A stretch of DNA of 64,000 nucleotides, from NCBI GenBank assembly GCA_030141605.1, contig JAQGDQ010000194.1, positions 248,001 to 312,000 of the forward strand. Direction: 5' to 3'. A program made the translations under genes and the position numbers. Numbering within the stretch: position 1 is the first letter of the stretch; every line of letters begins with the position of its first letter. Of this stretch, positions 1 through 64,000 are shown piece after piece. Source of the stretch: Tubiluchus corallicola. Lineage: Eukaryota > Animalia > Priapulida. The notes under the pieces were generated by a model, which saw only the letters and a list, made by a program, of their open reading frames with translations, did not search any database and was not told the origin of the DNA.

Positions 1-2546
1 TATAAGCAGAATTTATATAAAACATATTCTAACAAACTTAATCACATCAACCATACATCCAAAAATAAGTATTACTCTCAGATCTTGCTTGCAAACAAAA
101 ATAACATGAAACAAACTTGGCGCACTATCAATGAACTTCTCAAAATTAAAAAAAGACAGCTAGTATAATTCCAACTAAAGTTCGTTACCAAGACACAACT
201 TCATGTGACCCGCACCATAAAGCTAATGCTTTTAACAATTTTTTTGCAAACATTGGTATGTCACTGGCATCACGCATAATACAACCCGAAAACTGTAAGT
301 ATACAGACTATTTAATGCATCCCCAAGAAAATGCTTTCTATATCACACCAGTTAGCGAAATCGAGATTTCCCTCTATTGATAGACTAGATATGACATCCC
401 GATTACATATTTCAAAATGTCAAAAAACATAATTTTAACTCCGCTTACAAATCTATTTAATGCGTCAATTCTGACCGGGGCATTCCCCGACACTTTAAAA
501 CTGGCAAAAGTAATCCCCATATATAAAAAAGATGATCCAAATGAGCTGAACAACTACCGACCCATCTCACTCATATCACCCATTGCCAAAATTTTTGAGT
601 CAATCTTATATAAACGCCTGATGACATATCTAATCAAAAATGATACAATATCGTGTTTTCAATTCGGTTTCCGCAAAAATCATTCCACAATATTAGCAAC
701 TGCTGAAATCATAGACAAACTTAGACAATAAATTACTTACCTGCGGCATCTTTCTTGATTTAACAAAAGCTTTTGACACCGTTCAACACGCCATTTTACT
801 CAACAAAATGGACTATTATGGAATCGCGCAAAAACTATTCCAGTCATATCTTACGAACAGACACCAATTTACGGTAGTTGACAATTTTGCCTCCGACCTA
901 TGCCCAATACAATGTGGTGTACCTCAAGGATCCACCTTGGGTCCACTTCTTTTCCTGATATATATAAATGACCTCCCTCTTTGTACTAACATGCAAACAT
1001 GACTTTTTGCTGATGACACTAACCTCTTCTTAGCAGACAACGACACGCATAATCTGGAGCTTAGAAGTAATGAAGAACTGATCAAAATTAACACACAGAT
1101 GCGTACAAATAAGTTAACAGTAAACTATAATAAAACAAAATTTATGATCATAGGAAATAAATTTGAAAACAATGAAAACTCCATTATAACAGTATCCATG
1201 CAAGACTGTTTATTAGAACAAGTATCAGACATAAAATATCTGGGCGTCTACATAGATGACACCCTTAATTGGTCAACACACATAAAAAATATTACCTAAA
1301 AGGAAGCAAAGTTACAGGTACATTTTTTTAATTGAGGCATTACTTGAGCACGGATATACTAAAAATGATTTACTTTGCCATTGTGTACCCACACATTAAC
1401 TATTGTATCTTATCGTGGGGCACAGCAAAAAAATCTGTTCTGAAACCACTTACAGCAGCACATAACAAAATTATCAAAGCAATGACTTTTGCTGGCTTCC
1501 GAGATCATGCTACCCCTTCCTATTATGCTTTGCAATTATTAAAAATTAATGAAATTTATAAGCTTGAGTTAGCGAAATTCATGTTCAACTATAAAAAGGG
1601 CATTCTACCTAAATTATACGGCAATTATTTCAAAAAGATTAGTGACATTTACCAGTATTCTACGAGAGCAGCTACCAAACAAAACTATTTTCAGGAAAGA
1701 TTTAACACAACAAAAGGTCTACAAACTTTAAAACATAATGGTACAATACTATGGAATACTCTTTCAGATGATCTTAAGCAATCAACTAGTATCTGTCACT
1801 TAAGTAAACTATATAAATGTCAACTCTTACAAACTTATTACTGAGATTAACTACATATAAGCGTGCAGTATTTTCTAACAACTTTTATTCCTTTTGCCCA
1901 CTAATAAATTGTCTAACTGCGTGCAAGAGCAGTTACTGTTATAGCAGGTTCAATTAACTTCAATATTTAATTGTTTATTGTCTAACTTCTGTAGATTATT
2001 TTCAAAGTCTGGACTCCAATTGTCAATCTCATGCAGTCATACAGGTAATTTTTTTGTGCTTTAACTATCTGCCTATTAATTTTACCTCAGATCATCAAAA
2101 ATTTTTTTTACATTATTATGATATATTATGACTCCATTATACATTCGTTTGCTTATGTCTAACAATTATGCTTGTGTTATAAAGTAAATTTCAGTTGCCA
2201 TTGTTATTATGTTTCTGTTGTCAGATTTTTATTTCAGTTCTTATTTCAGTTATTTTCAGTTTGATTTTTTTTATATTATGCACTTAATATTACTGTGTAT
2301 GAATTGTACTAACACGTTATAAGCATATCAATTTAATGTCATTCGTAACAATTTAGTTTTTATTATAAGCAGTACTAATACACTGTAGCATAGCGCCTAT
2401 AAAAAATGTTCATCACTAACCAAAGAGCAGCTGACTAGATGACCAATTGGTCTTTCGCTGCCCTTTCTTCACATTTTTGTTACCAAATTAATTGTATTAT
2501 AACTGTGGGTGTGTTAAAAGATAAATAAAAGATTATTACTATTATC
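1..2546 (+). mobile_element. Decayed non-LTR retrotransposon (CR1/L2-group LINE): ORF2 reverse transcriptase, 3' UTR and tail
   Basis: Fragmented ORFs with RT motifs NYRPISL, QFGFR, DLTKAFDTV, GVPQGSTLGPLLFLIYINDL, FADDT, KYLGV; stops and frameshifts; AATAAA plus (ATT)-like tail at ~2521-2546; runs off the window start. Confidence 0.92.
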
Positions 2547-2759
2547 ACTGTGCAAAAGGTCTTGTACTGACAAACACTACTACTGAGCCCAGACCAAAAG
2601 CGTTAGACCAAAAGTTCCGGCCCAAACAACTGCTGCAAGAGGTGGACCTGATTTTGAACAAGTCGGAGATACTGGTTTTGGGATAAAAAAAATCTTACAA
2701 ATTGCACAAATAAAATTAGAGTCTAACAAATGTAGTGCACCTGTGGTGTCACATGCATC

Positions 2760-3400
2760 AACTAATCCTTTCATGAAACAATCGACAAGATTAAAAAAAT
2801 GTGTCATTATGACGAATCAAAAGGCTAGGTTTACCATTTCTTATTATACTTTGAAAACATAATGACACTCCATGTCTCATTGGAGGAATACTTGGCCAAT
2901 TTGAGTAGAGTGCTCACAGGCAGAGCATCAGACTTTTTGATAGAGATGAGTCCTAGTGACATTATTGACTACACAAAAATCAGAGAACGTCTCTTGAACT
3001 GCTACAAAATGTCAAAAGATCAGTCCACACATGACTTCAGAGCAATGCAGGAAATTTCAGAAAAATACAAATCCTTTTTCAAGGGATTGGTTTGCTATGG
3101 ATCAATTCATTACAAAAAAGACACCAGCCAAAGTAATTACTTTGTCGTTTTTATTATTGTTAACTGGCCTTTGCAAGACTGTTTTTGATAGATCCGACAA
3201 TATGATGTTCTGATTTATCTAAACGAAATATAAAATCAGATGGAAGATAATGAGTTATATAAAACGAATATATATTATATATATAAAGAAAACAAAATAT
3301 AAAACGAATGAGATGGGAGGTAAAGAGTTGCACCTCCACCATTACACTAACTCCCAACAGCTGGTTTAAAATTTCTGTCAATAACCTTACTGATCAGCTC
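2760..3400 (+). pseudogene. Probable Gypsy-type LTR retrotransposon gag remnant
   Basis: ORF 2862-3188 (LSRVLTGRA...DYTKIRERLLNCY) resembles the gag N-terminal region of Gypsy elements; heavily degraded, no LTR found. Confidence 0.4.
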
Positions 3401-3857
3401 AATAGCAGAACTAGTAGTAGGTATGACAAATCAAAGTGATTAATTTGTGGTGTATACTTTTCAAAGCACTCTAGTACACTCGGCCTGACAAATAACAACT
3501 TTGATTTCTTGCCTGTCCATTTCACACTAATCTGAACAACTACATCTGTTAATGCATTTTTATTAAATCATGATGACAAGTACTTGAATTTGCATTTGCA
3601 CAAATTCATATAAGTTCTTGTTTATGTAAATTTTTATTTTTTACGCCATTTTCGTCATTTTATGATTAAATTTTGATAATTTTCCTGAAATAAGACAACA
3701 ATTTTTAAACCTTCATTAGTGTTAGTCAATACAAACTTTTTATTCTTTAATTGATGTTTCGAACGGAAAAGACTAGTTAGTGCTCATACGGAAGTTCCTG
3801 TTCTGCTTTTCTAGTGTTGCTCATAACAATGCCAAGAGCTAACTATGTCTTCTCATT

Positions 3858-3925
3858 TTTTTGACTTTTATTGATTGTACCATAAGTGAATGTTTGACTT
3901 TTATTGATTGTACCATAATTGAGTG
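3858..3925. repeat. Tandem duplication, ~33-bp unit x2
   Basis: tttgacttttattgattgtaccataa repeated. Confidence 0.85.
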
Positions 3926-4408
3926 TATGTTGCACACCTGTAAATCTATAACTAGAATTTTATTCGCCCTTGAATTAAATTTCATTGCAAATGCTAACAT
4001 ATGTATTTCCATAGAGCTAAAGGCAGAATACTTTAAATTAATAATAAGAGAATTGCTAAATTCTTTATCAGGCCAACTGATGAACTTCTTTGAAGTTTGT
4101 TCACAGAAATCAGGGAAGTTTTCATATCCATGTGATGTTAGTAGAATTGAAGACTGAAGTATCAGCAGACTTGGAAAATTTTTCCGCTTTCTAAAATCAG
4201 TATCACTCACGATGCTTTTAAGAATAATCGTTAAGGCTTGAGCTTTTCTTATTATGTACAGCACACTTTATCCACTTTGATTCATTGAACTTACTACATG
4301 CACTACTATTGAGCTGCTCAGTAAGGTTGTATGAAATTTTTTTACACATATGGTAAACAGAATGAAAATCCAATTAAGCACATTACAAAATTTCTTCAAC
4401 ACTTGAAT

Positions 4409-4512
4409 ATAGTATTAGAACTACGTGACATCAATTGACATTGCTACTTTAAATAATAATGCAGATACATAGTATTAGAAATACATGACATCAATTGACA
4501 TTGCTGCTTTAT
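4409..4512. repeat. Tandem duplication, ~60-bp unit x2
   Basis: atagtattagaa.tac.tgacatcaattgacattgct repeated. Confidence 0.85.
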
Positions 4513-5116
4513 ACAAAAATTCCCGATATTACTTTTGCATTGTACATCTTAACTGACATACTGCAAGCTAGCTCAATCTAAAAATAAAGAAATAAAATTG
4601 CATTTTAGCATCTGTATCAGTCAACAACATCAAGACTTTAATTGAATAATGTCCTAACTAGTAACAAAATGTCGTAACATATTCTCATGTATCCCATTTA
4701 CTGATAGGATATTCTGCAACTGTAGCATTTCAAGATTTAAGATTTTCAGATACTGTATTTTGTACATACTTACACTTTGTATTCGCTTCATTTTATAGAT
4801 AACATTTTGCACTTTTAACAGATTAATTGGCGGAGTGCAACTCTGACCCTCCTGCTCATCCACAAATCAGACTAATTTGTCACATAATTTTTTATTCCCA
4901 ATAAAAGTGTTATGCAACATAAACAGGTAATTGTTGTCCTGCAATTTTCCAAAGGGCAGCAACAGATGTGGAAAAGTTCATTTGAAAAAGTGGACTAAGG
5001 CTCGAGGTTACATTTTACAGGTGTCGTCTTAGGCATTATGGTTTTTATGATAATCAAAACAAGTATTAATTTTACATACCTCAACAGCATAATTTAGTGT
5101 AGAATATAAGACATTC

Positions 5117-8100
5117 CAATCAATCAATCAATTTATTTCACTCCAGCAATACATATACAATACATCAACATACAATATTATTGAAAAAAAAGAAACAGTA
5201 TAGGTAAAAAGCGTTGATGAAGTCAAATTAACCAAATAAAAAAGTTGCTGTATGACACCTTGAAAGCTTGGCTTGTTAGGGTGGCAGAAATGAATGAATG
5301 AAAGAATTGTTAGGGTCAAAAGAAATGATGGAATGGAAAAAAAATAGTAAGAGTAGGGATAGGAAGGAAAAGAGGAGAAGAAACTACCACAATGTATGTT
5401 TAATTTACGTACAGCTATATTAAAATATCATTATAATTGATTGGAGGCCATACATGCTTGCTTATTTGCTGCCCCCACCAGGTGTAGGAACTCAAACTTA
5501 CTTGCTCGCTACTCAAACCCATCTCCCTGGCCTCATCGAAGATCTTTATGATCGGGCGTAACGGGTCTGTAGCAAGGCTATGCCGTCTGGGGTTTTATAC
5601 CCCTTGAGGTCCAACCATAGCGGCAGGCTTGCTGGCAGCGGTGAAAGGCCGCATCTCGGCTAACTGAGGGAGCTCTGGAACCCTGTGGGCGTGGTGGTCT
5701 CGTCCCCGATGTACCCCATATAATGCAGCAATAAGTTAGGTATGGTAATACCAATGAATTATAAAGTGTTATAAGATGAGATTTGTGTAATTTATTTTTA
5801 ATGAAATTAATTATTCCCAGATTCTTAGCAATTTTTTAACTGATAGAATTGATATGTGGTTTCCAATCAAGATTTTCATTAATTACAGCGCTTAAGAATT
5901 TGATATTTGGAACTATTTCAATTGCCTATCCTTCAATGAAAAAGTTAATGTCATTCGGGGGCCTTTTATTTATAGAGTGAAATACAATGCATTTTGTTTT
6001 AGTTGGATTCAATGAAAATTTGTTTGCTTTAAACCAATCATCTATGAATGGAAGTTTATTATTTATTTCAGGCACAGAATAAGATTTTAAATCAAAAATA
6101 ATGTGGTGTTATGTACATTACATTGAAATAGGTTATTGTTGGTTAAGACATTGGACAGGTCATTGATATATATTAAAAATAATAGAGGGCCAAGAATGGA
6201 GCCTTGTGGTACACCACACTTCATGGATTAAGGGCTGGATAGACAATTATTGCACCTAACTATTTGGCTTTTTACAGAAAGATAATTATTAAGCCATTCA
6301 TTCGGAATGCCTCGTATACCATAGTGAGAAAGTTGTTCAATTAGTAGGTCATGATCGATGGTGTCGAAGGCTTTAGACAAGTCACAGAAAATGCCAACAG
6401 AGATTGAATTGTTTTCAATAGTATTAACAGTTTGTTCACAAACTTTAATTAAAGCTAGCTCAGGATATGCCTGATCTGAATCCAAACTGACTGTTGTTAA
6501 GTATGTTATGTTTGATTAAATGTTTGCATAATTGATTGTGTGCACATCTTTCGAGTATCTTAGAAAAAAAGGGTAGCAGGGATATTGGTCTACAGTTATT
6601 TAGGTGCGTGTCTTAGCCAATCTTATGAAGTGGTACTATAAGAGCTTGTTTCGTCTTGATGGGAACAACGCCACTACTAAGAGATTTTTTTAAAATGAGT
6701 TATAGGTTGATATTTCAGGAAATATATCCGCGATTATTCTAGGTATGTAGTTGTCAATCCAGGGACTCTTATTGACATTTAGCGAATTGCATATATTAAG
6801 AACGCCTTTAGGAGTAACTGGATTAAAAAGAACAAATTGAGGTAGTTACCTTTTAAGTGTTCTCTAAAATGATTATTTGACATGTTAATATTCTCAGCAA
6901 GTGATGGTCCAAAATATTCATAGAATTTATCAGCAATTAATTCGTTATTTGTTTCGATTTTATTGTTGATATTTAATTTAATTTGATTCTGCATTTTGCG
7001 TTTATTCATTAATTATTTCATAGTTGTCCATGTCATTTTTATATTGTTTTTATACACTTCTAATCTATGCTTGCAATTGATTTAGGATTGTTATTTTTTA
7101 GTGTTGCTCTGTACATTTTATTTTTCTTTCTAATCTAATTTAATAATCCAACAGATATCCAGAGTTTTTTGTTATGGTTAGGATTGATTTGTGTGTGTTT
7201 TTTCTTATATACGAGCTGTAAATATGATTAAATTTATCATAAAAAATTTCTGTGGCTAAATTAGGATCTGGCTCTAACAGAACGTCGTCCCAATTAGTGC
7301 TAGATAACTCGTTTCTGAAGGCTGTTTTGATCAAATCGTTGTAAACAGTTTTATTACGGAAAGTCTTTTGCATAGGAGATGGTAGGGTAAAATCAGTGAT
7401 TGTAAAAATAGGATAGTGGTCGGTGATGGTACTGAATGACGCTGGTGAAAATGCTGTCGATAAAAGGCTGAAAAGTTAATAATTCTTGTAGGACGTGTTA
7501 TTGTTTGGAACGTGGAATTGGTAAACATTGAATCTAGAAAGTATTTGGATCATTGTGGGTTTGATGATTAATCAAATTAATGTTATAATTCCTTTTGTTA
7601 CTGACTTTGGATATTACGCTAGCGGTTTTATCTGTAAACTGTAAAAGATTCACCTGGAGGACGATAAATTGACCCTATAACAATGTTCTTGTCCTGATTG
7701 CATAACATCTCAACAAAGATGGCTTCAATATCATTGTCAGAGAGATTTAGATCATTACGGACAATAAATGGTAAATCCTCTGTAACGAACAATGCAACAC
7801 CACCACCACGTTTATCTATTGTCCTATTAGATAGAGAAAGAAGACGTTTAACCGGGCAAGTTAATCGAGTAACCAGTGTTATCCATGAGCCAAATTTCAG
7901 ACAGTTGCAATTATGGAAAAATTTGTCCTTAACATCTGTAGATAAGCTAAAAAATGATCAAAATTTGCATTTATACTTCTAATATCTAAATGTATGATTG
8001 ATAAAAAGTTGTTGTCTGGCATATTGTAATTGTTACAAAACAATGAATTGAATTGGTCGATATCATAATATTTATTACCATTTGGAATGTTCATGCTGTT

Positions 8101-8340
8101 AAAGAAATTTGTATCAGGGTTGACTTTGTCTAGGTATTCAGTATCATGATTGAATAGGTTGGTGTTATCGTCAAATAAATTTAATTTAAAGGCATCACAG
8201 TCGATTATAATAGCAATATTTATATACCTGGTGGCCAGAAAAAAGTCTTCATCATCAAGAATCTAATTAATTAAAAGGAAATATGTTTGCCAAGCAGTTA
8301 CGGCAGAACCAGGCATTACTATCATGAGATAAATGAGTAA
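5117..8340 (-). mobile_element. Decayed LINE (L2/CR1-group): APE endonuclease plus RT ORF2
   Basis: Minus-strand fragments IIHLDIRSI (endonuclease), QTITRPTRI, GIFCDLSKAFDTIDH, GVPQGSILGPLLF; 3' end AATAAA followed by (ATTG)n at ~5117-5138; possible CCHC ORF1 remnant (CLSFGHKQTISC) at ~9570-9790. Confidence 0.88.
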
Positions 8341-10203
8341 AATCAGATTGTTAGACGAGAACATTTAAGATGGATCCATGACTCGCAACAGTCACAATAT
8401 ATTCCATAATGATTAGTTTTGACAGGTTTAAAGCAAAGAGAACGAACTGTGGTCATAACTGTGAAGAAAGTACTGGAAGTAAAACAGTAACACAAAAACA
8501 AACAGACAAACAAACAAGCAACAACAACAAATCACAGGATAATGTAAACACAGTCTAGGTCACGGAGAAAAGGATAGTACAAAACTATAATGGCCAAGTC
8601 AGGAGAAAATGAAGAGTAGGTATGGATCATGAAAATGCAGTGTGTCATACGAAAACTTTTAAATCGAGTTTAAATGCTGGTGACAGTTTGTTAAATAGGA
8701 ATACAGAATTTTTGGTTGTAGATATGGCTAATTAACAAAACCTCAAAGATCAAATTTATGAATACTACAAGTGATTATTCATGTGCACCAGTACATAGAT
8801 TGTGAAAACACATAACAATTTTGGTACAGTGTACTACAGTAGGATGCAATCAGAATATATGCAAAAGTACTACAGTTTATGCAGAAAACAGATTTCTAGA
8901 TCGTTATTACCAGGTTACTGGTAATAATATATGACAGCAATATACAACATATAATTATATTGTTGTGAAACAAAGAGTGAAAGAAATTAGTAAAAAATCA
9001 GATGAAGACAGAGTTAATTTTATGAAGTCAATATTATTAATAGTCAAATGATAAAATGAGAATGTATGTCTAAACAAGTATAGTATAAATGAATAATATA
9101 GTAGTACAGTATAGCTGTAATATGATGTACTAAAATACTTGACGTAAAAGGTCAAGGCGATTATTGTTACTACATTAACATAGGGGTTAACTGAGAACAC
9201 ATTATGAACACTTCTACCGTTTTTATTGGATTTTAGCTAATTAGGAAGTCAAACATCACACAAGAACAAACTACGTAACAGCTCTAAAAGAATCAAGGTT
9301 TTTTGGCAATAACACTCACAACAAAGTAAAAAGAAAAATATCTAGTTATCATAGTGTTAACCTTTCCCCTGAGAAAATAAGGAATGAAAGAGGAGTCTGC
9401 TATAGCTCACTGCTCACACCACAGCTTCAACAAAACATCAGCAACTTCACTCTATGGACAACAGTGATGTTGACAGTTGCGGCATCTGGCTACTTGCAGC
9501 TAGTCACCTCTCAGTAAAACTTGGCCCACGATTAGACACAGTGCAGACATTTCTAACACATTGCTAGCATGATCAAAGCTCCATCCACAACTTCAGTGGA
9601 TTGGTATTACAGCTGATAGTCTGTTTATGCCCAAATGACAAACAGATGCGCACAACTTTATCCAAGTTTAGATAACCATTTTTGTAGAGTAAAACGTATT
9701 GAAATATTAATCCATTCAATATGTAGTTACAGTTGTATGTCAATTGTAGTTGTATTTCACTGTTTTCTTTCATATTTTTGCTTTTCAATTAATTTTTAAG
9801 TGTTCAAATATAGCATGCGCCAGCAAAAATGTCAATAACAATGCTGGTACCCTCATGCATGCGAGTAAAAACTTTTAGTGATTAGGTGTTTAGACACTCT
9901 CAAACAAACAGATTAGTTTTAAATTATGCTGCAAAAATGAGCTTACTTACATACCGACTCTGAAATGCACAAGGTGTCTTTAATGATGTAGATGATGTCT
10001 TTGAAGATGTAGTAAACATGGCAAGCTTAGTTTTCACAGACCACGGGAATCAGTATAAAGATGCCTTCTGCAGGTTCTAAGACATATTTATCAGAATTTG
10101 AGGGAGGACTGATATTAAATTTGTGTTCTGGACATAACTGCAAGACTGGATCTAAGCTAGCCAAGAAATTCTTGGCACTATAACTGTCATTTTGATTATA
10201 TAT

Positions 10204-10226
10204 TTAAGAGATCGCCAGTAGTCTAC
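10204..10226 (-). CDS. Candidate terminal coding exon of the multidomain inhibitor gene (GRLLAIS*)
   Basis: ttttttatAG acceptor at 10227-10228; phase-1 reading gives 7 residues then TAA; no homology support. Confidence 0.35.
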
Positions 10227-12087
10227 CTATAAAAAATTACCACCAAATATTTTACATTGGGGGAATTTAAAAATATTAAAAACGAGATTCAGTTAACAAA
10301 TGAGTGCACTTTGTCATTACGACAAAGAACATTTAGGTTTGGTGACTAAGCAATATCAACTAATCATTTGTTAGGCAAATCTTGTAGTCTCATCATGGAC
10401 CACAATAGTAACTTAAAAAATTGGATGTCAACGAAACAGTGCTTAATTCTCAAAACGATGTGAGATTCATACATTTGCTACATTTAATGTGGATCTGCTT
10501 TATTTAATCTATATCTGTACTTTCACATGCTGTATTTCAAATACATTAAAAACTGTATGTACTCTTAAGAATGGCTGCCATTAGGCAGTAGACATATTGA
10601 GTTTATTTGTTAATAAATCATATCTTGTACCAACTTAACTAGTTCAGCATGTTTGGATGTGTTAGTATACAGGGCTTCCTTACTAAATGGCTGGCACCAA
10701 GACTGGAACCTATCAGATTATAAAGGACAATCCACTGAAACCAAACACTTAACGGCTATATATGCCTTCACAAGAATAACTGGTTTAACAACTTGATTGT
10801 ATCACTGCTGTACTAGTTTGCATTTTTAACTAGTACATGTACTAGAAGCAATATTTGATGTTTTCCATTGACATATTTTCTACATCTTAATTGCCAAAAA
10901 AACTAAATACATTGTACATTTAAAAAATATTAATAAAAACATTTTGCTATTCTTTGCAGCTTACAATAAAAAAAACTAATAAATTATGTGCATTTTTTTT
11001 CAAAATGTAACAGGTAATTTGCTTATATTGCAAATGTGTTAATAATGTGCAGATGATCCACTCTGTACACACTTTTAAGATGTTAGTTAGTAAAACATGT
11101 AGTGGCAACCCATGAGCTGAAATTTCTCTATTGGCCTAATTTCCTAAATGACTTTATAGCATACGGGACTTCATCACCAGTAGCTGATGATGATTTCACT
11201 AGTTGATTTTTTTAATATGGCACTTTGTTTAATCCATTTATGTTATTTTTTTGTTTTACAAAAGATGCGATATCAGCAATATCACTTCACTAGACTTAAT
11301 GAATAATATATTCCATTTAGCAGGATCAATGTTGCCAGACACTTTCTAAAATTACCACTCCAAATCTATGGAATAAAATATCAATTTATGTCATAACACA
11401 TCGAAAATTATTTGGCTTTAAAAGATATGAAATCTTTTCAGCTCAAATCTTACTTATAATGCCTTTGGGGTTTTGCCGTGAAGTGCGATAGTTACAATAA
11501 ATCCCGCGAATGGTTACTATACAGTTTATAATTTCAAACTTTTGCATCGTGTCTCTGCTGAACTCCTTTCTATTTCATTTCTCTTCTCTTTTCTCTATCT
11601 TTATCTACTATTTTACCCTAATCTATTCTCTATAATTCTTCCTCTTGTTAAAGTTTGCCAAAAAACAATTTTTACAAAGTTGAAGGCACATATAGCAGAG
11701 CATAATATCACCAGAGGTAAGGTAAATGTGTAATCATAAATGTGCATATATAATTATGTTGTTTACAAAAATTTACCATGCTAAAACTAGTGATGCAGGT
11801 GCCCAGAGTCACCAAAAAAGCCATTAGTGGATACGCAAAACTATTACAGAAGCTTCAGAAGAAGCTAAGCACATAGTATATAAGTTATCAGTGAATGCCT
11901 TTTGGTGGGAAACTACCATACAAACTGATTTTGCTAGAGTGTGTTTTTTGGTGTTAAAATGTTTCTGTGACAAACTCATTTTTCGAAAAAAACTAATGTA
12001 GTAATTTGAATAGAATGAGAAATGGTTTTATGAAAAGGCACATTAACAAGTACATTGTATAGTGAATATAGTATATCGAAAACCTAC

Positions 12088-12300
12088 CTAAACAATCTTC
12101 ATTGTCTACCATAAATATGCTTGGATCACTTAAAGTAGCACAGTGTAAGAAACAAGGATTGCTATATTTTTTTCCATCGCTTCCGCATACAATGTCAAGA
12201 ATCAAAGGGCATGAGCACTGTGACATGGATTCTACTTGTGGAGTGTCTAGTTCCGCAGAGCGAGCATGAGGCAATTGACCATCATATATTTCTACTTTAC
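12088..12300 (-). CDS. Exon 14 of 14: Kazal domain (subtype B)
   Basis: tttttcAG acceptor, GTAGGT donor, 213 nt, phase 1-1; CSCPLILDIVCGSDGKKYSNPCFLHCATLSDPSIFMVDNEDC. Confidence 0.92.
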
Positions 12301-13468
12301 CTGAAAAAAATTAAAAGGAAAATTTAATAATTTAGTATTTACCTAAACTGATTGGTCGGTCGACTTGAAATCTGATGGCAAAAACTAAATTTTACTTCAA
12401 TTCAGTTCAATTTGCTAACTCTAAACATACTATCTACCAATGATCAGTACTGTTGAAAATTTAATTGTACACAGCTTTTACTTAATGCTCCTTTAATAAT
12501 GGTAGCAGCTTAGACACATCTTACACAATTGACAACTAAAGCTTTCAAGCAAAGGTTAGAAACAAAGTATTATGAGATGTCATGTGTATAATCACACATT
12601 GCTAACACAACAAGTTATAACTGTGTATGTAAAATGTCTATACTAGCCTGTTATCACGTGAAAACAATCTTTCAAGCTGGCTTTAAAAATCTTTTGTGTC
12701 AGCTCCCAATAACTGCAATTAATCCTTGTAAAAATCTGCAAGCTAAGTTTCCTCCTAATTACTGAAACCAGCTCCCATTAATTAGCATACTGCATTCAAC
12801 AATTTAGAAATAAGCAGATTCGTTAACATAGTTCTGCATCAAACACAGGTAATTTTTGTTCAACTTTTGCTGTCATCTTGAATTTGTCAAATTCTCCAAA
12901 AATTAGTTGTCATTCAGACAATTTTTGTAAGCCCTCACAGATCAGAATGAGCACTTCATAATGCTCCATAATGAGCTTCTTAATTCCCCAAGTTTTAATC
13001 AATGCATGGTATAACCATTTACGTGGGCACATTTAGATACTTGACTAAAGAAATGTTATAAAAGAATGATACACAGATTTTTAAGATTGCTATCATAATT
13101 TTGTAAATCCAATTTGCCGCTACATAAGAACTCGTAACATGCACAATTGTCATACATTTTCAAGCTGAGCTGCCCTACATACATGCTGTGCAATGTAAGT
13201 TTTTGCAATAATAGTTTGCCACTTCATCAGTAATGCCTGATTATCATGTATTATGATGTCAAGCTGCCCGCTATAAGTGCTGTGTGGCACAAGTTTTTTA
13301 TGGGCATGCACTAGAGCATCCTACATAATTTACTTTTTTATAGTATTTTCTTCATTGCATTTTTATTAATCACTTCACTCCCTAATTAAAGCAAAACAAA
13401 CATTTCAATAAAATAAATTCTGCTGGATTGTGAGCTACAAGGCAGAAATCCTCAGGCCTGCTCTGTCA

Positions 13469-13545
13469 GGTTGACTGGTAGCTCAGTAGGTAGAGTATAG
13501 GAGAAACAAACCCAGGTCTAAGGCTGAAATCCCCGACTCCTTTCT
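13469..13545 (+). mobile_element. tRNA-derived SINE head (degenerate)
   Basis: A-box TAGCTCAGTAGG at 13479-13490, degenerate B-box GGCTGAAATCC at ~13522; no clean cloverleaf. Confidence 0.5.
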
Positions 13546-13675
13546 TCAACTCATTACCCACAATAAGTAAAATAAACCAAAGGATCTTCATAAAAATACT
13601 GGCAATCACAGTCCTAATTAGTAAATAAAATAAAACCCTTTTACACTTTTGAAAAATAAAATATTATAAAATTAC

Positions 13676-13819
13676 CAGTACAGTCTGTGTTGTTTGTTTT
13701 TTTTAATAATTTATTTTGTTTAGTTGCACATTCAAACAAGCAATTGTTGTCATATTTGCGTTTATCATTGCCACACACTGGAGTCGCATGTGATACTTTA
13801 GGACAGTCACACTTATGCT
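13676..13819 (-). CDS. Exon 13: Kazal domain (subtype A)
   Basis: tttttAG / GTAATT, 144 nt, phase 1-1; CDCPKVSHATPVCGNDKRKYDNNCLFECATKQNKLLKKTNNTDC. Confidence 0.92.
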
Positions 13820-14715
13820 CTAAAAACAAAAAATTACAATATAAGCTTCAATAAAAAGTTATCATATTTAATTTATAGTATTTTTAAAACCATTATCACA
13901 TCTAAATATGGAGGAGAGAATAAATTAGCTCTAATTCAAACGTTAATGATTGCAAAAAAGGTTACAGACAGGCAGCAATGAGATCAACAAAGGTTCATAA
14001 CAAATCACAGACATTGTCTATTCACAGCTAAAAATATGAAATAAAGTAGGCAAAGTAAAGAACATATAATTGACATAGATAATCTTCAAAAAATGATAAT
14101 TAAAACAAGGAGAAAAAATTGAGAAAAAATTCTCGTTTTAAATGCTTTAATTTACTTTGTTTTTTCACTTTTTCACATAAAGAAAATTTTTATCCTCAGA
14201 GACGTTAATACAACTACAAGAACATAAATATCTATGCCAAGCTAAAAGACTGCTAAAACAATGAAGCAACTGCTCAACTATCACAGATAAAAATGCATTG
14301 TAAATCTCAAAAGAAACAATGATGTGCAACAATTAAATGTTACATTGCTTGCATGTTTTCACAGCATATTTAGCATGGCAAGTCTTTAAAATATCATTAA
14401 TCTATACTGCACATTAAGCCAAGTGCTCAAACACTCTGCATAAATTAAATACGTTGAAATTAGAACTTGATACATTTATTAAATGCTAGAAATCCATATA
14501 TTCAACGTCTGGTGCTAAGAAAGTTTGGTACATGTTATTTGTTAAAAATGTCTACAAAACACCTGGAAAATGCCTCCACTTCAGAAACATCGAGTAAGAA
14601 AGTACACTCTGTCTAAAGCCCAATGTAGGCAGCTCTGCATACACAATTTGTTTAAATAATATACACACTACATTCTCTACTTTCTCTCTTCAGTTAAAGT
14701 AACAGAAAAACTCAC

Positions 14716-14940
14716 CTTTGAACCATGATACTGAACAGCAGATAGAAAGAACACCTTGTTGGCTTGAAATGCCGATAGTTTTGCCTGTACTTAACTCTTT
14801 AGGTAAGCATATATACCCTTTTGGACAAGAATCATCTCTCAAACACATGCGAAAGCCTGTTTGTGAATCCCAGTCAGGTATAGGTAAAGACTTCCTAGAG
14901 TCGTCCCCACATATAGCAAATTGTGCAGGTAGCTTTAAAG
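14716..14940 (-). CDS. Exon 12: lustrin/WR1-like cysteine-rich repeat
   Basis: ttttctgtaaAG / GTGAGT, 225 nt, phase 1-1; ICGDD...RMCLRDDSCPKGYICLP...LSICCS; absent from the ORF track. Confidence 0.82.
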
Positions 14941-15966
14941 CTTTACAGAAAAAAAGATATCAGATCAAAATGCTCACTAAGAAATTGTATTCTATTTTTT
15001 GCAAACACTTCCAGCTCATGCAAACCGAAAAAAAGCATGCCGCTATAGGACAGCAACTGATTATCAAGGACAACCCACTGAAAGAGAAGACTAAAGACAT
15101 ATATTTGTAAAATGTATCGCAACTTTCTAGTGGTTGAATAGAGAAAATTTGACAAAAGTTCCCTGTATTTATCTTGCCTGTTTTATACAGTGCAATTAAA
15201 ATGTTTCAAAAAAACTGACAAGGCTTGCATTATGTTCCCACACTGTAAACTAGAGACTGCCACTCAAAAATAACAGAAACCCTGTTTTCAATTGAATAAT
15301 TCCACCACAGAAATTTATCAATCAAAAACAATTGTGTAATATGCTTTTTGAGTGGCAGTCTCTAATGTTTTTGTTGCTAAAATCCATGTAGCTTGTTTGC
15401 CATGATAACTTACCGTTTTATTTCGCTGAAAAGCATTTCTTGCCAATTGGGTAAATTGGTATATTGGGGTATATTGGGTAAAAATGGCAAAAATTGGGTA
15501 TATCTAGTGTATGTACACTATTACCAATGTCTACAAGCCACAGTTTGAAAAGTGCATACCGATGTCAATTTCAGCTGAATGCACATGTCAAGCAGAAGGG
15601 ATGCTTATATGGTTTTAGGCCCTGTCAAATCGTTGTATGTCAATAATTAAAACTGATAGTAATTTTAACATGGCACTGTTTGCAGGTGGCAATAATTTTA
15701 ACACTCAAAATCTGAACAAGTGTGACTAACAGTATTCAAAATAAATTCGTTTATTTTGAATATTAGTTATGCAAAAAATAATGCAAATATCCTAAGTATA
15801 CAAGAAGCTATACGAAGTGTGCATATTAGTAGAGAATTTTTCTGAAACAAATTTCATTTTTCAAAACATTAAAATTGAAGCAAATTATGCCAATTAAGAA
15901 GGCCCTCAAAAAGTACACTGTATGACAAACATATTGCGTAGAAAATATATTATAAGAAAAACCTAC

Positions 15967-16131
15967 CCAGTTTAAACAAACAATCAGCGTCACCCTTAGT
16001 TAAGCTTGGATCAATGAGCATAGCACAGGCTAACTTGCAAGGACTGGCATACGCTTTCCCATCGCTTCCACATGTAACAGCAACCATCGGAGGACAACGA
16101 CATAAAGGCAAAATCATTTTATTGGAGCGAC
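15967..16131 (-). CDS. Exon 11: Kazal domain (subtype B)
   Basis: ctgcAG / GTAGGT, 165 nt, phase 1-1; CRCPPMVAVTCGSDGKAYASPCKLACAMLIDPSLTKGDADC. Confidence 0.9.
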
Positions 16132-19100
16132 CTGCAGAACATGAATGAAAACTAAAATAAAATTAATCCAAAGGAATACTTTCCTTTTCATTTTATATTA
16201 ATCATAAATCTTCAAAATTTTTGGCACAAACGATTGACAAAAACTTGGCATAATTTTCTATTCATTATTTAATTTTATTAAAGCATATTGTATAAAGCTA
16301 AAACACTAACACAAAAAATCGAATGAAAGATAGAATACAAGAATATTACACTTTAAAATACAAATCATTTTCATAGTCACACATCTTATTCCTATCTGTA
16401 AGATTTAATAAAATTTGGAAAAGAAACAGTTAACATACAAACAAATTATACAAGAAAAGTATGCTGTTTTCTCCATTTCAGTTTTTGAAGAAATTTTCCG
16501 CAAAGTAATGGATAAAAATTTTACTTTACGTTTACACAGCAACTCAGCGAAGCACCGAAGTCAATCTGCCCCAAGCTCATTAAACGCAGGCTATTATTAG
16601 CACTCTATTTGATTCAATCAATTAGCTTTACAATTTCTGCAATGTCATAACAAAAAATAAAATTATATAAAGGAACAGGGGCATAGAAATGGAACATATG
16701 ATCATCAGGTCAGCTGCTCCTATAATAATAGCTTGTTGCAAGTTTGCTTTGTATAAGGAATTTGCAAATTGTTTTAAAAATAAACGAAAATACTGACAAA
16801 GAATTAGTAATTGCACAAAATACTAAACAAAAAGAAAACCAATACGTGCAAAAGATTAATCAAACGAACTCAGAGTCAAAATATGAATAAAGAACTTGGG
16901 CAAGAAAAACAAAGTAATAATCGAAACCAAAATAATATATAACAAAAAGGAGAACAGTATGTTACACTAATGTAAACAAAGTTCAAGCAAAAATGGAAAA
17001 CATAAATCAAACTCGGTGAACAAACAAAATAATAACTAAAGCAAAATATAACACAAGAGAAAACAATCTAATGATCTTATCACTAATATCACATCAAAAG
17101 GAAGCAAAAAAGAGTAAAATATGCCAAATTAACAAAAAAAATAATGAATAGCATTCTGAAAAATATACATCAGGATCATTCTATATTTTTTGATTAAATT
17201 AAAGTAAGATGTAGATGTTAGTTCTATATTGTGGCACCTTTACATCTTAAAGAATTTTGGCCCGTATTAGTATTGAATTTTTCAATGAGGCATGACCGAA
17301 TATATGCAAATCTGTTTGGGAACTCCAATGCAATCCAGCGCAAGGCAGACACACCAGTAGCAAGAATTGGACTTCCAGTACAAATTTCGTAATATCTTAG
17401 TACAAACTCGGAGTTATCGGAATACTTTTGCAAAATTTTGCAGACATAAATGCTCTACAGTTTTTATGTTGCACAGTTTTAGATACAAGCGATCAATTTG
17501 AAGTTAGAAGGCTTTGCAGGGAAAAATGTGAAGTTTTTTCAATTTTTTAACTAACATGTTAATTACTCCATTAGTAAAAAATCTAAACATTAAATATAGT
17601 GCTAGGAAGAAAATTTAATTCTCTTTCGAAAAATATAAGATTTGCACTACTATCTTACACAGGTAGGCCGCGACTAGGAAGGAATTGTTGGCGTGAAGGA
17701 ATGTAAATTGCTGAACACACATGAATTTGCAATAATTATTAATATTTAACATATTTTGTTTTTACTGAAATGTGCATGCGTATGCACACAATGAAAGATA
17801 TTATGTAGTACCTATTCTGCAAATCTGCACGTGAGCCGAGTCAAAAAGTGATGGTTGATTTTAGAAGCGATTTCTGGCAATTTCATTGTTTAACTAAGTT
17901 TAACCAGGCACAAGTTTTTTTTTGTGATTCCTGATCATTAATTGCTCCTAGTCACTTCAGAAATCAATCCCTATACTTTTCAAAATCACAACTATGGACT
18001 TGTTAGCAAACTGGACCAACTACCACTTACAATATTGATCTTTTTGTCTAATGTCGGTCCATACGAATACCTCAGCTTAGCTATAATGAGCGGCTTTTTA
18101 TGTTTCTTCAGCCTCTCTACATTGCCATCAATGAGTTAACTTGGTTATTATATGCCAGTGGCTTGTTTGATACTGACTACAGATGTCTTTTTTGTGTTGC
18201 CTAGTAATGCTAGGCTTTGTGGACATAATTTAAAGATCACAAAGCCTCGATGTGCATCTGTACGGACCTTGCTAGATGAGTTATAAATGTGCAAAACCCA
18301 TATGAAGTCATCAATGCTTCACCGCAGTCATCTCTGTCAGAACTCCTAATGTTTCTATAACTTTGTACTTCCTATTCATATTCAATTTGTTATTGCCACA
18401 TAGTCCATGAGCCAGACAGCTTTTTGCTGCCACCTTGAGAGTGCTATGATTTTTTTGGAAGTCTATATCTCTACAATACAGTGTCTGGTGGGTCTCCCTA
18501 TGGCACAGCTTAGTGGGACCACTCCCAAAAAGCTGTTTGCACAAATTTTTGCACGGTAAGGACGACACACACTGTTGCCATGTAAGTTATGAGAGTTTAT
18601 TTTGTCTAATCTTATAATGTTCACCATTGTGATCATTAGGATAGTAGCAAAAAAGGACACACACATTCCCCCAAAAATAACCCATTTCAAAACAACCATA
18701 AAAATATCGTACTTATTTTTCCGAGGCTATTTTGTTTTCCTTCTGTAAGTTTTAAACCCACACTGCATGCTATTCTCGACGTAGCTGTATAGAACTCCTA
18801 CACCAGTGGTTACTGAGAGTGAAGCAAAAAATAGTTGAGCAGGGAGCATTTTGTGAAGTTACACACAAAGAGCGATGCCAAGGTAGAGATATTTACGGTC
18901 AAATAAAATGTTATCTATTTTCACTACATTCCAAATTACGTTACTTAGAGGTAACAGCGCTATGCAGATGACTGCAGATGATGGTTACTAGTACACAGTG
19001 TAATTTTTTTGTCCTAAAATGGTCCATTATTCCTGAAGTAAGTTTCTGAAAATCCCCTTAAAATACATTTTACAGCAATTTTGAGCATAGACTCAAATCT

Positions 19101-19869
19101 CGGTTTACCGGACCAAAAAATCGGACAAAATTTGGACCATAAAAAAGTCGCGCATACTATGTACACAGTCTGGTGTTTCGCGATCTAACGGCTAGTTGGT
19201 GGGCTATCACTTTGTTTACATCATTACATCAGTGCAACCAAGTAGCGATGACTTGTGGCCCGTACTAGATGTTTTTGTATTCTAAATTACTGTGAGCGTA
19301 ATACACGGCACCTACTGTTTTAGCCTAATATCGATAAATATAGGGCAATCTGCTGATTTGGCAGACTAAGATATGATTGTATCGTACTAGTGTTGAGTTG
19401 GTTCTCATTTTAACACTCCAAAAATTATCCCAAAAAACTTTCCATGCAAAGTTATATTACTTAGCATTTCGCTAACCTGATTGAGAGACTTAGTTAAATA
19501 GAAAATAAATTCATTAATTATTTCAAATGGCAAAATGGCAAAATGTTATTGAATAACTCCCAGGTGCACCACTCACTTATCAAAAAAAAAACATTTCTAA
19601 TCTAATTGAGAAAATACAGCTTAGTGTTATCTAAACTTGTTTCAAATGACCTGCCGTCACAGGGGTTTAAATTTAAAGGTTTTATACAATTTTACTGGCA
19701 ATGCAAGACCTGTATGCAAAAGAACATGATGCAAGTGGTATAAAATTTCCAGACGAATTTTTTAGGCTTTATTTTTCATAAAGGAAGTGCACTTAAAAAT
19801 CGTTTCATTTTATGCAGTGAGTAATAATTGTTACATTTGACATTACATTGAGGTCAAAACCTCAAGAGT

Positions 19870-20440
19870 CTACCCATGTGCAGATGGTGCAAGCTAGTTG
19901 AATATCTTTATCCAAATCGTTTTTGTTTACCAGGTGGTTTTTTTTGGAAGGTTTCAAGGCGTTCTTTAAGGTGACTCTTGCTGGTGCTTCATTTGGTAAT
20001 CTTAAAAGATGTCCTAGCCATCTTTGGATCTTGACTTTTGAACTCCAAGAAATTTCTTTTCTGCATGTGTATATAAAGCTACCTTTTTCATTATGTATAC
20101 CAATCTTACCTTTAAAACTTCCCTGAAATGAATTCTATGAAATGTGTCAATCTCATTTCTTAAGTAATCACTAAACTCCAAATTTCGCTGTTGTACATAA
20201 ATATGCCGATAATGTAAGCATTAAATAATCGAAGACTTATGCTAAGACTTAATTTCTTGCTAGTTAATACGTTCTTTTGCTGAAGAAAAGCATGCATTGC
20301 TTGCTGCTTTTTACTTTTACTATCATCTACGGTGTTTAGAAAAGTGTCCATGTATTTGCACTTTTTTCAGGACTGATTTACTTGGAGATTTGTTTCATTA
20401 GTTTTTTAGAAAATCCTTTCCTTTAGTTCTTTATATCGTG
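19870..20440 (-). mobile_element. RTE-like LINE RT C-terminal fragment
   Basis: KKLSLSISLRLFNAYIIGIFMYNSEIW is typical of the RT thumb/C-terminal region; degraded. Confidence 0.6.
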
Positions 20441-21674
20441 TTATAGTATAGTATATTCTCCCGGCACTCAGATGAATTATCTCACCTAAAATAATTTAAC
20501 TGTCATTTGTGTCAAATATAAGAGCTTGCATTTCAATTCCTGATAAGCTTTTCTGAGCTGACCTTGATCCCATTATACTATACCAAGTCTGCGTTTCGGG
20601 ACTGTTCAGGACTGACTGATTTTATATTCTGTGAATACACACCCAGGTGCAACAAAAATCACCCTGCATGCTGCTAATAGCCTGCGCTAATCAGCGAAAC
20701 AGAGCAGACAACGTTAAATGGCAGGTGACCAGTACAAGCGCAAGGCAAAATTTTTATTCATTAGCTTTCAAAATAACTTGTTCAGATAATGAAAACAAAA
20801 GACACAAGAGAATTTATTTTGTTTGTATATGATTTACGTGCATGTTATTTGTTTTTTTCGAATTTCAATGAGTTTAGAGGGTGGAAAGTTTAGCAAATAA
20901 GGCTTAGCTTTCACCCATCACAGATAATGGGTAGATGTATGTACCCGTCAGAAAGGAGTTAAAAAATTAAAGACCTTTGGTTTCCAATAATACTGCTCCT
21001 CCAGCACAGATGTTTTTCCCTTTACAAATTTTAGGTCCACGGCAACATTTTCTACCAGGGAGACAGTCTGCCTCAGAAATGCAGAACTCCATAAATGGGC
21101 AAAAAGGAAGTCGATCAAGCCATTCTCCGTCAACTTTAGGACATGGAATATGGTCTATAACAAAAAAGTTTCTATTACATGAATTTTAAAATTTGTAATT
21201 AAGCAGCATAACTACAGCAAAGTGAATTGGAAAAATCGTAAATAATTCAAATTGTTATTAACAGTTCAATCATCCTGACTTGATCGAGCAGAAAAATTTT
21301 AGATGAAGAAGGCTATTAACCTCATTGAGCTGCATCTTAACAGCTACTCTTCCTATCTTTCCGAACATTCTTTTACATGTCACTTCTATCTTTGTTTTGC
21401 ACAGTTTTTTTTAAATTGGCTTACACCCTCACTTTTTGTCAGTTTTCGAGCGGTTGTTGTCTGAACCAAATAATATAAGAAAACACCAAAAAACGTTTTC
21501 TTGCAGTTTTTAGAAGTAGGAATATTTTTTCCATTATATCGACCCGACTACTTACATTATCTAAAAAAATGATGCTAAACAAAAGAATAATTCAAGGTAG
21601 TGTAACAATAAACAACTGCATAACATCACTAATGTTAAAAGCATGAAAGATAATGCTATAAGACAAATATTTAC

Positions 21675-21771
21675 CTTTCTTTTCACAAATTGCAAGCATT
21701 GGACAGAAGTCGTTAGCACAGTCAACTGGTACAGTCCTGCATATTTCTCCAATGGAACAAAGTATGCCATT
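21675..21771 (-). CDS. Exon 10: small Cys-rich (follistatin-N-like) unit
   Basis: catatAG / GTAAAT, 97 nt, phase 0-1; NGILCSIGEICRTVPVDCANDFCPMLAICEKK; paralogous to exon 58429-58522. Confidence 0.85.
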
Positions 21772-21956
21772 CTATATGAATGAAAAACAATAAATTAAAA
21801 AATACACCAAAAACACCAGCTGTAAAAGATAATGTAATATATTGCATTGCACTGTATATGTTATAAATGTAAATTCTAATTACAATTTACTATGGTCATG
21901 TTAAAAATTACCAAAACAATTCACAAACATCATAAAAAGTGGTTGAAAAACTTTAC

Positions 21957-22075
21957 CTTACACGGAGATGAGGCACATTTACAAAGTGGACATCCAGACA
22001 CTCTATCTTTCACATAACCATGGTCACATTTGCGATCACAATCCTTTAGATCAAAATCACATTTTGATGCAACTT
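21957..22075 (-). CDS. Exon 9: antistasin-like domain
   Basis: taatAG / GTAAAG, 119 nt, phase 1-0; CDFDLKDCDRKCDHGYVKDRVSGCPLCKCASSPCK. Confidence 0.9.
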
Positions 22076-22720
22076 CTATTACCAGAATAAAAATGTGATT
22101 ATTTTAAACTGCCATTATTTTCCTCTCCAAACAAAATAGCCAAAGAGATACACTAAAGTACAGCCTAAGCACATTTTGAATGTCTACACTCAGTATGTAC
22201 CACACATAAAGAGGTTTGTTTCACCGTGACGATGATGCTGTTATTGTTGTTATTCTTCATGCAATAAGTTTTTACCAGTTTTAATACTGTGACATTACAG
22301 TAGAGTTATTTACATTGTGCAGACCCTGACACACAGTATATGCCTCAGCATGTGAAATTTAAATGTATAGCAAAAATTCAATAACAGTAATATAATTTAA
22401 ACTCAGATGTCGTTTATCAAAAGCTTTCCTGCTACTGAGTGTCATATCACGAATTTAACTCAAACATGTAAGAAGCTCAAACTTTGGACCTTCCTTAGCA
22501 AAAATATTTGTGGAAAAATTATTATGACAATTGAGGTCAGTCCCCGCCCCCATCCTATGTGCTGCGTTCCAACTCATTTTTTTAGCGGTGGCCAACAGGG
22601 TAGATGGACTTTGGACATCAGGCTTAGACTTAGACATAGACCCATTATTCTATGTTCTTACAAAAAATGGGTTTTACAATAATAACAGTGTTACATGATA
22701 CATTCACGTATATCAGCTAC

Positions 22721-22804
22721 AGTAGGGTGTATGTTCCATCTTTGGGTGATTTAATCACCTTTAATTGCCCAATCATGTCCCCCGCGCTGTGAAATGCATT
22801 GGTC
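22721..22804 (+). repeat. Left terminal inverted repeat of the Polinton-like element
   Basis: 84 bp; 6 mismatches (by eye) to the reverse complement of 33673-33756. Confidence 0.95.
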
Positions 22805-23663
22805 CAGAGTTGAGGCATTTCCCCTGTATTTTGGGTAATTGAGAGTAATTTGGGAATTAAATGGACAGTGTGGATTATTCGTGTGGGGGATGTGAAGGAT
22901 TAGGAGCCTAGCACAAGAGTGGTTAGGTACCTGCCCGGGGGTTGCGTACCCCAAATTGGGACCAATCACCCCTTTGTTGTGCAAAAATGCAACACATCGT
23001 TGATGCATAATTGCGGATTAGTAGTTGGGATAATTACTGTTTGCATGGCCCTCTAAACATGCGGAAGGGTATAATTGGGTAGTTAATGCGGCGTACTGGT
23101 GCATCTTTGCTCAACGAAGAGAGAGAGCATTGATCATATAATTATTCAACAATCGCCTCTGGGCTTATGCAGGTAGCTGCCTGTGTGTGTGTTTCTAAAA
23201 GTGAAAGTGAAATACTGTACCTAAATCATCCGCATTTCTAAACCTGTGTGCATGTGCGTGCAACCTGTCAATCAACCAGTTTGAAAGAGACTAGATACCA
23301 GAAATTGTATTTACACAAATTTTATTTATTGAAGCACCTACAATTTTATTTAGTGAAGAATCTACATACATACATTTTAACGTTACAACAATTATTAAAA
23401 ACTAGATTGATACAGATTTAATTTGATTAAAATTAACTTTATCTAGATTTTTTCCTTTTTTAAATTTTATCTTTTATCCAGACTAGATGACAAAAAAAAG
23501 AAAAGTTGCATTTACACAAATGCTTTTACAGATTTAAATAGATGAAAACTACATTTATCTAGATTTTTACTTTTTTAATTTTATGAGGTCAAAGAAAAGA
23601 AAAATTGCATCTACACTGAGTTTTTTACAAATTATGCACATTTAAACTAACAGAGACCCCTTA

Positions 23664-24110
23664 CTAACAGACTAAATAATGAGACACGAATGACATTACT
23701 TTTTTGGGAAATTCCATTTTTTTATCTTTCAAGGTGGTTCCATCATGGGGTGGTTTCGACATGGGTGGCGGAGGCATGGATGCTGCTGCTGCTGGTGGTG
23801 GTACTGCTGTAGGAGGCACCATCTGTTCATCATTATCATCCTCCACTAGCATGCGAACGTCAAAATCATCAAGATTATCGTCACCATCATTGCCAATGCC
23901 ATCATCGTGATTATCATCATCACCATCATCATCCCAAACCTCTATGCGACAATGGCAGGAACGACCTGTTTCCTGCTGATCACACGATGCAGCCTCTAAA
24001 TGGTGCTGTTCAAATCCCATAGTATGCTCTCCTCCTCTTCTCTTTCGAGTATATTGGCTACTGATTAATTTCCTGATTAACGTGCTCACCCATGAACTTT
24101 TGAAATTCAT
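23664..24110 (-). CDS. Element-borne hypothetical ORF, acidic and Pro-rich
   Basis: 148-aa ORF with Asp run and PPP tracts; AATAAA signals downstream on the minus strand (~23320); low complexity. Confidence 0.4.
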   Translation of the reverse strand: MNFKSSWVSTLIRKLISSQYTRKRRGGEHTMGFEQHHLEAASCDQQETGRSCHCRIEVWDDDGDDDNHDDGIGNDGDDNLDDFDVRMLVEDDNDEQMVPPTAVPPPAAAASMPPPPMSKPPHDGTTLKDKKMEFPKKVMSFVSHYLVC

Positions 24111-24226
24111 ATGGCTCCAGATAGATGCATCGCAATTAAAACCGCAGGATGGATTGAATTAGTACATTATGATAGAGTCTTTCACTGATAGACTCACGTC
24201 AAAAGTAGTCGTGATGCCAGACAATT

Positions 24227-24817
24227 CTAGGTCACGCTCGTCATAATGAAGGGCAGTGTATCAGTCATTATGGTAGAGTGTCTTCTCTGCCTGGGGCTGG
24301 ATAGCAATTTTCTATGGTGTTCCTGTCTTCCAATGAAATAATTGATGCAATCTTTCTTGAAGAAGAATTGCTCATATTTGTAAGGCATGAGTCTGACTTC
24401 TGGTAAAGAAGGAAAGGTTGTGTGAGCAACCACTCGTTTTTTACCAATGCAAATTTTAGTATGCAAAATTCCACCTACTGAAATATAATTGCCTCTCCCC
24501 ATGTGAATCATGAATGCTGTTTCGAACGGTGCAGATTTTGGACACTGCCCCCGTGTTTCGCTTGACATTCCCAAATGCTGCGATAAATCCTCCAATTTGC
24601 AAAGAGCAAATCGGACTTTCTGATCGATGATTGAATTGAAGATTTGCGTGGTAGTTTGAAAAAATTTATCGCGCTTCTGGAAGAGAATGCATGCATTGCC
24701 TCCCAAACAATCGCAGTTCACGTGAACCGTGAACCGGTTAGTCAATTGCCAATGAGAAAGTGCCAGAAATCTCTCATTCAGGGTACACGCATGTAATTCG
24801 CCAAACAGAGACGCCAT
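24227..24817 (-). CDS. Element-borne PC4-like (ssDNA-binding/coactivator fold) protein
   Basis: IHMGRGNYISVGG..KICIGK...FPSLPEVRLMPYKYEQF aligns by eye with the PC4 pattern IGKMRYVSV...IDIR...KPGRKGISLNPEQWSQL; a weaker N-terminal copy is possible. Confidence 0.5.
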   Translation of the reverse strand: MASLFGELHACTLNERFLALSHWQLTNRFTVHVNCDCLGGNACILFQKRDKFFQTTTQIFNSIIDQKVRFALCKLEDLSQHLGMSSETRGQCPKSAPFETAFMIHMGRGNYISVGGILHTKICIGKKRVVAHTTFPSLPEVRLMPYKYEQFFFKKDCINYFIGRQEHHRKLLSSPRQRRHSTIMTDTLPFIMTSVT

Positions 24818-26718
24818 TATATCTTTTTACAAGTGACCCATTCTAGTACCGTCAGACTGAATTCAGTACCCATTAAAACCCCCACTATGAGTACGCCATC
24901 ATCATCGCTGCTACTCACGTTGGCACTGCCCCTCGAAAGATCTGAAAAAATAACATTAATTTAAAAAATGCTTATATATATTCGTTGAAAAAAATAATAC
25001 ATATCACAAAAAAGAAACAAAGTTGTGTACAGTTAAACTCACCTCATGCTCATCCGAATTATGCCTACGTCGCACCCAAACTGTCAGATTTTCGCTATTG
25101 TAAACCTGTGTGTTTGGAACAAAACCAAATCAATTGCTGCTGGCTAAACTAGTGGTGACTGTGGTCATAGTATTGGAAGACATGATGCTGGTCTCGATGC
25201 GAGTGATTTTACATTCATCATCGTGGCTCTTTTATAAAAACAAATGTCCCCAGATAATTACAATTAGAAGGGCTTTTTTGGTACAAGTTGATGATGATGA
25301 TGCTTAATCTCATTAGCATCTGAACATTACCAAGATTCTTGCAAAGAAAATTGAATAGTTTTCTTCAAGCAGATGAAAATGAAAAAAGCTGATTAAATTT
25401 TTATCATAATTCGAGGGCACGGCAGATTTTTTCTAAATCCTATAATAATGCTCTTCAATCAGCATGCATCACAGAACAGACTAGCCTCTGTCTTTAAATC
25501 TACCCCCCCCCACACACACACACAGATGAAAAGTCATTTATTTGTGTATCCATAGCCCTGCAGGTGAATAATTAGCATTATTCAGAAACCCATTGTATTT
25601 GTTTTCCAGCATATGCTAAAATGAGATTAACTGCTATCATCGGCATCTGTCTGTGCCATCCTTGCAGGAAACGTTTCATTCATGTCTATAAACTGGAAAA
25701 CAGGCTGAGAAAATCATTTCCACTTCTGTGGCTCTAGAGTGCTAGAGAGTACACAGAGTGCTAGATAGTTAATTGTGCTTCAATCTCGTGTGAGTGTAAT
25801 TTTTCATTTTTCACTCGAGTAAATGCAACTATGTACATTGTTTGGTTAAGTACTTTAAGAAAATATGTGCGCTTTATTTTCTCTCTTAGATTGTCAAAGA
25901 AATTTTGTCTATTTTTAGATTGCCAATTTCTTTGACAGTTTTAGGAGGTAAAATATACAGAAGTCTGTTATTTTATTGTGAATTTCTTTGACAGTTTTAG
26001 GAGAAAACCGAAGAGTTCGGTGGAAGTTTTGCGGAAAATTACGCCCTAAATTTCGGTTAAGTGTAATTTTTTGATTATTTAATAGTGTGAATTGTACTCT
26101 CTTCATTGTAAATGTGTGCACTTGATTCTCTCTCTCGCCATTGTACTGTGCACATTATTCTCTCTCACTCTCTCTCTCTCTATTGTATTCTCTACACTGT
26201 GAATGTGTGCACTTTATTCTCTCTCTCAAATTGTTGCACTTAAAATTTCTTTAGTCTGTTTTAGGTAAAGAATACGAAGGGATTGGCGAAATTTTTGCGA
26301 GAAATTACGCCCTAAAATTCGAGTAAGTGCAACTTTTTCATTCTTTGATGGTGTGAATTGAACTCTCTACACTGTGGCATCTTCTCTCTCTCCTAGATTG
26401 CCAAAGAAATTTTGTCTGTTTTAGAAGATAAAAGTTTGTTGGAACATTTATGCGAATTTGCCAAATAACATTTGGTGTAAGTGTAACTTTTTCATTTTTT
26501 CATTGGTGCAAATGGAACTCTCCTTGTTTGGTGAATATACAAATTTCCCAATTGTAAATTGAGACTACTTTGTTTTAGGAGAAGAAAAATCATCAGTGTG
26601 GCATCAACGACGGCGACAGCGACAACGGTAGTGACAGCAACGATGACAATGACAGCGACGACACCTCAACTTTCTACAGCAGCTGTGTGGACGCTACCTT
26701 TGAGGAAAATAGCTGCCC

Positions 26719-26773
26719 ATGCCAGGTGTGTATTCTAAGAATAAATAAAGAATGCTTTACATATTGTTTGTGT

Positions 26774-26833
<60 letters not shown>

Positions 26834-27848
26834 ATGTTTTTCTTTAAAGGTTTGTATAAAATAAGGGAACACTCTCCAACTCACGTGATGTCAGCACCGT
26901 CACCAATATCAGCACCAGCACCAACACCGCCACCACCACCAGCATCATTACCATCAACAACAGTACCACCAACACCACCATCGTCATCCCCAACAACAGC
27001 AGCACTAGCAGCAGCAGCAACAGCAGTAGCAACAGTGATGAATGTATCGCCCATGCAACCTTCCACTAGCACGGATGAGACTCGTTCCACTTCAAATCGA
27101 CAAATTTGCCCACCCAATACGCCATCATCATTCATCCATCAAGAAAGGTTAGTAAAAAAATCTATCATTAATGTTGTGAAATGCATGTGTGTGCACGTTC
27201 CCCTGTTTACAGATGATTCGTGCTAAAACATGCTTTTTTCTCTTTTCAGTGGACACGAATTCCGTCTAGTGGACAGATGTCATAATGGCCCATTGTACAT
27301 TTGGAGGTGTCAGATTTCAGGTATAGATACAGAATGGATTTTGGATGATATTTCCAATGCCATTGAAATGTTAGGGTATGATAAGCGACGATTTTCGTCA
27401 CAACAAAAACCTCGCAAAAGGTGTTGATAGACAGGTAATTGCGACCCAGGGAAAAACTCACGAAGAGTTTTTGCAAGCATTTTCCGAACAATTGGAAATG
27501 GTGCACAAAAGCATCCGTTTAACCTCCATACGACACCACCTCTTCACTAGTCGTGCTCTCAAAAGATCACTATCTTTTTCTGGTGACAAAATATGCTGGC
27601 TATCAAAAAATTCCTCTCTACCTTATGGTCATTATTTGTTAGATCAAAGAAAACCTATTGTTTCTGCTATCACCCCTCCAGTCAGAACCCAACCTTTCTA
27701 TGGATCCGCTAACGCTGTAGAGAGACCAATATTTGTTGCCAATATCGGTGATGACGACAATGACGATGATGTTGTTGATGATGATGGCAATGACGATAAT
27801 GGTAAAATCACCATTGATGATGATCATGATGATGTCATTGTTTGGTGA
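26719..27848 (+). pseudogene. Element-borne spliced hypothetical gene (Pro/Thr/Ala-rich N-terminus, Asp-rich tail)
   Basis: ATG 26719; GT-AG introns 26726-26849 and 27148-27249 keep the frame (MPG|LYKIREH...QES|GHEFRLVD); frameshift near 27400. Confidence 0.55.
26778..26831. repeat. (TG)n microsatellite
   Basis: Direct observation; lies in a predicted intron. Confidence 0.97.
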
Positions 27849-28231
27849 TATTGGCGACAAATATGATAGGTCCAACATGTCTAAATATTGTATTTATTTT
27901 CTTTTTTTTACAGACAGACAGATGATGGTGTTCGTAAATATGTAAATATTGTATTTTACAAAGTGTAAAAATTTCCCTATAATTATTGTGAATAAAAAAT
28001 ATACACCCACCTCTCTTACTAATTTCTCCACTATTTCCCTCTATAACAGAAAATAATTTGTCACATGTGCCACATTTGTGTGAATCCCTATGACATTGAT
28101 CTGCACCCACCTTCCAGGATCACACGAAATATAGGTCGTAATTTCTCGCATTCTCCCTATAATTTGTCACATATGCTACATTTATGTGAATCCTTATATC
28201 ATTGTGATCTGGTCCACCCTCCAGGACCACA

Positions 28232-28233
<2 letters not shown>

Positions 28234-28271
<38 letters not shown>
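28234..28271. repeat. (TA)n microsatellite
   Basis: Direct observation. Confidence 0.97.
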
Positions 28272-28274
<3 letters not shown>

Positions 28275-28787
28275 TCAATTGTAGTGCATACAATGATTTG
28301 TATTCTCATACCAACTCCAGTTTCTAAATGTACTTGCCCTAACATTTCAATGGCATCCAAAATCAATTGCAGTGCATACAATTATTTGTATTCTCATACC
28401 AACTCCAGTTTCTAAATGTACTTGCCCTAACATATCAGTGCCATCCAAAATTCATTCTATATCTATATCTGAAATATATAGGTTGTCCATCTACCTCTCC
28501 TGGATCACGATATTTACATTTCCTCTCCAGGGTGTAATTTCTCCCAAATTTTCCACCACTATACCATCATAATCCATTTGTACAGAACTTCCTGTCAGAT
28601 GAAAATATAAACTTGGTCTGCTCTTCACTGCTTTCCACCTCTCCAGGATGTAATTTCTCGCAAATTTCCCACTGTCGTACTCTGCACTTTGTTTTCAATG
28701 ATTCTGTGTATTACATCATGTAATTTTTTTCTGATTTGACAATGTTAGCTTTCTCATTGTAATCATGGTCAGTGAAAAAACATTATT

Positions 28788-29232
28788 TATAGATACAAAA
28801 CAATATCAGCCATCTTCTCGCTAGTTGTGGCATAATTTATCAAGTCCACCATGTGTGTGCCACTCACTGCTCGTCCCAAGCGCACGAAACGATCCATTTC
28901 GTCCCAACGTGTTCGATGGGATTTCAAAAAGGAGAGCATTTTTGACCCCTGTTCTTGTACTTGGTGGGTAATGCCTCGATTATGTGAGTGTCTTTCAGTC
29001 AGGTTCTGGTAGCACCGCCATCATCCGTGGAGGTGGGGTTTTTCAAATCTTTGATCACCCGAATCATTTCACTTCTCATCTTATTTTCCACGATGGGTGG
29101 TAAATATTTATCGGGTGGTAAACCTCGAGAGGACAATTCCGTCGTTTTCTGTTGAATTTCCACAGTTTTCTGCTCGGCAGGCGTGTCTAGAATAACGCGC
29201 GCATGTTTTAGTAAAACCATCTGAGAACACAT
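28788..29232 (-). pseudogene. Polinton conserved ORF (PW-like), frameshifted
   Basis: Starts QMVLL; continues over frameshifts as IIEALPTKYKNRG..KMLSFLK..RWDEMDRFVRLGRAVSGTHMVDLINYA, resembling the W..G...G..I.GSNIVDLI motif of the ORF that follows the ATPase cassette in animal Polintons. Confidence 0.62.
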
Positions 29233-29235
29233 TTT

Positions 29236-29611
29236 CTATTTCTTTCTTTTTTTATCGCGGAGTGTCTTCACCATCCGAGCCATGCTGGTGGCAGCCGAAG
29301 TGGCACTAAATATGCCTGCCAAGAGTGGTATGATTGGAAATATTCAAAGAGTGGAAGGCCACACGTCTCCTGGCCTTCAGTGTGGAACCGGCACGTGCCA
29401 ATTTTCTCAGCACATTGTGCTGACCCCTCAGTACCTTTATCAGTTTGGGTTTCAACTTTACATTAGCACGTAGTATGTTAAGAGCGCATTCTGCTAAAAA
29501 ATTAACCGCATCAGTATCGGCCCACTTTAAGATCTCCCTCCGATCTCAAGGTTTGGCACAGGCCAGTTGCTTGAGAAAAGGCTTGTGATGTCTAATATGA
29601 GCTTGAGTCAT
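29236..29611 (-). pseudogene. Polinton small basic virion-protein-like ORF with hydrophobic C-terminus
   Basis: FLKQLACAKP*DRREILKWADTDAVNFLAECALNILRANVKL...VLRKLA then (frameshift) IFPIIPLLAGIFSA...KKRKK*; the ECALNIL motif is typical of the ORF directly after the Polinton ATPase. Confidence 0.7.
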
Positions 29612-29659
29612 TTTTACCACTGCTATTGGTTCGATGACTCGTGCAGCAAGTGCCATTTT

Positions 29660-30254
29660 GCTTATCTCATTTTGGGGTTGAAAAACCAATTGTGGTGCTT
29701 CGTGTTGAAATATGTTACTTCTCATGCGAATGCCATCATCGGTTTCCTGATGCAAATCGAATAGCGCGTAAGAAAAGGGTGCTGCCATGGTGCACTCGAA
29801 AGCGTCTACAAAAGATTTCGATTTACCTGGATACATTTGTCTACCCAACACTTCCACCTGCATCTTGTCGTGCAGATTTTTGAATAACACCAAGTAGCGA
29901 GTGTTTAGACTGCGCATTCTCGATTGTTTGCTCTGTTCAAAAAATTTTGCATGATGGAAACCACGAAACATGGTTTGTGGTGTACTAGCTTTATGAACAT
30001 ATCGGTCAGCCGCTTGGAAGAGGCTAATTCCGTCATCATGTCGTCCACCACCACCAGATCTCCTGTGTGTATTGCAACAATTATGCCCTCGCTGTACCAC
30101 ACTTCTCGCAATTCTTCATGAGATGAGGGTGGTGGGGGAGGTGTTTGCACAATAGAGGACTAAATTTTTTACAAGTGTTTTTTTGAGCACGACCGGGTCT
30201 GGCCACCAACATGGTGCTACCAAATTTCAATTTCACATCGTAAGTTTGCTCCAT
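29660..30254 (-). pseudogene. A32/FtsK-like DNA packaging ATPase, frameshifted
   Basis: Degenerate Walker A after STMLVA, Walker B DLVVVDDMM, IMQN, SLNTRYLVLFKN, LGRQMYPG, PFSYALFDLH, RMRSNIF, spread over three frames. Confidence 0.88.
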
Positions 30255-30406
30255 TGTAATTAACGAATAAATTAATCGGCATTCCTTTATATGTTTATCA
30301 AAAAAAAATACCACGCGGCTTACAGTAGTTGGACGTGTTCAAACGTGTTTTTATCTCACAATAGGCATTGTGTCGTATTTGAGTAATCCTTTGATTACGG
30401 CACGCC

Positions 30407-32051
30407 ATGGCGCTTTGGCGGGAAAACGATCAGATAGACAGACGCCAAGGCATCATCACATGTGCTATTGTTGGCGGCATTCTCCCATTGGTTGGCGTTA
30501 ACCGGGAGAGAGCACGTACATATTGGGGTGTTTTGGGAGAGAGTTGCCACATCTGCTTTGGATGGCGAGAGGATAGCACACAACCACATCTCTCTCGTCA
30601 CTGATGAAAACATTTCCGCAATGACGATGGAAAATGATACCATGGTGTTTCCTCTGACACAAGATTTGTCGACATCTCTTTCATCTTTAGATGAGCAGTA
30701 TCAGGTGAGTAAATCTTTATTATTTTTTCTGCTATTTTGAATAGTCGAACACTGTTTTCCTTTTTTTATTTGGTGGCAGGGGGCAGGAGCGGCAAGTACA
30801 ATGCCGATAGCGAAACATTCACTAGAGGAAAGTATGTGTCTTTGACCGTGATGGAATACTATCGGCCTCAAACGAGGAAAACACTTAAACAGATCTAGAA
30901 ATAAAACTGTCCGGCAAAACGAGTTTCCTGCTAGAAGACCCCGTGCCGCTCTTCATCTTTCCCGAACAGGCTTTGAGTCGGGAGGCCATGTTCACACTAT
31001 TGGAACCGGAAATGGTTGCCAAGATGACTGCAGCTTTAAAAATTTCACACTACTGGACGAAGGAGAAGGCAAAGTACCATCGTCATTCGGTGCCATATTT
31101 CTGTCCGGGCACACCTACATATTGATCAGTCAATGGGCATCTCACCCCAGCATAGCCATCAGACGAACAGTCGAAAGAGTGAAGAGGAAAGATGGAGACC
31201 ACAGTGCTACCACACACATTCCAACCAAACCCAGCATCAACCTCCATCTGGAGGAATACAAAAAACTGCAGGGGGAGATAGACGAAATAGTCAACGATGA
31301 GGGTTACTAAGAATGTCAGTTGTCACCGCGGCGTAGAATTGCAGTTTGGCAAGGTTTCCTCTGCATCGAGGAAGTGTCGATTATAGATGGAAAATTGATA
31401 AATGGACAGTATGCCATCATCGGTAGAAGGGGCCGCAGAATGTTGAGAGGAGCGGAGACTCGTACAGGAGAAACTGGGCAAACTGGATAGCTAGAAGTCT
31501 GCAAGCACCACAACCGCTGCTGCTGTCAACCCCACCACCACCATTGTCGACACCGCCACCAACACCAGCCCTCTGAGTAAAACCAGGCGTGGGGGAGGGA
31601 AACAATTAAACATCTTTCAGGAGAAAGATGAAGAAGAGCTTGTAGTTTCGCTGACGCCCCCTCCATCGCCCCCGCGCCTCCTGCCCCCAAAAAACCTAGA
31701 AAAATTCTGAAAGAAAGGCACATCATGTAACACGTGATGATGATGCCGATCAATAATCCTAAAACTATTGATCTTCTTCTCTTGCAGGATTTCAAACAAC
31801 CACTGGAGGATTTCAAGCAACCTCTAATCACTGTAACTCGCAAGCAACAACATCCACAGCTGAGGCAAGCGTGCAATCCTCGTAAGACTGGTAGCAGCAG
31901 GGTCATAAAAAAATACACCTTCGAAAAAAACAAGTTTCTGGAATTTGTCAACAATCACAAGCAAATCGTCAACGAGGGTAAACTGGTTCCCGATTGCGTA
32001 GAAGGGGTCGGCTGCAGTGGCGCCAGCACCATCAACGGCACAGATGTCTAA
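30407..32051 (+). pseudogene. Element-borne hypothetical genes (fragmented, one probable intron)
   Basis: Run of GC-rich ORF fragments divergent from the ATPase; CAG|GTGAGT donor at 30705, pyrimidine tract and AG at 30779; no recognised domain. Confidence 0.4.
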
Positions 32052-32400
32052 ATCGAGCATAGTTGCCTTCCAGTGTGGAAAACAAGAATACCAGGTCAAA
32101 AATTTGGTAATTTGCGAAATAGAGACCGGTACATATCACAACTACATACACTTCAAACCGCCCCACCCATGGAATCGGAGGAAATGCTCGAGTATGCAGC
32201 ATTGAACAGCATCCTACATCAGACCACCAGAGACAGGATCACCTACGTCAAGGGCGCAGAGATGTACAATTTAATCAAAAAACATTTTCCCAAAAATCAC
32301 ATAGTCATACGCGTAGAGGATCTGGAGAGTGATCATCTGGCACCCGCCATACGTTGGCAGAGCAATGGACGAGGCAGAGTGATTCGGGTGTCCGAATTGA
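32044..32400 (+). pseudogene. Putative DEDD/RNase H-fold nuclease-like ORF seen in invertebrate Polinton-type elements
   Basis: IVAFQC...YQVKNLVI....HFKPPHPW, then after a frameshift EYAALNSIL....TYVKGAEM...VIRVEDL; recalled family pattern IVD.QGF..VKELA..FKPP..W / IYVKG.EK; first acidic residues not conserved. Confidence 0.5.
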
Positions 32401-32419
32401 TTGCCAACCACGTTCTAGC

Positions 32420-32991
32420 ATGCCAATCCGGACGGTCAAAATCGTCGCCTCGACTTCGTTCTCGCAGCACTTCGATCTGAAGTAACTCCACCGGAGAGTG
32501 GGCGGAAGGCGCTACGAATGGAAACTGCAAATGCTTCTGCTAAAACGGCTGGGTGGCACACTGATGATTTTTGCCTTCGGCTCCGTGGTGACTAATGGTT
32601 TTCCCAGGAAAAAGAACTACGGAATGCGGTCGAAGAACTCTAGAAACGACTCAGACTGACACCCGCCACGAAGATTGCAGTTCGCACCATCACCGCCAGA
32701 GCTAAAATTCCCAGCAGATTGGATCTAGGTGCGCTGTACGAAAAACTTGTTCGTCCGCCACAATCGTTCACACATTCTTTTAGAGAAGTGTTTTACGAAG
32801 TGGAACTTTTTCCCAAACTAACTTGTGAATGCAAACAAATTACACTAAATATTTTTCACACTGGAAGCATGCTGATGGGTGGGACAAGCGTGAAAGATTT
32901 CTCTCGCATTTTTCTCAAATTTGTGTTTAACAGAAATAACGTTTGCTTGTATTATATGCATGATGATAATAATTTATGTACTTCACTATAG
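32420..32991 (+). pseudogene. TATA-binding protein (TBP)-like gene, both core repeats; two stops and one frameshift
   Basis: Repeat 1 VKIVASTSFSQHFDLK*LH...Y...MLLLKR..GTLMIFAFGSVVTNG versus TBP QNIVSTVNLGCKLDLK...TALIFSSGKMVCTG; repeat 2 VRTITARAKIPSRLDLGAL...FYEVELFPKLTC..KQITLNIFHTGSMLMGG versus SYEPELFPGLIY...VLLIFVSGKVVLTG. Confidence 0.85.
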
Positions 32992-33672
32992 TGACATCAT
33001 TAATCTAGCTTTAGTAACTTACGTAATTTATGTTGACAAAATGTATGTAGTTTGTAAAAAAAATTAGAAATTTTTGTAAGCTATCAATAAAAATAGCGAC
33101 ATCATTAATCTAGTTTTAGTAATTCATGTCAACACAATGTATATATTTTGCAAAAAATGTAAAAATTTTGTAATCTATCAAAAAAAATTGTGAATATGCA
33201 TTTATCAGGCTTTGTCGTTTGGACGAAATAAACCCAGGCAATTATTAAGTCGTCATTACAAAATAAATAAATAAACCCAGACAAAATTAAATCGTCGTTT
33301 ATCGACAAGCAAGGACTCATCGTTGCAACTTAAACCCAGACAATAATTAAATCGTCATTTATTAACAAATGAGGGTTTGACGACACGAGAAGAGAAGTGG
33401 TCGTGGAGAATTCACTGGTGCTGCCAGTGCCACCTCCGTAGAGACCCTGAAAAAAGATCTCCCTCATTGAGAAAGTAGGACGATTTCATTATCCTCGTCG
33501 CGGAGGGGCGGGGTGGGACAACTAGGGTTACCCAACCCCTGAGCAGGCGCCTAACCCCGGGGCAGGGTCCCTAGTTCATCCCAACCTCTCCAGCAGAATC
33601 GCTGGGTGGGTCCACTGTTCATCCTCTAATTACCAAAAAACAAAAGAAAACTAAGCCAATACAAAAAATATA

Positions 33673-33756
33673 GACCAATGCATTTCACAGCGCGGAGGAC
33701 ATAATTGGGCAATTAAAGGTAATTAAATCACCTGAAGATGGAACATACACACTACT
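33673..33756 (-). repeat. Right terminal inverted repeat of the Polinton-like element
   Basis: Reverse complement of 22721-22804, followed by TSD AGCTAC. Confidence 0.95.
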
Positions 33757-35315
33757 AGCTACAATTAAAACCAATCACACACAACATCATAGTAACTTTT
33801 TATGTGATTCATTCAGGACTAATAGTAGTCCATTTATACTTGCAATCCCACTTTAGTGAGATCACAGCACTTTCACCAAAGAAGTCATAATTCAATAACG
33901 AATTTAAACTTTGTGATTATTCAGCTTGATTTCAAATTAAGGCAAGTATAACAAACTTGCAGAATTGTTCTATCAAGTGGCATATTTTATGCAATTTTAC
34001 ACTTTAAGGCTACACAACTAAAATAGGAAATGCAGTACAAAATTTGATCACTCTGTATGACAGAAGAATCACTTGGCACAACTGACACTACAAATAACTT
34101 TTGTTTACTTTTGCTTCACTCGTATTTGATCAAAATAAGCTTCCTTCTTACATATAGTTATCATTCTCCTAGATATGAACGTTAAACAAACATATTGCTT
34201 TACAAACAGACAAATACATTTAGTTTGCTGCACTAGTCCTTACAGTGTACAGGGTGAGCAAAAATTCTTTTGCTCATTAAGGAAAATTAAATACTTGATA
34301 CTGAGAAACTTGAAAGTTGCAACATTGTGAATACGAATTCCTAGATTTTCTTTCACAAGTATCGGACAGATAATACCCTATAGGCAGCACTGTGATCAGC
34401 AGTAGCAAAAAGCTGGTATCAACAGTATCAGCATCGGCAGTCTAATACATAACAAACAATGTTATTGTACCCTTTTTGAATGCAACTACTCCACACTGAT
34501 GGATCTAACTGATATGGACCAGCATCACGGCCACTGCAGTCACCAATATTATCTTGATTTTTTTAATGGGAGTGTACAAATGACAGCATATTATTCACCA
34601 GTTCCTAACTTCACACTAAGTTCTTAATTATAAAAGCAAGGATAATAAAGACACTATATAGTACCCGAAGAAATGCTGCAGCAAGCATGGCAGAAGAAAA
34701 AGTAACATTTAGATATGTTACAGAAAACAAATGAGGCACTATGGCAAAAAAACTAAAGCTGCATTCTATGAAACAAATCTTTGTTTGTAGCTAACTGTAT
34801 TGTGTAACACATTTTTATAATCAGGAAAGGGCTATACATTGACATGGACATCACACTTGTTAAAGAATTGGTTTTCTTAAACACTGTTGCCATTTAAAAA
34901 TGCATGATGTAACTTCTTGTAAAATTTCTTGAAGCAATATTGTTGATAAAAGCAGCTCTTATGAATTTCATACCAATTATTTGCTTAAATAAGTTTGATA
35001 TGTTTTATTTATGCAACTTCTATGCAAGCTGCTTTTAAACCATATTAACCTATTCAAAATCTTCCTTTTAGACAGTGAGCCTTCATTTAATGTTTTTTGA
35101 CATGAACCACCTCACTGACTGATGAACAACTTACACGTTTCATTGCCTGAGTGTAATAATGAATAACAACAAATTTTCAACACCAATTGCAGTCTACAGG
35201 TACATTTTGTAGATACAGGACAGTCTACACTTCAACATTTTGTACATACTTTAACAGCAAGTGTTATAAAAATAAACCTTGAATTTATCTTCATAAAGTG
35301 ATACAAAATTCGAAC

Positions 35316-35528
35316 CTTGCGTATCACAGTTTTGTGCATTACGTGTTCCCGGAATAACATAACCTTGTGCAGTGACACACCATGAGTAACCATAATGAGC
35401 ATGATTTTGCTTTGACTTGTATCCACCAGAAGGTAAACATTGGGTTCGATGAATTACAGACATCGTTTTTCCTAAAGAATCTAGCGTTTGCCGTTTAAGA
35501 TCTTCATTGTATTGTTGAACCTGGCAAG
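35316..35528 (-). CDS. Exon 8: thyroglobulin type-1 domain (4-Cys form)
   Basis: atttcAG / GTTCGA, 213 nt, phase 1-1; CQ...HRTQCLPSGGYKSKQNHAHYGYSWCVTAQGYVIPGTRNAQNC. Confidence 0.9.
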
Positions 35529-35703
35529 CTGAAATGACATTTTCATTTATTATTGACAATATTTAGTTTTTTTTAGCAAAAATCGCCATTGTTTCTCACT
35601 ATCACAATCCCAATATATTCTTGAAAGTCGTTGTCCAACCACTACAGCTGCTGTATGACTTGGATAGATCAGCTGTGAGCTGCTACTCAATGTTGCTAGA
35701 CTA

Positions 35704-36873
35704 CAGTGATATGATACCTCGATATACGAAATTAATTCGTTCCGAAGGAGCTAAGAATCTTAGCTCGTATCTTAGAATTTTCGTATTATATTACAAGATT
35801 TACCTTGTAAATGGCATGATTCCTTTAAGCCAGCCCGTAAACAGTCGTATCAAATGTAAATATTGTACCCACCCGAAAGAAATACGTTCATTAATGACTG
35901 ATGGTCGAATGGTTTCGCTCATACTCCCTTGCGATAGCACTTAAATGCATGCCGCTTTCATATTCAGGGCTCGTACTCTACTTTTTAAAAATATAGGACA
36001 TTATTCTAAAAAATATACTACATTTGTTGAAAAAAATATAGGAATTATAGGAAATTTTTCGTTAAAAACGAAAGTTTCTAACCTTACACTACAGTGATTT
36101 TCACAATTTCTTTGCAAAAGAAAATGATTTTTCCTACCTGTAACAGGAGAGCATTCGTTCGTTGAAGTTGGTATTGTCATTGAGCGGCTAATACTCTTCT
36201 GGGTATGCTCTTTCGCCACCTGGAATTGTTCAAAATTATATTTTACAAAAACAACATGAGCAGGAAGAACCATTACGGAAATGATATACAATGTCTAGCA
36301 CAATGAACTAACATTGGTTAAAAAACATGATAATATATGTAATATCTAGAAATTGAAGAACATGAATGAGCACCTATGAAAGATTCGTCAAAGAACAAAA
36401 TTTAGCACGATTATTGCAGAATATCACTACATGGAGTGAATTACACAAAACACCATGTGATATAAGTCCACAGAATGCATACAGTTATCATTGGGCCACC
36501 TTATTAGGTGTTGGTTGATCCTAAAAAACTATCCATTTCATGTGACAATAATCAGCCATAAAAACTTTGTACTAACCGTTCAGGGATTTTCGAATCTTGC
36601 ATTCACACGTCTTTAGAGCATACACCAGAACCATCAACCACGCAATGAAAATACCAACTCTGCAAAAACATACACACTTCGCGACAGACAACTGTTATTT
36701 ACATTCACTAAAATTCACAAATCGTGAAGATATGTACTTATGATATCTAATTGTGGTTATGCGCGCCGAAGAATACCGATAACATTCTCATTTCATTGAG
36801 AATTCATGATTTTATAAGAATTACAGGACACTTTTACAGTTTTATCAAGTTTTTGTAAGTCGAGGTTCCACTG
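35704..36873. mobile_element. Tigger/pogo-derived non-autonomous DNA transposon
   Basis: TA|CAGTG...CCTCGA left end and TCGAGGTTCCACTG|TA right end; TA duplication. Confidence 0.65.
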
Positions 36874-39800
36874 TACTTTGGGGAAGATATTTTACCATGG
36901 GCAGTCTTCTTACAACTGCAGCTGACATTAACATACTATTTTTTTTTAAAATTGACATTCTAGAGCACTTTCAAAACGATATCCTTTTTAACATACAAAA
37001 AACCAAATTCAGCCAGCACCTAATACACTGTGTCACTATCCCATGATTATAGTAATACAAAAATTAAATCGAATTATCCGAAACTAATGAATCTTGCATC
37101 TATGTCTGTAAGATCGCTGAATACAGCCCAAGATTAAATACAGCTGTTTTTTTGTCACAGAGAATGGGACAATAATGAAATGCAACAGCATTTTATTGGC
37201 TTCTCTCCCTACAAAAAATTTTGACTGCATTTTTTTAAAGTGAAGAATACGAAAAAGTTATAATTTTTCACGGTTTAAAATATAAGGTCAAGTCTTTACA
37301 ATTTCTTTGTAGCTGCCACCCAGTATTCTTAATCTATTACCAGGACTTAGTTTTTTTGGATCAAAAACACTTAAAAAAATTAAATGAGATCGTGCTATGC
37401 CTAAAACCTCAAAGTCAAAACTTAGGAACTTTCTGCCAAGGCCCATTGCCTGAAATAAAATGTATTTATAACATTTCGTGCATAGCATACATTTGCCCTC
37501 CATCTGAAAACTAATTTACAGTAAAACTTAACCTCTCATACCCGGCAATTTGCTGCAGAAAACCGACAAACAGGAAGAAATTTTATACCAACAAAAGTGA
37601 CAGAGTTTTTTCATGCTTGTTTGAGACATTCTGCACCTACACGATAGGCCTACCGTAGATAAAGAAAGCAAATGCACTTTTGAGTTACAAAATGATGCTA
37701 ATAAATTTTTTGAGATCAGCAATAATGCTCACATTTTACAAAGTGTTACATAGTGTGGCATCATTTTAGTGAATCTTAGAGTGACTCCACAAAGTAGCTT
37801 ATAGCTGACCTACTCTATAACCATACACAGGTGATGTACACGAAGTTTTACGAGGGAATGTATTTTACTTTTACAAGATGATTTATAATGCTTTGCAACA
37901 ATCATAACAAAAAATAAAAAAGCTAATTTAAAACAAAAACTCAACTTACACAATTTGACAGCTGCATAATCAAACTAATAACATAAAAAGAAATATTTTG
38001 TCATATTTTAAACGATACTTTGAAGGAATATAATAAGATAAGAAGCAATACTTTAAAAATTGGCAATACTTGCTATTGTCGTGGTACATATAACAAAACA
38101 AACTAGTGACAAGAAGGACAGTAAAATGAAGAACACATATAATCAATAAAAGATCTTCTGCCTTGATAATTAACCTAAAACTGTTAACTGCAGCAGCATC
38201 TGATATCAATCCTAATGTACAAAAATAAAGACAAAATTCAAATTTGTACAAAAAATGAAAGTTTCACGATAGTAAATTATTAATAAAATTAATACTTCCA
38301 ATTTCAGCAAGAATAGAAACTAAACATGAAGCTAAATTCTGTTCACTAAGTTTTTTTAATTAACAAAGACATTAGCTCTAAGCTAAGCTAAAAACTACTC
38401 TAAGCACTTATTCATTAAATAAAACCAAAGGACCTCTCATAATAATCCGTATCTACTGTTACAATACCATGCGCAGTAAGGGGTAGTCAAGCATACAAAA
38501 ATGCATCGTCTAGTACATTTAACCTTTGACCTATTCACGATTATCATCAATCGCTAGAGCTGTGAAAAGGCATTTGGAAGCCACAGGCAAAAGTGTGTGG
38601 TATGCAAAAAACTTATAAGCATGTAGTAATACAGGCAAAAGGACCCAGTAAGAATCTGCAATATGACATCACCGAGTGAGCTGTTTTTAAAGCTATTATA
38701 CTCGTTAAATGAATGACAAAAGCTCATTCTTTTTTGTAATTATCACTGTTGTATGTACTAAACCTTGTTCTCTATAATGTTTATGCTGTACAATGTTCTA
38801 TTAGGTGGTTGTAATGATGTTGTTTATTAAAAGATAGACATTTCAGTACCTATTCATATATATCTCAAAAATTTTGGCTAGTATGGTGAGGAGTAAATCT
38901 ATGCCACGTTTTTTCTGGTCCTGTATTTTTGGGATACACACAAATATATTAGTTGGTGTTTTAGTAAATAAATGTTACCATACACCACATGTAATAGAGA
39001 AGTAAATAAATCACAAAAAAGAACATTAGAAATAAATTTTTGTTGATATTTGGAGCTCACACGGCGAACTTCATTGTTTACAAGCAGTGTATACAAGCAA
39101 TTGCCATGGTGAGTCAGAAGCATCGTAAGTCACATGATGCAAGTAGCCAAAGCTGCACCTTTAGTTAAACAACCAAGATGCAAAAAAATTGCGCCAATCT
39201 AAAGGCAAACACGTCTGTGATTCAGTGTTGCAAGGCAATTAAAACCTTGGGTGAATTCTACAACAAATCTGCAAATGTGACTAGTTTATATAAATTAGAC
39301 TGAAAATTTGCTATAACTTTTCCATCTAGGCATTTTGAACTTCACATATAACTGGTGTTTCATGTCCTTTATTAAGACATTGATTTTATTTGTGATTGTA
39401 TGTACCTGTCGGGAAAGAGCGGTTCTCACCATGCAGAGAACTCGATATATGTGAATATAGACAAAATCATCTACAAGTCTGCATAATTAATGTTGCGCTA
39501 CAAAGAATGAAGTAGAATACATCAAAAAGCTAATATCACACTTTTGTTTCTCATAAAACACAAAAACTAATCAGACTCAACTACCATATTCAAGCATTAA
39601 ATCACACAAAAGCAATGGAAAATTGTAACAGCAATTTTCTTAATATTATATTTGTAATTAAGCGCACACACTTTAGCATGGATCATCTCAGCTGAGAAAT
39701 AACATAGTGCAGGCAGCTTGGTAGTAAAATAATCCTTGTGAGATGGAAATTCGAGGCATGTTAATAGCTAATTTTGGAAGAATAAGGATTCTCCAAAAAA

Positions 39801-39971
39801 ATCTGTACTTGAGACATATTAAAAACTACATTCCATTCCATTCTGCATCCCATTCCACAAAATCCATAATTGTCTGATTTTTTATATATGTATGGAACAG
39901 ACAATTTTGTTGACAACAACAACAAATTAACAAAAAAATAAACGATCATGTGTGATATATGTTTGGCAAAA

Positions 39972-40100
39972 ACCCTATTTCGCACTTTGCACTTTTGAAA
40001 TCACACTTTATAGTTTTGAAATCACATTTAGCACTTTTGAAGTTACATTTAGCACTTTTGACTTCACACCTTGCCTTTTTTTTAAATCACACTTTGCACT
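39972..40100. repeat. 21-bp minisatellite, about 6 degenerate copies
   Basis: Unit cacatttagcacttttgaaat; explains the spurious ORFs 39959 and 40008. Confidence 0.85.
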
Positions 40101-40368
40101 CTTCATTTCAAATTTCCATTTCTGAAATTGAACTGGTGTAATGCATCTGATGACAGTCACGAAACTAGTGACTGGGTAATTTTTGCCATTTGGCCACATA
40201 AGAATGGTCATCTGACCTTAAATCATGGGTGTTATCATATAGTTACTGACTAAAAAATTGCAGATGCAAGGTGTACCTTTACAACAAGTGCCTTATATAG
40301 TAAGTATTTCTTTTCTTTCAGTCAAATTTGGGAACGTAATTCAACATCACAAAAATGATTATTAATAC

Positions 40369-40533
40369 CTGTTAGTTTAGTATGGGAACATACAGAACCA
40401 CATTTAGTAAATCTACAGCATTTTTCATGTACATCTGGGCAATCACCATCAGTCGAACATGACAGATCTGGAGGAGGGCATTCCTTCCCCTTTCCTTCAA
40501 AATATGTAGTATCTGGGCAGGCACCGATTTTGA
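40369..40533 (-). CDS. Exon 7: WAP (four-disulfide core) domain
   Basis: ttttgaaaAG / GTATTA, 165 nt, phase 1-1; KIGACP...ECPPPDLSCSTDGDCPDVHEKCCRFTKCGSVC (8 Cys); absent from the ORF track. Confidence 0.9.
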
Positions 40534-41021
40534 CTTTTCAAAAGAAAAAATAACAACAGTTACTTAATTAAATGCAGCAGCAGAATTATGTAGAAGACAT
40601 GCTAACATTCGTGGCATTAAGGCAGAAGAATAGCCAAGTAGTCAAGATGTCTGCTTAGCAAAAAAGTTAAGCAAGCCAGGGGCAGTCAGTAATTGGACCT
40701 TGGGTGACCACAAGAACAACTGCTTCTTATGAATGTTTGGCCAGAGCTGAGAATGGGTCACCAAGTGTGGAGGATCATACCCTTCACTCTAAGATATCAT
40801 GATCCAGATACACTCTGACACATAACCTTGACCCACCAACAATAAACTGATTTTTTCTGACAGCGCTGACCCACACTGACCCAGATTTGATTACACTCTG
40901 CAGGAGCCATCTACAGAAAAAGCTTTTAAAAAACTGCATTTTCCTAAACAGTGTACACAGGTGCTGTGTCTCCTGTGAATGCTACCACTCTAACAAAGGA
41001 AATTTATTGTTATTAGAACAC

Positions 41022-41251
41022 TTTAGATAAACACTCATTTTATTATACTGCCACTTCATTTTTTTTGTATTCATATTGTATTCATAAAATTAGTATGGTT
41101 TAGATAAACACTCATTTTATTATACTGCCACTTCAGTTTTTTTGTATTCATATTGTAATCATAAAATTAGTATGGTTTAGATAAACACTCATTTTATTAT
41201 ACTGCCACTTCATTTTTTTGTATTCATATTGTATTCATAAAATTAGTATGG
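41022..41251. repeat. Tandem repeat, ~77-bp unit x3
   Basis: tttagataaacactcattttattatactgccacttca...aaattagtatgg three times, near identical. Confidence 0.95.
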
Positions 41252-42249
41252 CTTTCTATAGAGAGTTCTATAATGATCCTGAAGAAAGGAAAAAAAGAAG
41301 AGTAATATTTTTACTTAGGTCACTCAGGCCTGAATTTACACACAAACACACACGCACGCACGCACGCACACACGCACACACACACACACACACATGGACC
41401 CATTTTCAGCTGTTATTTACTTGGCGAAATGCCGCATATACACTGGAATGTGGTTAGAAATATATCTGCTGGTTTAGTATTTCATTTAAAAGATTATCGT
41501 AGATACTGATCATGCTAAAACTATTATCGTAATCAGTAGGACCTGCCAGCAAATCTATACTAATATGGGGTACAAAAAAAATTAAATTTTAATACAAATT
41601 TAAAATGCAAAGAAACGTGTCCAGCATTCAAAGAAGTTAAATCATCTTATTTTTTGATATCTGGTCAAAATAAACCAAACAAGCAAATCACTTGATAAAC
41701 ATAAAATTATAAACATTTAATAATTTTTGCAAATTTAAATAATTTTACAATTTAATAATTTAGCATTATGCACCTAGAAAAAGGTGCCAACTGTAACAAA
41801 GTCCTTTTGTTTTTTCTTATTATTCTGAAAATAAATTAATGTTGATTTGACAACAAACACCGGCCTAAGTAGTATTAACTGAAATTGTTTTAATAACACT
41901 TATGGTTTATGCATATAGTTTAGGGTTTTCTCCTAGTTTTTGGTTGTCTTAGCATGATCAGGTTTTCATGAAAAATAAATCTTGACAAATTATCTCAACA
42001 TGTACAACATGTTAGTGCACTTTTATAGCCTATAATATATTAAAGACAAACTTATAGGAGCTTTGCTAATTATTTTTATTTGCCTAATTTTTGCCTTTTT
42101 AATGATATTCAATACCTTGTTAATAACAATTATTATCATTTAAATTACTACTTATTATTTATAAAACTGCTTGATAAAGGGGGTTCTCAAGACATTTGCA
42201 AAAGTATTACTGAATTGGTACAGCAAACTTACCGGTTGAGTTAAATGGG

Positions 42250-42960
42250 AAAATCTGCATAGTGGCCAATTGTATGAAAACAGATGTCAGGCAAGGAGAC
42301 GTATTATAACCTATTTTATATACTATATATACATATATATGGATGACCTTATACGCCAATCGTATTAGGCTAGTTGTGGCAGAATATTTTACAGGCAGTC
42401 ATGCATGCTGATGACATTGCCTTGCTGTCAAGATCATGTAAACACTTAGGTGATATGTGAATCAGTGAAACGTGTATAGGATGGAGTATCTCATTTAACC
42501 CTAACAAAGAATGGCTTCTTTACTTTGGCAAAAGCTTTACTGGTGGGGATGTAGTCCATTTCAGTGGCAAACAAACAGCTGATTGGGAAGCAGACAGTTA
42601 TGTAAGTGGATTGAGATACTGTGAGCAGTGACAGTTTTTCTATTGATGTTTCAAGGTTAAAAAGGAAATTTATTGGTTCAGCGAATCGAGTGTGTAACAC
42701 AGTTGTAATAATATAGTAGCTAAGATTCCAATCAATAAGTATTGTCTACCAATTTTTGATATACGGATTTGAGATTGGCAATATATCAAACAACGAAGTT
42801 AACGCCTTCAGGGCAAAGTGGAACTTATAGAAAAATATTCAGTTTTCGACAAAATCAAAGAGTCAAATTGTTAATGTACTTTCGCAGAACAATGCCAGTT
42901 ATTTAACACATAGCTGTGAATTAAAGTTTTTGACAAAAATTGCAAAGTCTAGAATGTTGA
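42250..42960 (+). mobile_element. Degraded LINE RT fragment
   Basis: VRQG and HADDIALL motifs at ~42285-42425. Confidence 0.55.
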
Positions 42961-45041
42961 GAATTCTGAAGCTATGGTACTGTGTCAATAGCATACAAAT
43001 AAATTTAAGATTAAAATTCTACTGTACTGGAAAGCTAAACAAAAATGTAAAGTTAATGGTAAAAAACTCATTTAAAACATAAGCTTTAAGATTCTTGCAA
43101 CACCATATATTGTAATACAGTTACAGTAGTATTAAAATGAATATGAATATTACATAGTTGAGTTTCTGTGTATGTTATTTTACCAACATCTCATTATCCA
43201 TTTTACTAACATCCTGCTGTCTTTGTAGGATGTGTATCTTTATAAGAAATAAAGAAATGATAATAATAATTATTATTATATAACCACTATACACCTCCCA
43301 CGTAAAATGGAAACATAGAAAAGGTGCAAATGAAATTGACTAGATAGAAGCAGTCTTTCTGGCGGCCATCCAGTTCGGGTCTGAGCTCTCAATTACTGCT
43401 GCCAAGCACACATTACGATCACTCAGCCATTCTACAACCATATTATCTACTAGGGGTAAAACTTGGGGACTTCAACAAAGCTTAGTTTTAGGGGGATCCT
43501 GTATAGTGATTGTAGCCAAGAAGCGGTACCAAAGAACAAGTCTCTCAGTAAAATTTAAAAAAGTGGATATTGTTCTGATGATTGGAATCCTGAATTTGCA
43601 AGATACTGTTCCGATCATCGGAACCCGTGAACTTCGCTACGCACAATTCAAATAATCAAAAACTTGATAATCTTCCCATAACCAGGATTAGAGCTAAACT
43701 ATACATGCAGTACTCGAATGACCTTCCACTTGAACGGGCACCAACACCAAAAGTGCTCATAGCACTTTTATTTGGAACAGTCAACAGAAAATGCTGCTGC
43801 CCAACCTATGTATGCACAAATCATCGGCATACATTTTGACAAGAGAGCCAATGGGTATAGATTTTCTAAAACTTAAAATAATGTCTGGTGTGAAAACATT
43901 TGATATTTGTGCAGTTTTACACCAGCTTTGCTGATAGCTAACAAAGCATAGTAAAGCGCTACTTAAACCAACCACACCCCTCTCCAGAAGTAGAAGTGCT
44001 GGTCTGCTGTTACAAACAGTGAGGTGTCGCTGGAAAAAAATTGCCTGAGAACAAAACATTGAGAAATGGGTGAGAAGTTGTGGGTTTCGTTATTTTAGAA
44101 AATATCTTTTAGAAGATAAGACGGTATCTTCTATTTTAGAGAATATATTTTAGAAGATACGATAAAACACAGTGAAAACCATAAAGGACTCATGTAAAGA
44201 GAGAAAAAATGTAAATTTAATTCAGATTTTAGCTTATTTAGAACTCTCAAAATTAACTCAACAGTATTTATCTAAACCACTAGCATAAGCCATAGCATAT
44301 ATATGTCAAGCTAATAATTACAGAAATGCTCGATTTACTGAAAAGTTTGTTTCAGCTTTAAAGAACACAAAAATTGAGTTACATTTTTTACAAAGTTTCC
44401 TGAAAGTTAGTTGCTACAAAGTTTTAACATTAACTACATTAAAATGCTTATCTGCACCCAAAAGAGAATATTTTGCTCTATCGAAAATTTGATTTTATGA
44501 AAAGCTATTGAGACACACTTGTTCCTCGTCGAAAACATGCTTAGTCAGCATTATTATTTTATATTGCAACATAGTTCTTTGTTTATCAGCTGTTCAGGCA
44601 CCTTCGGTACAGTAACAATAGCAGTCTAGTTAGGCTCGATTTTTGTTGCAAGCTGCAGAGCTGGAATTATGTTGCTAGGTCCCGTCTGCACGAATTTTTC
44701 TGAATTAAAAATTTCATTTTTTATTTTTTTTTTAATTCATCCTATTCTGCTAGATATCTGCTACACTAAGTTTTTGGGGGTATGTCTAGTGGTATGGTTT
44801 GGAAAACTTTGTATAATCCCATTTGTGATTATCGGAAATTTATCCTTCGGAAATGTGATTGCTATCATCGGAATAATAGCTCTCGGAAACACAGTTCTGA
44901 TCATCGGAACAATATCCACTTCCAAAATTTAATTATTTTTCTTTATTTATCTGTTTTTCTACTACAACATCGTTTAATAAAATGTCAACTAGTAGTAATT
45001 TCAACGTTTATGTAAACGTAAATTGAAATTCTAAAAATTAC

Positions 45042-45191
45042 CTAAACAGAATGAATCATCTGCTTTTTTTAAAAGTACCCTTCCACTTTTCGATGCACAT
45101 TCTAATAAGCACAAATTATCATATCTGCGTCTGTCAGTTCCACAAACTGGATCCTTTGTTTCAGGACACTTACATAAATACTTTTCCTTCT
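45042..45191 (-). CDS. Exon 6: Kazal domain (subtype A)
   Basis: gattttAG / GTAATT, 150 nt, phase 1-1; CKCPETKDPVCGTDRRRYDNLCLLECASKSGRVLLKKADDSFC. Confidence 0.92.
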
Positions 45192-45959
45192 CTAAAATCA
45201 AGAAAACAAAGAAAACTTTAGTACAAGTCAAAGAATAAAAACAGTGATCACTCATATTTAAAATTTCCCAATCAATGCTAGGCACAATATTTAGCACCTG
45301 CTTATATTGTATTGTAGTGGCAGCGTAGCTGTGACGGAAGCCGACTTGCAATTTATAATGCATGATTTAGTTTTTCCCGGGACAGATATAACTATCCATC
45401 TACCTACACATAACTGGGATAGATACTTGTAGATTCGTGCTGTATGAATGAAATCGCTCAAATGATGTGAGACAAATACGTGAGACAAATACATAACAGA
45501 TTAAATGGCAACATTTCACCAGATCAAGCTGCATATAGGGAGAGACAAAACACTACTGAACTTGAAATGCATGCAGAAATTAAAATTACAAACTTGTATT
45601 CCATTTTTTCAGATTTTGTATTTTTATCAGTGCTCAAAACATTAATAGAACTTTTAAAACTCACTCTTCAATTATAATGGAGTCAGCTTTATTATACCTT
45701 AAACACGTGTATACCACAATCTTTAACAGAACAATTATACCAAGCATTGATATACTAAAAAGTTATTTCATCGATAGCACTTATCTGTGCTAGATAAGTG
45801 TCACAGAACTTGATGTGGAAAGGTTCGCATACTTAAAGAGAGGTAATAAGTGTTGCCTTAAAAATCTGAACAGAAAAGGAAAACTTATTATGTCACAGGA
45901 TACAAACACAAATTTGAAAAAAATTGGCGAGTCTAAGAAGTAAATACAGTTAATAATAA

Positions 45960-48000
45960 TCAAAGAGCTAAAACTGCTAAATGCGAAGGTAAGCAAATCT
46001 TCAAGACCCTCACAAAGCGCTTGAAGGGCTCACGAGCCTCACCTATCATAAAGTCATTTGAACAGCCAATCGCAGCTCGCCAGAGAATCTTGTGTTGCAA
46101 GAGGAGAGATGTGCCTCGGTTGGGAAGTAATAAACAATGCCCAGAAGATTATTACTGAGCTGGAAGAAGAGTTCAGAAACTTGAATGCTTGTTTTAAAAA
46201 TGTATCTAAACTAGCCAAAAATGAAAGCGAGTTGCCCCCTGCGTGATTTGAATCGACGGAGGTGAATTTTATGATGATTGTAAGTGAACGTAGGCCAGTT
46301 AAGAGCGGCCAAAAATAAAAATCGATATTTGAGGAATCGCGCAGTTTGTTGATTACCCAATAGTCGGGCACATTGACGCAAGCGACGAGTCACGATTATC
46401 GCAGAGGCGATCAATCAAGGCTCAATTAACAGTGGTACAGGCAGAGTCTTTTGCTTTTGATGCAAAAATATGCATCAAGTTTTAAACAGAAGAATGAGAA
46501 GCTAAGCTTCACATTGAACAGGCTAAGTTTAGCACCAAACGTAAAGCAGAACAAGCTAAATTGGTGAGGCTAAATTTAAGGTGGAAACTGATGCAGTATT
46601 AAAACGATTAGCGAATGAAGTAGCAGTAAAGACCATATGTGAAAATGCACAAAATGTGGAATTATTCAGTAAAGAAGTTTCAGATCATGAACTAATGCCA
46701 GTCAGTTCACAAGTGCAAACATGGTTAGTTATTTGCCTCAGTATGTCACACCTATAAACCCAGGGCCATCTGGTATATCTAATACAGTGCCAACTTGAAT
46801 ACTATATCACGAGTACATGAATACTATACCGAATACAGTGTGTAGACAGGTGTCCCCTAACTACAGTTACACCTGTTTGTAACACAATACTGGCAAGAGC
46901 AAATGATATGGCTAGTGCTTCAACCCCATTTGTCTTAAACTCAAATAGTAGAGCACCTAGGGTTATGCCTCATGCCCAGTTTTTATTGAATAAGACAACA
47001 GATGGTCTGATGAGTAATCAGATGGGTGAGCCCATGTATTTTGATCAGCAATCTACACCATATGCATTGTACAGTTCTCCCATCTGACCATCATAGCATC
47101 TAAATGCGTCTTTTGAATTAAAGCAGGAAAGAGATGATAATTTGAATAATTCTCTATCAAAACATTTAATTGCTAGTCGTTTGCCATCACCACAGTCGAA
47201 AGTATTCGAGGATAATCCCATGGATTACCATAAATGGAAAACCGCCTTTGATGCACTGACAGCTGATCAATCTTTACCAGATAACCAAAAGCTACACTAT
47301 TTGAATCAGTATTTGGGCGGCACTGCTAAAGAATATTGTAAAAGGGTTATTACTCTTAGGAGGAGATAATGCATATAGGCAAGCGAGGAGAATATTGGAC
47401 CAGAGATTTGGTGACTCAGCTAGTATGATTGAAGCCTTTCGTAGAAAATTGGAATCCTTTCCCAAAGTACACCCTAAAAAACCTGGTTTATTGCAAAGGT
47501 ATGCAGACTTATTTAACAACTGTGCTGCAACTATGCACTCTATGAGTGGACTCAAAATCTTGAACGAATCTTTGTAGAGAAAGATATCCTGGTAGTTTTC
47601 TGACCTTCAAAGAGTTTGCAAGCTTCGTGACTAGAGAAGCGAAAATAAAAAATGATGCCCTATAACTTCTACTCCGCCACTTGAGATGAACATAGATGTA
47701 CGTATAGGGGTGCAATAGTCCATTTAAGCACTTTGGAAGAGAAGAAGAGAACTTGTTTATGGTACTGTGGTTCACGAGCTCAGCTGGTGTAGGTCTTTCC
47801 AAAGAGAACCCTTTGGTAAAAGGGATAGATCTGATGGAGAACAATCTTTGTTGGGATATCTGCATAAGGTACATAAAGCAAGTGCTTGTAAGAACCGAAA
47901 GAGATGTCGTATGTGCTTACAGAGTTCCCGTGAGCTCTTCACCAATGATCAGACAAATGTAAACCATAAAGTTTACCAGTAAACCATAAAGGTCGAGGGT
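45960..48000 (+). mobile_element. Bel/Pao LTR retrotransposon gag remnant
   Basis: RLPSPQSKVFEDNPMDYHKWKTAF...KLHYLNQYLGGTAKE, LDQRFGD...AFRRKLESFPKV (DUF1759-like) and a decayed Cys/His knuckle (LCW...HKASAC...CRMC); pol and LTRs not seen. Confidence 0.8.
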
Positions 48001-48559
48001 AACTCTTTAATCTTGGAGAAGGCCGAAGCCTCAACTAGCTCTCCCACAAATTTCACAGTTAAGATACAAGCGCTTTTGCCCATTGCATGGATCCGACTTG
48101 TGGTTTTTAAATATGCTGCTCAGCTGATAAACAGCTTACTATAAGTTGTTGGGGCTTATGTTATAAGTTGCTATTGTAAGAAGATGTGTGTCATTTCACT
48201 CTGTGTTTAATGACCTGTTGCGTTCATCAAATCGGACTGAAGAAAGGTTTTTTGACAGTAGCATTATCGGGATTTTAAGTTCTGGATGATACAAAGTTTG
48301 TTCATGAAAAGTTTGTCTGGTTGTAATAATCAACAAGTTCACAAAGTTTTTGTTTAAAACTGATAAATCGCGACTTGGCCATTTTGAATACAGGCACAGA
48401 CATGAGCAAAGATACAAATCTGCACAAACTCCACGCTTTATCTACAGTTACCTTAAACACAGCACTATATAGAATGAATTACTGCAGTACTTGTCTTGAC
48501 AAAAAACTAAGCTAGAAAAGAACACTGTATTATGCAATTAAATCAATGTATGGGCACAA

Positions 48560-49340
48560 ACAATGTGTTCTTAAATTTAATGGGCATTTTTCTAAAAAGC
48601 TGCAGACTTTTCTCAGAAGCTGTAGGTGTAAATGTGCTTTAAGTAACTTTAGAAAAGTGGGCATGGCCTTGGATAGTGGGGATTTCTATCAAAAACTCCA
48701 GAAGTACAGGAGCTACCATCACAAAACTTGCAGGGTAGGCACTTAATATAGGTAACCACAAAATGGTACAGGAATGGTGACCTTTGGGTAAAAAGACACA
48801 ATAGCCGAACGTGAAAACTAGAGTAAATGGTTTTGTCACTCAACCAAATTGGGTCATAACTTACACTATTGGAACAGAAGTCGCAGCCACGTATGGGTCG
48901 GCAGTTGAGCATAGATGTGAACAAAGAATTTGTCAAAAAGTGGGCATGGCCAAGTCATGTGATAGGCAAAAGTGTTAAAATGGGGTTTTGGCATTAACAC
49001 CATACGTGTAATGGCTAGTATCACGGAACTTGTAGGGTACCTGACAGAGGCAGTCACAAAGTGGTATGGGATGGTAACCTCTGGGTCAAAAATCACAGCA
49101 GCAGAATCACTGGGCCAGAATTTAAAAATTAAAGCGAATGGTTTTATCTCTCTGTTCCACTTACAGTGTTTGGCTAGAAACCTATGTTTTTGAATGTATT
49201 GGTCAGTTGGTAAGGATAGATAAATGTGCATTAGGTATTTTTCCTAGGCACACAAAAAGTGGGTAGGCCAGCTCAAGTGGAGAAGGAAAATAGTGTTAAC
49301 ATGGGTTGCAATACAATGTCTTTCCCAGGCAATCAAGAGT
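48560..49340. repeat. Unclassified interspersed repeat with internal ~290-bp subrepeats
   Basis: aaaagtgggcatggcc-like motif at ~48653, 48936, 49255; gcta..atcac..aactt.aggg twice; related motif at ~51450 and ~40150. Confidence 0.55.
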
Positions 49341-49682
49341 GAAGATTCAGCAATAGCAAAATTATGATTTTGAGACAAAGATAGTAAAGATGTTTCACAG
49401 TCAGCACTTTTGCAGTTTTGGTCATAATGCAGGAACTTAAGTTTAAGACTTTGTCATAAACATAGGTCTAGTTTCCATTTAATTTTTAGCAAAATTTGTC
49501 TGCATACGTAGAAAATAATGTCAAGCGATTTTATAAATGGGCCAAAGAGACAGAAGAAAATGAATATGATGAGAATACTAACTAACTTCGGAGAAATGCG
49601 AAGATATGTATCATTACAGTTAACATCAATTGATTTTAATTACTTATCATAAAGGTTTACACATAGCAAGACAAACACTTAC

Positions 49683-49868
49683 TTGACATAGAGTCCACAG
49701 AACAACAATATGAATATGCTTGGTCGGGAAGAGGCATACATGCATATCCAAATGGACATGACATATCCATCGGATCATTCGTTGAACAAGTCTCCAACTG
49801 AAGATGATGCTGTTTTGTAATGTTGCGAATTGGCGATCCTAGATATGGTTTACAAGGATTCTTGGAAA
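49683..49868 (-). CDS. Exon 5: lustrin/WR1-like cysteine-rich repeat
   Basis: catttcAG / GTAAGT, 186 nt, phase 1-1; NPCKPYLGSP...TCSTNDPMDMSCPFGYACMPLPDQAYSYCCS; absent from the ORF track. Confidence 0.88.
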
Positions 49869-51745
49869 CTGAAATGTGCTCTACGAAAAATCAATATAAT
49901 TCCTTAGAAATGAACAGTGCCACACAAAATAGACTTCAAAATATAACAGCAAACACGAAAACATTTGGTGTTTATAGGTTTGTACATTTTTTTTACAACT
50001 TTGAACGACTAGCAGTTACAACACACATTATTACTCACTAACCTATTGACATATTCCAAAGAAGTAATTTAATAAATACTGCTGACTTTCTCTGCATCAC
50101 AAATATCAGACACCATTGCTGTTCATAATTACACAAACTATCTCGATGTCTTACTAAACTAGTTTTTATCACTTATATTGCTGCGCAACGTGTCCAAATG
50201 CATATCTGCTTAGTTTTGTGCCGACTTTCCATCAGGTGCCACAATATTGAGTTTCAAATAAATATAGTAAATGTCCTGTACTATGCTAGCTCTACACGTA
50301 TATTATGCCATAAACATTACAAATTTCTCAGTTTAACAGGTAATGCAAAGCAGCCTGACGACCTACAGTACAATATAGCTAGATCTGTTGCTTTGCAGAT
50401 GTTTAAGTCTCCCGATTACCCTAAACAAGCCTGAATTGGTTTGCATTTATACAGGTGTTTCTAAAGAAACAGTGCATTAAAGCATTTGTCCAATGTTTGC
50501 GACATATTTCTAATCGAATGTAAGAAAAAACAAATATGATAGATTATTGGAAATTTGCAGATCACCCTATGTAATATAAAGTAATCATGTTTAACTCCTT
50601 CAAGACTGCAACACTCAAAATACGTCTCATAAGACCTATGACTTTTCTACCACTGCATAAGCACAAATATAATTAAATGATTATAAATTAGGTACAGTTC
50701 AATTCAGGAGAATCTCGGCTATCCAATCATGCTATTTAATTGGTTAAAATTGAGAAAAACACCCACTATACCCCAACTTAGCCTATCGAGTAACTTACTG
50801 TGTGATTTACACGTGAGCTATCACATACAATGTTTTGTTAATTGTCTGCTTGCTGAAGCGCAAGATGACTGAATCTTTAGATTATGAAACACTTTGTCAC
50901 CTAAAGAATTTATGGTGCATTTATGCATTTTTTTACTATTTATTTCTGAGTTTTACTGCTTCTATGTATATGGTTTCAAATAACAGTTTCTCCACTATGG
51001 TACGATAGGCCTAAATATCTTCTCTTCTAAGTAGAGCACATAATTGCATATATGCCTCACACATTTAGTATTGCAATCGCATGCTCAAAGCACAAAGCTG
51101 TTTAGCCATTTTGCAGTATTTTACTGCTATTTTTAAACTATGGACTTTCTTAGTTCCCTCACTTCTACAACATAGATAACACAGCTGTATGGCAGAATAT
51201 GTATGTGATGTTACCACCCATTGGCACATATTATAATTAAGATTCTGCTTACAGAATCTTCTTCATTTACCCGAGGTTTTTAATATTCTTAATTTATTAA
51301 GATTCTGTTTAAAGCTGAATCTTTTTGATTTCCCCAGGTTTTTATTCTTTATTTATTTATTATTATTATTATTATTGCTTATTATTATTATTATTATTAA
51401 TATTATTATATGGGACATTTTGTTTCCTTAATAACTCGCACACATACAGGGCTAGTGTCACGAAACTCACAGGACACACTCCCCAGGTAGGAGGATTTAT
51501 ATTAATACGTGACCCGTCACCCTTGGGTCAAAGGTCGTATAGTGAGCAGGGCTACATTTTTCAAGCTAGGCTCATCTAATTATTAGCATTCAATTTGTTT
51601 TTTTGAAAGGTCTCAAAGAAACAAATTGAATGCTAATAATTACTCAGTGATTGGTTGATCTCTGACCCCAGTAGGGGACAAAAACCAAAAAATGGAGATC
51701 TAGAACAGAAATGCATCGAGTATCTACGAATAGTACCATGTAGCA

Positions 51746-52763
51746 CAGGGGTGTGCAAATTGCGGCCCACCGAGAGATCTTGTGCGGCCCGCGAAGAGGT
51801 TTGTCAATGTAATGAAAGTGCGGCCCTCGCGATCCAGCTGAAATCTGCGCCACTATCGCAAAGATAGTGCGGGTAGTTTTTTCCTCTATATCGGATGGCA
51901 TTAACCCTTGCAAGACTATTGTCACTGTCGGACATGACAAAATTTAACGTTGCTCACTTGGAACACAAAAAAACTATGTAATCGCAGAACACAGCAAACT
52001 ATCAAGGAAGCCGCCATTCAAATGCTCAAATGTGCAAGAAATGCGAGAAGCAATCTGATTGGCTGGTAGGAAGACCAATTAGCCAATCTCCAGGCTTCTA
52101 TTATCGGGCCTGTTGACCTGTCCAGTCATCTTCTTAGTCATAGCAGGTAGATCATTTTGACTTGGCTATTTCACAAAATAAATTATAAATAAATAAATTA
52201 TGACAAAGTGTAAAATAAACAAGTCAAAATGATCTGCCTACTATGACCAAGAAGATGACTGGGCAGACCAATTTGTAAGTAGCCAGCAAGCTGAAAAAGT
52301 GTGGTCACCCCTGATATAGGGGGATTCCCAGATTTTAGTTTCAGCTTAGGCTCAGTAGTACATGTCTCAATCAGTGACTGTTTCATCGTTTCATCAGACG
52401 TAGTGTTCTTACAGATCAGAATCATGGATAAGGAAAAGAGGAAGATTGAAGAAGAACAGCGAGTCAAAACATTGATATGCACTGTACTACTCAGACTGTG
52501 TGATACACATTACTAATATGCATCGTAATAAAATTACCACTATCTGTCGTGAAAGTAGAAATATATGGTTATATTAATATAAATTTTAATAACTTCTAAA
52601 ATAGTTTCTTGAGTGTAGTAGTAATGATGTACGCAGGTCGGATGCAAAAAAATCGTTATTAGGTCCTACTGTACTTGGCTCCTTGACCAAACTGTATGAG
52701 GCCCACAGAAATTGCGGGAAAGTTTAATGTGGCCCGGTTAGTCAGATAATTTGCACACCCCTG
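51746..52763. mobile_element. hAT-family (Charlie-like) MITE, 1018 bp
   Basis: TIR CAGGGGTGTGCAAATT at both ends; 8-bp TSD ATGTAGCA (51738-51745, 52764-52771); subterminal GCGGCCC motifs. Confidence 0.93.
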
Positions 52764-53272
52764 ATGTAGCATATTAAATGAAATGCCTCAATGAGACGCA
52801 TCGAATGGCATAGGATACGATGAGAATGGTTAACCTGCGACCCCACTTGACATGGGTCGAAGAGACAAATGCCTTCTAGTATCAACCGAAACTAGGGTTG
52901 TATTATCAAATGAAATGTCTCAAAGAGACAAATTGGATGGTATGAGTTATACTGGGATTGGCTGACCCTGATCTGTGGGTCATCTTGAATGCTGAAAGTT
53001 GCAATTCCATTGCATTGTTCCTATGTAGTTGCTATGTAATCAAGCAACAATCCAAATTCAATAAAATCTAAATTATAATTTTCAAACGAAAGGTTAGCAT
53101 CTTTACTGTAAAGCCCCCAATTCTGTAACTACTGAATGCAAAATCTTCAGTTTTTGACCACATCAAAAACATTGCCAACTAGTTATTTATTATTGTTCTC
53201 CACTATGACACTAAATAACTCCCAAGCCATAATAATTAGTACAAAAAATACCTTGCAAGGTACCATCCTGGA

Positions 53273-53824
53273 TTAACCCTTCCGCTATGGAAGGCAGCAC
53301 GCTGCCTTCCGTTTTTTTTGTAAGGGGCAGAATCCAGGCGACTGCTGCCCGTACTCAGCACTAAACGCATTTACTCGGACGTGTTTATTTCGCTGGTACC
53401 CCCACGTGAAAATGTGTGTGTTTGAAATCGCCTTGCAACAAGTAATGCTAACCAGTCAATAAACATCTGAAGCCAGGTGCATTCTACAATACTGTACAGT
53501 ACTTCACTTTCTCATGCAAAATCACTATGAAATGTATGTTTAGTCACTTGTTCTGCATTCTGATAAAATGATTGAATATTATGAATTAGTAATATGACTA
53601 TTGTAAAAATTGGTTTCTAAATATTAGTACATGCTTATTTGTGTAGGTGTGCACGTGCGTGTATATGTGCACATAAAACTAATTTCAATATTAGTGTTTA
53701 ATAAAAAAAGACTATTTGTTTATTTACAAGATTCTGTTATAGCAACACACCACAAGGTGTTATTGTCAAATGTAAAAAAACAATGAAGCCCTGTTAGAAA
53801 GCAGCTACGTAGTGAAAGAGCTAA
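53273..53824. mobile_element. Possible piggyBac-derived MITE (old)
   Basis: TTAA-CCCTTCCGCTA left end; degenerate TAGTGAAAGAGCTAA right end. Confidence 0.4.
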
Positions 53825-53973
53825 AGGCTGAAGCAATGGTACAGTGATTTTGAACTGGTCAAGGGCAGTAAACATCAGTCACTTTTCTTAACTGTTAACT
53901 TACTGATATCAAAAATTATTAAATCATTCCATTATCATTTTAGGGTGCAAAAGTAATAATAACATCCAGTTAC

Positions 53974-54141
53974 CTCCAAATTCTGGTTCTACACAAATCA
54001 TGTTTCCTCTGCAAGCTTTTAGGCCAGAGCAACAAATCTTATAATCCTTTTCACAGTCAGATGACGAAGTGCAGGCCAAGTGCCGTGGACAGTTTTCCAA
54101 CAGCACTAATGACGGATCTAAATCTGGACATCGTCCTTCGG
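53974..54141 (-). CDS. Exon 4: WAP domain
   Basis: tttgttgcAG / GTAACT, 168 nt, phase 1-1; EGRCP...NCPRHLACTSSSDCEKDYKICCSGLKACRGNMICVEP (8 Cys). Confidence 0.9.
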
Positions 54142-54407
54142 CTGCAACAAAAAGTGTTTTTATTTCATATTAGCATTAAAAGGTTTTGATCTAAATTTTA
54201 AAGATGAACCATATGTTCTCAGCTTTACTTAAATTTTGAACAAATGTAATAGAACAAAAGAAATGAATAAATAAAAACTATGGAAAGGTAGCTTGGGTAA
54301 TACCTAATAGTAAAATTACAGCTCTAGTGAAATCTCGCTTTGAATGAGCATTTGAAATACTTATAACAGCTTACATGTGTAGTATGTAACTTACAGTGCC
54401 ACACATA

Positions 54408-56514
54408 CCGTGTTTATTCGAGTATAATGCGTAAAATTTTCTACCTAAAAAAAACTCAAAAGTTTGTGTGCACGTTATACACGAGGGCTGGGGTGACACG
54501 CTTAGATGTATCAATGTATTATTTGTGCAATGACTCATTAGTCGAAGATATCGCTGACCACAATCACAGAACATTGAATGTAGCCACATCTCTTGCCCCA
54601 CAAATCGCCAATGGTCTATTTTTAGTAACAGTATCCAAAGCACTTGCGTGGACGATCTAAAATAAATATTTCTCAATGGCTCATGTGCAACACTCACTGC
54701 AGAGGTGAGGCGTAGCTAAGGAAATAATCAATAATATTTGCGTCATTAGCAGACTTTGTCAGACGGTGCAATTTCCAAGAATTCTTATTATCCGCTGTGA
54801 TGTATTGCTTGTTGATTGTATATATATTGTTTATGTATTAGCAGTTGATTGTTTCCTCGCCTCGCCTCGCCCACACTGCAACATGAGTCTAAGCATTGCA
54901 TGTTTTGCACAATTACCAATAAGGTTTCAATTCAGTGTTCTTTACATTTTTATTTACTGGTATATACCCGGTAGATGGCAACTTGGGGTATCAAGAAAAA
55001 AACGTTCTGCATATGACGCTTCATTCAAGCTCAAAGTTGTTGATCATGCTGAAATTCATGGAAATCGAGCAGATAGCCGAGAATTCACTGTACCAGAGAC
55101 GAATGTTAGAGACTGGAGAAAACAGAAAGTCGTCCTTAAAGATATGAATAAAACCAAAAAAGCACAACTAGGGAGTCAAGCCATGCACCCAGATATGGAG
55201 AAGGAACTTTGTGAATGGATCACTGATCAAAGAAATAGTGGGTACATCGTCACAATGCTCCACATTAGGCTTCAAGCTCCAAAGTTTTGCAAATATTCAA
55301 CCTTCCAAGCCTCTAATGGATGGACACAGAAGTTTATGAAGAGGCATGGACTTGCAATACGCCGGACAACAAAGATATCACAGAAGCTGCCAAGTTATTT
55401 AGAAGAGAAGATTACTTCAAACCATATAATCAAACCTTTATAATCAACCAACGCAAGCAGAATAACTTCCAAACTCGCACAGATAGGCAATATGGATAAG
55501 ACCCCATGTGTTTTGACCTACCAGGCAACAGGACAATTAATAGCAAAGGGAAGCACATAGTCCAGATTAAGACCACAGGCCATGAGAAGACTCATTTTAC
55601 GGTTCTATTACCCTGTATGGCAGACGGTTTTAAACTTACACACATGGTGATTTTTAAAAGAAAGACTATTCCAAAAGGAGAGAAATTCCCACCAGGTGTC
55701 GTGATCCACTGTCATCCTAAAGGATGGGTGGACGAGAAGGGCATCATTTTATGATTAAAAAAAAGTTTGGAATACTAGACCAGGCAGAAATCCATGAAGA
55801 AATCCATGCTTGTATGGGACCAATTCTGCTCACACCTGACAGACACTGTTAAGGACAGGCTGAAAAGTCTAAAAACATCTCAAGCTGTGATTCCAGGTGG
55901 ACTAACCTCTATTCTTCAGCCACTGGATGTTGTTTTAAACAAAACCTTCAAAGACAGAGTCAGAGAGAAGTGGATTACCTGGATGAAATCCGACGACAAA
56001 GAATTGACAGCAGGAGGAAACCTCAAGAAACCTGGCCTATCTCTCGTGACATCCTGGATTAAAACATCATGGGAAGACATGCCAAAAGCAATGATCATCA
56101 AGAGATTTTTAAACACAGGCATCAGCAATAAAACGGATGGCACAGAAGACGACCTGCTGTGGGATTCAGACTCAGAAGAAAGTGAAAAAACTGAAGAAAC
56201 ATATGTTCCTGCCAACTGCTACACTGATGATAAATTGACTCAAGAAGAATGGGCACAACTCTTTGGCGTATCTGATGATGAATCAGACTTTGAAGGATTT
56301 TAAATAAATACTGTAAATTTTATTTCGGTATTGTGTTCATAGTTCACCTTACGTTGTCAATAAATGATTTTTATCATGGCCGCAAGTGTTCAACAAAGTT
56401 TACAATGCTTGGTCTGAGCCGAGAAAAAGTGAAACGAAATTTTATACCGATTTTTAATCGAAAATTAGGGGTACGCGTTATACACGGGTGCGAGGTATGC
56501 GCGAATAAATACGG
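54408..56514 (+). mobile_element. pogo-family (Tc1/mariner superfamily) DNA transposon with disrupted transposase
   Basis: TA|CCGTGTTTATTCG ... CGAATAAATACGG|TA TIRs; Brinker-like DBD (RSAYDASFKLKVV), CENP-B HTH (FQASNGW..FMKRH), DDE_1 (NMD, LVWDQF..H, LQPLDV) split over three ORFs. Confidence 0.93.
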
Positions 56515-57239
56515 TAAGCAGGCAGGGTCTGTTATATTAATTCTTTTGTTTTCTGGCAATATATGTGGACTGATGCATATCTGAATGGATATCTGTCATA
56601 GACACCACAGCAATAGCACAAGATATCACGAATAACAGCAGCCAGAAAAACTACTTTCACTGCAAAATGTGATGTTTGTTACATATCTCATGGCAAAGGG
56701 CGACATGCTACATACCAATAACAACTGTGCAAATTTTTGCGTCATCAATTCTTTATAACTAATAATCACGCTGCAGTTTAGACACGTGACTTTGCATCTG
56801 ACAAACAACTTTGATGTACATATGAGCTCAGTAAATGTGAATTATTTTAGCTTACTTTTTTCTTACAATGCCTCAACATTAACCGACTCTGATGAAAATT
56901 TAACAGTTATAAATTTAACAATTATAAAGTTAAAAATATGTAGTTTCAATTTTTATTAAAAATTGGTACATATTCATCATGCTAAGATTGAGCAAAAGAT
57001 GTGGGGTGATGGTTCACTGTTTTTATACAGCTAGCGTTAATAAATTCAAATGCTGCACGCCTAACAAATTTTCTGCAGCACCAAGAATGACAAGTAAAGT
57101 TTGACTGTAAATTCATTTTCAAACAGCTAGCAAAGATGAAGTACAGAATAGTAAATGACATAGTAATGCAGACAATATGCAATAACTGAGTAAGTTGTTA
57201 AACTCCTTTGGTCCGCACAATTCAAAATAAGAAGTCTTA

Positions 57240-57690
57240 TTATAAGACCCATGACTTTTCTGCTACTGTATGAGCACAGACATAACTAAATGGTTACAAA
57301 ATAGTAGTACTCTATTAAGGAGACTCTCAGCTATTTAATCATGATATTTGCTTAAACATTTAGAAGTAATTTAATTGGATAAATTAAAAAAGCCCCCTCA
57401 TCAGGCACTCGAACTCAGACTATTGAGTAGCTTAAGGCCCTTTTATTATAAGACCAATGACTTCTGCTACTATATGAGCACAGACATAACAATATGGTTA
57501 GAAAATAGCAGTGTTCTATCAAAGAGCATGGCTATCCAATTAAGCTATTTGTATAAGCATTTAGAAGTAATTTATTTGGATAAAATTAAGAAAAACACCC
57601 TCATCAGGCACCTAACTTAGCCTATTGAGTAGCTTAGTCTGGGTACACTTGCGTGATTATACACACTAATTTATTGATTGCCTGTTTGCT
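57240..57690 (+). repeat. Tandem ~205-bp duplication of a dispersed repeat also present at ~50628-50850
   Basis: tataagacc.atgactt.tctgctact..atgagcacagacataac at 57241 and ~57447; similar sequence at 50628. Confidence 0.8.
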
Positions 57691-58428
57691 ACAGCCCGAG
57701 CTGTGCAGTGTTATCCTGCTCTTCCAGGAAAAACCAATTGATCAGCCATGGACAAATTAAGGTCATTTTATTTTTTAGGAGGAATTTCTCTTTAAAATAG
57801 AGTAGACTTGAGACCAGTGTATCAGAGTACATTGTCTGCATCGCCGAAATTTTCAACATTAGCCGATTGCACACTAGTGATACAATACTTTGTTACAGTG
57901 CAAAAACTGCAGTTGCTGCAAGCTTTTTTCATCAAGAATCAATTTCTATTTAGTCTAAGGTAAGCAAATGCATTTCATATATAATTTTGCATGAATATCC
58001 ATATATGTGAGGAGTAGAAATCTACAAAAGTTATCAAGTACGACACAATCATTGCTTAGTGACAGCTTTTCATGAACCCATGTAAATGCAGCAAACACTT
58101 ATGGTCCTGAAAGAATAAAACAAATTATGATCCGACAGTTGCAGCGAGTTGATTTTACTGTCAGGTGTGAATGCCTTGGCCAATTACTCTTGACACTTCT
58201 TGCAACAAATAAAGAATTGTCAGCTCGCACATATTGTCAGAGAGTAACCCGCAGAAGTTCTGCTCTTTAGTCTGACTACCATGCGAGTTACCTGGCAAGA
58301 AGACTCCCTAGTCTATGTGCAAAACTAAAAGCCCAAATTTGATGTCAATTGGAGGAATGGATAGAAATAGATAACTTTAAACTATTAACATCGTAAAAAT
58401 GCACCAAAATTACATCACAAATCCTTAC

Positions 58429-58522
58429 CTAGTTTTCGGCATTGCACAAGCTCTGGACAATAACCTTGCACACAAATCACATCAGAAGTTGTACATATCA
58501 GTCGATGAGGACACTTCACCCC
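58429..58522 (-). CDS. Exon 3: small Cys-rich (follistatin-N-like) unit
   Basis: tacactAG / GTAAGG, 94 nt, phase 0-1; GVKCPHRLICTTSDVICVQGYCPELVQCRKL. Confidence 0.85.
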
Positions 58523-58904
58523 CTAGTGTAAATGAACAGAAAACTAGAAAGTAAGTAATGACATTTGAGACTTTGTTAGGAAAAGGCTTGCATGATGATG
58601 AAAAAGTAAATTATGCTACAAGTAAAAGCAAGAAGTAGCATGAGCTGTCAGTCAGTTTCAACTCTGACAGAGCCTAAGTGTATAATAACTAAGAAAACTG
58701 AATGTCAGTATCCAATCACATTTTACAGTTTCTAAAATTAACTTGTCATCTTCTACAACGAGACGATCGACACAGCAGTGCTATGACATCAAGTGAGAAA
58801 ACAATGTTTTTTATTAAAACAAAAACATTCACTATGCCCTGACTTTTCAGTTTTTCTTATCAATTCTGTGCTAATTTTTCAATCATACAAAAGATACTGA
58901 TTCC

Positions 58905-59094
58905 TTCATTTTTTTTCCATGGTTAGATGTAGAATGCTAATTAAAACCTGTGCCAAAATATTTATTGGGTTCCCTGGTAAAGATCAATCATTATTAAATT
59001 CTTTCATTCTTTTCCATGGTTAGATGTAGAATGCTAATTAAACCTGTGCCAAAATATTTATTGGGTTCCCTGGTAAAGATCAATCATTATTAAA
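58905..59094. repeat. Tandem duplication, ~95-bp unit x2
   Basis: ttccatggttagatgtagaatgctaatt...aatcattattaaat twice, near identical. Confidence 0.95.
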
Positions 59095-59370
59095 TACTAA
59101 TGTCGATGTCATTACATGAAATAATCTCTTAAGAACGGCTAAAGATTTAGGACCTTATTAGCATTATTATAAACATGAATGAGAAGAAATACAATGAATT
59201 CCATACATTACTAGACACATATATGCACAAAAAATTTCATACAGTTTTACACTGTAAGCTTATAGGTCGATTTGCTATGGAAAAAATATTAAATTTACTG
59301 AAAAAAGCATATTAGCATGCACAAATGTATCACCAGTTCGTAAAAATGTGCATATGAACTATGTTACTTA

Positions 59371-59925
59371 CCGTATATACTCGCATATAAGCCTACATCG
59401 CATATAAGCCGACCCCCTAAAACTGCTTTAAAATGGCCAGTTTTTGCAAAAACCCGTATGTAAGCCGACAATCAACTTGTCTAATTTTACTCCATACCCA
59501 ATCAACAAAATTGATCCCTTTTTGTCACATTTTGTTAATTGGGTATCACTTTTAGCTTGAAGTCAGCAGTATAGGACATACGTTTTCTTTTTTCTCCAGG
59601 CATGGTGTATTGCACAAATAATTTTACAACTAAAATTATCAAAATTCAGCACACTTTTAAATTCTGTGGCCGCGTGCTCACGTTTGCCTCATTGGTTTGC
59701 TGTTCCTCTATAAGCCACGTCTCCCCAAGCGCTGCCTACCAATTGGCTGATGACGTGGGCTTCACCACTAGCTGTAGCTTGGTTACGGCTCGCAACTGGT
59801 GACACACAGTGGTGTATTGCTAAATAAAAAGTGTTCATTTTGTTTCATGCGCATATAAGCCGACCCCCTGATTTCAGTATTGTATTTTATAGTTCTAAAT
59901 TCGGCTTATATGCGAGTATATACGG
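59371..59925. mobile_element. pogo-type MITE, 555 bp
   Basis: TA|CCGTATATACTCGCATATAAGCC ... GGCTTATATGCGAGTATATACGG|TA; internal TATAAGCCGAC repeats. Confidence 0.93.
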
Positions 59926-59984
59926 TATCTTTCTTATCTACAAAACTAACAAGGAGCAAAAATAGGTAGAAATGTCAAATCTAG

Positions 59985-60046
59985 TCTAGATTTGAACCAA
60001 GAAGTTCTAGGTTACAAAGCCATAACCCACTAGACCACACAACCGC
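59985..60046 (-). mobile_element. tRNA-derived SINE head
   Basis: Minus-strand A-box TGGTCTAGTGG and B-box GGTTCAAATC. Confidence 0.5.
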
Positions 60047-60667
60047 CAGTGCACATGACAGGTTTTAAAGACAAGCCTTAATACCAGAAAAGTCTATGCA
60101 ATTTTCCAAAGGGTAGATTGTCATAAAATTGACCACCCTGAAAGGGCATTGTGGTTTTGTTCTGCCTGATGTTTCTTAAGTTAGTTTTAGCATAAAATTC
60201 CATTTTCAAATCGAACCCACAATTTTCTGACAAAAATTTTCTGCAGATCAAGGAAGGCTTACTAGCCAAATCATTAACATACATGCCATAGCGATTTTTT
60301 TCATTCATTTTTGCTTTTCAAACAAACCCATACTATTGTTTGCTTTTGGTTTTAGCCAGTCTGAAAAATTATAAAACAATTTTCTGATTTCATAATTCGT
60401 TCTGAGCATTTAGAGCTAGCAAAGACAGGACTGAGCAGGTACAAAAAACAATTTTTTTTTCAAAATTTATTCCTTAGTGCAGAAATAATTCAAATAACTA
60501 ACTAGAAAGAAGTACTATAATAACAGGCATTCGAAAGACTATTGAGAAATGTAATATCTTTCCCGTTTGGTGCAATCAAGTTCACTCAAAGATTTCAGTG
60601 ATAGTCTAACGATTTTTCAAAATGTTAAAACTCCAAGTGATACAAGCTACTTATGTAAATACAATAC

Positions 60668-60783
60668 CTCACAAGGAGACCATTTGCATTTACATGTCGG
60701 GCATCCAGTCACGGGATCGGTTATAAAACCATGCCTACACAATTGCCCACAATCGTCCGGATTAAAATTACACGTAGATTTTG
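60668..60783 (-). CDS. Exon 2: antistasin-like domain
   Basis: ttttcacAG / GTATTG, 116 nt, phase 1-0; CNFNPDDCGQLCRHGFITDPVTGCPTCKCKWSPCE. Confidence 0.9.
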
Positions 60784-62333
60784 CTGTGAAAATTAAAATT
60801 CAAACTTACTTAAATCTGCAATAATTATATATTAAAGAATTTGCTAATCACTGGCACAGCCTATGACTAGTAGTTGACTCATGTTTACATTAACTGCGAG
60901 GACTGCTAATATCAGTTAAACAAATGCAGTAACACTCAATGGGTCAGTTTAATCAACAAATTTAACAATTCACTCTGAATCTAGCAAGTAATTTGTTAAA
61001 ACAGAAGTCAGAGGAACTTGCGTGCAATAAACTATTATTAGCGAAAACCAAACATAGAAACATAAAAAAATCTTGCAAATATACAAAAAAGCCTACTTAC
61101 ACAATAAGTTTGGTAAACTTACCAGATACATAATACAAAAAATGGTTTAAAAAATTGCAATCAAAATGACCATAGCAGCTTTTAGCAGAAATTTATAAAA
61201 TTTATTAAATAACACCTACACTTATTATAATATATATCTGTTTTAGGTAAGCCAACTCTCAGTTCTCATGCTTGTATTATCTAATATTTTTTATTGAATA
61301 AATTGATTTCAAAGCAACAAATGAAATGACAGACACTAACAGAGATAATTTGGTCTGTAGTCACCCCAAGAATGTGATCTACACAGCTTGACTACTCTCG
61401 TGTCTCTAATAACCGTACATATATGGTATTTTTAAGGGAAAAAAGCAAAGCCTATACAGCCTTATATGGGTCTGTACATTTATTAACTCAGTTTATTTAA
61501 CACATGCCCACAAGTTTAAATCTAAATTGAAACATCTGAACGTGTCAGTCATAGCAAAGCTTAATGTTTATTTTAAAACGTAAAAGCTAAATAATAATAG
61601 AACTACCGCTGCACAGTCAAATTTATTTACAGCATTTCTGCATGCTTTAAGCCTTTATATTTTGGCTGAGCTGCTTAAAAAGGCAGCTTAGTTTTTAAAC
61701 TGGTTGGCAGTTGAGTTTGCATCAACACTATTTTACGGGCGAAAAGAACATGCTAACTTAGACCTATGCAACAAATAATCAGATTTACGAAATTCCTATA
61801 TGTTAAAAACAACTGCAAAAATCCTCAACAGTACAGCTTTAAGTCCCCTTTTTCACCCATTGAAAAATCATGTTTATTATGTTAGACTTAATAGTTATAA
61901 CATAATGCACTTATGGTTAGAAACTAATTGCACATTCTCTTTAAGAAATTTGCTCTTTGATTGAAAAGATGATCACAGACATAATGTATAATGTACAAAT
62001 TCAATTTGATACTAACTAGTAGCATTTGCGTCAACTGCAACCCTATAATACTATCCAACTCTATACTTTTGTCAATATTTTCATCAAACTGGCATCCTAG
62101 ACATTTATTCCATATTACAGGCCTACTATTATTGTCGGGACCAAAATTTCCAGCTTTCTGTTATTCCAGCCTATACAATTTGGAATGTGAGCGTAATCAC
62201 ACTAAAATACAAGCCAAACTAGCATTCCTTGACCTTAGAAAAATAGCTGAACTAACAGCCTGATTTTCTGGATATGATTTGCTACAAAAGAAGGCAAAAC
62301 GGTTTTACTAGCTACTGCTTCATAAGCTCGAAC

Positions 62334-62576
62334 CTGTATCACAGTTGAAAGTTGACTCAAACTTGTTTCTGTCTTGTGGATGTCCCAAAAATTTTTTCGT
62401 GGTTTCTGGAATTACAAATCCCTGAGAATCAACGCACCATGCAGAGCTGCCATAATGTACCCCATCCATTTGCAATGGTGCATATTCACCAGAAAGCAAA
62501 CATTTGGGTCGATAATGTAAACTACGTCCGAAATTATCATCCCGATGGTCACTATTTAATCGAGCAATCAGGCAGG
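62334..62576 (-). CDS. Exon 1 in window: thyroglobulin type-1 domain (4-Cys form)
   Basis: gtattttAG / GTTCGA, 243 nt, phase 1-1; CL...YRPKCLLSGEYAPLQMDGVHYGSSAWCVDSQGFVIPET...FNC. Confidence 0.9.
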
Positions 62577-64000
62577 CTAAAATACAAAATATAAGCATCA
62601 TATAAAGGCAGATAATTGTTAGAATTTTTAGCAAGAAACTATGTTATTTCATTTTCCAGTAAAGTAACTGACTCACAAATGTGAAGAATGCCTGTGAAGA
62701 TCATCTGTTAAATCATTCATACATGAAGTTATATGACATACAATGTTAAGCATACTGTCAAAGGCTGGGCAAACAGCTAAGTGCTGTACACTAATTCTAA
62801 CGGGATGAGCGTAGAAAAGATCTATATACCAAAGGTCTGTGAAACATAGAATAAATTCTAGATGTTTCCAGTTCCAATTATATGACTGCATTCACAAAAA
62901 TAATTGATTCTTTTTTATAAAGACTTTAGCCAAGCTTTAGAGGTTACACCACAAAAGTCATTATGGCAGTGGATGAGGATTCACCTAATTTTGCCACTAG
63001 GCACCGTACAGAAATAATGTACCCTTGCATAATGATTTTCCATAATGTACAGTTTGCATCGGTGCCCAGATGTCTTTGGCCCAAGTGATCCAGCAACCAA
63101 GTGCACCTAAACAGCAGCACCCAATTACATGCCCCTAAACGTGATAACAGTACAGATACAAGAACCCAGTTCATGCAAAGTACTTAAAAGATAAACCAAC
63201 TCTTGAAAAACAGTTGTTGCTTTTTAATATGAAATTAAAATTTTTGAAGTAACCACACATATAAACGCCCATAAAATGTCTTGCTAAAAAATGTAGAAGG
63301 AATTTAAATATTTCTTATCTCCAGCCAAAATGAACATCACTGCTGGCATATTTGAAAAAAAATGACGTAAGCTTGCCGGGCAGCATGAATGCCATGAAAG
63401 CAAACTGTGAGGGTAGTGTTACAAAATTTCTACAGTTCACTAAGAAGTTACATAATCCTCCTGCTGTGTTTAATGGTGTTTACATAAATTTAGTCATAGG
63501 ATCAATTATGCCCAAATTTAACGTGTTCAGATGCCATTAATCTGCAGGATTACACCATAAGATGAATAATTAATGTAAATTAATTGTGTAAAAAATTAAT
63601 TTACAGATTTCTGTAAATGTGCATGCCAACTTGAAAGCATATAGTAGGTACCAGACAAGGTAATTAGTTTGGAAAGATCACAATAAGTCGAAAAAACGTT
63701 GCTGAAGCACCTGGCAGAATAAGTGCTTATTTTGCAGGGTAACCGGTTGATGCCATGTTTTGCTCACGATAAGCACCAAACGTGAACTGATCGCATTTTA
63801 AATTGATTTTACTATATACACAAGGTGCTTACCACAATTTCATTGTTGAAACTTCCTAGCCTAGCACTCTCAAATATTAAAATACAAGCTCAATAGTAAA
63901 ATACTACCCAACAGCTTTGGCTTTAATTAATCAGATTATAAACGTTTTTGTCAAAAAATGTCATAATATTTTTTGACTTTTTCACACATTTGTCAAAATT

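What the first reader, a model, noticed from the sequence alone, without database searches (positions are those of the whole stretch)
22721..33756. Intact-ended 11-kb Polinton-like element lacking polymerase, integrase, capsids and protease
Seen: perfect 6-bp TSD, AGTAG termini and 84-bp TIRs, so it integrated as a unit. The ATPase > small basic ORF > PW-like ORF cassette stops at ~28790, and I recognise no pPolB, rve integrase, jelly-roll capsid or cysteine protease. Most of the length is accessory genes (TBP-like, PC4-like, nuclease-like, spliced novel ORFs). Inference: either a post-insertion deletion derivative, or a helper-dependent satellite/segment mobilised in trans that specialises in regulatory cargo.
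Basis: partly seen in the sequence, partly recalled or inferred. Interest (0 to 1): 0.8.

Follow-up and report, generated by a model that had tools for sequence, protein, structure and literature searches.

The report
Decayed, internally deleted Polinton fossil
This is a broken copy of a virus-like jumping element (a Polinton/Maverick) inside an animal gene's intron: its ends survive, but it has lost or wrecked the genes we could identify, so it is most likely an ordinary fossil and not a new satellite virus.

Summary
The ends are real: a 6-bp target duplication, AGTAG…CTACT termini and 84-bp TIRs, which are only 78/84 identical. 'Lacking polymerase' is wrong. The C-terminal ~87 aa of pPolB lie at 27384-27644 (+), scoring 36 bits against a background best of 5.8. 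Profiles found no integrase, major capsid, minor capsid or protease. The retained genes are broken too: the ATPase, the small basic ORF, the third ORF and the TBP-like 'cargo' all carry frameshifts or stops. In public contigs, both ends and the left 4 kb sit near single-locus depth. The right half matches a roughly 85-90% identical, high-depth relative family that also has the TBP-like and PC4-like region. A few low-depth relatives show different internal gaps. No second copy with this 11-kb layout was seen, although no genome was available for a proper census. Best reading: a dead, deletion-eroded Polinton (0.72). An old trans-mobilised defective subfamily is not excluded (0.22). An active regulatory-cargo satellite is unlikely (0.04).

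The parts
22715..22720 (.). left target-site duplication AGCTAC
22721..22804 (+). left TIR, 84 bp, 78/84 identical to the right TIR; position 6 departs from the (AGT)2 end motif
22818..22958 (+). imperfect subterminal inverted repeat, pairing with about 33529-33649
   Evidence: local score 53 vs maximum 39 in 200 shuffles
23664..24158 (-). acidic/proline-rich open frame of unknown function, left accessory region
   Evidence: no family
24227..24817 (-). 196-aa ORF without detectable homologs; nuclease label not supported
   Evidence: no hit; Pfam sub-threshold only (E 0.02)
25842..26522 (.). degenerate direct-repeat region, spacings about 90-270 bp
26579..27226 (+). low-complexity frames around a (TG)n tract; possible exons, untested
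27314..27376 (+). short segment with an inverted paralog at 28337-28475; matched by high-depth relatives; resembles the pPolB region upstream of the tail by eye only, profiles do not support this
   Evidence: negative:
27384..27644 (+). remnant of the pPolB C-terminus (last ~87 aa); the rest of the polymerase was not detected
   Evidence: iE 4.7e-7; hhalign probability 87; 36.1 bits vs 5.8; best of 20 shuffles 6.0 bits
28275..28451 (.). 88-bp tandem duplication (94%), part of the inverted paralog; likely a rearrangement scar
29309..29611 (-). small basic ORF (PM by position), homolog of L003's 113-aa ORF, premature stop at 29546-29548
29699..30254 (-). A32-like packaging ATPase pseudogene: pieces in different frames, Walker A region not matched by the profile, internal gap at 30146-30155 relative to a sibling
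30852..31310 (+). frame ending in a PC4-like segment (lead only)
   Evidence: nearest Atlas clusters are viral PC4, scores 0.89 and 0.87; model pLDDT 47, uninformative
32169..32480 (+). 103-aa ORF of unknown function, shared with the high-depth relatives
32531..32991 (+). TBP-like pseudogene: homolog P0010 aligns in two different frames; two in-frame stops lie upstream of the open part 32644-32991
33673..33756 (-). right TIR with intact (AGT)2 end motif
33757..33762 (.). right target-site duplication AGCTAC

Best explanation
This is a Polinton/Maverick insertion with surviving ends, a polymerase remnant and broken core and accessory genes; it was most likely a full-size element that has been dead and eroding by deletion since around the time it inserted. 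SHOWN: the ends, the target duplication, the pPolB tail, lesions in the ATPase, small basic, third and TBP-like genes, and no detectable integrase, capsid or protease. INFERRED: a Polinton retroviral-type integrase made the insertion, the 6-bp duplication being its known signature. The parent had two gene modules facing the centre, with accessory regions at both ends. One deletion removed most of pPolB, upstream of about 27.3 kb. A second cut the third ORF at about 28,811 and took the integrase/capsid/protease genes that follow it in L003's gene order. Point mutations, indels and a local inverted/tandem duplication then accumulated neutrally. TBP-like and PC4-like are ordinary accessory genes of the parent lineage. 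The element is predicted to do nothing now.
For: pPolB tail inside the element. Lesions in retained genes. The lesions are not assembly errors: locus-depth contigs match the window with 0-1 differing letters over these genes (two of them with one gap each), while relatives differ by indels at the breaks. TIRs are 7% diverged, with one end motif mutated. In run X1, bins over 22568-26703 have depth 183-277 and the bin with the right end 233, against flank bins of 191-205; the right half has 2,809-18,276. In run X3, 3 contigs run on unlike the window beyond 28811, and one contig each in X1 and X3, at locus depth, is listed across that junction (505 pieces not shown). A low-depth relative has a different internal gap, joining 30325 to 33317. 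The same insertion junction appears in a second sample and study, X3 (33387-34228, 0 differences). Convergent modules with flanking accessory regions are described for vertebrate Mavericks (PMC8097293), and 96% of vertebrate loci are degraded.
Against: No genome was held, so TIR-bounded copies could not be counted. Contig depths are not copy numbers, tables were cut, and a filter drops records. Low-depth relatives share the pPolB tail and parts of the 27.8-28.7 kb spacer, which a shared defective ancestor would also give. High-depth contigs did not cover the pPolB tail (depth 390-624 at 27420-27723), so the high-depth family is not shown to be complete or to be the parent. The 196-aa ORF is still open. 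The MCP profile rests on only 4 sequences, so a very diverged capsid fragment could be missed.
Confidence: 0.72

Rival explanations
1. The large deletions came first. A defective Polinton genome kept its origins/TIRs, was replicated and integrated in trans by helper proteins, and left a few copies that have since decayed (an old non-autonomous subfamily).
For: Both ends and the target duplication are clean while most core genes are gone. At least one relative at homozygous-locus depth (191; 43 differences and 16 gaps over 342 bases) and some at half depth share the pPolB tail and the spacer. One shares the right subterminal region. polB-lacking Polintons that stayed mobile are reported in butterflies (10.1101/2025.02.07.637071, passages).
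Against: The spacer would also be shared by complete siblings, because it is where the two modules meet. No second contig bridging the 28,811 junction is listed. One sibling carries a different gap. The ends stay near single-locus depth.
Confidence: 0.22
2. A currently active, helper-dependent satellite or genome segment that is kept for its regulatory cargo (TBP-like, PC4-like).
For: Only about 1.6 of 11 kb is recognisable core-derived sequence. A homogeneous high-depth relative family exists that could act as helper.
Against: The TBP-like gene is frameshifted and stopped. The TIRs are diverged and one end motif is mutated. There is no multi-copy signal at the ends or over the left 4 kb. The cargo region is shared with the high-depth family, and PC4 also occurs in the complete Polinton L003.
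Confidence: 0.04
3. An assembly artefact: a collapsed or mis-joined repeat made the short layout and the frameshifts.
For: No single contig spans the whole element, and run X1 may be the sample the window was built from.
Against: Contigs with 0 differences cross both outer junctions in X1 and the right junction in X3. They also cross the 28,811 junction in both X1 and X3.
Confidence: 0.02

Closest known systems
Degraded Maverick/Polinton genomic fossils (PMC8097293; passages and section 7 read)
   Same: (AGT)2-type ends, TIR length within their 46-1,447 bp range, atp followed by two small ORFs, modules on opposite strands facing the centre, flanking accessory regions, stop and frameshift decay
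   Different: At 11.0 kb it is below their intact range (12.7-24.6 kb). Here pPolB is on the opposite strand from the ATPase, whereas in vertebrates ppolb and atp share a module. The host looks like an invertebrate (inferred from GC content and gene content, not identified).
Complete Polinton L003 (IMG/VR contig, 12.3 kb)
   Same: ATPase > small basic ORF > third ORF order; homologous ATPase (45%), basic ORF (26%) and pPolB tail (29%); carries a PC4-like gene
   Different: L003 has intact pPolB, rve integrase and protease (Pfam) and capsid-sized ORFs labelled by position and recall, all on one strand, and no TBP-like gene
polB-lacking mobile Polintons of butterflies (10.1101/2025.02.07.637071; passages read)
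   Same: TIR-bounded Polinton without a working polymerase, alongside fuller relatives
   Different: Those were found as similar, polymorphic insertions carrying retroelement cargo. This copy is decayed throughout and no second copy of its layout was seen.
Adintoviruses (10.1101/697771; passages and section 6 read)
   Same: Animal Polinton-type virus with accessory genes; degraded germline relics are described
   Different: In the passages read, TBP homologs are named only in figure legends on other MELD viruses, not as a gene of animal adintoviruses

Membership tests
Polinton/Maverick (by descent) | 6-bp target-site duplication | tested here: met
Polinton/Maverick (by descent) | TIRs with (AGT)2 or (AG)3 end motif | tested here: met
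   84-bp TIR; right end intact, left end has one mismatch (motif)
Polinton/Maverick (by descent) | A32-like packaging ATPase gene | tested here: met
   present as a pseudogene
Polinton/Maverick (by descent) | pPolB-derived sequence | tested here: met
   C-terminal remnant only
Autonomous Polinton / polintovirus | intact pPolB | tested here: not met
   only profile positions 1014-1099 of 1101 match
Autonomous Polinton / polintovirus | rve integrase | tested here: not met
   9-sequence profile, best in-element iE 0.35, equal to host background
Autonomous Polinton / polintovirus | [quoted passage not shown] | tested here: not met
   profiles of 4, 8 and 8 sequences; no in-element row among the best four shown for each; thin profiles limit sensitivity
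Non-autonomous, trans-mobilised family | several independent insertions sharing the same deletion breakpoints | tested here: inconclusive
   contig lay-downs show none, but no genome was held and tables were cut
Cargo-specialised satellite | intact cargo genes | tested here: not met
   TBP-like gene split over two frames with stops
Cargo-specialised satellite | expression or packaging by a helper | not testable with these tools
   no RNA holder listed; this is no evidence either way

The most novel reading that the evidence does not exclude
This is the fossil of a non-autonomous Polinton subfamily that spread in trans after losing polymerase, integrase and capsid genes. Its helper is a still-abundant animal Polinton lineage that carries a TBP-like and a PC4-like transcription-factor gene.
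Probability: 0.22. Interest if true: 0.55.

Novelty: new member of a known kind. Interest (0 to 1): 0.2.

Why it matters
As a single fossil it matters little: most animal Maverick loci are degraded. Two side points have some value. First, if shared breakpoints were found at several sites, it would add a case of Polinton complementation in trans, so far suggested for polB-lacking butterfly elements. Second, the high-depth relative family in this animal appears to carry a TBP-like gene. My searches found no paper on TBP in animal Polintons (search listings only, plus passages). That family, not this copy, is the better target.

Tried and rejected
(1) Whole-frame Pfam scan with X at stops: 0 hits in 9 of 9 proteins. 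It also missed the known TBP domain, so it is discarded as a negative. (2) PHROGs: 0 of 16 ORFs hit. (3) TIR pattern in metagenome contigs: 2 hits, both inside a long unrelated ORF with no blastn or tblastx match to the window, so chance. (4) Viral-contig scans with the window's ATPase piece and with the TBP homolog found no relative; the scan with L003's MCP returned only L003. (5) My idea that 27227-27376 and 28241-28381 are further pPolB pieces, first N-terminal and then palm region, was not supported by profiles. (6) 196-aa ORF: no homologs; its fold was never run because the machine was busy. (7) PC4-like model pLDDT 47, so no fold search was run. (8) No RNA holder listed; not evidence. 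(9) Run X5 covers only 8 of 30 bins and hardly the flanks, so it says nothing on presence or absence of the insertion. (10) Earlier-findings look-ups were empty. (11) Kapitonov and Jurka 2006 was not held. No supplements were read. Break positions are approximate, taken from ORF lists, profile hits and contig tables.

Full report
Boundaries. The element runs from 22721 to 33756 (11,036 bp). AGCTAC flanks both sides, the termini read AGTAG…CTACT, and the TIRs align over 84 bp with 6 mismatches. Chance cannot give this: about 9e-28 such pairs are expected in 64 kb. One mismatch is at position 6, so only the right end keeps the (AGT)2 motif described for vertebrate Mavericks (PMC8097293, section 7). 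A much weaker inverted similarity continues to about 240 bp (score 53 vs a maximum of 39 in 200 shuffles). The element is 41% GC against 33-35% in the flanks. It lies between minus-strand exons with Kazal and thyroglobulin type-1 domains, so most likely in an intron of one animal gene.

Polymerase is present as a remnant. An ATPase alignment retrieved one complete 12.3-kb Polinton, L003. Its pPolB residues 1058-1144 of 1146 hit the window at about 27390-27650 on the + strand. A profile from 60 of the 120 listed pPolB homologs (those of at least 1000 aa, first 60) scored 27387-27644 at iE 4.7e-7; the next unrelated hit in the 64-kb window had iE 2.1. Twenty shuffled elements gave at most 6.0 bits against 23.5. 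A C-terminal profile of 130 sequences gave 36.1 bits against a best of 5.8 among 2,088 host-flank pieces. hhalign gave probability 87. No other part of pPolB was detected. Neighbouring pieces that resemble pPolB by eye were not supported.

Missing genes. Profiles from 12 viral Polinton contigs were run over all six frames with X at stops. Integrase (9 sequences) had a best in-element iE of 0.35, the same as a host hit. Minor capsid (8), major capsid (4) and protease (8) had no in-element row among the best four. The same run recovered pPolB, ATPase and the basic ORF. The capsid labels for L003's ORFs come from position and recall, not from a Pfam hit. The absence is credible but rests on thin profiles.

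The retained genes are broken. The ATPase profile matches in two different frames and not at all over its first 55 positions; by eye the 5' part is spread over further frames. The small basic ORF has a stop at 29546-29548. The third ORF has a stop at 28999-29001 and a frame change near 28940. The TBP-like gene has one database homolog, P0010, 56% identical, with two TBP repeats. It aligns to the window in two frames, with two stops upstream of the open part. So the 'regulatory cargo' is a pseudogene in this copy. The PC4-like label is a lead only, and PC4 also occurs in L003 (E 0.003). L003's third ORF does not hit the window's third ORF, so 'PW' is unverified; by the order atp-pm-pz it would be PZ.

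Copies. No genome was held, so I laid public contigs on the locus: 4 of the 6 listed runs and 3. X1 may be the source sample, and summed depth is not copy number. In X1, single contigs with 0 differences cross the left junction (20630-23334, depth 180) and the right junction (33388-35884, depth 191). X3, from another sample and study, crosses the right junction too. Bins over 22568-26703 have depth 183-277 and the right-end bin 233, close to flank bins of 191-205. Bins over 28772-32907 have 2,809-18,276, with single contigs of depth 11,000-13,700 in X1. In X3 such contigs have depth 536-596, against 8-39 for locus-specific contigs, and are roughly 85-90% identical to the window. So the samples hold an abundant, homogeneous relative family (genomic copies or free virus; contigs cannot tell) that shares the ATPase, the two small ORFs and the PC4-TBP block but does not match these ends at 85%. 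In X3, 3 contigs run on unlike the window beyond 28811, which places a likely deletion break there. One locus-depth contig per run is listed across that junction (505 pieces not shown). Low-depth relatives also exist. One (depth 191) follows the pPolB tail and spacer with 43 differences and 16 gaps, and others lie at about half that depth. One (depth 195) has a longer ATPase interior and joins 30325 to 33317, so it lacks or rearranges the PC4-TBP block. Against my reading: these relatives share the spacer, and high-depth contigs do not cover the pPolB tail (depth 390-624), so the abundant family is not shown to be complete.

How it most likely arose. A Polinton with convergent modules and accessory regions at both ends was integrated by a Polinton integrase, inferred from the 6-bp duplication. 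It lost most of pPolB and the genes downstream of the third ORF by deletion, suffered a local inverted and tandem duplication, and has since decayed. Diverged TIRs, lesions in each identified gene, unbroken junction contigs and the same insertion in two samples all point to an old, neutral insertion. The order of deletion and insertion is not settled: about 0.72 for private decay, 0.22 for an old trans-mobilised defective subfamily, 0.04 for an active cargo satellite and 0.02 for artefact.

Comparison with print. Of vertebrate Maverick loci, 96% are degraded (PMC8097293, passages). Partial Polinton copies and remnants are described in C. elegans (10.1101/2024.01.15.575659, passages) and anole (PMC3014272, passages). 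Missing core genes are common in coral endogenous viral regions (PMC11131425, passages). polB-lacking but mobile Polintons are reported in butterflies (10.1101/2025.02.07.637071, passages). PMC6431247 (passages) gave background only. Searches for TBP or PC4 with Polinton (listings) found no treatment in animal Polintons; the adintovirus preprint names TBP only in legends on other MELD viruses (passages). Supplements were not read and could bear on this.

Verdict. The feature is real but ordinary: a new member of a known kind, interest 0.2. The abundant TBP-carrying relative family is the better follow-up.

Noticed in passing
window 11993-62643, minus strand (exons near 12190, 13775, 35382, 45147, 62439): Host gene with Kazal and thyroglobulin type-1 exons that appears to span the window; Pfam confirmed 3 of the 3 exons scanned. 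The element sits in one of its introns.
   Followed up: partly
window 28772-32907, runs X1 and X3: An abundant, homogeneous relative family (single contigs at about 60-70 times locus depth in X1) shares the ATPase, small ORFs and PC4-TBP block; its full gene content is unknown.
   Followed up: partly
run X5, 5,931-bp contig matching window 28924-29000 and 29267-29345: A related element whose contig continues about 5.2 kb beyond the third ORF, unlike the window; sequence not available.
   Followed up: no
window 27314-27376 (+) and 28337-28475 (-): Inverted internal paralogy with an 88-bp tandem duplication; both parts are matched by high-depth relatives; identity unresolved.
   Followed up: partly
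window 24227-24817 (-): 196-aa ORF still open, with no homolog in 1.84 billion representatives.
   Followed up: partly
window 54709-56303 (+): Broken pogo/Tigger-like DNA transposon: BrkDBD, HTH_Tnp_Tc5 and DDE_1 domains.
   Followed up: partly
window 384-1844 (+) and 7140-8262 (-): Decayed LINE pieces; RVT_1 hit at 384-728; the second region is LINE-like by eye only and its scanned ORF had no Pfam hit.
   Followed up: partly
window 3383-4328: Inverted repeat pair of 72 nt (76%) 802 nt apart, possibly an old MITE.
   Followed up: no
L003 1-12321: Complete 12.3-kb Polinton with about 277-bp terminal inverted repeats that do not start with AGT, and a PC4-like gene.
   Followed up: partly

Follow-up and report, generated by a model that had tools for sequence, protein, structure and literature searches.

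Does an animal Polinton carry its own TATA-binding protein (TBP), and what would such a protein do? The question is raised by a stretch of 64,000 nt from the priapulid Tubiluchus corallicola (contig JAQGDQ010000194.1, positions 248,001 to 312,000; hereafter, the window). A preliminary description of this DNA proposed that a Polinton-like element encodes a compact two-repeat TBP core of about 190 codons, broken by two stops and a frameshift, which may have served as the promoter-recognition factor of the element.

The broken TBP gene and the element around it

Our analysis bears out this reading of the gene structure: positions 32420-32991 hold a broken two-repeat TBP gene, and no working protein can come from this copy. 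When its 3 breaks, i.e., a TAA at 32483-32485, a frameshift within 32596-32617 and a TAG at 32641-32643, are read as X, the plus strand from 32420 to 32988 yields 190 residues, followed by the terminal stop, TAG 32989-32991. The Pfam TBP profile (PF00352) matches both halves of the gene, collinearly, as two tandem repeats, with repeat 2 (28.9 bits) exceeding the cut-off of 22.9 and repeat 1 (18.6 bits) falling under it. As a control for chance matches, the six frames of the 64 kb were searched with an HMM made from 60 other alignment rows, excluding the window and its relative P0003. In this control, which is partly circular because the searches that supplied the rows had started from the window ORF or its matches (the Pfam profile is independent), the two TBP halves ranked 1st and 2nd, with 73.6 bits at profile positions 68-169 and 17.1 bits at positions 4-69, again collinear, and the best score among 20 codon-shuffled windows was 13.2; an HMM of 17 canonical-looking TBPs alone gave 47.6 and 10.2 bits vs 6.3 in the control. 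The sole long stop-free frame is that of repeat 2 (32644-32988, 115 aa), and only this repeat had appeared in the initial list of ORFs. The first stop is no assembly error because an identical 474-nt contig from a second study carries it (X3 record 21, 0 differences). The likeness to P0003 stops near 32949, and therefore the last ~13 codons may be read-through.

The gene lies among the following features; the reference for the Polinton genes was L002, an IMG/VR contig (1-12321) with a near-complete Polinton core set, namely, pPolB, ATPase, integrase, capsids and protease (all named by eye except for the ATPase):

22715..22720, plus strand: left target-site duplication, 6 bp, identical to 33757-33762
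22721..22804, plus strand: left terminal inverted repeat (TIR), AGTAG end, 84 bp, 92.9% identical to the right arm
27405..27650, plus strand: probable C-terminal remnant of the protein-primed PolB (tblastn with L002 pPolB, 29% over 83 aa, E=0.03, weak)
29360..29611, minus strand: small conserved Polinton ORF that comes after the ATPase, broken (tblastn with the L002 counterpart, E=1e-6)
29660..30254 (3' end approximate), minus strand: packaging ATPase (A32/IVa2-like), frameshifted (tblastn with the L002 ATPase)
30284..30291, minus strand: candidate canonical TATA box TATAAAGG, seen in the sequence 37 nt ahead of the ATPase ATG
31113..31307 (ORF to 31460), plus strand: piece of a PC4-like ORF, broken, a lead only (ESM Atlas)
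32044..32480, plus strand: upstream element ORF, frameshifted, overlapping the TBP start by 61 nt
32420..32602, plus strand: TBP repeat 1 (N-lobe strands; Pfam TBP E=0.0017; 62% to P0003 residues 1-29), with the stop at 32483-32485
32596..32991, plus strand: helix 2 and TBP repeat 2, in a different frame (Pfam TBP E=1e-6; 52% to P0003 residues 24-143)
32988..33188, plus strand: AT-rich 105-bp tandem duplication behind the TBP gene (76% over 107 columns; repeat family D19)
33673..33756, minus strand: right TIR, CTACT end, 84 bp, 92.9% identical to the left arm
33757..33762, plus strand: right target-site duplication, 6 bp, identical to 22715-22720

The inverted repeats and the perfect duplication enclose the TBP gene, as had been described. 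Polintons (Mavericks) have TIRs with AG...CT ends and a 6-bp target duplication, and ends of this type are present here (AGTAG...CTACT plus the duplication), delimiting an element of 11,036 bp; the likeness of the TIRs extends beyond the 84 bp to about 91 nt at 90% and, weakly, out to about 240 bp. The ATPase is 43% identical to that of L002 over 119 columns (E=6e-24), with a second piece in a different frame, and the L002 protein itself matches Pox_A32 and Adeno_IVa2 in Pfam. The TBP gene is the last one ahead of the right inverted repeat, behind the PC4-like piece, which starts 1 kb upstream, and the upstream ORF, the tight packing with which is confirmed by the overlap of the frame at 32169-32480 with the TBP ATG. 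For the PC4-like piece, the top three ESM Atlas matches are PC4 clusters (best 0.89, 182/256 features) and there is no Pfam match; a PC4-like ORF is also encoded by L002 (Pfam E=0.0034). PC4 is a Pol II coactivator and a single-strand DNA binder. The upstream ORF has no useful Pfam match, and the ESM Atlas offered only an implausible PEP-utilising lead; a reading of this ORF as a DEDD exonuclease received no support from either source.

Only 3 of 11 L002 proteins match the window (the ATPase, the small ORF and, weakly, PolB), the other 8 matching nothing; in particular, none of the 4 queries for integrase, protease, and major and minor capsid proteins gave a tblastn match at E<=0.05. Thus, the description of a Polinton-like element stands as far as the TIRs, the 6-bp duplication and the ATPase are concerned and falls short in that integrase, protease and capsid genes are undetectable: as judged by its gene content, this is a deleted, dead Polinton-derived copy and not a complete element. 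With Polintons/Mavericks (adintoviruses) such as L002, it shares the TIRs, the duplication, the order of the ATPase and the small ORF, the candidate PolB remnant and the PC4-like ORF. Unlike L002, the window element is 11.0 kb long, lacks the matches just listed and has a TBP gene. There is no TBP among the 14 ORFs of L002, which has the full core set, and therefore the TBP gene is dispensable. No TFIIB gene was detected by Pfam in the six frames of the element, in a scan of this deleted copy that also missed the TBP repeats.

Several minor traits of the element can be added. The PolB remnant (27405-27650, plus strand) and the ATPase block (29360-30254, minus strand) are convergent, whereas in L002 they are arranged head to tail. 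Short introns with GT...AG ends are apparent by eye in element ORFs, at 30707-30780 (plus strand) and near 25043 (minus strand). The left arm contains two ORFs of 164 and 199 codons at 23667-24826 (minus strand), one with acidic and proline-rich runs, neither with a useful Pfam match.

Relatives of the gene and its standing in a Polinton family

A HMMER profile search over 1.84 billion protein representatives (E<=0.001) retrieved 59 proteins, 58 of them TBP-like by eye and many consisting of a bare core of 165-190 aa; only 1 of the 30 that were looked up carries a usable name. Word-index protein searches found P0003 as the sole relative. In IMG/VR, one search gave three relatives, and no TBP locus was found, apart from a spurious 18-residue match (L001; 0/330 and zero motif matches in further scans). 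A metagenome scan returned a single spurious phage protein (L003), and the phage collection contained no TBP match. The alignment does not include P0015 (a repeat protein, false match), P0027 (a fragment), P0001, P0002 and the cluster members P0062-P0065. One of the relatives, P0022, is a divergent TBP of 187 aa that bears a UniRef name from the nematode Panagrellus redivivus and may be an element gene annotated as a host TBP.

With P0003, the window gene shares 57% identity over 136 columns; with P0004, P0005 and P0008, which are mini-TBPs of 165-173 aa, it shares 22-29%. Its identity to four insect TBP-family proteins, the rows of which are named TBP and, we presume, are TRF1-like, is 18-19%, and that to five other cellular-looking TBPs is 24-26%; P0003, in turn, shares 23-26% identity with human TBP chains. 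A careful tree was built from 27 of the 62 rows; its branches are long. In it, the window gene and P0003 form a pair (support 99/98) that joins P0004, P0005 and P0008 (97/92), and this five-row mini-TBP clade is separate both from rows labelled by eye as nucleocytovirus-like and from the clade of canonical eukaryotic TBPs (98/96). A quick tree of all 62 rows recovered the same five-row group (SH-aLRT 92). The approximately unbiased (AU) test rejects a grouping of the window gene and P0003 with three insect rows (p=0.0012) and does not reject an old origin from eukaryotic TBP (p=0.41).

These results bear on the simplest competing explanation, that a processed pseudogene of a host TBP or TRF landed, just once, in the element. 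The gene is indeed intronless, broken and devoid of an N-terminal extension, as expected of a pseudogene, and its origin from a eukaryotic TBP, if old, is compatible with the AU test. However, its insect homologs are far less similar to it than P0003 is, their grouping is rejected, P0003 itself is distant from human TBP, no poly(A) tail is seen behind the gene, and siblings of high sequencing depth, described below, keep the gene order. On the insect and human proteins compared, we therefore regard this explanation as largely refuted and extremely improbable. The sequence comparisons argue that the window gene is no recent host retrocopy, in agreement with the early impression that it is too divergent for one (18-26% to the cellular TBPs compared), and place it in a distinct, supported clade instead of nesting it within the animal TBP/TRF proteins compared.

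P0003 and the contig depth carry the argument from one copy to a family. P0003 (145 aa, on one 1.9-kb contig) matches PF00352 in 2 stretches (E=1.9e-15) and is a single open frame across the frameshift and the second stop of the window gene, both frames of which it matches; it starts within repeat 1 and so does not cover the first stop. Contigs from four runs (two samples, two studies) were aligned to the window at 85% likeness. The summed contig depth, which is not equivalent to copy number and to which free virus or another organism could contribute, was 13,220 (X1), 649, 432 (X3) and 397 in the TBP bin and, in the same order of runs, about 180-280, 13-26, 1-40 and 1-9 in the neighbouring unique bins, with the ATPase and PC4-like bins rising along with that of TBP. 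On an X3 contig with a depth of 536 (record 22), the final part of the upstream ORF is followed by both TBP repeats, as in the window, with about 86% likeness in the first piece; the contig aligned outside 32603-32672, the region of the frameshift and the second stop, and the two indels among the differences listed for repeat 2 are both multiples of three. At 85% likeness, the block from the ATPase to TBP is tens of times deeper than the two inverted repeats and the leftmost 4 kb of the element (22721-26700; 32908-33756), which stay at background depth.

The abundant family, then, is either a sister of the window copy that has different ends or else a free virus. The gene is not a one-off copy absent from siblings, as the high-depth contigs keep the gene order and P0003 is open: TBP is an accessory gene carried at the family level by a Polinton lineage and no one-off passenger. 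We infer that P0003, P0004, P0005 and P0008 are Polinton genes as well.

Predicted fold, residue pattern and the proposed role of the intact protein

The fold was predicted for two relatives of the broken window gene, P0003 and P0004. The AlphaFold2 model of P0003 (pLDDT 92.6) matches solved TBPs with a TM of up to 0.74 in Foldseek, where there are 43 PDB matches (E<=0.001) and each of the 39 listed is a TBP chain; the model of the full-length P0004 (pLDDT 96.0) reaches a TM of 0.88. Both match solved TBPs at 19-28% identity. Structure prediction thus agrees with the profile matches, and these relatives are predicted to adopt the saddle fold of the TBP family.

We compared the five clade rows (the window gene, P0003, P0004, P0005 and P0008) with cellular TBP/TRF (PF00352; yeast 1rm1/1ytb, human 1cdw), using yeast TBP numbering. 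Shared with the cellular proteins are the two-repeat saddle, 3 of the 4 intercalating Phe (F116, F190 and F207 in the window gene), P191 and the acidic C-lobe stirrup, E186 and E188. These two Glu residues, F190 and P191 are kept in 5/5 rows, a conservation that is inflated among the matches by a search profile favouring rows with the YE.E.FP motif; F116 and F207 are Phe in 4/5 rows and Tyr in the fifth. On the side of differences, the window gene is, apart from its low identity, devoid of the N-terminal extension and of the F99 loop: in the window gene, P0004 and P0005, the alignment has no residue at the F99 position, which lies outside P0003 and is doubtful in P0008, and the loop is a shortened turn in the P0004 model. 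N159, V161, G192, L205 and K120 are changed in 5/5 rows, N159 always to Thr or Ser. N69 is Lys in the decayed window copy and Asn in 3/3 full-length relatives. Thus, neither the four intercalating Phe nor the two central Asn (N69, N159) of canonical TBP are complete in the window gene. In both the window gene and P0003, I194, V203 and L205 read Thr, Thr and Asn, respectively; these are the positions of the altered-specificity mutant TBPm3 (PMC1636458). The linker is 29-30 residues long in the clade vs 34 in canonical TBP, with helix 2 shorter by 4-5 residues; by a crude count, it contains 7 Lys and Arg in the window gene and 2-4 in the four relatives vs 8-9 in two canonical rows. In canonical TBP, the basic patch of the N-lobe serves TFIIA, TAF1, Brf1, NC2 and Mot1. 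An insert of 7-10 residues precedes the C-lobe stirrup in the window gene and P0003.

According to a survey of viral TBPs (PMC7221094), TFIIB and Brf (Brf1, Brf2) are bound through the two acidic positions of the stirrup, the first of these positions is ~40% conserved in viral TBPs, almost all viruses with a TBP encode their own TFIIB, and viral TBP N-lobes are without the signature of host regulators. The residue pattern of the Polinton clade fits a promoter factor that would use the host TFIIB. We lean, with somewhat better than even confidence and from the sequence, towards the intact protein having been such a factor of the element, one that would bind element promoters and recruit host TFIIB and Pol II, probably for the packaging and capsid genes. 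The three kept Phe would insert into the minor groove and bend an AT-rich element promoter; binding would proceed via the C-lobe, and the base-facing strands, with their polar residues, suggest that TATA would be read in an altered or relaxed manner; host TFIIB, followed by Pol II, would dock on the acidic stirrup; and the trimmed N-lobe might allow escape from control by TFIIA, TAF1, NC2 and Mot1. Late timing is suggested by analogy with herpesviruses and with coral polintoviruses, the capsid genes of which form an expression cluster of their own (PMC11131425).

The sole late-type promoter left in this copy, that of the ATPase, carries an ordinary TATA box that host TBP could read, and no shared motif was seen by eye ahead of 11 start positions (4 of them off ATG; the capsid genes are missing here). 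On both strands at 25229-25240, TATA words are found in the left arm ~55 nt ahead of a minus-strand ATG. Against the role of a promoter factor, then, stand the ordinary TATAAAGG at the ATPase, the lack of a visible shared motif and the existence of L002 without TBP, along with the loss of the F99 loop and of N159, which could weaken or alter the binding of DNA. The early proposal of an own promoter-recognition factor accordingly holds up in part: the gene is a real family gene of predicted TBP fold with TFIIB-compatible residues, and the only late-type promoter left has a canonical TATA box.

The same observations can be turned into a different role, in which the mini-TBP is a decoy: by tying up host TFIIB or Brf, or by sitting on host promoters, it would dampen transcription of the host instead of switching on genes of the element. 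No surface is better kept than the TFIIB stirrup (5/5), an intercalating Phe is missing along with the Asn of the C-lobe, and the box at the ATPase needs no private reader. Nevertheless, three aromatic intercalators and P191 remain, and base-facing changes of the same kind recur in 5/5 rows, which points to a retuned rather than a relaxed DNA face, so that we consider a decoy unlikely. The position of the gene, last ahead of the right inverted repeat and clustered with the PC4-like ORF, would suit an architectural DNA bender that acts in replication, integration or packaging at the AT-rich element ends, possibly with the PC4-like protein; such a bender, however, does not need the acidic TFIIB stirrup that is kept in 5/5 rows, and to this role, too, we assign only a small chance. 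Finally, the stirrup could recruit host Brf1 or Brf2, making the protein an RNA polymerase III adapter for small element RNAs. According to the survey, Brf1 and Brf2 contact the same Glu positions, but Brf1 also uses a basic patch of the N-lobe (PMC7221094), and here helix 2 is shorter by 4-5 residues and the intact relatives have few Lys and Arg (2-4 vs 8-9); we regard an adapter as quite unlikely.

The promoter factor might go further: some animal Polintons could hold a one-protein switch, that is, a minimal, retuned TBP that ignores the regulators of host TBP, reads an element-specific box and docks host TFIIB directly, setting an early-to-late programme. We put this forward tentatively, with less than even confidence. 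If true, a virus of <20 kb would achieve with one protein the kind of programme that takes six proteins in herpesviruses and, in giant viruses, a TFIIB of their own.

Viral TBPs already known and the interest of a Polinton TBP

Viral TBPs are a known kind. The TBP-like proteins of nucleocytoviruses (Moumouvirus, Heterosigma virus, asfarvirus B263R) share with the window gene the viral TBP fold and a diverged N-lobe, according to the survey (PMC7221094); they fall in a separate clade and mostly pair with their own TFIIB, often without the acidic stirrup in the proteins covered there, whereas the window clade keeps both Glu. ORF24 of KSHV, the vTBP of beta- and gammaherpesviruses, is likewise a viral mimic of TBP; its DNA face is more polar, and it directs host Pol II to TATT-type late promoters (PMC12529657). 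It is our working model for the role of a Polinton TBP. ORF24 carries an additional C-terminal domain that binds DNA, acts as part of a complex of six proteins and retains four Phe without the TFIIB-binding acidic residues (PMC12529657); by contrast, the window gene is a bare core with both Glu.

A precedent in print comes from the MELD viruses, midsize DNA viruses related to Polintons, with an adintovirus-like PolB; a TBP is labelled for them in the legend of Fig. 5 (Starrett et al. 2021, PMC8502044; preprint 10.1101/697771). The likeness, a TBP-like gene in such a virus, is one of labels only, as the text covered gives the legend label alone, does not name the element and is free of residue, phylogeny or role analysis; one supplement of this paper does not mention TBP or TATA. 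Because the MELD virus TBP has already been labelled in print, the novelty of our finding is lowered. Neither term occurs in the main text of PMC10748475, PMC8097293, PMC11161782, PMC11131425 or 10.64898/2026.10.13.758929, the supplements of which could list such genes, and the main text of PMC12220804 gave only a false match in its reference list. In the literature covered, from which subscription journals are mostly absent, we found no paper devoted to Polinton TBPs.

The window copy is a fossil and matters for what it tells about the family. According to PMC8097293, no virions had been seen for animal Mavericks, and a further question is how Polintons time their genes. A TBP kept by selection across a family would speak for a programmed viral cycle over leaky transcription and would offer a concrete handle on it, consisting of one small protein, one predicted partner (host TFIIB) and one promoter box to find. 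The mini-TBPs may also serve as a naturally occurring collection of TBP cores with altered specificity.

Elsewhere in the window, the transposon content and an exon of a Kazal inhibitor at 45034-45363 (minus strand), of the invertebrate type and most like insect rhodniin (E=2e-10), point to an animal host, with the exon as the main hint of an invertebrate. We also noticed a broken pogo/Tc5-type DDE transposase at 54883-56303 (plus strand), and a reverse transcriptase fragment at 417-731 (plus strand).
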